Shown: positions 1 to 64,000 of the stretch, one piece after another
Layout of the letters: each line of letters opens with the position of its first letter
How positions within the stretch are numbered: position 1 is the first letter of the stretch
Assembly: GCA_905178155.1 (NCBI GenBank)
Contig: CAJINV010000003.1
Coordinates: forward strand, 517,091 to 581,090
DNA from: Amoebophrya sp. A120
Lineage: Eukaryota > Protista > Dinoflagellata
Length of the DNA: 64,000 bases
Direction: 5' to 3'
Made by a program: the position numbers and the translations under genes
The notes under the pieces: model-generated
Seen by the model: only the letters and a program-made list of their open reading frames with translations
The model's database searches: none
What the model was told of the DNA's origin: nothing

Positions 1-104
1 TCTGCATCTCCATCTTCATGTGAAGGTCACGCCTTCAAATTTCAGTATCCGAATTCGCACTCCTGTAGTTCCTCGAGTTGAAATAAAACCATGAAATTGT
101 TCAG

Positions 105-3100
105 AGTGTGACCGGCTCCAAGCCCTTGTGGACGAGGAGCGGTCCCGGCACCAGGAGAGCGAGCAGACCCTCCTGGAAACGCAGCGCAAAACCCTGCACG
201 AGCACAACCTGGGCCTCGCGAAGCTGTCCGAAATGATGCCCATCGCGAGTCACCAGCAGATCTTGGAGGAAACGCGGCGCCACCACCACGCTGGGATGCT
301 GGAACTGGAGCAGAACCTGCGCGGGCAGTATATGGCGTTCTCAAACGTTACATTTTCAACTGTTACGTGATTTGTCATGCAGAATGACCATGACCCGCCA
401 GACGATCGAGCTGCTGGGCATGACAAATTCTTGGAGGGCTAAGCAGCACGAAACTCTGCACGAAACCTGTAATGCAAGACGCGCAAGGTTCTCCCTCTCA
501 CCGGTGCTAGTCTTGCATTACAAATTCATGTAACAGTTGAGAATGTAACAGTTGAGAACGCCATACAGTACCAGAAGCAGCTCTCCGAGCAGAGCGAGCA
601 GGAGGAGAGAAAGCAGAAGGAGTTCCAAGACACCCTCCTGCACGTCCGCACCGGGCTATGAGAGTGCACAACTAGAACTACACCCCGTCCCCCTCAATTG
701 TCAATTGCATGGCACGAGCAGCAAGACAAACACCAATTTTACACGTGGAGCCTGTGCATGACAAGTTGTTCAAGGGCCGAATTTAGTACGGTTTGGGCTT
801 CCGAAATTTGTCATGCAAACGGTTTTGCCACAAGGCACCAAATCAATTGATGGGGACTTTGCATTACAAATGAGGGAGAGGGGGAGCAGTTGTGCACTGT
901 CATACGGCCTGAAGAAGCTCGAAGCGCAGCGGGACGACGCCTCGCGGAAGGCCAAGACCAGCGACGAAGAAAGCGTGAGCTTGCGGCAGCAGCTCCGCCG
1001 GGTCACCACGGAGGCCAAGGACCTGGAGGAGAGCAAGAAGCTGTTTGCGCAGAACCTGGAGGAGGCGAACAGCAATCTGGTCCGGCTCCGGCAGATGTGG
1101 GAGGAGGAGAAGTCGAACCGGTTGAGCGCGGAGAAAACGAACACGGAGTTGAAGCGCAAGCTCGCCGTGAAGGACGAATTTTTGAAGAAGGAGCGGGGCG
1201 TCTTGATGGAGGACCTGGAGCGGACCATCGGGAGCAAACTGCGGTGGGCCGAGGACGAAACGGAGCGCCTGCTGTCCAAAACGCAGTCCGCGGACCAGGA
1301 GACGGACCGTCTCCGCGCGGCGCTGGCCGCGAAGGACGCGAAGATCATCCAGATGCTGGACGACCGGTCGGATTTGGAGCGCAAGTTCGCGCGCGACCAG
1401 GCGGTGGGAAGGAAGGCAGTGGAGCTGCTTGTGAACTGCCAGCAAACCACGAAGTTGTTCTGCGACGCGGCGAGGAGAGAACTGGCCTTTCTGAAGAAGT
1501 CCGTACAGGAGGAGGTGCAGACGGTCTTCCATGACGTCCTGTCCACACGGTGCGCGTCGCTGCAGCAGATGCTGAAGCAGCAGGACCGGCAGTCGGAGAA
1601 AACGCGACTCAGCCTGAAACGGGAGATCGCAGACCAGTCTGAGAAAACGCTGTCGCAAAAGCAGCAGTACCAGGACATTCTGGCGCAGCAGCGCGCTGTC
1701 AACAAGCAGTTCGAGTTCGTCACAAAAGAACGAGACGAATTCAAGCGGAAACTGGACGCTGCAAAGGACAAACACCAAGAGCAGGAATTGTTGCTGGAAA
1801 GGATACTCAGGTACAACGTGTGTTTTGTTTCATCAAATCGGGCCACGGTCTTTGTATCTCGAACGCCGCGCCACCACGTCACACGATCAGTATGATATGA
1901 AATGCAAGGTAAGTAAAGACGAGCTGAAGATGAATCTTTCTTCAAAATCATGGAAGCTCCACATCGACATAGTACAATATTACAAGTCTAACAAGACGCA
2001 ACCAATGAGAACAATTCGAACAACTACCATCCACAGCGCTGTTGTCGCTCCCCTTCCAGCGCTCGACCAGAACAAGGAGGCGTTGCTGCTGGCCTCGACG
2101 AGCGGCACGAGCAAGACGGAAGTTTCGGAGCAGATCAAGTCGTTTCGCGCGAAAATCGCGGCCACGATTGACGACATCCGCAAGGGAGCGTTGCAGGACC
2201 ACGAGAAAACGACGAATTTTAAACTGAAGGCCATGGAGGAAAAGCTGGCGCACGAGCTCGGATTCCAGAAAGAAAGCGAGATGAAAGCGAAGACGGACCA
2301 CGAGAGGCAGCTCGCGGAATACGCACTGCAAATGGCCGAAATGCGGGGGACCGTCGCGACCCTCGAAGACCGTCACCGGGAAATCGTCGCGAAAAACAAC
2401 TCACTCGAAGCGGAGCTAAAGGAGGCCGAGACGGATCTCAAGTACTTACTTACCTAGGCTTCATGGAGGCTTTGTATCTTGTTAGGCCTCTGCACTGCAA
2501 AACTCAACTCGAGATGATGATGACGTCCTGCAGGGGCAACGTTGTCTCCAGCGCTCCTAGTTGATACGTACTTACTGAAAGATGATCGAGTAACGTTTTC
2601 TAACCAGCTATTCATCACATACATATTCCCTGTACATGTAAAATGCTCTATCGCTACTAGGTTCTACGCCTCGCGTTGCGAGGAGCAGAGCGAAGAGCTG
2701 GAGAGAAGGAGGGAGCGCGAGGACGAGACCACCCGGGAAACGGAGCTGCTGGTGGATATGAGAGTGCACAACTCCCCCTCCCCCTCATTTGTGATGCAAA
2801 ATGTCTAATTTACACCTTGCCTCTGGGCACTGTTAGCATGACAAGTTCTGGCAGCCCAAATAGCACTACACTCCTGTCCAAATTTGTCATGCAAAACCTG
2901 TGCTCTAGGTGACGCTTGTATTGCCGTTCATGCAACACAAATGAGGGCGAGGGGGAGTTGTGCACTCTCATAGTGGAGCTTGCCAAGACGGAAGCGGTGC
3001 AGCCGGTGAAGGAGCAGATGTATCGCAAGGAAAAATCCCCCCTCCCCATATTGAAGAGGTAGGTTTTCGAAAATTTGTGTTGCTGATTTGAGGTCACAAA

Positions 3101-4128
3101 TCGCGTTTGTGTTGCAAGAAGACAAGGGCAGCAGCTTCCGTCCCATTCTGGAGGCGGTTTGTCATGCTGTTGCGCCAACATCACGGACGCTTCTCATGCT
3201 AAGCGCCTAAGTCAAAGCATCTCTGCTCAGGCTTGATATGGGTCTGCAGTCCTCTCTAGCAGGACAGATGTGATTTGTGTACTCAAATACAGCAACACAA
3301 ATTCCGCTTTCGATATGGGGAGGGGGGATTTTTCCTCACAATAAGATGCGGGAGGTGTTCCAGGAGGCGGAACGCCTGCAGAACCGGTTTGCGAAAGACC
3401 TGCACGACCGGGACCAGCAGTGGGAGAGCATGGTCGAACAGATCCGGCAGGATTCCAACCAGCTGCTCGGGCAGCGGGAGAAGGAGTACCAGGCGGCAAA
3501 CGCCAAACTCGAGCGGGAACTCGAGCGCGGTCGGGAGCGCGAACAGGAGCTGGTGGCCGAGGTTGCGAAGGCGAAGCACGAAGTGACCCTGCGGCAAAGC
3601 TCCATGATGAGCGAGATCGATCGCGCGGCGACCGCGCAGAAGCGTGCGGAGCACGAGTGCGAACAGGTGCGGCGAGAGATGAAAAACGTGCAAGAGGCCA
3701 GCTCGCGACAGCACCGCACCATGCAAGAAGCGCTCGATCTCAAAACACGGCTTGCAGAGGAGGTATTGATAAAGTTTTCCTTTGTAGTTTCTGATTCTGT
3801 GGCTCTTTCTCTTCTCGACGGCCAGTAAAGGTAGATGCTTTGTTCATCGGTCAGCTTGTGAAGAAACTGCACTCAGATCCAACGCGAGAACCGGCAGCTG
3901 GTTGCGGATCGGGATGAGGAAATCCGCAAGATAACTGAGCTCAAAGAGGACGAGCTGGAAAGGCTGCAGTCGACGATCAAGAACCAATACGCGCAGCCAC
4001 GCACGGTCTCCCAGGTGGTGACGCAGCAGGAACAGCTCGAAAAAGAGGCCGAGTCGCTTAGTATGCGGGTCAAACAACATCTTGCGTCCCCAGACCACGA
4101 CGATGGACCAGCCGGCGGGAGGGGCTGA
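105..4128 (+). CDS. Long coiled-coil protein, multi-exon, 5' end outside the window
   Basis: E/K/Q/R-rich heptad-like exons join in frame: 105-330, 571-656, 910-1810, 2037-2441, 2661-2756, 2978-3020, 3349-3762, 3877-4128. GT-AG introns at 1811-2036, 2442-2660 and 3763-3876, plus four TIR/DR elements. Confidence 0.8.
331..565. mobile_element. Introner-like TIR element 1 (non-canonical intron)
   Basis: TATGGCGTTCTCAA...TTGAGAACGCCATA, ~44-bp imperfect TIR. DR CAGTA at 326-330 and 566-570. Removing 240 nt restores RGQYQKQL. Confidence 0.9.
657..904. mobile_element. Introner-like TIR element 2 (family B)
   Basis: TATGAGAGTGCACAACT...AGTTGTGCACTGTCATA. DR CGGGC/CGGCC. Removal restores RTGLKKLEAQ. 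Confidence 0.88.
2757..2972. mobile_element. Introner-like TIR element 3 (family B, opposite orientation to element 2)
   Basis: ~40-bp TIR TATGAGAGTGCACAACTCCCCCTC. DR GTGGA. Removal restores ELLVELAKTE. Confidence 0.92.
3021..3343. mobile_element. Introner-like TIR element 4 (family C)
   Basis: TIR TATcgcaAGGAAAAATCCCCCCTCCCCATAT. DR AGATG. Removal restores KEQMREVFQ. Confidence 0.92.
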
Positions 4129-4543
4129 AACAGCCGCGACTGTTGATTTTCCCCGGGGGAAAAGAAGGTTGGAGTGCGGGTCCTTCCGCCCAGCTGAGGT
4201 CGTCGTTTTTGCGCTCGGCAAAAATTCCGCCAAGAGGACTACGAACGCGTCTAGTACCAGCACGCACTTTACGCAAGCTTTCGTCCGCGCGTGCGTCGGA
4301 GGACGGGATGAACGCTGCACGATTGGCGGAGGCGTTGGTGTGTCCGATTCTGCTGAGGATGTAGCTAGATGTACATAAAAACAACTTTTTGGGTTGCCGC
4401 AAATTCTGCCCTCGCCGGTCAGAGGTGTTGAGAAGTAATGAGTACTTAGCTGCTTTCTGCACTGCGCTACCTCGACTGCGCGACAGTCGTCTGAACGCTC
4501 GCAAGACTCTCGAGTACTGTCCATAGTAAGCTGTTGCACAAAA

Positions 4544-4870
4544 ATGTTCAACGAGCGGAAACGCTATCATACATTCACCGTAGAAAGAGATTTGGTTGCA
4601 CAGAAACGCGTGCCGTTTGCAGAATTACTTGATATTCTGCAAAAATTGTTCACTTATACGGGCGAAACAGATCTGAGACTGAGCCCGCCAGCGGCGCCGC
4701 GCAACCACGAAACTGGGTGTGCAACAGATGTCGAGGGTGCTGGGAGCGTAAGCGAAAAGCTGAAGAATAGCACGTTGATTGTTTCTTACCAGAGCGAGGT
4801 AACAAATGCAAATGGACCAACTAACATGGACCAACTAACGCGGAATTTGTTCTTTGATTCCGATGAGTGA
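4544..4870 (+). CDS. Possible small hypothetical protein or exon
   Basis: 108-aa ATG-initiated ORF of plausible composition on the coding strand, followed by a T-rich tract. No recognisable motif. Confidence 0.25.
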   Translation: MFNERKRYHTFTVERDLVAQKRVPFAELLDILQKLFTYTGETDLRLSPPAAPRNHETGCATDVEGAGSVSEKLKNSTLIVSYQSEVTNANGPTNMDQLTRNLFFDSDE

Positions 4871-6365
4871 CGTTTTTTGTCGACGTGTTTTTTTTTTGAT
4901 TTCCTATTCCTATAAAATTTTGCGGAAGTGCAGCTTTTGGTTGGCTTTCGTATGAAATTCAAGGTATTTCGTGGTGTGCGTCTGTTGTTTGGCGTTCATA
5001 TAAATCAGAATGCCCACAGCCTCAGCCATCCGAGCCAGCGCCGCTTCGCCGGCCATTCCCAGGGCGGCCGAGAGTTCCGGGGGCGAGCGTCGGCGTTGCC
5101 GTCGCCGAAAGCAGTGGCGCCATTGCCACAATGCCAGCCCGGGCGCAAGTACGGGAAGCGCGAAGGACGTCCAGATCGGAAATCCGGGCGGCGAGCGACT
5201 TGAAGGAGGACACGAAAAAACAGAGAGGGGTCGACGATGCGACAGGGGAAGCCCCCCAGCCCTGAAGAAAGGGGGGCCGTATCTGGCGGGCGATTGGATG
5301 GGCGGCGCCCCTGCCTGGGGCGCGCGCGCCAGAAGCGATAGCCCCGCGCGCGCGCGTGCCTTGCTCGTGGCCGTCCTGCCGGATGGCAGGCCTCCGGCGG
5401 GAACTTGGCGTAGGCGGGCGGAACGCGCGGAAGAGAGGCCGGCTGGCGTCGAGAAATACTTATGTGCACGCGTAGCAGCTCAGACCTTCACATAGAACCC
5501 CCTGCGTCGATTATCCCAGACCCCCCTGGGATGTTTTTTTAATCATCTCAGACCCCTCGCTCGGGGCCCGGCGCCTCATTGGGCTTGTGCCCGGCCTGTA
5601 CTTAGACGGGCGGCCCTTTGTTCGGGTCGCCTGCCTGTAGAAGTGGATGGGGCGCGCCCCGCCTGGGCGGTCCTTGACCTTGATTGTTTTGCCCAGATGA
5701 ATGTTGCTCTGGGCGATTGCCCTCTTTGAGGCCACTTGCGCGCCCCGAAGGGAGCTCCAGCTGGCGCGCCGCTCACGCGTGGCCAGCAGTCGCCTGGCCC
5801 GCCCTTCGCTCGTTGGCCCAGTGAAGTATGGGTATTTGTACCGATCAGGCATCTCCTTCGCGCACGTTGTTCTTTCATCGAGTGTTGACCATCCCGACTT
5901 ATTTGCGGGGGTCGGAGGTCCTGTGCGCATGACCATGAGCAGTATTTCTTTATAAGAAACAGGAGTAGGAGGAAAAAGAATAAAGCGCAGGCGCGCATCT
6001 ACTAGTCCTTGTGGATGGACGGTTGATATTGCTGAGTCGATGAGGATGAGGTCGAGGGAAAAGTGTTGCTGGGGCAGGTTGGGAGCATGAACATGATGAT
6101 CACCTGCCTGATTATTGCGAGCGAGAGAGGACGGGAAGGAGCTGCCTGTGCCTCTCTCTCAGCAGGGTAAGGCGTATTTCATTTGGTATTGGTATATTGA
6201 CAGCTCTCAGGAGTGTAGGTTCCTTTGAATTCTGTGCAACACAAGATGCAAAAGTAAAAGGAACCCGAGGAGCACGAGCAGGACGTGGACGCGGAACAAG
6301 GCATACTAGAGGAGGAACACGAACACCGGAGGTCAACACGGTACTAGCACGCAAAAACCTCCGTA

Positions 6366-7223
6366 ATGCAGGAACCACTTCTCAGCACCACCGGCGCGGC
6401 GAGGGGCGCCGGAAATGACACGGATGCTCCGCCCCCGAAGGCACCAGGTGGTACCTCCTTAGCGTACGGATGCATCCCCTGCGAAAAGTTGCTGATCTGG
6501 CGCGGCGACGGGAGCAGCCGCGTTCTCTGGAAGAGCATCTGCAGCTTCGTGCTCGTGGCGGAGATTGGGTACTACATCTACCTCGTTTACGAACATTTCC
6601 CGCTCCTCGTCGTGTTTGCCCTTTTTTCCCTTGCCAAGTTTCTCGTGGAGACATGGGGGCAGGACACGCCGACCTGGGTTTGCCCGGGCGGAATCGGCAT
6701 GTTTTTGTTCATCTACGTGGTCATCATTCCCGGTCTGTTATTGTACCCCAACGGCGTGTGTACCAAGAACCAGGACATCACGTTCCCCTACCACTCCGTC
6801 CTCGGCGGCTTGCTGTTCTTCGGGGGATCGTGCTACGCGTTGAGTTACGAGGTGGGCCGGTTCCGCTGGAAGCAGGACCCGGCGAACAAGGGAAAGCTAC
6901 ACACGATCGGTCTGGCGCAGTACTGCATTCACCCCAACTACCTTGGCGACCTGTTCACGTACACGGGCTGGGGTCTGGCGGCGGGAACCACCTGCGCCAT
7001 TACCACGCCGATCTTCATGGTCTGGAGCTTCCTGGTCTTCGTGTGCCCGAATTCGGACGCGTACCTGGCGCAGCGATATTGGCGCGAGTGGCCAGACTAC
7101 GAGGCCAAAACAGCGACATTGATCCCGTTTTTTCGCTCGAAAGTGCTAAGCCAGGTGCTGGCGTGGGTGGCGTTTGCGGTAGGTGGGTGGCTCTACGGCA
7201 GCTGTGCGGGGCAGTGCGGGTAA
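6366..7223 (+). CDS. DUF1295 / steroid 5-alpha-reductase-like integral membrane protein
   Basis: 285 aa, several hydrophobic segments, motif KGKLHTIGLAQYCIHPNYLGDLFTYTGW and terminal YEAKTATLIPF. Intronless. Confidence 0.8.
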   Translation: MQEPLLSTTGAARGAGNDTDAPPPKAPGGTSLAYGCIPCEKLLIWRGDGSSRVLWKSICSFVLVAEIGYYIYLVYEHFPLLVVFALFSLAKFLVETWGQDTPTWVCPGGIGMFLFIYVVIIPGLLLYPNGVCTKNQDITFPYHSVLGGLLFFGGSCYALSYEVGRFRWKQDPANKGKLHTIGLAQYCIHPNYLGDLFTYTGWGLAAGTTCAITTPIFMVWSFLVFVCPNSDAYLAQRYWREWPDYEAKTATLIPFFRSKVLSQVLAWVAFAVGGWLYGSCAGQCG

Positions 7224-7689
7224 ATCAAGAAGTTGACGAGTCAAGTCTCCATTTTTGCGTACTTATCAACCCATTTGCTTTTACGAGCAATGGTTTGGAT
7301 TTTTTCTGGCCGTGTGTTCGTCTGATTCCACCGCTGCACCCGCCGGGAAGATGCTAGGGCGGCCCGCCGCGGTTCATTGTGTGCGCGAACTTCCTGCTGC
7401 ATCGTGAACCGACAGGAGCTATTGCCTTTTTTAGGGGCACTTCACAGAGCGCTCATTTAGGGGCTTCACAGATGAGGAAAGGCGGCCGAGGTTAGCGGAG
7501 AAATACGCAGTAGTATCATCAAAATTGCGGCCCGACCCGAACACGCAAAAAAGACGGTTGCTTTTTGGAGGTTTCACCCTATTGCAGCCCGTTTGTGGGT
7601 CCCGCAGCCCCTGTAGATTGCGCCGGCGGCTGCTGCGATCCGCATAGTAGGAACGTCGGTTGGGCGGGCGCGGCCGGCGAGCCGGCTGG

Positions 7690-10541
7690 CATGCGAGTTC
7701 CCGGCTCTTTTTCGGCAGAATAGCATGCAAGTTCCCGGGCTTTTTTCGGCCCGGGCGCGCGGCCGGGTTCCGGGGCGGCAATAGATGAGCCAAAAACCGT
7801 TGCCATAGCGTGCAGAATAGCACTCAAATTCCCGGGCTTTTTTCGGCCCCCCGGGCGCGCGGCCGGGTCCATCCGGGCCGGCGGTGGGCCCGGCAATAGA
7901 AGTGCCAAAAACCGTCGCCATGGCGTGCAGAATGGCATGCAAATTTCCGGGCTTTTTTCGGCCCGGGCGCGCGGCCGGGTTCATCCGGGCCCGCCGGTGG
8001 GCCCGGCAATAGAAGTGCCAAAAACCGTCGCCATAGCGTGCAGAATGGCATGCAAATTTCCGGGCTTTTTTCGGCCCGGGCGCGAAACCGGGTTCATCCG
8101 GGCCGGTGGGCCCGGCAATAGAAGTGCCAAAAACCGTCGCCATAGCGTGCAGAATGGCATGCAAATTTCCGGGCTTTTTTCGGCCCGGGCGCGAAACCGG
8201 GTTCATCCGGGCCGGTGGGCCCGGCAATAGAAGTGCCAAAAACCGTCGCCATAGCGTGCAGAATGGCATGCAAATTTCCGGGCTTTTTTCGGCCCGGGCG
8301 CGAAACCGGGTTCATCCGGGCCGGTGGGCCCGGCAATAGAAGTGCCAAAAACCGTCGCCATAGCGTGCAGAATGGCATGCAAATTTCCGGGCTTTTTTCG
8401 GCCCGGGCGCGAAACCGGGTTCATCCGGGCCGGTGGGCCCGGCAATAGAAGTGCCAAAAACCGTCGCCATAGCGTGCAGAATGGCATGCAAATTTCCGGG
8501 CTTTTTTCGGCCCGGGCGCGAAACCGGGTTCATCCGGGCCGGTGGGCCCGGCAATAGAAGTGCCAAAAACCGTCGCCATAGCGTGCAGAATGGCATGCAA
8601 ATTTCCGGGCTTTTTTCGGCCCGGGCGCGAAACCGGGTTCATCCGGGCCGGTGGGCCCGGCAATAGAAGTGCCAAAAACCGTCGCCATAGCGTGCAGAAT
8701 GGCATGCAAATTTCCGGGCTTTTTTCGGCCCGGGCGCGAAACCGGGTTCATCCGGGCCGGTGGGCCCGGCAATAGAAGTGCCAAAAACCGTCGCCATAGC
8801 GTGCAGAATGGCATGCAAATTTCCGGGCTTTTTTCGGCCCGGGCGCGAAACCGGGTTCATCCGGGCCGGTGGGCCCGGCAATAGAAGTGCCAAAAACCGT
8901 CGCCATAGCGTGCAGAATGGCATGCAAATTTCCGGGCTTTTTTCGGCCCGGGCGCGAAACCGGGTTCATCCGGGCCGGTGGGCCCGGCAATAGAAGTGCC
9001 AAAAACCGTCGCCATAGCGTGCAGAATGGCATGCAAATTTCCGGGCTTTTTTCGGCCCGGGCGCGAAACCGGGTTCATCCGGGCCGGTGGGCCCGGCAAT
9101 AGAAGTGCCAAAAACCGTCGCCATAGCGTGCAGAATGGCATGCAAATTGCCGGGCTTTTTTCGGCCCGGGCGCGAAACCGGGTTCATCCGGGCCGGTGGG
9201 CCCGGCAATAGAAGTGCCAAAAACCGTCGCCGTAGCGTGCAGAATGGCATGCAAATTTCCGGGCTTTTTTCGGCCCGGGCGCGCGGCCGGGTTCATCCGG
9301 GCCGGTGGGCCCGGCAATAGAAGTGCCAAGAACCGTCGCCATAGCGTGCAGAATGGCATGCAAATTCCCGGGCTTTTTCCGGCCCGGGCGCGCGGCCAGG
9401 TTCCGGGGCGGCAGTAAATGAGCCAAAAACCGTCGCCATAGCGTGCTGGGTAGCACGCAAATTTCCGGGGTTTTTTCGGCCCGGGCGCGCGGCCGGGCCC
9501 CGGGGCGGCAGTAAATGAGCCAAAAGCCGTCGCCTTAGCGTGCTGGATAGCACGCAAATTTCCGGGTTTTTTTCGGCCCGGGCGCGCGGCCGGGTCCCGG
9601 GGCGGCAGTAAATGAGCCAAAAATCGTCGCCATAGCGTGCTGAATAGCACGCAAATTTCCGGGCTTTTTTCGGCCCGGGCGCGCGGCCGGGTTCCCGGGC
9701 GGCAGACAGTAAATGAGCCAAAAACCGTGACCATAGCGTGCTGAATAGCACGCAAATTTCCGGGCTTTTTTCGGCCCAGGCGCGCGGCCGGGTTCCGGGG
9801 CGGCAGTAAATGAGCCAAAAACCGTCGCCATAGCGTGTTGAATAGCACGCAAATTTCCGGGCTTTTTTCGGCCCGGGCGCGCGGCCGGGTTCCGGGGCGG
9901 CAGTAAATGAGCCAAAAACCGTCGCCATAGCGTGCTGAATCACACGCAAAGTCCCGGGCTTTTTTCGGCCCGGGCGCGCGGCCGGGTTCCGGGGCGGCAG
10001 TAAATGAGCCAAAAACCGTCGCCATAGCGTGCTGAATAGCACGCAAAGTCCCGGGCTTTTTTCGGCCCGGGCGCGCGGCCGGGTTCCGGGGCGGCAGTAA
10101 ATGAGCCAAAAACCTTCGCCATAGCGTGCTAAATCAATAGCACGCAAATTTCCTGGCTTTCGGCCCGGGCGCGCGGCCGGGTTCCGGGGCGGCAGTAAAT
10201 GAGCCGTCAACCGTCACCATAGCGTGTTGAATAGCACGCAAATTTCCGGGCTTTTTTCGGCCCGGGCGCGCGGCCGGGTTCCGGGCCGGCAGTAAATGAG
10301 CCAAAAACCGTCACCCTAGCGTGCTGAATAGCACGCAAAGTTCCGGGCTTTTTTCGGCCCGGGCGCGCGGCCGGGTTCCGGGGCGGCAGTAGATGAGCCA
10401 AAAACCGTCGCCATAGCGTGCTGAATAGCACGCAAATTTCTGGGCTTTTTTCGGCCCGGGCGCGCGGCCGGGCTCCGGGGCGGCAGTAAATGAGCCAAAA
10501 ACCGTCGCCATAGCGTGCTGAATAGCATGCAAATTTCCGGG
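7690..10541. repeat. GC-rich tandem satellite with related 109-bp and 97-bp units
   Basis: Near-identical 109-bp units at ~7830-9360 (identical ORFs recur every 109 nt), flanked by more diverged 97-bp units. Both share AAAAACCGTCGCCATAGCGTG and GGCTTTTTTCGGCCCGGGCGCG. Confidence 0.97.
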
Positions 10542-11087
10542 GCAACCACATCAACAGGATGCCGACCCATGCCGACCCCGACGTCCGAGGGTTGTGTGTT
10601 TGTAGGTAGCTGCCGGTGCCGATTTTTGTGTCTGTTCGTTGGTCTTTCGTCCTTCTCGTACCACCACGGGCAAGGTTTTCATTCTCCGATAGATGGAGAA
10701 GGTACCACTCTCCGAGCTCCGAGATGAACATTGACTACGTAACATTGCATGGCAGCGCCGTGATTGTTACTTTCAACGCCGGTTGCGGCTGAAAGCCCGA
10801 CTCGCGGCTTGAGCTAGAAGAGGGCTGGATTTTTGAGAAGTGCAACCGGAAATCACAGAGCGATGACGCAGCTTTGCTGAATGAGAGGCCGATCAACTTG
10901 GGAACGAAGGGTGAGCGACGGCATTAGGTGTATGCTCGAGCCCCCGACGAGATGGGTTTTTTTTTTCTCGTGTGCAGAGCCAGTTGAAAATCGAGATTAT
11001 GTATGAAGTCATAATACTCATTATCATTTATTATTTCATGTGGAGGTCGGGTTCTTTTTTGTTTTTGTCGTTACCAACCACATCAAA

Positions 11088-13604
11088 ATGACGACGCCAA
11101 CGCGCCAGCTGGTCCTGGGATTCGATCTGAGCACGCAGTCGTGCAAAGCGGTTGTTGCAGATGCCGCTGATCCCGGCACCGTCCTGGCCGAGGTTTCGGT
11201 CAACTTCGAGACGGATCTCCCCGAGTACGCGACCACCAGCGGTTTCCAGAAGTCCGTGGACATTGAGGGCAACGAAGTGGTGCAATCCCCAGTGCTGATG
11301 TGGGTGGAGGCGTTTGAAACGTGCCTAAAACAGCTGATGAAAAAGCAGCACGACGACCACGCTTTGTTTTCCTTTGCAGAGATCGTGAGAATAACCGGCG
11401 CCGCGCAACAGCACGGAACCGTGTACCTCAATGCGTCGGCGGAGGAGTCCGGCCTGGACGATGCTTATTTCGCAGGTGGAGGTGTTGACCTTGACTCGTC
11501 TAGTAGCGCAAAAGGTCCTCGTGCGGCAACATCTTCCACACCGTCCTTGAAAGAGTTGGTGGCGCCCTACCTGTACAAGACGGAGAGCCCGATCTGGATG
11601 GACATGTCAACCACCAAGGAAGTGACCAGCCTGGAAAACCGGTTCGGGTGGGAGCACCTGACGCATACTACCGGTTCCCGAGCCTACGAGCGCTTTTCGG
11701 GGCTACAAATCGCGAAGTACGTGCGACAAGGCCGAGTTCTTACTGCTGGTGCTTCGACGGGGGATGAAAACGGAGACGGTCATCAAAATCGACCCACAAC
11801 TTCGGGTCGTCTCGCGAAGGTGCAGCTGATTTCCAATTTTATGTGCAGTCTGTGCACAGGACATTGGAGAATAAAGACGGAACTCTCAGACGCAGCAGGC
11901 ATGAACTTGCTGAATTTGCACACACGGAAATACGATTCGGAAATTCTGGAACACTTTGAAGTGCCGAAATCTTTGTTGACGGTGGAATCGGACGAGGAAA
12001 GTAAAGACAGTAAAAGCGAAGACCACGACATTGCGCCCGGTGAGGCTACCTACCCTGTGTCCAAGTACCTCGCGACCAAATATGGTTTTTCAAACCCTGC
12101 CTGTAAAGTCCAACCGTGGACCGGGGACAACTGCAGTGCGATTGTGGGCGCGCAACTTTTCCACGACGACCACGCCATCGTCAGCCTGGGCACGTCGGAT
12201 ACGCTTCTGTTTCTCCTTCCGAAAGGCTGCGTAAATTTGTCGGAAAAGAAGTTTGCGAGGATTCTCCCCTATGGCCACATTTTTCCGCACCCGGTTTTGA
12301 CCGATCGGTACTTCTTCATGCTGTGCTACAGCAACGGGGACGTGTGCCGCAAGGCCGTCCGAGACGCCTGTGCCGGAGTCGTGCGAGAAGATAAAAATGG
12401 CGTGGTGGATCTTCTGAACAACGCGGAGTTCCAGTTTTTTCCAGCTGAAAAGGAAAACAAGCTGAGGCGAGATCATGACCCAGTAGGCGCAGTGGATGGC
12501 GCACCAACAGAGGCACCAGGGCCACCACGACCTGTTTCGTCGAGCACGACAACCCAAGGCTGCGCAGTGGGCAACGAAGCGTCACCCGTAGAAGAAGACC
12601 ACCCTCTCAGCGCTGCTCCTGCGGCTCTTGAAGTAGATGCGAGCAGGAATCCCCCCGCGGCCGTCGTGACGGAGCACCGCTCCACTTCCAACTCTTCCAG
12701 TAAGCGCTCTCGGAGCGGGTTGGTGGAGGTCGTTGCGGTGTCCAGTCCCAGCATGGGCCACTCCGACGAGTGGGACGAAGCTTTGACCCCCGCGCAGAAG
12801 CAGGTTCAGTCCTGGGAAAAATTCGATCACTTGGTGGCCAGCACAGGGCCCGGAGGTGGAGCGGCTCCGGCTGCCGCAGATGCGTCCTCATCTCCGGAGT
12901 CACTGTACGTCGCCGGGTTTCTGCACGTGGACGAAATTTGCCCACCCGTGAAGACTTTCTCGAGCACGCGTGCTGGTGCAGGTGTGCAGACCACACCATC
13001 TTCGAGGTTTCGACAGCAAGTGCCAGCGGTCTTTGCTCGAAAATCTTCCGGGAGTGGTGGAACTGACAGCGATAAAAATTGGGAGATCGAGGAAGAGGAA
13101 AATCCCTTCGATGGGGTCTCCCCCGGTGTTTTTTGCCGCGGTGTGTTGGAGGCGCGGGCCATTGCGATGGCAGCGCACGCCAGGGCCTGCAGCGCCACAG
13201 CTGCAGCTGGGTCCTCATCAAGCCCGTCGTCTGCACCAGCAGCTGGTCATGGCGAAGAGCAGCGCTCACCACTTTTCAAGTGTATTACGGTCGCAGGCGG
13301 GGGCGCGCGAAACGAAAAATTTCTGCAAATACTTGCGAACGTTTTCCAGTGCAGGATAGTTCTGAATCCAAACGCAGCGAATCTGTGCGCCATGGGCTCC
13401 GTGTACAGAGGCTGTATAGCTTTAGATGGCGGCCAGAGCCTCACACGGTCCGCTACAGGAGCAGCTGCGACCACGTCCACGAGCTGCCATACGACCAGCA
13501 GCGTCGAGCCTGACCCGGCACTGGCGGGTACCTACGCGGAGATGGTCCGCGGCTATACACAGCTTGAAACAGAACTTTTACGGCGCTATTCTCGCAGGGT
13601 CTGA
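11088..13604 (+). CDS. XYLB: Xylulose kinase (FGGY family, eukaryotic XYLB/XKS1 type) with low-complexity insertions
   Basis: Motifs LGFDLSTQSCK, SPIWMD, GSRAYERFSGLQI, TGDN, SLGTSDT, HIFPHP, MLCYSNG and VAGGGARN. Confidence 0.92.
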   Translation: MTTPTRQLVLGFDLSTQSCKAVVADAADPGTVLAEVSVNFETDLPEYATTSGFQKSVDIEGNEVVQSPVLMWVEAFETCLKQLMKKQHDDHALFSFAEIVRITGAAQQHGTVYLNASAEESGLDDAYFAGGGVDLDSSSSAKGPRAATSSTPSLKELVAPYLYKTESPIWMDMSTTKEVTSLENRFGWEHLTHTTGSRAYERFSGLQIAKYVRQGRVLTAGASTGDENGDGHQNRPTTSGRLAKVQLISNFMCSLCTGHWRIKTELSDAAGMNLLNLHTRKYDSEILEHFEVPKSLLTVESDEESKDSKSEDHDIAPGEATYPVSKYLATKYGFSNPACKVQPWTGDNCSAIVGAQLFHDDHAIVSLGTSDTLLFLLPKGCVNLSEKKFARILPYGHIFPHPVLTDRYFFMLCYSNGDVCRKAVRDACAGVVREDKNGVVDLLNNAEFQFFPAEKENKLRRDHDPVGAVDGAPTEAPGPPRPVSSSTTTQGCAVGNEASPVEEDHPLSAAPAALEVDASRNPPAAVVTEHRSTSNSSSKRSRSGLVEVVAVSSPSMGHSDEWDEALTPAQKQVQSWEKFDHLVASTGPGGGAAPAAADASSSPESLYVAGFLHVDEICPPVKTFSSTRAGAGVQTTPSSRFRQQVPAVFARKSSGSGGTDSDKNWEIEEEENPFDGVSPGVFCRGVLEARAIAMAAHARACSATAAAGSSSSPSSAPAAGHGEEQRSPLFKCITVAGGGARNEKFLQILANVFQCRIVLNPNAANLCAMGSVYRGCIALDGGQSLTRSATGAAATTSTSCHTTSSVEPDPALAGTYAEMVRGYTQLETELLRRYSRRV

Positions 13605-14294
13605 GGTTCACACTGTTACTCTGGAATGCTGGTGGATTGTTCCTGACTCGTCTGAGTTATCTGACTAAAAATTTTTCTTTCAACCCCGGGAAAGCAGCAG
13701 GTCAAGTACCCTGCGTTCGTTGCGCGACATCAAACCAACTGCGTCAAAATAGCGCCGAATGCTATCGGCAGTATCTGCCCGGAAGCAGGGTTGAAGAAGT
13801 TTTTGATCATACGACTCGGACTTCTACATGTCTATGTCGTCGTGTTTGTGCTGCTTGTCGTGTGTAGTCTTCTGCCTTGTCGCGTTGCTGTAGAATTAAG
13901 TTCAAAAGATTGAGATTCTTTGCTCCGCGTCAGATTCGGATCCTCTTCTTCAAGTCCGGCTCTCAACGGTCTTAAGTTTTCTCTGCAGATGTAGTCGAGG
14001 ATGATCTGCTTTTTGTTTTCTTACGCTGCTCTGCTCGGAGCAGAACTGCTCCTCTACGAGAACAGTGTAGTTACCCGAAAATTTCATTTTATACGCAACA
14101 TGTCCACGAGCATGCAACCTGTAAGCCACTCCCACTGCGTGCTCCTCCTCTCACAGACCATGATAGATCAAGGATTTTCACCTCTGTGGATTAATTTCAG
14201 AGCCTTTCTTGTGTAGAAGATTCTCAGGAGTACATAGAGATAGAGGCTCCTTCGTTCACCTTGGTTGCAGCTTGTGGGACAAGAAAAAGTCGCA

Positions 14295-17128
14295 ATGATT
14301 GCCGGCAGTGAGGTTTTTGAGGCGCAGCTCCAAGGCGAAGATGATTGCGTCACGGATATGGTGTTTAACTACTATGGGGACCAAATGGTTTACGCCACAA
14401 TCCGAGGCACGCTTTCGTTTTGGACAAAGAAACAAGCGACTTCCGCTTCATCTACTACTCCATCCAGAACGAGCCATCCATCCCAGGAGCCGATGGATAA
14501 TACTACCGCACTCTTTGAGGAGCAGGATTTTCTTTCCGGTACCACAAGCACCACCGAAAACACGACGACCGCGGCCGCTAGTTCGAGGATGATGATGTTT
14601 GGGAAAAACAACAAGCCACGATTTGAATCGTCTGCAACTGATCATGAGCCTCCGAAGTCTTTGTGGCAGGAATGCAGTTCCATCGTGAATGCACACGAGG
14701 GTCCGATCTGGCGCATAGACTGGGTCCACCCGGAGTATGGGAGTAACATGATAATCACCTGTGGGGGTCTGGAACGGAATATCAAGGTGTGGGAGGAGCA
14801 GCAAGACGATAGTACAAACGAGAAAGTACTATGGCGAAAGATCTACGAGTATCAAGTGTAAAAATGTCTGGGTCTGGAAGAATTCATGTTTGTCATGCTT
14901 GTCTGGCATGACTCTTAAATCTGTCATGCACGTTACCCAAGAGCTACGCTTTTCTGTGATGCAGAAGCGCAGTTTGTCATGCAGAATTCGCAACACCTAG
15001 GAGCTCAGAAACTTGTCATGCTGAGCCAGCATTTGTAGCCTCATCATGAGACGCCACCCAGCATTACAAGTTTTCAGACCCAGACATTTTTACATTTGAT
15101 AACGAGACACCGGGCCCCATCGCGAAGAGCGGCCTTGGAGTTGACGGCGATCAGTTTTTGGATTACGACCCTGCCGAGCAATATAGAAGTGTCAGGATTG
15201 AAATCGTCAAAGTTGAAATAGTTTGTCATGCATAAAATGGAGGCCAGTTGTGCCCCAGTTTCCAAGTGGCGCATGACAAAGTTGGGTAGAGCCGAAATCC
15301 AGTCTGTCATGCTGTTTAGGCAAAGAAGAATGCTCCTGTCATGTTATTTTAGCAGCTCAGTTTCTATCCCTCAACAGGCTTACAATCTGCCTCACTTGCC
15401 TACTCTGCAAGACAGGCACTCTTTGGGCTGCATTTTATGCATGACAAATCATTTCAACTTTGACGATAATTTCAATCCTGACACACGCATAAGCAAGTTT
15501 CCGACGTGAAATTCGCGCCGCATCACTTCGGACTGAAGTTCGCCGCGGCCAGCTGGAACGGGGCGGTGACCATCTACTGTCTAGCTTCCGAAGAGGTCAA
15601 GCCGCAGCAGTCTCTGCTGGTGGGACGGGGCGCGCCAGCAGTTCTGTCGGCTGCGGAACGCGAGCCCAAGGTGAAGATCTATTGGATGGAGTTTGAGGAG
15701 TTTCATGCCGAAGGAGAACTACGTGATGGGGATGAAGCCGGGGCACCAGGTGGAATATCAAGTACTAGCGGGGACTGCCCAGGAAATGAAAATGTGCCTA
15801 AGAACGATGAAGAGCAGCAGGACGCGGTCGTGTCCTCGTCCCGGCAACAAGGTCAACAACATCTTTCAGGATCATTGATGGCGATTCGCAGAAATGCTGC
15901 CAAAACGACAAACCGGTACGCCACACTGACACCAAAAAACGAGGCTCCACCGAAAAAGAACGCGGGAACGATCGCGCTTGCCTGGTGTCCATACAGACAT
16001 CAGGAATACATTGCTTCGGTATGATAACGACAAAAAGAAAATGATCATGACTTGTTTTTGGGAATTTCATTTTTACTGTCGAAAAATAGCACGACCTACC
16101 AATTACCACGGAATACGATTTTTTTTTTTGAGATGAAGATCCGGTAGTTCTTCACTTAATTTTCCCTACAGGTAAATGTCGATGGGCATTTCTACATCCA
16201 CGGTAGGCCACCGACATCTGATGATGACCGGACACCGTTTGGCTTTCCCGAAGACAGTAGATTTCTGGCACATAAGCGCCGGACTTGGATTCAGCTGCAC
16301 CGCGAAAGGCAGGACGAAGAAATAAAACCGAAGAACACGGACGTGAAGGACGTGGCATTCGCGCCTAACCTGTGCAGACCGTTCGAGCTCCTAGTCACGT
16401 GTGGAACCAATTTCAGTGCGAAGCTCTGGCGCTTCGATATAGCTCCGGTTAGGGTTCCTTGCCGGATCCCGGTCCCTACTGTCCCCAGAGATGCACCTTC
16501 TTCCTCTGCGGGAGGTCGTCCTGACAGCGGGTTCAACAGCTCCTGCAACCCGAGCCCTACCAACACGACCGAGGACAGAGACCGATTTGCAGACTATTAC
16601 GAGTTTGACACGAAGTTGTCCCTCTTGAAGGTGCTAAGCACAGAGCGAGACATCGTTACGAACCCGTCGCGCAATTTATTTGGTCTTCCTGATCCATACT
16701 TGGATGATACAACGATTTGGCGCTGCTCGTGGAATGTTTCCGGTACGGCGTTTACCCTGGCGCCGGGTTCCGGTCGCCTCCAGGTGTGGCAACTGCGGCA
16801 CGTGCCAGGAGGATTCGAAAAAACCTGGGTCCAAAGCCATACCGTGGACCACACAGATAATTACATCTCGATGAAGCAGGTGGAGGACGAAGATAGGGGA
16901 CCGATCGACAAGGCCGAATTGCGCAACAGAACAAACAGCGACACTGCAACTAGAGGTCATGCGACCTCCTCCTCTGGGATGGAAACGAGGACAGCACTCA
17001 TTCCAGAGGACACAAGCATCGCGGTTGCTGGCAGTGCCACGGGTATAATTCATCAGGGGCTCACGCTCCGTAAGAGTCACAATCTCGCCCCCGACGAGCG
17101 CCGCGCACCCGCCTCGGGAGGAGCATGA
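14295..17128 (+). CDS. SEH1: Nucleoporin SEH1-like WD40 protein
   Basis: Motifs AHEGPIWRIDWVHPEYG, IKVWEEQ, VSDVKFAPHHFGLKFAAAS, DVAFAPNLCRPFELLVT and IWRCSWNVSGT. Exons 14295-14849, 15107-15181, 15497-16018, 16172-17128. Confidence 0.88.
14850..15101. mobile_element. Introner-like TIR element 5 (family A)
   Basis: TIR TATCAAgTGTAAAAATGTCTGGGTCTG. DR ACGAG. 252 bp, close full-length match to 53285-53536. Confidence 0.95.
15182..15491. mobile_element. Introner-like TIR element 6
   Basis: ~55-bp imperfect TIR (GTGTCAGGATTGAAAT...CGTCAAAGTTGAAAT...TTTGTCATGCATAAAATG). DR AGCAA. Removal restores AEQVSDVKFAP. Confidence 0.92.
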
Positions 17129-17888
17129 AAAAGGCGCGGCTCCCGCAGGAACGGACGGGCCAGTGAGCAGGAAGGTGTGACATCAAGGTAACGAAAGCGA
17201 AATATAATGACAAAATATGAAGACGGGTGTGTGGAGAAGGTAGACTTAGAAGGAGAACAACTGTGCTCCTCAGGAAACCGAGACTCACATTTGTTCCAAA
17301 AAACTCTACTCAAGAGTGACATCTGATGCAAGAAGCCGCCACCGCGCAATAAAAGCACTTACACTTAAGTACTCTCAAAACCACATGTGGAGGATTTTGC
17401 ACGAAGCAGGTTAATAATGAACTTGAACGCGACAGCATTCTGGCTATATCGACTTAGAAGATGCATCGGAATTTATTTTTATGAGTGGTCCACCCCCCCT
17501 GTAACTGCATCGGTCTCTTGCAGAATACAGCTATGGCTGTTCCTTATGGAATGGAAATCAATATCAAATGAAAATGCTTTTTGTTTTTTGTACTTTCAGG
17601 ATGAACTACATTTTTGTGGTTGTGCAACTACATCTAGAAGACGGCCTAGTGGCTGGATGCGGGTGCGGAGACACGATCCCTCTACACTGCAACTACCCTT
17701 GCCTCGTTGTTCTAGTCGTCCGTGGCACTAAAGCTCTGTTTTGTTTTTGGTTCTAGATCGTTGAGACGTGTTTCAGCTATCTTTCAACTTTTGCCTTGCC
17801 TACGAGAAGCCACAGCGTTGTACGGACAACAACTGCCTCCACTGCCCCAGGCACTATCTTCGCAATCTTCCCGATCGTTTGGAACAAC

Positions 17889-20800
17889 ATGAGTATGTCG
17901 GATCTTTCCAAAACGATGCCCGCGGAGGCTGCTCTCGCGGATGACAGTCCTTCACCCCGGCAGACGCAGAAGTTTGTATTGCAGAAGGAACATCTTCACC
18001 AGCAAAGGAAAAAATCGTCGAGACGAGGAATAAACAAGGCGGGAACTTCGCGGTCTCAGTCGGTTCTGGATGTCGTAGCAGCGCCTGACGAGCGGTCTTT
18101 GCTCGGAGGTCGTGGGACATCAACGAGAAATTCGTCCGCGAAGGCCGCGACGAGCTCGAGTACAACTTCATTTGGCCTCGCATCATGCACCGTACTGCAT
18201 CTTGCCTCCATCGTTGCAGGCCTGCTCGTGTTCGCGATGGTTGGTGTGTGGATCGGAGTCGCGTACAGTGGGGTCGTACTGCACACGTCGCCTGCTGATA
18301 GTACGGGGGACACTGGAACTACGAATCAACAGCCGAGGCAGACACCTCCCGGCACAGGAGGTGGGGCCGCTCTGAAACCAACGGGAGGTGGATCTGCTAC
18401 CACGACACGTTCTGTTGCCGATCATCTCTTTTCCGGCGGGGCTGCCCCCGGCGCAGCTGCCGGATCATCGTCAGCGACGGATGTGGATTTCGAGGGCCTT
18501 TTGAAGAGCCTTGACACCTCAGACCACGCGGATGACCCCGCGGTCAGGGAGTTCGTCGAAGCGCTTCAAGAGGTGGGTAGGATCATCGACAGCGAACACC
18601 ACGAGGGAAACGCGCAGCTCTTGCTGAAGCACGGAGTTCCGGGGGCCGCAGGCAGAAATAAACGCTTGAAGGGCGCCGCGGGTGGTCCGCCGGGCGACAG
18701 CCTCGCGTGGACGATCTACAGTCAGCTGGTCACGGGGGGCCAGGCCACCACCGCGGCGGAACTGAAGATGATCGTGAAGCTTCTCGCCTTCGGGGTGAAA
18801 AACGTCGTGGATAACCCGACGGGTCGGGCGGACCTGATGGAGCAGCGACACCACAAGCAGGCAAAGCGGTTTTACGAGAACGTGAAGGCGATGGTATTCA
18901 GGGGTAAAGCGGCGGCCAGTGGGGACGCGGCCACCGATCCGACCGTCTCCACCGGGACCATCGGTGCTGTCCCGGGCGGAAAGACGTTTTTTACCGAAGC
19001 GCAGCTGACCGGGAAGCTGCCCTACTCGCCGCAAGACGCTTGGAAGGCGTTCCAGCTGTCCGCCGCCATTTACCAGATTCCCCTGGAGGGGAAGGACGAT
19101 ACGCAGGAAAGCAGAGACAGTGCCCGAGCCTGGATGGAAGGGTTTCTGCGAGACGGTACGAATTTTTTAGTACAGGACGGTCTGGAGCCGATGTTGCCGG
19201 GAAGGAAGATAACGATAACCAACGCGACGAAAGTCGAAGGTAAAACAGACACTGAAACTTCATCTCCTGGTGCTAGTATGGACATCCAAAACCTGTTCAT
19301 TGGCGTTCCCCATGGCCACAAGATGGAGAAGTCGGGCGCGGCCGTGGCCGGAGACTTGTTCAGCTGGCTCGTGACGAAAACCACTAGCATCGGCTTCGAG
19401 GCTGCGCAGCCGCTGATGCGCCTGCTCGGCTTCTCCCTGGCAAAAGGCTGGCGGCCGTGGCACGAATGGAGTAATGCGAAAATAAATTCGACTTCATCTT
19501 CTGGCACCACAAGCGAAACATTACCACACCATCCAGCGCACCACGAACACACGCCGCAGCCGGCGAAGCCAGGAGGCGATGATGGCCCGACGCCAGAGCA
19601 AACGGAGAACAGCTTCGACGTTATTTCTGAGTTACCCCGCTGGATGTTTTTCGTGGACGCAAACACCAAGCAGGCGCACTTTGTGTTCCGCGGAACCATG
19701 ACGTTGGCGGATTGGAACACGAACCTCAAAGTCACGGGTGACGAAACCTCGCCCGTCAGAAGAGCCTACAAGAGGCACCAGACGGTTGCGGAAGTATCCC
19801 CGGAGAGGACCCAACAAGGCCAAGCAGAGAGAAGAAAATCTTCACTGGACACGAGTACTACAACACCCGACGCGACCTTCTCCGAGGAAAATGGTATCAA
19901 GAGCGAAGGCCAAGAACACCACGATGTCGCCCCGGAAAAAAACAAGTTTCTTGCAGGTTCCCCGCCTGTGCAGCTCGAAGTCGAACCTGAGCCACAGGAG
20001 CAAATAACAAGTGGAGGAGAAGAGAATGAAAGCCAAAACCCGTCGACCCAACCAACCGCTGTGCAGCCAGGCCGTTTGTCAACACCGCCGGGTGAGCTCA
20101 AACTGCATGGCGGTTTTTATCAACGGGTGCGCGAATCGCTCGCAGACTTCGAATTGCAGCTCAGAAAGGAATGCGTCACGTACTACTGGAGCGCGAAAAC
20201 TTCATCTACCCCAGCAAGTTTCTACCATGATTCGCCGACATCCTCGCGGGGGCGGGACGCTGTCGCAGAGTCAGAAGATCAAGATGCAACTGCGACAGGG
20301 AAGAGCGAGGGCGTTGGAACTCCTCCTGCATCGACAGATGATGTTGATGATGCACTTTCGGTACGGGTACAACACGATCAAGCGGAGATCGAGCGCGGCT
20401 GTGGCCTTGCCCATGCCCCTGAACCTCAAGATGATCCGGGGAAAGGCAAAAATCAAAATGTCGATACTCGTGTCTGGGACGCTTTCAACAATAAGAAAAC
20501 AAAACTTCAGCACTTGATGGAGGAGCAGTCGTTTTTGCCGCTGTCGGAGCGCATTGACGTGGTTGTTGGGGAGAGGAACGACGACTTTCGCATCGTGCGG
20601 CCGCTTGCCCGCGAGAAGCAAGTGAAGACCAACTACGCAGCCGCGGCAAATAAGAGAAGTAATGCCACACAACTACCACCAGAAACTGGGCATGGACTTC
20701 ATGCGCAAGCTGTAGAGGCGCCAAGTTTGTCTCCTGCAGGAGCGTGCGAGCACGGGAAGTCTGCACCTGCTGAACGCGAAGAAGATGGTGCTCTTGCAGC

Positions 20801-22103
20801 TATTCAAGCACCACAAGCTCCTGGAGCGCGAAGATCGGCGGGACCACCAGCCTCTTCCGCAACGAGGGACCGCGGAATATTTCACGCATTGCATCAAGGA
20901 TTCGAATTTGAATTAGACGACCCCTTGCTCGATGTTTCGCTCCAACGCATACTGACAACCGAAGAGAGCGGAGGTGAAGAAGAAACCAAAGATGGACCAC
21001 GGAAGAGTAGTATTGACGGCGCGCGGTTCGTGGAGTACCTAAACCACCTTTCCGAAGGCATTTCAAGTCTGCAGATCACGGGGCATAGTCTTGGCGGAGC
21101 GAGTGCACTCATTTTGCACCGAATTTGGAAAAGCCACCCGGTGCTGCGGATTCTCTTCGCAAACGTTGTTGTCGCAGGAGGTCCCGCGGGGGATGTGGAG
21201 GAGGCCCGAGTTACGACAATCGCGTATTCTGCGCCACCTTTTCTAGCTGCGCCGCGGAATGACGAGGAAAAAACACAGAAGTGGCTCTACGTCACAGACG
21301 AGTCTGAGATTTCATCGGAGGGGGCTGCAGGAGCTCCAGCTCCTCCCGTGAAGGTCGAGATGAACGGTGATTCAGGCGTAGACCACGGAAGATACGATGG
21401 ACTACAGTACGAGCACGTTCCGGAGCCCACGCACTTCAAGAACGCGCACAATCTCGTGGTGGGTTTTGATCCCGTGCACCGGTTGGGGCACCTCTCTGTG
21501 TCTGCCGATGTGTTGATGTATACGAAGCTGGGCTCCTACTTGTGGCTAGTGCCAGATCGGTACTACAACGATCCGACAGGAGGAGGTGAAGCTGGTGTGC
21601 CAGCGGTCTCAGCAGGAGCATCTACTGCGCAGATCGGCGCCGCCGAGGAGGAAGCCAAACCTGCTGCAAATTCCGCCCTGCTCATCAACCGAAGCAACAA
21701 CTTCCGTCTACTGGATCTGAAGCCTGAGGTTTTAAACAAATTTTTCGGGCGCGTAGACACGAAGATGACCACGATCGAGGCGGGTATGGCCGTTGGCGAT
21801 CACCTGATGAAAAATTTCATCTACGAGGTGTACCATCTCTCTGTGCAGCGAAAGAAAGACGAAGACCTTGATGCTGCTGGTAATTTACATTTTGACGACG
21901 CTGATAATGATAAAAATCCCAGCAGCAACACGAACACCCCAGCGATCATTATTCCAACAACCAAGTCCGGCGACGTGCATCAGCACAAAAGCGGACAAAT
22001 AACGCTGACGCAGACAACCCCATCTACCACTTCCACGCACGAGCCATCGCCGTTCTCTCAAGTTCTGTGGGACAAGGACACTGAACCTGAGGCTATTGCA
22101 TGA
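17889..22103 (+). CDS. Class 3 lipase-like protein with N-terminal TM segment; probable original last exon at 25372-25484
   Basis: Motifs FVFRGT, LHGGFY, ITGHSLGG nucleophile elbow and DPVHRL. The frame continues WDKDTE-LPEGGADEEV...QEG* if 22087-25371 is removed. Confidence 0.85.
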   Translation: MSMSDLSKTMPAEAALADDSPSPRQTQKFVLQKEHLHQQRKKSSRRGINKAGTSRSQSVLDVVAAPDERSLLGGRGTSTRNSSAKAATSSSTTSFGLASCTVLHLASIVAGLLVFAMVGVWIGVAYSGVVLHTSPADSTGDTGTTNQQPRQTPPGTGGGAALKPTGGGSATTTRSVADHLFSGGAAPGAAAGSSSATDVDFEGLLKSLDTSDHADDPAVREFVEALQEVGRIIDSEHHEGNAQLLLKHGVPGAAGRNKRLKGAAGGPPGDSLAWTIYSQLVTGGQATTAAELKMIVKLLAFGVKNVVDNPTGRADLMEQRHHKQAKRFYENVKAMVFRGKAAASGDAATDPTVSTGTIGAVPGGKTFFTEAQLTGKLPYSPQDAWKAFQLSAAIYQIPLEGKDDTQESRDSARAWMEGFLRDGTNFLVQDGLEPMLPGRKITITNATKVEGKTDTETSSPGASMDIQNLFIGVPHGHKMEKSGAAVAGDLFSWLVTKTTSIGFEAAQPLMRLLGFSLAKGWRPWHEWSNAKINSTSSSGTTSETLPHHPAHHEHTPQPAKPGGDDGPTPEQTENSFDVISELPRWMFFVDANTKQAHFVFRGTMTLADWNTNLKVTGDETSPVRRAYKRHQTVAEVSPERTQQGQAERRKSSLDTSTTTPDATFSEENGIKSEGQEHHDVAPEKNKFLAGSPPVQLEVEPEPQEQITSGGEENESQNPSTQPTAVQPGRLSTPPGELKLHGGFYQRVRESLADFELQLRKECVTYYWSAKTSSTPASFYHDSPTSSRGRDAVAESEDQDATATGKSEGVGTPPASTDDVDDALSVRVQHDQAEIERGCGLAHAPEPQDDPGKGKNQNVDTRVWDAFNNKKTKLQHLMEEQSFLPLSERIDVVVGERNDDFRIVRPLAREKQVKTNYAAAANKRSNATQLPPETGHGLHAQAVEAPSLSPAGACEHGKSAPAEREEDGALAAIQAPQAPGARRSAGPPASSATRDRGIFHALHQGFEFELDDPLLDVSLQRILTTEESGGEEETKDGPRKSSIDGARFVEYLNHLSEGISSLQITGHSLGGASALILHRIWKSHPVLRILFANVVVAGGPAGDVEEARVTTIAYSAPPFLAAPRNDEEKTQKWLYVTDESEISSEGAAGAPAPPVKVEMNGDSGVDHGRYDGLQYEHVPEPTHFKNAHNLVVGFDPVHRLGHLSVSADVLMYTKLGSYLWLVPDRYYNDPTGGGEAGVPAVSAGASTAQIGAAEEEAKPAANSALLINRSNNFRLLDLKPEVLNKFFGRVDTKMTTIEAGMAVGDHLMKNFIYEVYHLSVQRKKDEDLDAAGNLHFDDADNDKNPSSNTNTPAIIIPTTKSGDVHQHKSGQITLTQTTPSTTSTHEPSPFSQVLWDKDTEPEAIA

Positions 22104-23275
22104 TGTGGCCACCAATGCATCTAGTGCCGGCGGCACCGGGGCCCGGGGCCTTCGCCCTCCGTTGCATGCGCCTGCCCTTCGGTCCACAGAGAAGACAGAA
22201 CCCGCCGGCCGCGCACACACAGCTTTGGGCGCGCGGCGGCAATTGTCCCGCTCCGTGCAAGCCCCACCAAGCCAAGGGCTTCGCGCAATGCGCCCAAGTC
22301 TGCCGGGGCCGGGGCAACGAGCAGGGAGCGAAAATAAAGGCAGGCGGCGCGCAAAAGCGGGCCCCGCCCGGTGATTCTATTGCAGAAAAGAAACAGGCGG
22401 GGCGCGCCCCGTATATTGCGTTGCCGGGCCCGCCTGGTGTCTGTTAGTCTTCCGCCCCGATTTGCGGGGGCGGTTGCTGGCCTTCTTTGTGTTGGCCCGC
22501 CCTGGTTTCCCGCGTTTTTTTCGCACGACATCCCCGGGTCAAATGTGCACGAGGGGGCGTTGGCCCTCAAAATAAAAGCGCCGGGCGCGCCGCGGCCTTT
22601 TGGGTAGCCTAGGTAGCGAAGAGAATGAACGGCCGACGGCCTCCCATCAATCAGAACCCCGGCCCGGGCCCGGAGTAGATGCAGCCGGCGCGCAAAATAG
22701 AGAGGCCACTCTCATGGGCGTGCGTGCTTGCGAAACAAAGACAACCGCCACAATTTTGCGCGCGGCCCCGGCGTGTCTCGCGGGCGCCCCTTGGGGCGGG
22801 GCCGGCTTGGGGTGCGTGGATGGTCCGCGGAAAAGTTGTGCTTCCTCCCTAAGCCACAACTTTTCCCGGAGTCCGGTCGTGTTTGAGGGTAAAAAGAAGC
22901 TGCACAACGCCCAAGGGGGGCAGAAAAAGACAGCCACAGGTCGTGCGTAACCTAATGCAGCATGGTATGGCTGCGAGGAAAATTCGCACGCAGCGATACC
23001 ATGCAGCATAACCTCACGCCCGATGCTATCGGGAGTGCGAATATTGCTGCTTGGGGATAGCATCGCGCAAAAGGTTACGCCCGACGGTGTGCAGCGGCTG
23101 TGGCAGCCGCTTGTGGCGAACGGGGGGATTTGTAATGCGGAGAAGAGCCCGGGTTGCGGAGAACCCGAGGGTCCGGGCTTTCCCCTCTCCCCATTTTACC
23201 CACAACCCGAACCCCGAGCTCTGGGGAGCCCCGCACTCCGCATGTGTAATGCGGAGAGCCCGACCTTTCTTCCGC

Positions 23276-23344
23276 CCATTGCATTTGTAATGCGGAGAGC
23301 CCGACCTTTGAAAGGTCGGGCTCTCCGCATTACAAACGCAATGG
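23276..23344. repeat. 69-bp near-perfect palindrome within a TTGTAATGCGGA repeat cluster
   Basis: 34-nt arms CCATTGCATTTGTAATGCGGAGAGCCCGACCTTT / AAAGGTCGGGCTCTCCGCATTACAAACGCAATGG, 1-nt spacer, 1 mismatch. Confidence 0.9.
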
Positions 23345-24165
23345 CTATGGGCACCTTTCCGCACTTGTAATGCGGAAAGGCCACCTTTCCGCATTTGTAA
23401 TGCGGAGAACCGGAGGCGCGGTCTTTCACTTTCTCCAACCGGAGGAAGCGGAGTTTGCGAATTTGTGGCGCGGCTTTTCTCCTGCGGGGAGAAAAGCTGC
23501 ATCTGCATCCGGCTGGTTTTCCAATTTTGTAATGCAGTTTTTCTCCACCCGACCGCTCGAGCGGAGAAAAACCGCGCGCAAAACAAGTAGCTTTGCGCGC
23601 GAAAAAACGGGCACAAGCCCTATGAAAAGCGCAGCTTCTACCCCGTCCGGAGCGGGAAAAGTTGTAAGCGGGTGGAGCCCCATTTGCTTCCTCATTCTCG
23701 TAGGTCGCTAGTTTCATTCTCGTGGCACTAAATGCTCTTTCTGGGGTCAAATTGTATTTTGTCCGTTCATAAGCCATCGCCGTTCTCTCAAGTTCTGTGG
23801 GACAATCTGACTACTAAAAACCTCGCGGTAGCTGGGGGGCGTTCTAGTCTTCGGTCTAGTTCGTCGCCCTCTACCAGGCCTGTACTACCTGAAAGCAGAA
23901 CTTCGGCTAGGGCAACAAGATCACATCAAGCAGCATCCGCGAGCAGCATCCGAACCGAGAGTAGTCAGCCGGGCCATTTCTGAAGGCGCTGCGAGGTGGG
24001 CGGAGAGGCATCACGCTAGCAGTTGGACGGGAGCAAGGCCAGCGTTCTTCTGTGTGATGTTCGTCGTATACTGTCCTGCCTAGTTCAACTATGTAGGTTA
24101 TCTCTCTCTCTCTCTCAAGTTCTGTGGGACAAGGACACTGAACCTGTGGGACAATGACACTGAAC

Positions 24166-24799
24166 CGATGGTATTATTGTTGTTGGTGTTGGAACTGGAT
24201 GAAGGGTCGGCATTTTTGTTCTCACTGTCGGCACCGGTTTTTGCGGACTGTTTGGCGATCAGAGAATTGTAGCGCTTGTCGCTCTGCTGCTGCACGAGTT
24301 TGTTGATCGCCTTGGCGGGATCGCTGCCCAAAGCTCTGCATTCCGCGGTAGTGTGGGTGTTGTTGTAGCCGTGGAAGGCGCAATACTTGTTGCCCTTCCC
24401 CCCTTGCTGATTGTTGTTCTTACCCTTTTTACCGCTGCCTTTGTTCTTCTTACCGCCCTTGTTTTTGCCGTTGTTTTTGTTGTTGAAGTTGTTTCTGCCC
24501 CACTTGTTCGAAGCGGAATCGACACCGTTCCAAAACGCAACCACCTGGTCATCCTTACTGGTGGCCTTAGTGCCGTCGGGATTGGCGGTGGACTGTTTGT
24601 AGAACCGCTCTAAATGCGCCTTCACATTGTCGGCCGCGAAGCCCGACTTTTTCCCGTGGGTTTCGCTCGCAAGCCGGTCCACGAGCTGTCGCTCGTTGTT
24701 CTCGTCCATCCCCGACGACTTCAAGTACAAGAACCCCAACAATGTGTCGGGCAGTTCCCACTCGGTCAGCTCGGCCCAGTAGGAATCCAGCTTCTGCAT
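24166..24799 (-). mobile_element. LTR-retrotransposon gag-like fragment, truncated
   Basis: LPDTLLGFLYLKSSG helical region, G/K/N-rich linker and a Zn-knuckle-like CAFHGYNNTHTTAEC. Cut off by the exon-end repeat; no pol or LTR seen. Confidence 0.6.
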
Positions 24800-25205
24800 C
24801 CGCTCATCTACTTTTACGAAACCGAGTCAAGACGAAGTAGATAGTGTTACTGTTTCCGACGGGGTGGGTAGTCATTTACGGGAATAGGGATTTAACTTTA
24901 AGAAATTCAGGCTCTCCACCAATGTTGGACCGACTCTAGGAACACGCGAAGGAGTTCATAAACGGACCGCGTTCATTGATTGATATACCCACAAAAGACT
25001 GTCAATTTGAGATGTACAGAAGTTGTTCATTTTCATTTCTTGCGTCGCAGATTTCCTTTTCCTCGCATGAGAAACTCATTGCGTAAAAAACAAGAAAAAA
25101 CGTTTTCACGAAAAAAAGGTTTATGACAGAACTTGTTTCTTCACAGACTCAATGTGGGAACACAATCGCCGTTCTCTCAAGTCCTGTGGGACAAGGACAC
25201 TGAAC

Positions 25206-25366
25206 TATGCATTGCAAAAGTATCGTACTCGTATAAATGCATTACAAATGTCCTCGGCATTACAAAGGTAAATTTGTAATGCGGATCCGGATTCGCCTTG
25301 ATTGCTAGATTTGTAATGCATGACTGCGATTACTACGAGACGAGTACGATACTTTTTCACAGGATA
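25206..25366. mobile_element. Introner-like TIR element 7 (family D)
   Basis: TATGCATTGCAAAAGTATCGTACTCG...CGAGTACGATACTTTTTCACAGGATA. DR TGAAC. Homologous to 26757-26905. Confidence 0.9.
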
Positions 25367-25371
25367 TGAAC

Positions 25372-25484
25372 TACCTGAAGGAGGCGCGGACGAAGAGGTG
25401 GAACAAGGAGAGGCCCTGCCGGTAGAAACGCCCGTCGTTCAGCATCCGGAAACAATACCCGTGTCGCCGCGGCAGGAGGGGTAA
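25372..25484 (+). CDS. Displaced terminal exon of the lipase gene
   Basis: Follows the right-hand TGAAC DR and is in frame with the lipase: (L)PEGGADEEVEQGEALPVETPVVQHPETIPVSPRQEG*. Confidence 0.65.
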
Positions 25485-26585
25485 AAGTGGATAGTTTCCA
25501 AGTACACCTGATTTTTTAGGTAAAGTACGATCGATAGGTCGGAGATAACTGACGCTAAGCCTAAACGTTTCATTCTGGACAAAAGTCGCATTTGATATAG
25601 CACCATCACAGATGCGAGTGGTTGTGGTGTTCCAGTTCTTAAATGCCTGACGCAACTGCTTAGTGGTAAACCTGCTGCTAGACGAAGCAGGAGCTGGCGT
25701 GAATAGTAATGTACTAAAAAAAAACTTCTAGAACTAGATCTAGTCGGTCGAAGATTTTGCAGAAACACATACTCTTCGCGGCCCCGCAGTGAGGAGTTCA
25801 CCATTTTCTACCTTTTGCTTTTCCTGGAGGACATTCTGAGAAATGAACATGCTGATGCTAATAGTTGTATCAGAAACACAAAGAAACACATTGTTGTTGT
25901 GGCTGTTGAAACAGAGAACAAGAGGTGTCACTACAATACCACGAGGAAGAGAAGCACGACCGCGCACTGAAGTGCAACAGAAAAAAGCGAGAAATAAACA
26001 AATCTCAAAATATTGCAGTGTTGACATAACGAAGCTTCGGTCCACTACCCTTTCTTGTCTAGGATGTCGCATTGAGAAAAATGACACTACCAGCTGTAGT
26101 ACACGAGCACGAGGCGTTATTGTTTATTCGTTTCAGATTCAGGTGACCTTCCGTACCCGTTCACTTGATGGATGTCTTTGCAGGCGGCACCAGCCGCATC
26201 AAGTACTGTATTGTAAATGCGGATGATCATGATCTAAAACTAAAAGAGAGATGATGAAAGGAAATAAAACAGGGCCCAGAAGAAGTCGAGCTTCGCGATA
26301 CAGCCTAGTACAACCAACGGGCAAATCTACAACTGAATAGGAGTTGTTCTTTTTCATTTTGTTTCCTACGACTCCACTTCTTTCCCCCACCTCATTTGCA
26401 CCCTTTTTATTTTACCCCATTTACACTCAATTAGGTTTCTCAAGGTCAAGACCCGATTGTCCTCGTCGTAGTAAGTTTGCTACAAGAAAAATCTAGATCT
26501 ACCTCTTGATATTGCTTCGACCACGGCAATAAAATTGTAAGTACATTATTGTCGAGCCTCCTGCATAGCCATAGGACCAAAAATC

Positions 26586-28707
26586 ATGACGGCGTCCTCT
26601 ACTGCACAGCAGCAGGCTGCGGCCAGCAACGGGTCCACCTCCAGTGGCTCCGAAAGTGGTGCGCACCACCAGCAGCACCAGCAGCAAGTCGTCACCTTTC
26701 TGAGAGGGACGGACAAGTTGAAGACGGGTTTGGCGGAGATGCTAAAGGGGGGCGTGTATGAATTGCAAAAGTATCGTACTCGTATAAAGGCATTACAAAT
26801 TTTCTTAGCATGAGAAGCAAAACATGTAGTGCGGATTTACCTTAAGAAAAATATTTGTAATGCAAGACTTGCATGTATACGAATACGAGATTTTTGCACA
26901 GGATAGCGTGATCATGGACGTGATGAACGTGGAGCAGGCCAAGATTGCCGAGGCCGCCGGTGTATCAAATGCAAAAATGTCTGGGTCTGGACAAATGCAA
27001 CTTGTGATGCTGCATTTGGATGTCTAAAAAATTTATGTTGCATGAGCAGCAAAAGACTTCTAATTTTTGCTACGCGGAGAGGGCATTTGTCAGGCGGAAT
27101 AGTCATTACTTAAGAATCCCTCAAAAAGAAAAAACCTGTGACGCTAGGGCATGCATCACAGACATCATGGCTCATGCAAACCGTGCATGACAAGTCTGGT
27201 CTCAGAATCTTTCAGACCCAGACACTTTTGCATTTGATACGGTGCCTGCGCGGTGATGGCGTTGGAGCGGATTCCGGCGGATATTCGCAAGGACCAGGGG
27301 GTGGCCCGAGCGTCAGATCCGAAGATGATCAAGGATATCATAGCGGCGGTCAGCATTCCCGTCATGGCCAAGGTGCGCATCGGCCACTTCGTGGAGGCAC
27401 AGGTTTTGGAAGCCATCGGAGTGGACTACGTCGACGAATCGGAAGTCTTAACCATTGCCGACGTCGACCACCACATCGATAAGACCAAGTACAGAGAAGT
27501 TATCTGGCGGCTACTTGTTTTTCAAAATCTGTTAGTTGTGCAGCTGTCGTTTTCCTCTTGTTTCTTCCACCTTAACATTGTCTTGGTCTGGTCACGATTT
27601 TTTTTTTGTTGCTGCGACCACATCGGACGACCTCTGTGGTCTACTCACTTTAGTTTTAAAAGCATTATGTGATGATAAGTATTTCGATTCGATTCGTGAA
27701 GCAAGAATTATCTCAGCTCATCTTCATCATGCGTTCCTTGTTACAACTACAGGTTCACTACCCCCTTCGTATGCGGGTGTCGCAATCTGGGCGAAGCGCT
27801 GCGACGCATCTCAGAGGGCGCCTCCATGATTCGGACCAAGGGCGAGGCCGGCACTGGCGACGTGGTGGAAGCGGTGCGGCACATCCGGACGCTGCACCGA
27901 GAAATTCGGCAGTTGCAGGCCCTTAATGACGATGAGGTGTACCATTTTGGCAAGACGCACGGCGCAGACGTGTCCCTCCTGAAGCAGGTACTACCGAAGC
28001 TTATTAAGCTTAAGCTTTACTTTGTTGAATTCTGCCAAGTGAAAATTAATTGTAGCAGACGTCATCGCCCACGCCCTGATTTTGAGCAGAAGCCGAGTCC
28101 GAGGCTCGTAGTACTTTCAGTAAGGTAGAAGTAAGTGTCGCGTTCCACCCGGCGTTTTGACGCCACTGAGTCTGGCGCTCTCAATGCAGTGTTGTTCGCT
28201 TGCATTTTCGTCATCCGAGCTTTTGAAGAAGTTCTGCCTTTCGTTGTATACTTGATGCCTCGTCTCCTGTTCGGAACAACGAATGAAGTGCCTAATTGAA
28301 CCCGATGAATAAAGGTGCGCAAGCTCGGCAGATTACCGGTGGTGAATTTCGCGGCGGGAGGTGTCGCGACCCCGGCCGACGCGGCGCTGTGCATGCAACT
28401 GGGGGTGGACGGCGTCTTCGTCGGGTCCGGCATTTTCAAGTCTACCGATCCGGCGCCCCGGGCGCGCGCAATCGTGGAGGCGGTCACGCACTACAAGGAC
28501 CCCAAAGTGTTAGCCAAGGTTTCCGAGGGGCTGGGCACGCCGATGACCGGTATTGGCTGCGACCACCTGAGCACGCACTGGGCCAAGCGCGAGTCAGGAA
28601 ACCTGGAGGAACACCAGGGCGGGCACAGCGGACCGGCACTGAAAAAGATGAAGGGCACCGAGCTCGAAGCCGCGGTAGCCGGCGCCTTGCGCGCGCACGG
28701 AGCCTGA
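26586..28707 (+). CDS. PDX1: Pyridoxal 5'-phosphate synthase subunit PDX1
   Basis: [45 protein letters not shown] and [20 protein letters not shown]. Exons 26586-26756, 26911-26962, 27245-27488, 27753-27987, 28315-28707. Confidence 0.97.
26757..26905. mobile_element. Introner-like TIR element 8 (family D)
   Basis: TATGAATTGCAAAAGTATCGTACTCG...TTTTTGCACAGGATA. DR GCGTG. Removal restores KGGVIMDV. Confidence 0.92.
26963..27239. mobile_element. Introner-like TIR element 9 (family A termini)
   Basis: TIR TATCAAATGCAAAAaTGTCTGGGTCTG. DR CGGTG. Removal restores the conserved AEAAGACAV; no AG at the 3' junction. Confidence 0.95.
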
Positions 28708-30184
28708 GTCATGCACGCATCCTTTTGGTGTCAAAAATGATGAAAATAAAGCGAGTATAAAGAAATGAGCAATGTGTGAGTGTATTCATGTTACTTCTTA
28801 CCACTACTCAAGAAAGTGCTGTCTACCCGTTTTTCGCGAGATGGATTTTTTTGTTTTTTTTTGCCACACAAAAAACAGAAGATGTCTTTTCTTTTCATAT
28901 AATCTGCGTTCTTCCGCTGCAAATAGTAGTTCCATGAATCTAGTATTTCTTCCATGATCATGTCGAACGTGAACATCGCCATCGCGTACTACCCTACCTA
29001 GATGTTTGAATCTAAGTCATGACATTGCAGTGCACTTTTTTTGGTTGAGCATTTCTTGCATGATGTCAACGTGTAAAGTCCTCATGATGGCGATTTTTTA
29101 CCACTCGCTGCGACAAGAACTCCGCCCAGCAACGGAAACGAATGTTTTAAAATGCGAATCAAACAATTATTGCAAACTCAAAAATCTCCGCGTGAACCCA
29201 TCGACTTCAGGCGACCGTGCTCTATCGGTCGAAATATTTTTACGACCTCGAAATAGCCAGACGGCGATTCATAGGTACAATAAGTTGAACGAATGCGAAG
29301 ATCTCTATCTTCGATTTGAGCACGGCTTCCCTCGTGGAAGCGCGTGAAGCAGCAAAGTTTCGACGCGTTCATCTTCCCGGCTGATTTTATGTTGTCGTTG
29401 TTTCCGGTGAAACTGAATGATTCTCTTCCTCTTCGAGCGAATTGGAGATGTTCGTTGAGTGGATGCACTAGCAGTTTAGCGAAGTAAAACTGTAGCGGCT
29501 GCGACCGGGGCCGGCGATACAACGAGGCACACTACTAGGAAATGACTTCCATCTCCGACAAGAGGAAGAATGACATGACGACGGTGTTCGTTGCGCTAGA
29601 CCACTACTTGGCACCACTGAGAGATCACCAAAGATTGGGCTTCAAATTTCTACCAAAACTATGCATGATCATAAAGCAGCACTGCGTGTGCGCTCGTCGT
29701 AGGACGAACACGAATCAGAAGCAATTTATTTTTTTGCGTTGTCATAGACCACATGATGGCTAGAATATGAATTTGGATACCAAAAAGCGCTTTTTACTTG
29801 TACGTGAACTGCGTTCAATTTCAACTCAGCGATTGCACGAAAAAAACAAACAACATAATGCAAAGCGTTAAACTACATTCACACATAGACACTCTACGTT
29901 CTACTTAGCCATCCTTTACGCTTTTTCTATTTTTCAAATTCAGTAGAAGGCAGTTTCTGTTTTCAAATTCAAACACTCAGTCACACTTTCTAGTTCTACC
30001 ACTACATGCCACAGAAAAACAACAACAGGTCGGGCTTTCGCGCCTCAGCAAGTAAAAATATCACAGTTCATATCATGCTTGAGTAAAAATGACGACCACT
30101 TCTATTGGTACTAGCATCAAGAGGAGGACAACTTCTTTGTCACCAGATCGCGAAATTATTTACACGACCTGCAAACGACAGAAA

Positions 30185-30913
30185 ATGAGCGACCCTGTGG
30201 ATCTACTGGCGAGCCTGAAGTACGAAAACGACGACGGCGTTTTCCAATACGAGAGCCATGAGGCGCTTCCGGACACGAGGAGAAACCTGTACGCACGCCT
30301 GAAGCCCGACCCATTTGCCGGTGGCGACCCGATCTACTCCGTCACTGCTAAAGGCGAAGACGGGACCATCCGCGAATTCTTCGTCCTCTGCAGACCGGGC
30401 GCGGGGGCAGATCCGGAAATTCTCACCCACGAGTGCGGCATCACCGCCATGGACGTGTGTCCCAGCGAACTGGTCGAGTACCAGTTTGAAAAGCCGTGCG
30501 ACGAGTGGAACGTGTCTGTGAGCTCGAAAGACGGGATCGACATGTACCTGCAGAGCAAGTTTGGCGCGTGGCACAAGCAGCTGCACAACCCCACCTGTGA
30601 GGCGGAATTCCGGCGCATGCTGCAGAACGGGCTGGTGACCACGATGTACGACCGGATGCTGTTCAAAACCCCGGACGCACTGAAGGAAAAGTACGAGGTG
30701 GTGGACGAGCGGAACGGCAAGACCTTGCACCTGCCCCACCCCGTGGCCGCGCTCCGCATCTGGGACCCCGCAGCCAAGACCTACACGCCAATAGACCCAC
30801 GACTCCCGGGCGCGCCGCCAGCGGGGGAAGAAGAAAAGTACTGGACGGAGCTGCTGGACGCGTTTCGAAAAGAGCGCGGTGAGGAATACATCAACTCGAT
30901 GTTCACTTCTTAA
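30185..30913 (+). CDS. Hypothetical protein, intronless
   Basis: 242-aa ORF with strongly GC3-biased codons and globular-looking composition. Function not recognised. Confidence 0.75.
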   Translation: MSDPVDLLASLKYENDDGVFQYESHEALPDTRRNLYARLKPDPFAGGDPIYSVTAKGEDGTIREFFVLCRPGAGADPEILTHECGITAMDVCPSELVEYQFEKPCDEWNVSVSSKDGIDMYLQSKFGAWHKQLHNPTCEAEFRRMLQNGLVTTMYDRMLFKTPDALKEKYEVVDERNGKTLHLPHPVAALRIWDPAAKTYTPIDPRLPGAPPAGEEEKYWTELLDAFRKERGEEYINSMFTS

Positions 30914-33248
30914 CCTCCGCATAGAATGAACAATTTCATCAAGTTGCGGCGCGCATAATTTTCGCAACGGCGACGCCGGTCAGATCATTGCCTTCCACCT
31001 CCACTAGCGACACGTGACGTATAGGTGAAGCAGTCGAAGATGCGCCTGTAGTGTACCGACACTCACTGGAGTCCGAGAATCACAAGTACCATATAGATCT
31101 TGTTGGTTTTTTTTACTGTTGCGAATCGGCCTTCCCCTTCCTCCGTTTGAAACGTTCAATCAAAATCAACAATGCAGGGCCATCACCTCCTTCAACTGAA
31201 ACTGTTTCTGCGCACTTTGTGCCTCATCCCCATCAGAGTCTCGACTGTATTGGCCCGCAACCTGCACAGAACTAGAGTGGTTTGAAAACAATTTACTTAG
31301 GAAAAGATGATGATTCACATCGAATAAATCTTCAACCTGAGCATCTTTTATTCGACATAGATTTTTTCAAGCTTCTACATGCTCATGCTGCTCCCTCTCT
31401 GCTCTTTATCAGCAATCGCTATCACTCCTTCTTTAGATATGACATGGTCATGCATGACCGTAAGAAACCGTGACAAGGTGCGATCAATGACTTCCAAGAG
31501 AAAGCCCATTGTGTATTTCTATATTTTTTTTCGCAACATGAAGACAAAAACTGAGGATGCACAACAAAGACAGAACACCAGCACGCTGGAAGGACTTGGA
31601 GTAGCGAAGTACTTATGGATACATCCAGACGAGTGAGAACGGTGCATCATGCTGATGATCAAGGAGACAGGAGAATGAAGCACGTCGCAGGTAGTCTAGT
31701 ACAGCAGAAGAATTCATCTCTCCATCGTTGGAAGACGACTTGCTTATTGGTGCCGCCACCGCGCCGTCCACGACGAGGTGTGGCGACAGTCAGTCTCTAT
31801 CTGTCATCTTCGGATGCTTTTTGCAGAGAAAAATCTCTCCGGATAAGGAGCCGAAGTCAGGCCACAGCGGTGTGTTCTGGTGATGAATCTTGTGTCTGCT
31901 ATCAGACAGGGGTTTGTGCCTTTGCTGAGCGCTTCATCTCTCTCGGGGTCCGCCAACGTCAACGCTAGGGCTGTACCACCACGAAACAGAATGAAAAGAT
32001 CAATATCTTCACTACAGTTCAGCCTCGCGCCATCAAGGCATTTGCGCGTGCACCTGTACGAACGGAGCATCTTCAACTTGTGAAGAACTCGCAAAAGAAG
32101 CAGAAGCAGAGGGATAAAGTGTCTACTAAAATTGATGAAAGATGAAAAACATAGAAGCGCTTCGAGGAAGCTGCGATGTCTCATTACATTTGATCGACCA
32201 ACTTTTTGCACAACGTCATGCGTCTTTGTTTCTGAACAGTCAACAAGAGGAAAAGGAAAAGCATCCGCACGACGTGGGTGCTGAAGGTGGTCGCAAAGTT
32301 TTTGACTCAGTTGCGCCAGCCGGAGTAGAACAAGACACAGATCAGCAGCTGCCTTTTCCACCTTTGATCACAACTTTCTTTGGCTGTATTTTTTTATGGC
32401 GTCCGGTTTTAATTTGTTTCATCATTTTTGATTTTGTACTCTGGTTATTTGCACTCTAGCAGGGCAACGATAACATTCAAGTATGTACACAATTATGAGT
32501 CGGCTTCGAAGAAGTCTTCAATTAGAAGTCGCACGAAGACGAAGTAGAAGAGGTGGTATGCTAAATATGTCCGTCAAGCAAGGCGTAAGTGGACAGGACT
32601 GTGCCGGGAATATGACAGATTAGAGCGACTTTCTGTACTACGTTCTCGTCGTGGGAAAATACAAACACAAAGTAGGTGTAGGTCAGCGATCCACATATAA
32701 TGTGGCTCACTGTTTTTGATTTTGCACTGTATATCATAAGGCTGTTGTGCATGGTGTAGTAGAAAACCAGAGAAGAACTCTCTGGGGATAGGACCTACGC
32801 GACTCCTCTTTGATACCCGGCCAAAACAGTTTTGGACATTCGATTTGTGGTCGGCCCCCCGGAAGAACAAAACCGTACGGCTGCTACTCTACCAGTATCC
32901 CGTTCCGTGATTCTCCGGAAACTACGGCAACGCGGCTTGGACCGCTTGAGATGGAACCGGAACGGTGTACCAGTGGTCTGCGTAGGTAGTACGGCTAAAC
33001 CTCCAACTACAACCCAGTGAACTTCGTCGCCTGAAACGAAACCCAAAAAAGTACTTTGTAGGACAAAGGCTCAGTCCCGGTCTTGCAGTCGGAAGTATGC
33101 AAATAGTCCCCTGAAAGCACCAGCCTTGCCCCTCCTTCCTCCCTGCGTGTAGTCATCTTCGTGGAACTCTACTAGAGTACTTCATCTACCTGTTTGGCGA
33201 TTTTCACCAAGAAGCACCCGTTGGTTTTTAAACACCGCGCTCGAAATT

Positions 33249-35376
33249 ATGCCAGACGGTGGTGGCGCGGCCCCCGCAATGGACGAAGAAGTCGAGAGGC
33301 CGAAGAAGGTGCCGAAAATCTCGGAGCCTTCTTTTGGCAGTATCCCGGGAACCAAACTACAAAGTATCTATAAATATGATTCTGTGAATAACAAGTATCG
33401 AAATCAATTGTACAGTGTTTTTCCAGCTGCAAGATAGACCTTGATGCCTTTTTTTTTCCTCTGAACATCATGTCCAAAAAGGGATCCGATCTACTTCCGA
33501 CGCATCAAAAATATACAACCACAGGGCGGTACCAGAAGGACTTGAAACCCGATGACACGTTATTCTTCATCGAGGCGGACTCGCCAAGTCTCATGAAGCG
33601 TGTCGTGGAAGTCCTTCTGCTCCAGGTGAACGAGATCAATATGGAAGTCAATCCGGAGGAGGGAATCAGCATCAGAGGTGTGTTGATGCATTTTTTACGT
33701 TTTCTTGAGTCGTTGATGATGTAGTTGAGGTTGCGTAATACACATCGGCTGTGAGGTATGAGGACCTCCATGACACCACATTATAATATACCTTGATGGA
33801 TCTGAAACTGAATGCCACGATTCCGCGTCCTACTTTGGTCCCAGCAGCATCGAGGGGGGAGGGCTTTTCCTTTTCCTGGCATCCATAGGCTGCCAGTCGG
33901 AGAGGAAGTGAAATTTTCCATTGTTGGCCGCGTTTTCTTGTATTTGCAGCAAGCGGAGAGCTGCACCCGATGAAAAAACTTGCAGGTATGGAATCAAGTC
34001 AGATTGCGTTGATTGATGTGAATCTGTCGAAGCGAAACTTCGTCACATGGAACGTAAATCGCCCCGTGTCAGTTGGCGTCAACCTGCAGGTCATGCGGGA
34101 CATGCTCAAGTCAGGTACAGACACTCCCTATTGGATTTCGTTGCAGGAAGATGAATCCAGTGTGGATATTTTTGTTGGAGGATTTTGCTCACCTTGACCT
34201 GCTCCACTTGCATCAGTCGGAGCAGCGGAGAAGTAGTAAGTCTGTCTATTTGTACTGCTTAAGTTTAAGTGTCTTGTCCTGTTTCTTTACCGATCGCGTT
34301 CACGATTTTTTCGAAAGATGAACAACTCTTCAGGGCAAAGCGACGACTTCTGGCGCATGTACCAGTATCCCGACGACGAATACATTCACATGCAAATTTT
34401 TTCTAGGAGAAACAGTATGGCGAAGCTCGACTTTCAATGGAAATCCATGGATATTGACATGGAAAACATCGAGGCCCCAAGTGTACTTCTACTTTTTACG
34501 TTTTATTTGGGTCACGTGATGTTTCTGTTCGCTGACTCTGAGTCTGACTTGCCATTGCGTCGTTCTGAAATAACGAACAATTCGGTTTTTCATGTTCTTC
34601 GCTGAAGATGCAAGCTTCCAGGTGGTTGCTCCACTTTTTAGGAACGCGACCGGTTGCAAGTTGTTAAGTACATCAGCCCCACGGAGAAGTGCGTGCTCAC
34701 GAAAGGAGCACCTTGCTATTGATTTTGCGTGCATAAAACTACTTACACATGATCACAGGAACTGTGCGCCGGCGAGCCGTCTGTGGTGATGGCAAGTTGG
34801 CGTTTCAAGGAGCTGATGTCTGAGTTCAAGGCGATGGGGGACAACCTGGAAGTGTGCCTGAATCCTTCGCACCTAACCTGGCACGTCACCGAGCCCGGCA
34901 AGCGCGTGATTGACTACTGGCACGACTCCCGGCAGGACCCAGAAGGTAGTCGTGTGATGATCTCACTTGGGGAGAACGACGAGCTCAGGGGCTGGAAGAA
35001 AACCTTTGGTCTCAAGCATTTGGACATCTTTTCCCGGGGAAGCTCCTTGGCCGGGAAAATCAAGATATGGCTCTGTATTTTTACCTGTTGCATTCGTTTG
35101 ACTCTAGTTTAAGTTTTTATTTTTGTGTTTTCTGCATCGAACCGCCGCTTGTGTTTGATGTGATGAAAGCGCCGAAATGTTGTATACTGCATTCATCTGT
35201 TGTTCATTCTTGAACGCCAAACGAACCTGCTACGTCAAAAAATTACTACAGTTCATCAACACCCAGCATGCTACCATTACGACATAGAAGACGACCCCAC
35301 CCTTGGCTGGGCGCGGTTCTGGCTTGCACCTTTCGCCGATAGCAACGTGGGAGGTGGAAACGAAGGAGGGGGATAA
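33249..35376 (+). CDS. Divergent PCNA-like sliding clamp, multi-exon, start uncertain
   Basis: Exon peptides align by eye with PCNA: GMESSQIALIDVNL, RPVSVGVNLQVMRDMLKS, KSMDIDMENIEAP, TFGLKHLDIFSRGSSLA and GWARFWLAP. GT-AG introns at 33678-33985, 34115-34333, 34483-34758 and one near 35074-35251. Confidence 0.75.
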
Positions 35377-35947
35377 AAAACACGACAAAAAGTAGTGGGG
35401 CCTTGTAGTTGCGATCATGGACATTCAAACTTCATCCCAGATTCTCGAAAGTGACCGACGAGACGCCTGTTTTTCATTGGTAAAAAGAAGCTACTGTAGC
35501 CGTACGGCACTACATCTACAGCACGGAGCCCAAGGCTGATTTTTCGCGGAAGAAAAAGAAGTAGAACAAAGCTGCACATAATTCTGTTGCGGCTTTCTCT
35601 TTCAACATTACCCTCCGTCGTTCACGCGACGTAGGGCCTCTGTGACGGGTCCGTGCTCCGTGCCGATAAAAAATCAAAGTGAGAGAGAGTGGCAGAATCA
35701 AATACGTTTGTTGGTTGTTGAAGTGAGTGGTAGAATGCGGGAGGACACGACGAGTGTTTCATTTGATTTCTCTTCTGTTTGCCTCAGAAGTGCATTGCTC
35801 CACTGTTCGTGTGCACCGCGCCCTGCTGCATTTGTCGTACTTAAGTTTTTGGCATTAAGAATGAGAAGTGTAAGTTTGCATAATGTGTGATCACCTGCTA
35901 CAGCTACATTTTGATTTTGGTTCATCTTCCTAGTCCGCAGAATAACG

Positions 35948-38900
35948 ATGGAGGGCCTACAACTTTTTGGTTCGTGGGCGCGCGTTTTCTCTGACGAGGA
36001 CGGGATGAGCACCCCCTCCCCCAGCGATCTCGCAGGAAGTCCGACGGCCTGTACTTTTGGAAAGTTTTTGGACGAACTGTGTCTTTCCAACATCGACCAC
36101 AACCCTTGGGGCTTGGCCTTCGAACTGTGCTTGTTTCTCTACGCCTTTGGTGGCTTGGCCATCGCCGCCGACCACTTGTGCAATGCCATGGAAACACTCT
36201 GCGACCACCTAAAAGTGCGTGAAGACGTCGCGGGAGCGACGTTCATGGCTTTGGGTGGGAGCATCCCGGAGATTTGTGTAAGACGCGTACTAACTACTTC
36301 TTGTGCATTTATTGAGTTATTGAGAGTACATTTTGTACTGATGGGCGTTAGCGTTACTAATACCAGACGAGCTTGCTGTGCTTCCTTCGGACTCCTTCAT
36401 CCTATTTTTGGAAGATCAAATTTTTTGATGTTTTTGTCTTCGAGTATTTGTATTCTTTTGGCTTCCGCAGCGCACTTAACAACAAGTGCTGTGCATTTCC
36501 ATTTTCATTTTCTTCTCCAACAGACAGACACAGAGTGCTGGACTTGGTCACGACGTATCGCACAGGGGGGCAGGCTGCGGGCGGCGCACATCAGCATGCG
36601 CAGCTAACCCGGACGAACCTGACGTCGTTGCTTTTTGCTGATGACACGACGTTTATGGCGGAGATGGCAAAGCAGGACGCCCGAGCACTAGAGCAAAAGG
36701 ACAAACACAATCGCGAGCAAGATTCACCGTTGCCGCCCGTCGACATGGAAATAATGGAGACATTCGCACAGGCGCTTGCGGAGACTGGGATGCGGGAGAA
36801 CAAGTCGAAACGCATACAGGGCGACGTCACGAGGTTGGTGGCAAAAAATTTGGGTGTATGGACCTGCCCGGAGCGTGACATTAGCGAGAAAATAAAGAAG
36901 GCGTGGGCGGCATATTTCGCGCTTTCGGCGAAACTTGCGGGGGTCGGCGGGCTGAGCAACGCACGGCGGGGGGAACTGGTGCTGACACTCCTTCGGACGA
37001 TCTTGTGCTACGGACTTCAGTGCAGAGCTGTGACTGTGGCTGAGCTGAAAAAGTTGGAAACGGAGGAAATAAAGTTTTGCTGCCGGCTGTTGGGCCTCCC
37101 GTGGTGGACGAAGAAGGCGGAGCGGATCAGTAACGCTGAAGTTCGGCGAAGATTACAAATACCACCACTAGCCACTCACCTCCGATTCCTGCAGCTGCGT
37201 TATTTTGGCCATGTCATGCGGAAGCCGAAAAATGATCTGACGCGCAGAACTTTAGTGGGCCAGTTTCTACCCACGCTACGCATGCAACCAAGCCAACAAC
37301 AGCCGGACTTCCGCCCCCGGCACTATCTTCGCAGCGATGGAAACATCAAGGAGTTGGATCCGAAGACCAGGCAAATTCCGTCTTTTGTCGAAGATTGCGT
37401 GGAGTATTTGCGCAAGGAGTGTGGAGTTGGTGGTGAAGCACTAGACAAGCTGGTGATGTCTCCAGAAGAATGCGCTGCCCTACGCCCAGACCTGCAGGGC
37501 ACAAATTCCTTGTATCACAAAAACAAGAGAATTTTTTACGTGTTAACCCGTGCTGCATTCGTTCGTGAGTGTGTTGACGACTGGACACACTCGGAAAAGA
37601 ATCAGGAGCGGAGAGAGGAGCTGCGGGAGGAGTACCTGGACAAGCTAGCAATTAAATACTTTGGCTCAAGTAGCGGAGAAAAAAGAACAAGGGCGCAGAT
37701 CAAGCGGGACGCGGTAGCAAGCGGGCTGGATCCAGCGGTGGACACCATAGCGGCACTAGACGACTACAAGAGGCCACCGACCGAGCTGATGCCCGAAGTA
37801 TTTACGCAGAAACGATGTCTATGGTGCCCTGCGGACGCCCCTTGTTTTGAGGAGCCCAGTGACATTACAGTTGACTTGGAGAGCCTTCGCCTCCCAGAAG
37901 CACTCGCGGCCCACTGTAGAAACAGCCACTCGATGCCAGCGCCCGACCTCCAGTGCAAGGCAGCGCTGATCGAGAGAAACGAAGAGGACGATGAGGAGCG
38001 AGCCAAAACCATCCGGGCAGATATCATCGCGCGGCACCCTGGTATTCTCAAGGAGAAAGCAAGAAAAGGTCGACCACCGGCAGGGCGGAGGCGTGCAGGG
38101 CCGGTGCCGCAAATAACCTGTGAAATTTGTCGCGAGCACTTTACATCAAGCGCCGGCGCGATGGAGCTTCATGCTATGGCACACGCTCGGGGGGACTATG
38201 TCAAGTATGGTCAAATTTGGCGATATGATCAAAATGGGGAACGTATCAAAACAAGCGAGTTCGTACCGAGCGAGCACATATGGGACAGCAACCAGGGGCG
38301 ATACTTCATGGGCTCCAACGCCTACGTAACGCGGTGCCACGTTCCTGAAGATGCATGCTACACGACGCGGGGCGGCAAGTTCGGAATCAAATGCCGGAAA
38401 TGTGGCGCGTTCAAGAAGCAGCTACAAGAGGACGACCAGGACGCTATGACCGAATTCACCCGCTCGATGATGAAGCAGGTGGACGACATGCAGAAGCACG
38501 AGGCGAGCTGCAAAGGGAAAAAAGCCGCAATGCCACCGGAGCAGGCAGATGCGGATGATCTGGCTGAATAGTCAGAGCGCAGTCTATAAAACAAAAAATT
38601 AGTTATATAGACTCTTATAACTCCGTAGTTGAGTAAACCTACCTACCTACCTCCAAGTCCAAACGTTATACGCAAACCAAAATTAATACAGATCAATGTG
38701 ATCGTCTCTGTGAAGGCAGCAGTGGCACATCACCACACCACAACCTCTACCAAACCTTCGCACCAGAACAACTCCTGGGAGGTCCTCGCAGCACACCGAC
38801 CGAACCAGGTGGCTTTGGGTATCGGCGCCATACTGGGTTCCGGGTTGATTGCCTTCTGCATCATTCCGGCCTGCTGCGTGCTTTTCAGCAGTAGTGAGAC

Positions 38901-41900
38901 GAAGTCTCTGTCGCTGAACCGGCGGCCCTTCCTGCGGGACGTCAGCGCGTACCTGGTTTCTCTCGGAATCTTGTATTGGCTACTCGCATCCGTTCCCGTC
39001 GATAATTCGGAGATACTGGATCAGCTTGCCTCGGCAGCAGGAGAAGTACACGTACAACTACCTCTACCCGGCGAAATCAATACAACCGGAACGAACGCTG
39101 GCTTGGAAGGACAAGACAACTCTCGTAGACCAGACGGGGCGAAGATCTTTGTAAATGACGAGGATGCAGCGAGCACGAGCAGCAGCAGCATTTTGTCGCC
39201 GTTGAAAGGCCCAGCAGCACTGTTCCTGATGATAGCGAGTGAACTCTTCATCGGTGAAAAAGGCGAAATCACGACTGGTGCCGCGTGTCTGTTTCTCGGT
39301 TGGTATTTCGTGTACTTCATTGCCGTCGTCTTCGGTCGCAACGCGCGGGGCCAGCTGCGTTCCCTGCGAGGCCGGCGACCCCTGATTGAGCGGGACATCT
39401 CGCAGTTCCGCGAGCGAGCCATCGAGTCGCGGTCGAACATATCAAAATGAAAAATCCCCCCTCGTCCCCATATCAAAACGGAAATTTGTGATGCTGATTT
39501 GTGGCCACAGATCAGCTTTGTATTGCAGAGAGGCATGGCGGCCAGATCCCCAGGCTAGGTAGGGGCGTATGGGTCTAGTTGTTCAGCATGGCAAACGGCT
39601 CCCCTTGAGGCTCAACAGCATGACAAATCGCTTCCATAATGAGGCGGAAGCTTCTGCCCTTGTCTTCTTGCAAGACAGACGTGATTTGTGACCGACGTGT
39701 TGGGGGTGAGGGACCCCCAACGGGGCCTACGGATATTAGGTGGAACTAAGGCTCAAATCCGCAACGCAAATTTTTGGAAACATACCTTTTCAATATGGGG
39801 AGGGGGGGCGTTTCCTCTCAATAGAACATGCAGCTGAGCGACCCCAGTTCGGCCTCTCGCGCAGAGCACCCGTGTCTGCAAGGTGAAACACCGTCGCCAG
39901 AAGATGAAAACGCTGGCACGGTCGGAGCAGGAGCGGGCATACAGATAGACGGGGCATCCTCGTCGCCGATGAACGCCAACATCTCCTCCTCTCCGTCAAA
40001 CAATAAACGACGGAAGTTGCCCACCGGCAGCCCCGCACGTGTCACGTTCCACGAGGGCCCGCTTTCGGAAGAAGAGGAAGCAAGCGCTGCCACTAGCAGT
40101 GCAAAAAAACGAGAAACTACGCAGCAAGCACAAGTGAGTACCTACGGGGACGCGGAAGATGCGTCGCCACCCGGGTCCTCGTCGCCTTCGGGGCTGAAAG
40201 CTCTGGGACGAGGTGGTGGTCGCGAGACGCGGAATTTGTCTTCCACGTCAATTGACGCATCTCGTGCGCGGCTCACGTTTGACAGTAGTCCGCGGAAGAC
40301 GGATGTGGTTAGTGCTCCGGCCTCCCCGCCGAACGACCAGGGGGTGATAGCGGACTATAGAAAGACCATTGCAATGTCAAACGTAACAGGCAACGGCTCG
40401 CCTTCTGTAGTTGCGGGCAGAAGTAGAGATTCAGCGTCAGCAAGTGATGAAATAATTGGATTGACGTTCCGGGGAGCGGTTGCTAGCACTGCAACGTCAA
40501 CCGCTAGCATGCTCATCGTTGACGAAACGGGGGCAAAAACACGAGCAACTACAGCCGTGGCGCAGCATAGAAGCACAGAGGGAGAACAAGAAACACAGGG
40601 CGTGCTTGCTGTTCCTGATCCACCTACGTCTGAACCCACGACTACCGATCAGGAGTCCATCACGAGCAGTGGCGCGACTTCGAAATCGTCAGAAGAGTCG
40701 GGAGAGCAAGTGCAACGGACGAGTCTTGCCGCGGAATCCCCCTCGAAAGCAACTTCTGCACGAGGCTTTCTAGTCGGTGCGCTACCAGTCAAGACAAGCG
40801 ATCAAGTCGACGTTCTCGTGCACGTCGACGGAGGTGGTTCATCCACCACGGCGGGAGCACGTGCAAGAGCAGGTTCTACTCTACCGGTCACGACCGCGGT
40901 CGGAGGTACTACTGCCGGCATCGATGCTGATTCTGAGCGCCGGCGCCCCAGCGGTGATGCTGGCGATCTTCATTCCACCGATTCAACGCTTGCAACCCGG
41001 CCACTCAGCCTGTACCGGCGAACGACCATCCTTTTAACCTCCTGCAACTGTTTCTCGCCGTCCGACTGGGGTGAGGTTCTGTGGGCGCCGGTCGCGAAGT
41101 ATGGATTGTAAAAGTGTCTGGGCCTGGAAAGTTAGAACTTGTAATGCTAGCTTTCCATACCTAGAAAATCTGTATCGCATAACCAACAAAAGTCGCAGCC
41201 TCTTTTGTCATGCAAAAACGCAGTTTCTCATGCGGATTGCCTATGAGAAAGCGTTTTGGGAAGTTGTCATGCCGGACTGCGTTCGGAAGTGTTTTCATCA
41301 TGCACATTTTAGCATCACAAGTTTCCAGACCCAGACATTTTTACAATCCATACGAAGCTGTCCGACGCGATGTGCCCGGACTGCCGCATTCTCGAGCCGG
41401 CGGAGCACCTGTGGCCCGTGACGTTTCTCTCCGCCCTCGTGCTCATCGCAATCTGGTCGGCGGTGGTGACGAACGTCGTTGGCCGGTGGGTCACACTGTT
41501 GCACGGGGACGAACGCACCCTGTCCTACCTGGGCATGGTGCTGGTGGCCTTTGGAGCGGAGGTGCCGGACTGCGTCCAGTCTGTGCAAGCGGCACGCCGG
41601 GGTTTGGGCTCCATGGCGATTGCCTCCTGCCTCGGCGCGCAGACGCTCAACATCTGCATCGGCTTGGGCCTGCCGTGGGCGATGGTGGCACTGGCCGGCA
41701 AGCCCATCAAGCTCATTACAACTGGGGGCGGGAGCTACACTGAAGTTGATCTAGATCACGGGTTTGTTCTTGAAGAAGATGATGAGCTGCAGCAGGGCAG
41801 GATTTTACCGCCGGTGAACCCGGAGTTGGCAGGGATTGTGTCGTGTCTGGGCTGTGTGGCGTGCGCCGTCGGTGTCGTCGTCGTCTTGACGGTTTTCCCG

Positions 41901-42149
41901 GTTATTTGCGGCTCCGCAGCAAAAGTCAAGCTCTACCGGTGGCACGCGGGCGTCACCATGACTATGTATCTGAGCATTTGCATCCTGCTTGGAATTTGGA
42001 CTTTTTCCGCGCAACCACCAGCCAGCTTTCTCTACTGGGGAACAAGCGACGACGACTCGGGGAGCAGTACAACTACAACATTGCAGCCAATTGTTCCAGG
42101 TGCAGCTGCTCTCCGCGACGGGTATAATGCGCAAGTAGAAGCCTCGTGA
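35948..42149 (+). CDS. Na+/Ca2+(K+) exchanger (NCKX/CaCA family)
   Basis: Alpha-1 repeat DVAGATFMALGGSIPE and alpha-2 repeat GMVLVAFGAEVPD...NICIGLGLPW. Exons 35948-36277, 38692-39439, 39829-41099, 41358-42149. Confidence 0.9.
36521..38650 (+). mobile_element. 5'-truncated non-LTR retrotransposon (RTE-like) inside NCKX intron 1
   Basis: Open ORF to 38571 with LLFADDT, NLGV, ILCYG and ISNAEVRRR...QLRYFGHVMR (RT C-terminal part and thumb), then Cys/His finger-like motifs. (ACCT)n tail and candidate TSD CTCCAA (36515-36520 / 38651-38656). Confidence 0.85.
39440..39823. mobile_element. Introner-like TIR element 10 (family C, inverted relative to element 4)
   Basis: DR GAACA. Interior is the reverse complement of 3021-3343 plus a ~59-bp insert. 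Removal restores RSNMQLSD. Confidence 0.92.
41100..41352. mobile_element. Introner-like TIR element 11 (family A-related)
   Basis: TATGGATTGTAAAAGTGTCTGGGCCTGGAAA...TTTCCAGACCCAGACATTTTTACAATCCATA. DR CGAAG. Removal restores PVAKLSDAMCP. Confidence 0.93.
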
Positions 42150-42897
42150 AAGGATGATCTCGAAGATGTGCGAAAAGTGCAGTGCTGGAGGACGTAGGCG
42201 AGGACCATATCAGCGATTTCTCGCTTTATTGTTGACCCGCCCGAAAGCGAAATCAAAGCTGCGAAGAAATTACCGACCATTACCCGTATGATATATGGCG
42301 TTGTTTTGTTCACTCGTACCCGTTGTAGTTGGAGTTAGCCTTTATTCTTCATGTTCAGTTGAAATATGAAATTGGTCTGCAGCTGCAGCACGCGCGAACA
42401 CGTCGCAGCACGTCTTCTAGGAGTAAGATACCATTCGACGAGTCGACGTGCCGCGAGCGGAGGGAAAATAAAAATGGCATTGGCGAGTACGTGAACTACA
42501 ACAATTTTAGCAAAACATACGTAAAGAAGTGGAGATAACGATAAGTACGAGAGAGAGAGTCAACGGAAGCTTATACTAAGAAGCAAAAGGGCAGGGGACG
42601 ACGAGACTCGTGCGGCGGCAAAACCAGAAGAGAGCTTCTAGACGATTTCCATTTCTGTTTCTCACGAAAACCCTATATCTCGCCAGAAACGTGGTCGCGG
42701 CAACCACGATACTTGCAGTAGAAGCTTAGGTGCACCATCTACATTCACGTTGCTGGTAGTAGCAAGTTTGAGTTTATTTGCGCGGTCGTTGGGGTCACTT
42801 CTAAATCAGAAGTTGAAAGTGAAAGCAGACACTTCGTGATGTGACCGCTGCTAGCTTTTATCTTTTAGGCTTAGACCACATACTGTATCTTCACGTG

Positions 42898-45800
42898 ATG
42901 GAGAAGTACCGGCGCATCCGGGTTCTCGGGAAGGGGAGCTTCGGGAAAGCGTTTCTGGTCGAAAACACCGCGGCGCGAAAGGCCCGCGTAACAATCAAAA
43001 AAGTGTTAATGTTAACAGTTTTCATGGATTGCAAATATGCATGAGAAATTTTGCCCAGCGTGCATGTTATGCATGACAAATTCGGACCACACGTTTTGTG
43101 ATGCTGTACTGCATCACAAATTCCGTTACTTAACGTTAAAAACACTTTTTCCTGTGATACCGCGGTGACGGAGATGTTCCGGTCGAGGAGCTCCGGGAGG
43201 AGGACATCGAGCTCTGTGTGGTGAAGCAGATGGATATCCACAGTAAATTTCCCGTAGACGACGTACAAATGTGGCTTTCGCACGACAAACTCTTCGTCCA
43301 AACCTCTGCAGCATGAGCGTGACAAGTTGCGTATTCTATACATGATAGGAAGTGGGCGGTCTTGGTGAAATTTGTGATGCTTTTTGTAAATCGATGGGAA
43401 ATTTGTATTGCATAATGGAGACCCTGCAGATGACGCCTAAGCAGCGGGACGAGGCGGTGAAGGAGGCTGCGGTGTTGAAGCGCATGACAGGTCATCCAAA
43501 CATCGTGGCGTTCCGCGAGGTTTTTCTCACACGGAAGGGCCGCCTGTGCATCGTTATGGACTATTGCGACGGGGGGGACGTGCACCAGAAAATCAAGCAG
43601 CAGAACGGCGTGCTGCTACCGGAACAGCAAATCACCGACTGGTTTTGTCAGGTAGAGGAGTGATATAGTAGATAATCGATTTTCATTGCCTTGCGACATT
43701 TTTTTTCCAAGTACACGCTGTTGAATCACAATCTATCAGTACAACGAGAGCCACAACCTCACCCTCAACCATCTGTAGTTCTAGTTGCATGCTGGGCGGT
43801 TCTAGAACTACAACCGTTCTTGTAGGGTCGTAAGTACATTGATTTTGATTCTCCTACACGCGGTAGTTCATAAGGAAACTACACCGAAAGATCGAGCTTA
43901 GTTTATGATTTTCTTCATGGTTGTAAAATTCTCCAGGTATGCTTTGCGTTGCGGCATGTGCACTCGCGCAAGGTGCTGCACCGAGACCTGAAGACGCAGA
44001 ACATTTTTCTCCACGCCAACCAACACGTGAAGCTGGGGGACTTCGGGATCTCCCGGGTCCTGGACGCCACCAAGGACTACGCCAAAACGATGGTGGGTAC
44101 GCCGTACTACCTGTCTCCTGAGATAATCGAGGACCAGCCCTACAACTTTCAGTCGGACGTCTGGTCCCTCGGTGTGGTTTTGTACGAGATGACCACATTG
44201 AAGCACCCCTTTGACGCCGAGTCGCTGCATTTCTTGGCCGTGAAAATCCTGAATGGAAAATATCCACCGCCGGACGCCCGCTACTGCCCGGAATTAGGCC
44301 GGTTGATTCAGGCCATGCTGTCGAAGGAACCCGCGAACCGGCCCTCGTTGCTGGAAACGATTCGCAGTCCCGCGCTGAAGACGTCGATCCACGCGGTAAT
44401 AAAAATGAATTTTCATTCTGCAATTTGTATTTTGTGTTGCAGTAGAGGACGTACGGATAGTGCAGCTGCGGGATGCTGTTTGCATATGATTCATGTGTTT
44501 GCTTATGCTTTTGCGATATCATGAGAATGAAGATGAAAAATGAAGATGACAAGAAACCTTTTTCATCCTGATGAAGGAAGTTCCACAAAAACAAAAGGTG
44601 AACGAGCGGTATCGGTTGGGGTGGGACCTCAGCCTGCTTACAGCCCCCGCGGTCACGGCTCCGTCACGTGGCACCAGTTCTTGTGCTACAATCCTCGAAG
44701 AGGATTCGCCTGGAGGTGGAACATGCGCTGATGTGACCGGCCTCGACGATGATGTAGTCGGGGACGACGACACGGTAAAACAACTACCGCGAGAACAACA
44801 ACCTCAACGTCGTTCTTCAGCCGGAACAACTACTTCCGCACGACGCGGAGAGGACACCTGTGGTGGTGTTGACAGATCCTCATCATCGTCCTTGCGACCA
44901 CCTCCAGCAGACGCAGCTACAGAAGCTCGACACGGTTCCAGAGCTGCCCCGGTTTTCGATGAAGATCGCAGCCGCGCGACCGCGACGGCGACACGAACAA
45001 AAAAAACTACACTTGGAATACTAGATGTCCGGGCGGAGGACGACGTAGAAGGATCATGTGCAGCTGATGACCAAACCAGCGGCGTGGGTTGTCGTGGGAG
45101 CAGCGGCGCAGAAGTTGTTCAGCAACCCGGGTTTGAGTTGGCCGACCGCGTGAGAACCGGCACGCAGCGCCTTCTCTCAAACATTCGAAGCGGAGCGGTG
45201 CAGGAGGATGGAGATCCCGGGCTGGACCTCCAGCATGACCAACGACGACGAAAAAACGCAGATGGACCTGCGTCAAAAGAATCAGCAACCACAACTGCTC
45301 AGCAGCCCGCGACCGCGTCCACCTCGCGTATTCAAAAATCTGGCGTGGTCTCAACAAAATCTACGACCACCGGTGGTGCTGGAGTTGTGCCGCTTTTACC
45401 TCCCCGTCCGCCAAGACCAGGAGATTCAGGCTGCACAGCTGCTGCTGCCAATGAGTCTGTGTCTTCTGCTTCTTTTTTTCCGCCGCGGGGCGAGAGCATC
45501 AAAATTGGAGTCGAGGACGCGAGCGTGGCCGGATGCTCCGCAAAGGGATCATGCGAAGACCGTCGCAAGCGACCTTCATCTTCCAGTACGGGTCGTTCTT
45601 GCGCTTCATCACCATGTTTATCACCCTCCTGCTCGTCGTCCAGCAGGAGCAAGACGGTCAAACCAGGAGAGCCAAATAAACCAGCAGCGACATCACAACC
45701 TCAAAAATCGCCGTCCGTATCATCTTCAACATCACCTTTGGTTCTGGAAGTAATTCCGACGAAGAGCTCGCCGCGCATGTTTGCACCGCACGAGGACTAC

Positions 45801-47009
45801 CGAGGAAATAATGGTGTGCAAGAAGTGAACGACGGAAATGGACTCGTGCCCGAAGACATGATCCACACCAACGCACCAACCACGGTTTCGAAAACTCTGC
45901 TCCACCGAGCACAGCAAGCCAAAGAACTCAAGCTCGTGCAGAATTCTTCACCAGGTAGTAGTACAACGGGTCCTCGTGGTCCTCCCGAAGATGTCGTCGT
46001 TGGTGGATCCTCGCAACGCGTCGTCTGGAATGACCCGTCGAAAAATGTAGAAGTCGTGGGGCATCCTGCTCAACACCTCCACGGTACTAGTTCCGCTGGC
46101 GAAGATCTTCGTATTCGGTCGACAAAGGGTGAACAACACGCAGATCTTGTACAAAACCAGATTGTTCCCGCAAGACACGATAGAAGTCCTACAACCAGCG
46201 AAGTTCTTCGAGAACAAGTTCAAGATGTTGATGAAGAACAGAGAAGTAGCGAAGAGGAGGAGGACGAGTCTTACGAAGCTGATTTCGAGGAGTACGAGCC
46301 AGATTTTGAAGAGGAATCCGATGAGGACAGCGAGGACGACAACGTGGTGGTTCGATTGAGTAGCACCTGCACGCCGAAAGCTACGGGTGCAGCACCGACG
46401 AGATCGGAGAGCAGGCAGGTGGACGAGCGCCTTGACGTGGATAATTCCGCGGCATCATGCAACCGGCCATCCTCTGGCCCGGGAGATGGTGGTACACATT
46501 TCTTGACGGGTAGTAGTAGTACACAGCATCCATCCGGCGCCTCTGCGAAGAACGCTGATGATATAGTGGATATCGCACGACATCACGACGCTGGAATAAA
46601 TGCTCCTCGTGCTCGACAATCACGTTCATCAGGAGTTGATGAAGAAGCTCCACCAGAGTTGCCGCAGACAGATACCGCTCGCAGTGGAGGAGTTTCGTCA
46701 TCGTCCCGTGACGATCAGAAAACCTCCACCCCTGCCGGCGAGATCATGTTGACGCAAAGTAGTAGTTCCTCGAGCTCCACTTCTACTTACGGGGGAAAAG
46801 CGGCGAGTTTACGAGAGTATTTGATCTCACAAGTCGAGGAGGAGGCGTTTCGAGAGGCCTACGCGATGGTCCGAGAGTCCGGCAGCACGGAGGAGCTCGG
46901 GGCGAGTCTGCAGAAACGCATGCTGCCGATTCTTGGCAAGAAGCGGCTCGGGCAACTGTTTCCGCTGTTTCAGTTGCTCTGCTTGCTCGAAGACATCGGC
47001 GCGTCTTGA
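42898..47009 (+). CDS. NIMA-related (NEK) Ser/Thr kinase
   Basis: [39 protein letters not shown] and GTPYYLSPE. Exons 42898-42988, 43165-43234, 43420-43651, 43937-44395, 44598-47009. Confidence 0.95.
42989..43159. mobile_element. Introner-like TIR element 12 (decayed TIR)
   Basis: TAACAATCAAAAAAGTGTT...AACACTTTTTCCTGTGATA. Perfect DR CCGCG. Removal restores the kinase frame. Confidence 0.85.
43235..43414. mobile_element. Introner-like TIR element 13 (decayed TIR)
   Basis: TATCCACAGTAAATTTCCC...GGGAAATTTGTATTGCATA. Perfect DR ATGGA. Removal restores VVKQMETLQM. Confidence 0.87.
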
Positions 47010-47661
47010 CGGTAGTCGGGGTGGAAGAGCGTTGGTTAGAGCAAAGCCTAGTGACAACAACTACCGTGTTGAGTGTCTCCATAGATGTTGAAACGGTTTT
47101 CTTTTCTTCTATCAATTTCTTTTTCTTCTCAAACTTAACGAACAACGGTACACGATCAGTAGCACCGGCACCGGCTAGAAGAAAATTTTTGCACAGGGCA
47201 GCAGCACAGTCTAGACTGCGTCCCTTCTGCAATTCACGGAATACGAATAAGAGCATTTGTTCTTTCCGGTGATGCAGATCGATGTGTTCGAGTTCGCCGA
47301 AGTTGGTTTTTTCGCTTGCTTGTCATCCTTGTCAGAATCAGTTGCAATTCTCATATCAAATACCATTGCAGCCGGTACATAAAAATTCAGTTTCAAACTA
47401 CGTAGAAGTAGATTTCTTTATTCGATATCCGGCCCTAGCACCCGTGAAAATCGTCGTATCGAGTGTCCTCGTGCAACGTGCTGCTTCAGAGCGCAGGTTT
47501 CGAAGTTGCTTTGGGTACTGCAAAATTGACATTGCCGAATGTCGCACATGTAGCAAAACTCTGAACCGCCGCACCCTCTCGGAAACCGAACTGCAGCCTG
47601 AAGAAGAGCCCCAACAAGCACGGAGGATCGGTCTAAAACCACACACGCTTGGTGGAGAAGC

Positions 47662-48711
47662 ATGTTTTCCGCCGGAAAAAGGTTGCTGTCGTCGGCAAAG
47701 CCAAGCAACCTGCACGTACCACCAGAACCTGAAGTTCATGATGATTTCCTAAGTATGAGTTTCGGAAGTAGTTCAAGTTATCTTTTTCTTTTGCATCATG
47801 TAGAGATCGTTCATTTGTCGCTCGGCCTAGATACGCCAAACCAATCCCGGCTGTTTTTTTTTACTCTAAACATGCAATGAAAATAAAATCAGGTAATAAC
47901 AAGCGCGTCCCAGTATGAAGCGCTAAAGATGAGCTCAAGAGCCTTGGTTGGCTATTTTAGTGCGGGTTTCAGCACGCCATCGAAAATATACGAGAAATCC
48001 TTTGCCGAAATGGCAGGCAAGAACAGCGACTACACCTTTTTCACCTGCGACATAGACGCAGCGCCGACGGTATTAAAATTGATTATCATGATTCTGATAT
48101 TACATTTAGCTTTGGTTTCTTTTGCCGACCGTGAATATGGCGATGATTCAGGAGAGGAGAGGGTTCAGCGCGGTGGGGATATGTAGATGCTCATGTGATC
48201 ATATTGGTCTGCATGTTCTACTTTCTTGTTTCAGGTGGCCTATGATTGCGAGGTGGTTGACGTTCCGTCAGTCTCGGTGTTGCCGCTTGGATCGAAGCCA
48301 GATGGGTCGACCTTTGACAAGTCGGACATGGTAACGCTGCGCGCCGGAGAAAGCCTCGATTATGGCACGGTACAATTTGTCGTGGTTCTTGTCTCTTCTG
48401 TTGTTTTGTATTCTGTCTGCTCTGTTAGTGTTACTGTTGTAGTTTGTTAGAACTGTTTTGCATTCGATTCTCTTCTTGTATGATCCTCTGCGACGCACCA
48501 GTTATCTGAAGGAGCAACCCTCTTCTTCTTAAGTATCCGAAAACAAAACCCGCGGGCCGGCACTCGATGCTGTTAATCTCACAAGGTAATACCCAAGGCT
48601 CAGGGCGTTTTGGATGGAATGCCGCTGAACTGCACGGACCTCACGGCGGGGCAGCGAAAGCCATGGCGATTTGACCCTGCAACTGGGACCACTTTGCCAC
48701 CGCTACCCTAA
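47662..48711 (+). CDS. Thioredoxin-fold protein lacking CxxC, with possible mitochondrial presequence
   Basis: Exons 47662-47715, 47893-48069, 48235-48369 and 48586-48711 join via GT-AG. VGYFSAGFSTPSK, FFTCDID and VVDVPS match the Trx pattern. Confidence 0.7.
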
Positions 48712-49662
48712 CATCAAGCTTCTCTCGTTGACCTTGATTCGACAAATGACAACCTCGCTGAAAAACAACCGGTAGAAGTGTTGCTCGTGTTCTTGATTAT
48801 ATATAAGCAGCACGATTTTTTCACGATTTCTTTGATTGCAACGACGCATGGACACGATCAGTAGAGTGCAGCGCGTTACTACATCAATTTGCATGCGCAT
48901 CGGGTTCTTTGACGACGCGGCCCCCGCACGGCTACCATCTGTCTGCGTCTCATTTTGTTCTTCCTCAGGTTCAGCTTCGATGCATGTATGGAACCCAGCA
49001 CAAGTTCTCATGATGATCTAGATCCACTTGTGGTCTCCGATGAGAGCCGAAGTACACGTACGGAAATGGAGTTCATGTTCATCATGAAAGCTAATAATTA
49101 AGTATTCAAAAGCCACTTGTAGTTCGTTGATGATTTGCTTTTACGCCAACCTCCCGCAAGGTGCAAACAAGTGCCAGTCCTTCGGGGAGCATGGAAACAT
49201 CTGCTGGCTGCAAATTAGTCGCACATCGAGGACGACCTCACGAGGAAAAGCAAAATTATTCGTCGAAGAAGGATCGCATACGCGTCTTGATCCTTTTCAA
49301 ATTTGGTCAAATCAGATGCATTCTTCCACCAAGGCAGATGATCTTGATCTTCAGTCCCTTTTACTTGCACTGTCTTCAAGTGTATTTTGGATTTTTTCGA
49401 AACACCAATCGATCGGCAAACAGAAACGTTAACGTTTTACATTCCTTCAGATAAGCGAAACCTGTTTATCAGCAGTGGTGTAGCGAAAAATTCATACATC
49501 AAGGTGTGAAGGTTGGGCTTCATCATCATGATTCTCAAGGATAGACTCAACTCGAGGCCGCATGGCTACGTAAAAATTTTGTGGCATTGTCTTCCGTTTG
49601 ACTTCGATGTTCAGTTCGACGCTTCTTGATAAGGACGACGTAGCTCTGTAGCACAAAACATC

Positions 49663-52125
49663 ATGTCAGGCAGCTTTGGAGAGAACAAGGAGCTCCGCTA
49701 CGAGGGTGCGCTGACGCAAGTCAAACTGGACGACCCCTCGGAGCAACAGGCAAGTGGCACCGGTGTTCTCGCACCAGATGACCTCGCACTTGCGCAAGCA
49801 GCTTTCGCGAGTGGCCTTGATGGTTTCGGAAGCAGTTCATCATCAGGATACGGTTATTTTTATGGAGCAGGGGGTCATACTTCGTCGGGGAGCGCCGGCG
49901 GCACAGCACATGATCTTGAGCACAACTGGCACGCACAGGCGGAGGCGAACTTGATCGTGCCCGCCTTTCCCTTTCCAACGAAGCTCCAGAGTGACATCCT
50001 GACCTACCAGGACGAGTACATGGCCGAGTTGAAAAAAATGGATTTTGCGGACCTGCTTTCGGAGATCGTCGAATCCGGGCGGATTGACAGCACGCTCCCC
50101 TATCTGTACGCAGACAGCGACACCAACCCAAGCCGGTTGTGGTGTGTATTACTCCGCTTTTCGCTGCTGCCGCTGAACCGGGAGCAGCTGGACCTCCTCT
50201 TGCACCACAGCAGCGGGATGGCGAAGGCCGCGGGGATACTGTACGCCCGGTTGGTCTTTCCGCCCGAGGACTTTTACGCGCTCACAGCCCCGAGTCTGCT
50301 GTTCGACCTAGATTTAGTAGAGAAGCAGGTCACCGGACTAGAACATGCTGGTGCAACTACAGGTGCACAAAACGATAAGGACTTTGGCAAGGGCGGAGGA
50401 GAGGATGATCAGGGAGTAGACGAAAAAATTGACGACGACGATAGTACGCCGCTTCACCAAGTCAACTCTTCCTCCTCTTCTGCCAGCGAAGGGGATCACG
50501 TGAATACAAACGGCGCCACCGCGGCGGCGCCAAAGAAAAGCTTCAACAAGATGTCGGGAGGAGGTTCGAGTAACAGAAATAACACGACAAGTAAGCCTGC
50601 TGCGACTTTCAAGACGACCGCAGCCGCGACCACGTCTCTGAAAAGCCACAAGAAGCACCACCGCGCCGTCGTGCTGTCCGATGAGGACTCGGACGCGTCC
50701 TCGGACGACTCCTCGGACGACTCGGACGAGGATGGCGAGGACTCGGCGCTAACCGTCGGGGAGTTCCTCGAGGAAATCTTGTTTCAGAGCTGCGTCGTCA
50801 CGGGGGACGACGACGAGTACGCGCGCGTGCTCCCCCGCTACCCGGCTCCGCTGCGCCGGAAAATGCTGCCAAAATTGATCGACATGAAGCACATACGCCG
50901 GCGGCTGTACATGAACGCACAGATCAGCGACGAGTTTCTGGCGACCAGCAAATCCATCAGTGATTTGAAGAAAGAAAGGGAAAAAGCAACCCTCAGGAGC
51001 TCTTCGCCGTCCTCCGTGTCTTCTATCTCGTCGAACAAGTCGGAAGGCGATCATGTGGGGCGTCAGGATGAAAAAGACCACGGACGACGCGAGCAGTTGC
51101 TGCAGGACTTTTTAGATGATCAGAAGCTGTCGAACAGAGCCCCTACGATGGAGTTCTGTCTGGGTGTGTCCTTGCATTGGTCAGATCTGCACACGGCGGA
51201 CAATGCTTGCTGGTTCAGCACCGCCGACTTCGAGATCCGAAGCATCAGCGAAGAAACCGGGTTCGCGCAGGTCCGGTTCCCGTGGAGCGAGGCGCTCGAG
51301 AAGCAGCTGGCTCAGTTTGAAAAACGAGCCGAGGAAATTGCCGCTGCGGAGCAGGAGCTTCTGCTGCAACAAGGTCAAGGTGGCCACCAGCGCGACAAAA
51401 ACTTCGCTAATGGAGGAGGTGCACCAGCATCAGCAGGAGATCGAGATCCTGCGTCCTCATCAAAGCCAAATCCCGATTCGGCGTCCTCTGCTAGTGCTCC
51501 GCTACGGCAAAAACTCGTGGTGCGACAGCACACGACGGCGGCACTTGAGAGCAACCCTTTTGCGGTATTTGAGCACAATGATGACAATCTTCCCGCAGGC
51601 GGGAAGAACGAGAAACAGGATCACAAATCCAAGAATCTTCCGGAGAGCATCGACTACTCGATCTTCCTGGGGCTGCTTGTGTTGCTGCAGAAGGGCAGCG
51701 TGGCGGAGCACGACTTCCTTTCGGAGGACGAGGAGGACACGGGACGGTACATCTACGACTGGAGTCGCAACCGCGGCTACGGTGCCGAAGACCTTCGGCG
51801 GAAAGCCGGGTACCTGCTGCGGCAGAGTGCCGTGGCGGACTCCAAGCAGGGAATTCGACGGGGCGCCACGGTGAACATCAGCAGTCATAGGCGAAAAGAC
51901 CACAAGGGGCCCTCCCTCGCGTACGCGGCCTCCAATAAGTACCACCGCAAGCACCTTGAGGAGGAGGAACAGGCTGCGGAGAAGCGCAAGCTGGAAATCG
52001 AAATAGCACGACAGGAGCGCGAGAAGCGCCAGCAGCGACAAGACGCTTTGGCTTCCAAGTATGGCGGCCGGGGGTCACCCAAGCGACGGAAACCCAATGA
52101 AGAGGACAACGAAATTGTTTTTTGA
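49663..52125 (+). CDS. PRP38-family splicing factor (PRPF38B-like), divergent
   Basis: PSRLWCVLLRF..L.L.REQL..LL.H, AAGILYARL..PP, LTVGEFL and LPRYP, plus a charged C-terminus. Confidence 0.75.
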   Translation: MSGSFGENKELRYEGALTQVKLDDPSEQQASGTGVLAPDDLALAQAAFASGLDGFGSSSSSGYGYFYGAGGHTSSGSAGGTAHDLEHNWHAQAEANLIVPAFPFPTKLQSDILTYQDEYMAELKKMDFADLLSEIVESGRIDSTLPYLYADSDTNPSRLWCVLLRFSLLPLNREQLDLLLHHSSGMAKAAGILYARLVFPPEDFYALTAPSLLFDLDLVEKQVTGLEHAGATTGAQNDKDFGKGGGEDDQGVDEKIDDDDSTPLHQVNSSSSSASEGDHVNTNGATAAAPKKSFNKMSGGGSSNRNNTTSKPAATFKTTAAATTSLKSHKKHHRAVVLSDEDSDASSDDSSDDSDEDGEDSALTVGEFLEEILFQSCVVTGDDDEYARVLPRYPAPLRRKMLPKLIDMKHIRRRLYMNAQISDEFLATSKSISDLKKEREKATLRSSSPSSVSSISSNKSEGDHVGRQDEKDHGRREQLLQDFLDDQKLSNRAPTMEFCLGVSLHWSDLHTADNACWFSTADFEIRSISEETGFAQVRFPWSEALEKQLAQFEKRAEEIAAAEQELLLQQGQGGHQRDKNFANGGGAPASAGDRDPASSSKPNPDSASSASAPLRQKLVVRQHTTAALESNPFAVFEHNDDNLPAGGKNEKQDHKSKNLPESIDYSIFLGLLVLLQKGSVAEHDFLSEDEEDTGRYIYDWSRNRGYGAEDLRRKAGYLLRQSAVADSKQGIRRGATVNISSHRRKDHKGPSLAYAASNKYHRKHLEEEEQAAEKRKLEIEIARQEREKRQQRQDALASKYGGRGSPKRRKPNEEDNEIVF

Positions 52126-53013
52126 CGCATTTTTATATAGTAGGCCCATGGTAAAAAGGAAAAGCGATGTCACGTAGAAGCAAAAAACGGAAGGCAATCA
52201 GAGCCACGAAAGTGGGTCGCCACGCAGGAAGGAGGCCACTGATGTTCCAAAAATTGAAAAGAGTAACCGGTTCAAAAATCAAAAGGTCATGACGATCATC
52301 GCCATACGCAATTATACGCAGCGTAGATCATCATGATCCAGATCTAGCAGAACGCGAAAGCGGATCTTGATGAAAGCTGGTCGCCTCGAATCACCGAAGA
52401 TCGAGAAACACAAGAGGATCATCAAGATGCTGAGATCGCGACGAAGAAAAAGATCAATTAGCACGTCTGGATCAGCATCAGCTGCAAACTGTTCCCCACA
52501 TGATCACTGCGAAGAGAAAACCACGAGGACGAAGTTACCGCAGATCTTGTTCTTGATCTATGCGCAGAGTACTTCCGCAAAGTTGTCCAGAGGCTGTTGC
52601 AATTAGCACTTGTGCTTGCACACGGATCCGAAGAAGTGTAATATTTTGAAGATACAACGATGAATCTAGCCGATATTCATGACCACTAGAGTGGCACGAC
52701 GACGACAAACACCCTTCTGGCGCTGCTCCGTAGTTTGTTTCCTGGCAAGGACGTCTAGAAACACCTCTACCACTCTTCTATGATTGCTGTATCTGCATTT
52801 TCATCAAACCGACAGGACTTTTTCACCTTAGAAAGAAACAGAAAGAGCTTCATGTTTTATTGAGTAGTCAACTGTCAACGTCGTTCTCGCTAGTCCTTAG
52901 TCTTCCACTACGTATCAAACAAGCACAAGCAGATTTTCGAACCCGTTCTTCTTGTCTTTGTCGACCCCAGAACCTCCTGCTAGAGATTCAATGGCCTCCT
53001 GCTGGTCTTCTTC

Positions 53014-54116
<1,103 letters not shown>

Positions 54117-56732
54117 ATACCTAAAAAAGCGACTGTGCCCGTATAACTTGAACTTCAACCTACCTCTACTGAAGATGAGCCCGCCCACCTGAAGAGTGAA
54201 GAAGCACGTGTTTCAGCATCATATATCATTTCTGTTGTCACAGTGCATGTATGTAGGCTTGCGTACAGCAACAACCTAGGCAGAAGTGGATCTGCTGTTG
54301 GACTCCTGTTGTGCGTATTGATTGTCCAGCCGAACCGCAACCGCAAGAAACAAAAAGGAAAACTGATACTTAAGCGACATCAGAACACTCAGTGGAGGTT
54401 CATCGTGATGGAGATTGTTGTGAAGAAAAGAATGTAATAAAGCACACAGCGCGACATATATCATTCGTAATGAAATGAAGATGGGCTCCTGCTCATCTGA
54501 TGAAACGTGCTCCAAGTGGGGACTTCATATGTCAGACAAAGTGTGTTCGTCGTGTTGGTGTTCTTCATAAGAATTTCCCGACCATGTCGCAGTCGCGGCA
54601 AGGCAGAAGCCTCAAGGTCCAACGACGCACCTTGTTCAAGTGGATCCAGTTGCCACAGCTGCCGGCGCGGCTCTTGTATGCAGCGGCTCTGCTAGGGCCA
54701 GGAGGCCGCGAGAAGTAAGCAAGGGGGCGCTCGCCAACGGGTTTGCCCCCGGGAGATTGCAAGCTTGGGGGGCGAGCAGTCTAGGGCGTGCAGTGGAAAG
54801 CCCGCCGAACTCAGGCCACTCGCCCGCCCGCGCCGCTCGTTTTCCTTGCGATGCGAATCAATGAGCCCGGGCCCGGGGAACATGGCAACCGGACGCCGGC
54901 CCCCCCGCTGTGCCGGCCGCGCGTTTCGGCGTGCCCTGCCCCGCCCGGCCCTGGTGTTTGTGCGTAGTTTCGGCGCGCGCGGGCGCCCTCCGGGGTTGGG
55001 GGCCGGCCGCGGCCGCCCGGGGGGCGGCGTCACGCGCATCGGCGGGCCTGCGTTGTGCTCGTTCGTTCCTGCCCGGTGTTGCGCGCCCGTCGTTGTTAGA
55101 GGGGGCGCCTGCCGAAGTCCGCAAGCCCCACCGGCTTTGCGGAGTGCAACGTGGTCGATTCTTGTGCCTATTCTTGCTAGCGTCGCGCAATCCAACACAT
55201 TCGCGGAGATTCCCGGGGATCCGCTCTACCGCGCCGTGCTCCGCACCAAGGCGCAGGCGTCCTTACCTGCAGCTGACGCACAGGCGCCGGGTATGGGCAG
55301 CTTCCACAGATTTCGGCAGCGATGGCAGGGCGCGAGATGCGGCATGGCGTTGCCTCCGGGCTTGGGGGGGAAGGGCGTGCGGGTGCGGTGCCCTAGTGAA
55401 GGCCTCGGGCTTTTGCTGCAAGGGCCGGCCGCGGCCCGATGGCTATCGTTCGCCCGGTAGCGATTTCGTTCGGTTGGGTAGTGCCCTGGGCTGCGAGCCG
55501 TCACCGCCTAGCGGACTTCTGGGAGCGAATCGCGCAGCGGGCCCGGCCCATGTCTCCGGCCCCTGCCCCGACTGGTGGGGCCCGGCGCCCTTTCTTGGAG
55601 GGCTCGGGGATACACATCGCAACGAAACACCAGACGGAAAAGACGAAGCAGCTTGGGCATTGCCGCCGCCTCCGTGACGCGCCCGCGCGCCCTCCGTCTC
55701 GCTCGCTGATGGCCGCGCCGGGCGGTGCCAGCCAGGCAGCCGGCCCTTCCTTGCTTATTTTGCCGGCAGGCTTTGTTGAAGGGCCTCGAAGCGGCCAGGG
55801 ATTGTCGAGCCCCCCCGGTAGCCGAGGCCCGGTTAGTTTCTTCCTTCGATCCTGAAGCCTGGGCTCGTGGGGGGTCTGCCCGTAATTGCCAACGAGTTGA
55901 CCGCAAGCGCGTAAGCATTCATATGCCCGGCCTGAGGGCGGTGGCGGCGCAGCGCCCGCATTGTTTATGTGGTTGCAGCCCTTACCCGAATATGGGCAAT
56001 GTGGTGCGAGCGAATCCGTGGAGCCGCGGTCTTTTCATAACATGAAAATGGAGCTGGCCACCAGCACCACTGGAGCTGGACGAGTGAGCCACCCACGCTT
56101 GCCCATGCAGACGGGCAGGCGAAGGCCAGGCATCAGCCTGAGGCCCTTAATCATGATAGCGTGGTGGTGGGAGTTCAATACAACTCGGTCAGCAGGTCAT
56201 TACTTTGCCTGAGCCTTCTCTCTCCAACTTTTTCGTGTGTTCTATGCTTTGCCGTGGTCGCTGGGCTAGATGGGGCGTAGTGATTTCTACGCCCTTCGTT
56301 GGTTCGGAGATGTCATGAAGATATCTTGCAGACGCATGGCCAAAAAGATCCAGGTTTGTATGTTTTCTTGAGATCATGAGTCCAAAAGAACACATCTGCA
56401 AAAAGACCCTGAGTCGCTTCAATGGTTATTCCATATTTTTCCAAGAAAATCTAAATCGTCATCGCTTAAATATAAATACGCATCTCGTTCTCCCCTCTTG
56501 AATTTTTTTGTGTGTGTCGTGTGGTGGTCCAACTTTACCTTGTTGGCCTTCTTTTCTTCGATACATATTTCATGCCCCGCCTTCGTTTGCTTGCTCCCCG
56601 TACCCGTTGTGCAAACTCGTTGTCGTTATTTGTTCGTTGCCTGTAACTGTAAGTATCTATGAATTAACTTAGTTCGCCTCCCCCGAACTCGAACCGTACT
56701 AGAAGGCACCAGCGCGACGTCCTTCGCACATT

Positions 56733-58390
56733 ATGACGTCGACCTCGGCCAAGGCACGGAGACCGAGCCGGGGCCGTTCCTCTTCTCGTTCTCCGAATAA
56801 GAAACGAGGCGCAAGCAGCAATGGAAAATCGCCAAAGGGAAGGACTACAAATTCTGCGGTCGCCGCTGGCGTAACCGGTGGACCATCGAATGCCGGTCCA
56901 CACGTCGAAGACAAAACCGGCTCCTCAGCTAAGCCCCTCGAATCTCTGGCGGCTGCTGCCTCTTACGTGGGCGTTTCGATGTTGATGACGCTTTTGAACA
57001 AACAGATCATATCGAAGGTGCAGATGGTTTTTGGTCTCTTGTGCTGTAACTAGATAAACTGTTGATGCTTGCATTTTTTTTACAAACAGATCAAGCTCAT
57101 CCAGATCCAGTAAGTCAAAGTCTAAGCTGGTGCACCTCCCTCGATGTGCTTATTTGAAGATGCCTTTCTGATTCTCATTTAATTATAAACTTTCACTTGG
57201 GAAAATTTCTTTTCACTTTCACACAGCACTTTAAACATCTGATGTGCGCGAGCTTTGTTTTCTCAGGTGAAGTTTCCCGGCACTAACTTTCTGCTTTTCT
57301 GCGAGTGCCTGATCGCAACGCTGCTGGTTTATCCGACCCTTGCCAAGAAGCCCCAGGTGTTCAACTTGCAGAACCTACAATATCTTTTCCTATGCACCGC
57401 GGCGAAGGCGGGCAACATGTACTTTTCCTTTTTGAGCATGAAGCACACCAGTCTCCCGGTGTACAACGTGCTGAAGAGGATGTCCCCCCTGGTGGCGCTC
57501 GGGCTGGACTACTTCCTGCGCAAGAAAACCTACCCCGCCCTGGCGAAGGTGGGGATGCTGTGCATCCTGGCGGGCGCCATAACCACCTCGCAGGGCGATC
57601 TGGACTTTGACATGGTCGGGTACGCGTGTGCGCTTTGCGCGGTGGCCGGACAGAGCTCCTACTTGGTGCTGTGCGCGCGGGCTTTGGACAACCTCCCGGG
57701 GCTCAGCCACGTGGACGTGCTCTTCTACACCGGGTTTTACAACATGTTTCTGTTCTTTCCCCTCATGCTCACGGAGGTCAGCGACATCGGAAAATTCTGG
57801 CAAGCGACCGACATACCCCTCATGTGGCTCGCGTTCGTCTTCGCGCTTTACATCTTTCAGGTATAGTTTTTTGGTTTTCTATGGTTTCATTTTGAAGTTG
57901 GTGTGGCTGCGGTCGTACTAGCGGCGTACTTTTCATTATTTCTTTTCGTCATTTTTATTAGTCCTTTTGGATTGTTCTTCATCATGACACTGCAACCACA
58001 ACAAGAGTTTGGTGAGATCGAGAAGTCCTTTGGTGCGGTTGTGGAAACAACAGCAGGAGACAACATTGTTGCCCCTTCGGTGTGGAACCCTGCAACTTCG
58101 ATAAATTTATTTTTTGCTAATGTCATGATCTATTACAGGGTACGCTCCTGAACTACGTCACGTTCTGGTGCACCTCGGTGACATCCCCGGTGACCACAGG
58201 CGTCTGTGGCAACATCAAGGCCCTTCTCACGAGCGCGATTGGGGTGCTGCTCTTTTCCGCAAATCTGTCTCCGCTGGGCTGGGCTGGTTTTGCTTTGAAC
58301 TCCGCCGGCGGGTTCATTTACTCCGTTGCCACGGCTCGAGCGAAGATGGCAGCGAAGAGCCCGGACCGCGCGACGAAAAAAGACACCTGA
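56733..58390 (+). CDS. Nucleotide-sugar transporter (SLC35D-like)
   Basis: SMLMTLLNKQI, SLPVYNVLKR, GDLDFDMVGY and FWCTSVTSPVTTGVCGNIK. GT-AG introns at 57018-57266 and 57861-58138. Confidence 0.88.
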
Positions 58391-59421
58391 AAAGAAAAAT
58401 GAATACTCTACAGCTTCTCAAGAAGACATCAGCCTCGTCGTGAATCCGTTTTACCTTTACGCATATTACCTAAATGCATTTTCATGAGCTTGGTTTTTGG
58501 AGGGATTGCGGACACGAGCTTGTCTTTGATGAAATGCATCAACGTGACGAGGAAAAAGTTGTAAACGTTCCTGCAGTAGTATTCGGTAGTGTTTGCACTT
58601 CGAACTCGAAGATTGTCATGAGCTACTGACTAGTGCGGCTCATACGTCGACAATCGACGTCGAGGCGTATCCATTTTTTGAAAGCGACACGGCACACTTT
58701 TTGTTTGGCCCACAGAAAGCGCTTACTATAATCTCTGTCTACATGATCACCTCCTGTACAAACATAGTTGTAGGGTAGGCGTATCGATCCTGTATTGTTT
58801 AGTAAAACAAGAAGAAAATCCAGACGAAGAATTGCCTGGTCCTAGTCCTTACGTTTTGTCGATGGCATAGTTTTGCCTTAGTCCATACTTTTCGTACGGT
58901 CTCTCACTAGAAAGTGAAAACTCACATTTATTTCCTTCTCGTCCTCCTTGTCGTCGTCGTACTAGAAGTTCCACCGTCGTACAAGTTCCATCGCTTGCCG
59001 CATGATCGTTCTTCAGAATGTATCACGCAACGGCAGAAAGGCGCCATCGTCCTCTTCGACGTTTGCTTTCTTAAAAATCCAAATCGTTCAAGTTTTGATG
59101 TGAAATGTGTGGCGTGTTTTGCCGTTGCGTCTGTGCTTCTTTCTATGGAGTTAAGTTGGCGAAATAGGTTATTTCGATCATGGCAAATCACAACTACGTT
59201 ATCAAGGCAGATTAAGGCACACCAGCACAGAAGTAGGTCTTTGCCCTTGCTCAATTTAGCTCGCGATATAGGACATTGACAACTTTTGAGTTATTTTACT
59301 TGTTTTGCTTCCCCCTGTTGGTCTTATTTCGTCGCGTAGCAATAATTTCTTGCCCTTTTCATCGTTTTATTCTGCTCAGCCTCAGTTGTCACGTTTCTTT
59401 TAGCCGCAAGCGCAACGTCCC

Positions 59422-62035
59422 ATGAACCCCACCAGAGGAGTTGGAAGATTGGAAGATAATACTGGTAGTAACGATAGCAGAACTCCTGCCTCAAGCAGCG
59501 CAACGACCTCTGGGCCTGCATTTGGCTGTTGCACGTCGACGGCACGACACCACCTGGAAACGGAGTTGCAGTTTCAGCAGACTGTCACGTGGCAAGAGCA
59601 GGAAGTTGAGCGGTGCCAGTACGTAGCAGCATACAGCTCAGCAAAGCAAGATACAGATACGCAAGTCTTTCGCGCGTCAGCTTCCCAACCGCTGTCCTCG
59701 TCAGGAAATACTAGTACATCAAGGCAGAACGTTCAGTACAGCCGGAGCCGTGGACCACGAGGTGGCAACATGTTCGCAGCAAGGAGCCGGAGTCCCGAAG
59801 GCGAACCGTTGCCAACGTCGCGGAGTCCGAGCACCGTGACGACGTTGGGATCGGTGTCCGGGGAAAGTGTAGCCACGATGAAGCCCCCGCAGTCGGTGCA
59901 ACGAGGTGGAGGTGGTGTTGCTGCCCACCAGCAGTACGGAGTGATGCCCAGCACTTGTTCCCATCACCCTTCGATGCAAGATATGACCAGCACCGCAGCC
60001 TCGACGCAATTGAACCACGAACTCGGCGGGTCATTTGGAGATCACGCAGCGGCCAACAAAACCGACAGGAATGATGAACACACAACCGCATCGTCAGCCG
60101 CCAATATCATCGTCTCACTGGTGACGCTGCCGCTTCGCGCCACCGCCTTGACGGTTGGCAAAGCTGCCGAAGTGGCACAAATTGTGGCAGAGCCGCTGGC
60201 CCCGCGGGATGCCATTCCACTAGGTTTCTGTGTTAAGTTTGAAAAAAACCCACCGACAGCTGCTCCCAGTAGCATGAAGGGAAAGAACAAGCATCAAGAC
60301 TGCTCACTGGAGATGAACAAGTTGCAGGACTACAGCAGCTTTGTCACGCCCTATGGTTCCTTCCATTCCGCCGCGTCCTCTTCACCACGCCCGGATGAGT
60401 CTGCTGCTCACGTCGCATCAAGTTCATCATCGCACGCCCGGTGGCGCGTCACTCTCTCAAAACCTGGCGGTCTGAGTCACGACCTGGATCAGGCACTGAA
60501 AAGTCGGGGGATCGTGGACAAGGAATTTCTGAGGGCGACGTTTGACCAGCTGTGCCAGAGCACCATCGAGAAGTCGCTGCGCAGATTGGAAAAGATGCGG
60601 ATTAAGGAGGGCAACGTGAAAATGAAATTCATGGCGAAAAACTCGTCTTCGTCCAGAATCCGCGGTACGCAAGCAAACCAGAAAAAACCTGCGGCGCTGC
60701 AAACGCACTCCCATCTGCCGATGACCAGCTATTCCACCCAGTACGACCACCGCTACGACCAGACCGACGATGATGACACTGTTCTGGCGCTGCTGGAAGA
60801 GACACGCCCGGAAGACAGCACCGCAATTCAGGCTTTTGAGCAGGAGGGTTTTTGCACGGCGGCGCCGGCAATTTTTAACACTAAGGGCGTCCTCTCCGGT
60901 TGTAGCACTAGCGCACTGGTTCTTCACGATCCCGCGTCGTCGAGCCAGGTCTTATTTTCCACCCAGCTGCAGCTTACGCCAGCCGCGTTTGAGCGCAGGA
61001 AAAGGCAGAAGCAAGGCAGCTTCGCGACAACCAAGCACTTAGCTACGCTACCCTATCGCGCTACCCGGAGGGCTGCGCGCGCCTCGCTGAAGCTGCAGAA
61101 GGCCATTTTTTACACGCCGACCAGGTCGATCGCTTCGCATGTGTTGTGGCCCTTGATGCGCGTTTCCGTGCTCGACAAGAACCCGGCGTTGCAGTACGTT
61201 TTGCATCGACTGCGACACTTTCCGCTTTTTCAGGCCAGTGAGGCCGTTGCTACTGGCCTGGCGCTCGCCATGTTGCACACCCTCAGCACGAGTGTCAACT
61301 TCAGCGCTTACTGCGCCGACGCGGTCAAAAGTCTGTGTGGACGTGCGGTCAACATGGGATGGACGGCCGTGCAAACAGCGGAAATGATGTTCCGGAGAGG
61401 TACAGTTTTAAGGTGTTCTCGCATATAGTCCTTTGGTAGGTGTCGATGAATATGATCTAAGCTCAGCAAGATTCAAATCCGGACCGGAGCCAGTCAGTCG
61501 AATATAAAGATTTAGTGGTTTTAACTGGTGATAATTGCTACGTTTTTCATGAAAAATCCGAAATATACTATAGTTATAGACATGTTCCCAAATCAACTAC
61601 ACAGTTTTCCTTCCCTGCGTGCAGTTCCCGCTGCACGTTACCGGTAGTTTGTTGCTCTGGCGGCTGGCTCCGCCCGAGATTGCCTCCGAGGACGCGACGC
61701 GGTACCCGCTGGTAACCGCCCCACTGAGGAACACGCAGAAGCTGCTAAGTGCGGTGTTGGGCCTCACCCGAGAGGCGGTAGACGCGTTGCTGCCCCCGGT
61801 TGACGTGATTCCCCCGGGAACCAAAATCTCCGTGCAGTACACAATGCAGCGACGGTGGTCGGTGCGCGTGGAGTCGCCGTCCTTCCGGATCCGGCGGGTG
61901 TTGGCCGAAGAATTTTTGGCCGCAATCGAAGCGGCGGAAGTTGAGGCTATGTTTGGAAGCGCGGCACAAAATCAAGGCGCGCGTGATGTCGGTGGCGCAT
62001 CTACAACTTCATGGGCCGGCGTGAATATGGTCTGA
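59422..62035 (+). CDS. Hypothetical protein, two exons
   Basis: Long ORF. GT-AG intron 61400-61604 joins it in frame to the 61619-62035 ORF. Confidence 0.65.
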
Positions 62036-63454
62036 CTTCTTCGACGCGCAGCCTAGGGACGACCTTCATGTTGCTGCTTCAAGAACTTCTACTTCCCTGC
62101 TGCGCTTCGAGTTCGAAATATCAACTGTGAGTCAACCTTGTCTTTTGTCGCGTCTTGTTTATTTTAGTGTGATCACGATCTTCACCTCCTTCTCTTCCGC
62201 CATGTCCATGTACAAATTTTTGTTTCATCTTCGATCGGAATTGCTTATCAGCAATGTTGTATGCTGGGATAAAATCGAAATCGATGGTGCGTTGATGACG
62301 ATCACGCTCGTTTCCGTATTTACTTTTGGGTATCTGACGAGGTCAAGTTTCTCTTTCCTGTTTCCTCTTAAAATCACATCTAACAAAACCAACGTATAAT
62401 GCGTACCCCGAACAGACAGATTCCCGGCCGGCAGATTGTTATGACAGGCCCTGAACGTGAACAGAGAAGCATTTGCATGATTTCCCTGCTTCGCGACGAA
62501 TACCCCTACACGAATAGGAGCTTTCCTTTCATTCTGTATGATTGTTTTTTGGCACTAGTAAAGCGATTGCTTCCCCTTTTGCGTCCTAAGTCTGTCAAGT
62601 GAACAATTATGAATTCTTCCCCTTTGACCACCTTTATCCCCTCAACCCGTCCGAGACAGTTCCGGCTCCCCTGGTGGGCCTATCAATACGTGAGGCATTT
62701 GCGGTATTGCGCCAAATCATTATCATGGCACTGTTTTCTGTGAGAAAAGTCGAAGAAGAAGAACACGAAGTCAACGACTCTGGAACAATATGACAAGATT
62801 CGGTGAACAATACGTCATGCTGCATTCGTGTTCGTAATTTTCTCAATCGACATTGTGCTCGGCTCTCACTCCACCTGCCTATTATAAATATAGATCCCTT
62901 TATTTTCGGCGCCGATAGATCTCTATTTGTGATCTTCTACTTCTTTCTCCGTTCTTTAGCATCAAGCTAGTATTCCGTTACAATCGAAGCAAGTTGTTCC
63001 GTTACAATCTTCATCTTCGTAGAACTTTTTTCCTTTTCCTTTTCGGTGGATCCAAGAATTCCCTTTGCTTTCCTATGGTCGTCTATTGTGTTCTATTTTT
63101 TTGAGTTTTCATACATTAAGTTCATGGACTCTCGTGACTAAGTGCCGCATCGCGGTTTTTCTTGCATAGACTCCGTACTTGGCGAAATTCTGACTCTGGC
63201 TCCGTGCCCTTCAATACCGTGGTGGTCTCACTCTAGTTTCTTGATTGGAATGTCTCTCGTGTATAGAGAGGGAAAAATCTTCTCGGATGATGTAGATGTT
63301 TTAGGTTCAACCTTTTCATACTTTGAAGGAATTGAAAGTTGTGTTTGGCTTTGGGTCATATTCATCTCTTGACCCCAAAAATCGGACAAATAAAAGTTTG
63401 ATTTGAATGTTTCTGCCCGTGTTCTCGCAGTCGTCATTTTGGCAACGAAAGGGG

Positions 63455-64000
63455 ATGGAGCTGCAGCAAGACTGCGAAAAGCAAGATCATCAGGAAAAAG
63501 CAACTACAAGTACTGGTCGTGACAACCAGAACAACTACATGGACGAGGCGGGGCTTCAACCTGTCAATATTTATTCGGGACCCGCTACAAATATCTCGGG
63601 TCAGGAAGTAGCTGCGCTAGTGCACGACGAGAACCAAAACGAGCTGGACGACGCTCTTGAAGCCTCTGCAGCAGACGTGGGGCGCGAGGACGAGAAGTCC
63701 GGACGACAGCACAAGCTCGCGAAGAACGAAGTTTTTGACGCAACACGTAAACGACCCGTGGCGTCCTCCTCTTTTCCCATTCGGAAAAAAGAACCGCGTG
63801 GTTGTGGAGGTGCACTACACGACGAAATAGGAGCGGTACAACCTACTTCAGAGGAACTGCAAGACAACCACGCCGCCCCCGGTCCTGCCCGTAGTTCGGA
63901 AGACGAGGCAGCGCCGTCGCTGTCGGGCGAAATTGGGTCGGACGTCGAGGACAATTTTGTGAAGCACTTGGTGCACGAAAACACGTATTGGCAGAAGAAG
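63455..64000 (+). CDS. 5' part of a hypothetical protein running off the window
   Basis: ATG at 63455; frame open to the window end (MELQQDCEKQ...ENTYWQKK). Confidence 0.55.
   Translation, partial: MELQQDCEKQDHQEKATTSTGRDNQNNYMDEAGLQPVNIYSGPATNISGQEVAALVHDENQNELDDALEASAADVGREDEKSGRQHKLAKNEVFDATRKRPVASSSFPIRKKEPRGCGGALHDEIGAVQPTSEELQDNHAAPGPARSSEDEAAPSLSGEIGSDVEDNFVKHLVHENTYWQKK

What the first reader, a model, noticed from the sequence alone, without database searches (positions are those of the whole stretch)
22042..25484. Repeat-spacer-like array of captured DNA built at the left end of an introner
Seen: the last ~35-45 bp of the lipase exon recurs at 22042, 23772, 24111 (plus a tandem 22-mer) and 25165. 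All but the second copy end exactly at TGAAC, the DR of element 7. Between the copies lie three unrelated fragments: ~1.7 kb GC-rich and hairpin-rich DNA, ~0.3 kb unknown, and ~1 kb carrying an antisense gag fragment. After the last copy come element 7 and an in-frame terminal exon. Inference: repeated breakage at the introner end, each round duplicating the exon end and capturing foreign, partly mobile-element DNA. It is formally like spacer acquisition beside a leader, but templated end-joining or RT template jumping are simpler explanations. The gene either stops early at 22103 or removes 3.3 kb between the outer TGAAC copies.
Basis: partly seen in the sequence, partly recalled or inferred. 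Interest (0 to 1): 0.85.

Follow-up and report, generated by a model that had tools for sequence, protein, structure and literature searches.

The report
Nested transposon scar beside an introner
The apparent repeat-and-spacer array is real, but its inserts are pieces of jumping genes that likely landed one after another at the end of a lipase-like gene; one piece is now spliced out as a new intron, and another carries the introners' shared signature and might lead to the unknown element that moves them.

Summary
The four copies of the exon end are real, and contig ends in two DNA-like runs fall where the window predicts. It is not a spacer array. Copies 2 and 3 are one copy split by a 0.3-kb multicopy, (CT)n-tailed, 5'-truncated element with a 22-bp target duplication. 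The 1-kb piece is single-copy: a putative LTR, a primer-site-like motif and a broken gag-like ORF with Amoebophrya relatives. The 1.7-kb piece is multicopy, ends where other copies end, has an introner-type terminus, and holds six copies of a 9-nt motif found in 13 of 13 introners of the window and not in 58.9 kb of other sequence. Likely order: LTR piece (41-bp duplication ending at the introner edge), then 1.7-kb piece (45-48 bp), then the tailed element. RNA-like contigs splice introner 7 and splice the LTR/gag piece as a new GT-AG intron; they show no 3.3-kb intron. The lipase mRNA's 3' end is unresolved. Only 1 of 11 introners scanned has such a flank. Verdict: a one-off nested insertion scar, with a useful lead to a large introner-related element.

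The parts
17892..22103 (+). Large single-exon ORF of a lipase-like gene (stop-to-stop ORF 17757-22103; first ATG taken as start); reading on past c1 gives a stop at 22101-22103
   Evidence: Pfam Lipase_3 E 7.5e-05, residues 1058-1086 only; RNA-like contig of 4244 nt ending at 22066
22042..22089 (+). Copy 1 of the exon end; left copy of the 45-48-bp duplication around the 1.7-kb insert
22090..23771 (.). 1.7-kb insert: multicopy, no protein family match; likely the right arm of a large introner-related terminal-inverted-repeat element, cut off on the left
   Evidence: contig depths about 2 to 10 times single copy; 2 contigs of run X6 leave the window sequence right after 23771; no partner terminus on the left; no Pfam hit below E 0.05 in its ORFs
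23129..23535 (.). Six copies of the introner-shared motif TTGT[ACG]ATGC, with a 34-bp-arm hairpin at 23276-23344
23757..23771 (-). Introner-type terminus (TAT, 8 nt, AAAA read inwards; most introners here have 7 nt)
   Evidence: background 39 in 117,794 positions; for the published pattern
23772..23805 (+). Copy 2: left part of the split copy; 23784-23805 is the left target duplication of the 0.3-kb element
   Evidence: RNA-like contig 23701-23805 bridges the insert end and copy 2
23803..24110 (+). 0.3-kb 3' end of a multicopy (CT)n-tailed element, 5'-truncated with a 3-nt overlap; likely a non-LTR retroelement
   Evidence: loose ends before 23803 and 24061 and behind 24115/24120; contig depths 156-287 against 24-48 single copy
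24111..24143 (+). Copy 3: right part of the split copy; 24111-24132 is the right target duplication
24144..24165 (+). Tandem re-copy of the last 22 nt, ending at TGAAC; one change gives an in-frame stop
   Evidence: DNA-like contig 24117-25231 with 0 differences
24167..24826 (-). gag-like ORF fragment, lacking its first part and cut before the protease-like region of its relative
   Evidence: phmmer E 3.4e-39 to residues 298-488 of a 685-aa Amoebophrya protein; no Pfam name
24910..24921 (-). Primer-binding-site-like motif one base after the putative LTR
   Evidence: the reading as a tRNA primer site is recalled knowledge, not tested
24923..25164 (-). Putative 5' LTR, 242 bp, TG...CA, abutting copy 4 (outer end uncertain by about 2 nt; no second LTR to compare)
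24171..25146 (+). New GT-AG intron covering the gag/LTR piece (second acceptor: intron 24171-25118); also retained in part of the RNA
   Evidence: joints in RNA-like runs X4 (depth 16.8 and 8.44) and X6 (8.44); retained form in X3
25165..25205 (+). Copy 4: the exon piece that runs into the introner
25206..25366 (+). Introner (element 7), terminal inverted repeats, 5-bp direct repeat TGAAC (25201-25205 / 25367-25371); spliced from RNA
   Evidence: X3 contig joins 25200 to 25367; loose ends at 25207 in X4 and X6
25372..25484 (+). Former terminal coding exon (37 codons and stop), in frame with copy 4; RNA continues to at least 25938

Best explanation
The array is the duplicated end of one exon interleaved with three mobile-element pieces, which likely arrived in three separate insertions, each likely duplicating its own target. 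Shown: the copies, their extents, the multicopy state of the 1.7-kb and 0.3-kb pieces, the single-copy state of the LTR/gag piece, and splicing of introner 7 and of the LTR/gag piece. Inferred, step 1: a fragment of LTR-element DNA was joined by its LTR end at 22046 while the opposite strand was broken or blocked at the introner's left boundary; filling the 41-nt overhang and re-copying its last 22 nt gave c3, the tandem and c4 (one-ended integration or end-joining capture). Inferred, step 2: the right arm of a large introner-related element was joined by its natural end 4 nt further upstream, its other end was lost, and host repair copied 45-48 nt (c1). Inferred, step 3: a (CT)n-tailed retroelement inserted by target-primed reverse transcription at the TCTCTC of the middle copy, with a 22-bp duplication (c2 and c3). 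Result: the lipase has likely lost its last 37 residues, and the downstream part is transcribed with a new GT-AG intron.
For: Extents of the copies and the 22-bp duplication. Other copies of the 0.3-kb element start at different places and end in the same tail (loose ends). Two contigs leave at 23771, the introner-type terminus; motif in 13 of 13 introners, 6 times in the insert, 0 in 58,897 other bases; 1000 shuffles of the insert: mean 0.035, maximum 2. TG...CA, primer-site-like motif and gag-like ORF in order. Order of events: c1 and c3 share 3 nt of the tandem, and c4 alone differs at 25183. One normal end, one truncated end and a long host duplication is the described product of one-ended integration (PMC5041404, passages and section 10). 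Filled-in overhangs between two nicks give tandem duplications (PMC5730883, passages). Only 1 of 11 introners scanned has a duplicated flank; no other 24-nt duplicate within 8 kb apart from one introner pair, the tandem array left out.
Against: Two rare long-duplication events 4 nt apart, both ending within 3 nt of TGAAC, is a coincidence that independent insertions explain poorly. The 3-nt match could be chance (1 in 64), which would put both events at the introner edge. Whole-element alignments of the insert to introners are weak (best 1 of 200 shuffles reached the score for 2 of 13 comparisons), and the terminus has 8 rather than 7 spacer bases. The motif was chosen after looking at the sequence, and 3 further hits near 43070 were set aside as a 14th element. 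The outer end of the LTR cannot be checked against a second copy and loosely resembles the exon end (364 of 2000 shuffles, but only 50 of 4721 random window 25-mers, did as well). No reverse transcriptase, integrase or transposase was seen for any piece. No empty allele and no spanning read were found.
Confidence: 0.6

Rival explanations
1. The introner's left edge caused both long duplications: repeated nicking or stalling at TGAAC, either in two rounds (1.7-kb piece first) or in one serial template-switching repair that left the exon at TGAAC three times and returned upstream at 22042, 22065 and 22046.
For: c1, c3 and the tandem all stop at TGAAC within 3 nt. The insert shares the introner terminus and motif, so one transposase could bind both. 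Repeated nicking after a duplication gives multiple repeats in cells (PMC5730883 passage).
Against: c1 shares 3 more nt with the tandem, and c4 alone carries the change at 25183. The LTR piece has no near-identical copy in the DNA-like runs while the 1.7-kb piece has several, which fits different ages. 10 of 11 introners scanned show nothing similar.
Confidence: 0.2
2. The 1.7-kb piece is the 3' part of a tail-less non-LTR retroelement inserted by target-primed reverse transcription with an unusually long (45-48 bp) target duplication.
For: Fixed right end, cut left end, lower depth at the far left. Target duplications of 126 bp are reported for R9 elements (PMC9977147 passage). Its last ~250 nt are in RNA-like contigs.
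Against: Introner-type terminus and six introner motifs; no tail; no ORF with a family match over 1.7 kb; depth does not rise steadily to the right end.
Confidence: 0.1
3. A dedicated, CRISPR-like acquisition system in which the introner acts as a leader and mobile DNA is stored between regenerated repeats.
For: Formal likeness; the region is transcribed and part of the RNA keeps the gag piece in antisense (record 12).
Against: Repeat lengths 48, 22, 22 and 41 nt; inserts 0.3-1.7 kb that end at element ends; the youngest insertion sits in the middle, not next to the introner; 1 of 11 introners; no Cas, reverse transcriptase, integrase or transposase family among the 150 longest ORFs of the window; the LTR piece has no close copy to target.
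Confidence: 0.04
4. Misassembly: alleles or repeat copies concatenated.
For: No contig spans the whole stretch; inside the 1.7-kb repeat several window bases appear in no laid contig (22979, 23187, 23731); the interior could be collapsed.
Against: DNA-like contigs of runs X1 and X2 end at 22071 and start at 24117 as the window predicts; without copy 2 the end would be 22083, without the c1-insert junction the start would be 24111. One contig spans c3 to the introner with 0 differences at single-copy depth (42.6 against 43.9 and 48.1 for the flanks). An RNA-like contig bridges the insert end and c2. X1 and X2 are one sample and may be the source of the window.
Confidence: 0.05

Closest known systems
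Amoebophrya introner elements (PMC7789003; outline, passages, sections 10-12 and 16, supplement search)
   Same: Element 7 and the other short elements have terminal inverted repeats starting TAT, 7 nt, AAA and 5-bp direct repeats, as described for strain A120; element 7 is spliced.
   Different: The text I read describes neither long flank duplications nor a shared internal motif, and reports no transposase in A120. Figures S19-S25 could not be seen as images and may show the motif. The 1.7-kb piece is far longer, one-ended and has an 8-nt spacer.
One-ended (aberrant) retroviral integration (PMC5041404; passages and section 10)
   Same: One normal end, one truncated end, and a host duplication much longer than the usual 5 bp.
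   Different: Shown there for HIV and ASLV vectors under drug or mutation; here inferred from a fixed genomic scar of a protist LTR element and a DNA-element arm, with duplications of only 41-48 bp.
Tandem duplication at staggered breaks, and capture of retrotransposon DNA at breaks (PMC5730883 passages; PMC4516963 and PMC11372161 search listing only)
   Same: Duplication of the stretch between two nicks, repeated rounds, and mobile-element DNA as filler.
   Different: Here one boundary coincides with an introner edge and the fillers end at apparent element termini.
5'-truncated non-LTR retroelement insertion (PMC6007223, abstract only; otherwise recalled)
   Same: 0.3-kb piece: microsatellite tail matching the target, 22-bp duplication, variable 5' truncation, short 5' overlap.
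   Different: No ORF was recovered, so the clade is not known.
TIR-flanked Amoebophrya introners with LTR-element homology (PMC12130899; passages and section 6)
   Same: Shows that larger TIR elements and LTR-derived introns exist in this lineage.
   Different: Here the gag piece is not inside inverted repeats and is spliced by a new GT-AG pair. Whether the 1.7-kb arm belongs to those families was not tested (their datasets were not read).
CRISPR repeat-spacer arrays (features recalled)
   Same: Short repeats separated by foreign DNA next to a fixed landmark.
   Different: No constant repeat or spacer length, no polarity, no acquisition genes, single locus.

Membership tests
CRISPR-like acquisition array | Repeats of constant length and sequence | tested here: not met
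   Duplications of 45-48, 22, 22 and 41 nt with different starts
CRISPR-like acquisition array | Short spacers of similar length | tested here: not met
   1682, 305 and 999 nt
CRISPR-like acquisition array | New units added next to the leader | tested here: not met
   The tailed element splits the middle copy; shared bases favour the introner-proximal insert as oldest; the order of the two long events is inferred
CRISPR-like acquisition array | Linked acquisition enzymes | tested here: not met
   No such Pfam family among the 150 longest of 171 stop-to-stop ORFs of 110 aa or more; short exons and the rest of the genome not covered
CRISPR-like acquisition array | Processing into guide RNAs | not testable with these tools
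   No small-RNA data
Amoebophrya introner (element 7) | Terminal inverted repeats TAT-N7-AAA and 3-5-nt direct repeat | tested here: met
Amoebophrya introner (element 7) | Repeated in the genome and spliced from RNA | tested here: met
   Relative at 26757-26905, very high depth in X1, spliced in X3, X4, X6
Introner-type TIR element (1.7-kb piece) | Introner-type terminus at a shared end point | tested here: met
   TAT, 8 nt, AAAA; 2 contigs leave at 23771
Introner-type TIR element (1.7-kb piece) | Second inverted terminus and 5-bp duplication | tested here: not met
   No partner found, best 14 of 25 and not on the left; duplication is 45-48 nt
Introner-type TIR element (1.7-kb piece) | Transposase in a full-length copy | not testable with these tools
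   No genome held; collection scans empty
LTR retrotransposon (1-kb piece) | TG...CA LTR followed by a primer-binding site | tested here: inconclusive
   Pattern present but no second LTR and no matching tRNA examined
LTR retrotransposon (1-kb piece) | gag ORF with Cys/His knuckle | tested here: met
   C-x2-H...H-x4-C kept in relatives; 8 relatives at E up to 0.001; the label gag is recalled, no Pfam family matched
LTR retrotransposon (1-kb piece) | pol genes, 3' LTR and 4-6-bp duplication | tested here: not met
   Cut at 24166; duplication is 41 nt plus a 22-mer; no pol domain named in relatives
Non-LTR retroelement insertion (0.3-kb piece) | 3' simple-repeat tail, target duplication, variable 5' truncation, multicopy | tested here: met
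Non-LTR retroelement insertion (0.3-kb piece) | Reverse transcriptase in a parent element | not testable with these tools
   Only the last 0.3 kb is in the window; no genome held

The most novel reading that the evidence does not exclude
Introner ends are live nicking sites that trap incoming mobile DNA with long duplications, and the 1.7-kb piece is the terminal arm of the missing autonomous element whose enzyme recognises the motif TTGT[ACG]ATGC shared by all introner families here; walking inwards from its other genomic copies would reveal the mobiliser of Amoebophrya introners.
Probability: 0.15. Interest if true: 0.75.

Novelty: new member of a known kind. Interest (0 to 1): 0.38.

Why it matters
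As an array it is an ordinary, if crowded, insertion scar. Two things are worth keeping. It shows a new canonical intron arising from an antisense LTR fragment beside a duplicated exon end, with two acceptors in use. It also gives a handle on an open question: the genome paper found no transposase for A120-type introners. A multicopy, kilobase-scale arm with the introner terminus and a motif common to all 13 catalogued introners of the window can be followed in the genome in one search.

Tried and rejected
No whole genome is held, so genome-wide tests were impossible. No RNA holder was listed on record. Raw RNA runs: X10 laid 3 reads, X12 none, X11 covered only the neighbouring SOR/SNZ gene: no test of the lipase. 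Empty-allele probe in metagenome contigs: 0 matches. Terminus and motif probes of the 1.7-kb piece: 0 in viral contigs, 0 in metagenome contigs. gag-like ORF: no locus in viral contigs, no hit in word-index searches; lipase C-terminal region: no hit. Single-sequence fold of the gag piece was uninformative (mean pLDDT 41.8) and was not searched. No solved structure for the best relative. The protein atlas did not complete. Rfam: 8 matches, none at gathering score, no ribozyme; the miRNA match is only the long hairpin. The 0.3-kb piece does not fold better than shuffles (z 0.43). Left junctions of the inserts show no convincing locally templated bases. Earlier findings: none. The 3.3-kb intron was rejected because RNA-like contigs run unbroken through c4 into the terminal exon, including in X3 where the lipase exon is at depth 19.8; rare forms can be dropped from contigs. 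Paper searches listed no description of such an array or of the shared motif; I read only listings for most of them, so this is weak.


Full report
Setting. The window is eukaryotic, with short elements bounded by inverted repeats and 5-bp direct repeats. Their ends (TAT, 7 nt, AAA) match the pattern described for Amoebophrya A120 introners (PMC7789003 section 11), and the best relatives of the gag-like ORF are Amoebophrya proteins. The genus is therefore an inference. No whole genome was available.

Observation. The exon end recurs at 22042-22089, 23772-23805, 24111-24146 and 25165-25205, with a tandem 22-mer at 24144-24165. Copy 4 differs by one synonymous base at 25183 and the tandem by one base that makes a stop. 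Element 7 (25206-25366) and the in-frame terminal exon to 25484 are as described.

Is it real? In two DNA-like runs of one sample, the lipase contig ends at 22071 and the gag contig starts at 24117. A 31-mer graph of the window predicts exactly these breaks; without copy 2 the end would be 22083, and without the copy 1-insert junction the start would be 24111. One contig spans 24117-25231 with no differences at depth 42.6, against 43.9 and 48.1 for the flanks, so the LTR piece is not a half-depth allele. An RNA-like contig bridges the insert end and copy 2 (23701-23805). Not shown: a direct bridge from copy 2 into the 0.3-kb piece (the piece tables were cut short), and the interior of the 1.7-kb repeat. 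No record spans the whole stretch, and these runs may be the window's source.

The 0.3-kb piece. Copies 2 and 3 overlap by 22 nt (23784-23805 and 24111-24132) and together make one whole copy. Other contigs continue upstream of 23803, start at 24061, or leave after the (CT)n run with other flanks, at depths several times single copy. This is the anatomy of a 5'-truncated non-LTR insertion whose tail matches the target (recalled; PMC6007223 abstract, links tail microsatellites to target starts). It needs no introner.

The 1-kb piece. On the minus strand: 242 bp bounded by TG and CA, a primer-site-like motif, then a gag-like ORF that matches residues 298-488 of a 685-aa relative (E 3.4e-39; 8 relatives in 1.84 billion). 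The front of the ORF is missing and it stops before the protease-like motif that I recognise by eye in the relative. No Pfam family names it. It is single-copy at 90% identity.

The 1.7-kb piece. Contigs on it have about 2 to 10 times single-copy depth, and two contigs leave the window sequence right after 23771. Read inwards, that end is TAT, 8 nt, AAAA (background 39 in 117,794 positions). The motif TTGT[ACG]ATGC occurs in 13 of 13 catalogued introners, 6 times in this piece and 0 times in 58,897 other bases; 3 more hits belong to a 14th element near 42989-43160 that I set aside. The motif was picked after inspection, and whole-element alignments are weak. No left terminus was found. I read it as the right arm of a larger introner-related element.

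Order and mechanism (inferred). Both long inserts have an apparent natural end on the right, joined at 22042 or 22046, a cut end on the left, and a 41-48-bp duplication. One-ended integration gives this product (PMC5041404 section 10 and passages), and filling in overhangs between two nicks gives such duplications (PMC5730883 passages). Copy 3 and the tandem both stop at the introner boundary, where a DDE transposase would nick (recalled) or a polymerase could stall, so one event is probably tied to the introner. Copy 1 includes the first 3 nt of the tandem, and copies 1-3 share the base in which copy 4 differs. This favours LTR piece first, 1.7-kb piece second, tailed element last, which is not polar growth at a leader. 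The 3-nt match could be chance, so the introner-edge rival keeps 0.2.

RNA. Runs X3, X4 and X6 are only guessed to be RNA, but X3 splices three introns of the neighbouring SOR/SNZ gene and all three are nearly empty over the multicopy left part of the insert. Introner 7 is spliced in all three. X4 and X6 show GT-AG joints that remove 24171-25146 (X4) or 24171-25118 (X4, X6), each in one contig with 27-29 nt on the short side; X3 keeps the piece at depth 28.6. Contigs run unbroken through copy 4 into the terminal exon, so a copy 1 to terminal exon splice is not seen. The lipase contig in X3 (depth 19.8) ends at 22066, just before a GT, and the next bin has depth 2.22, so plain read-through to the stop at 22103 is not seen either. 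In X4 and X6 nothing was laid on 21800-22141, yet their word shares (0.65, 0.61) suggest filtered records, so a separate promoter in the insert is possible but not shown.

Is it a system? Of 11 introners scanned, only element 7 has a duplicated flank. A window-wide scan for 24-nt duplicates 60-8000 nt apart, leaving out the tandem array at 7.6-10.6 kb, found only this locus and one introner pair. No Cas, reverse transcriptase, integrase or transposase family was found among the 150 longest ORFs. Collection scans found no second locus or empty allele, which is weak evidence because those collections barely cover this organism.

Verdict. A real, one-off nested insertion scar of known kinds of events, interest 0.38. 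The lasting lead is the introner-related arm and the shared motif. PMC7789003 section 16 reports no transposase in A120, and PMC12130899 section 6 reports larger TIR-flanked introners with LTR-element homology there. Supplementary figures of the first paper and the datasets of the second were not seen and may already cover the motif or the element.

Noticed in passing
window 331-565, 657-904, 2757-2972, 3021-3343, 14850-15101, 15189-15484, 25206-25366, 26757-26905, 26963-27239, 39440-39823, 41100-41352, 43235-43414, 53285-53536: All 13 catalogued introner-like elements, of otherwise unrelated families, carry TTGT[ACG]ATGC, often 32-46 nt inside the ends and in inverted orientation; none in 58,897 other bases. 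Candidate transposase-binding or splicing signal.
   Followed up: partly
window 42989-43160: A 14th introner-like element with a 5-bp direct repeat and 3 copies of the motif, missed by my first scans.
   Followed up: partly
window 26905-26963: Two introners only 57 nt apart in the SOR/SNZ (PDX1-like) gene; both and a GT-AG intron at 27489-27752 are spliced in run X3.
   Followed up: partly
window 26937: In raw RNA run X11, 167 reads carry a template-switch adapter at 26937, inside the short exon between the two introners, so many molecules begin there. Possibly a splicing intermediate or an internal start; adapter identity recalled.
   Followed up: no
window 7715-10541: Tandem array of about 97-109-bp units, 2.8 kb, GC about 0.6.
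   Followed up: no
window 14850-15101 and 53285-53536: Two introner copies 93% identical over 253 nt, a young family.
   Followed up: no
window 22979, 23187, 23595, 23731, 23954: Positions inside the repeats where every laid contig of X1 differs from the window: private changes removed from contigs, or consensus errors.
   Followed up: no
window 23745-23773: The right end of the 1.7-kb piece forms a pyrimidine-rich stretch followed by AG, a candidate splice acceptor for the lipase mRNA.
   Followed up: no
P0009 (cluster of P0002): A 1796-aa Amoebophrya gene model contains the same gag-like domain in its middle, probably a gene model fused across an inserted element.
   Followed up: no
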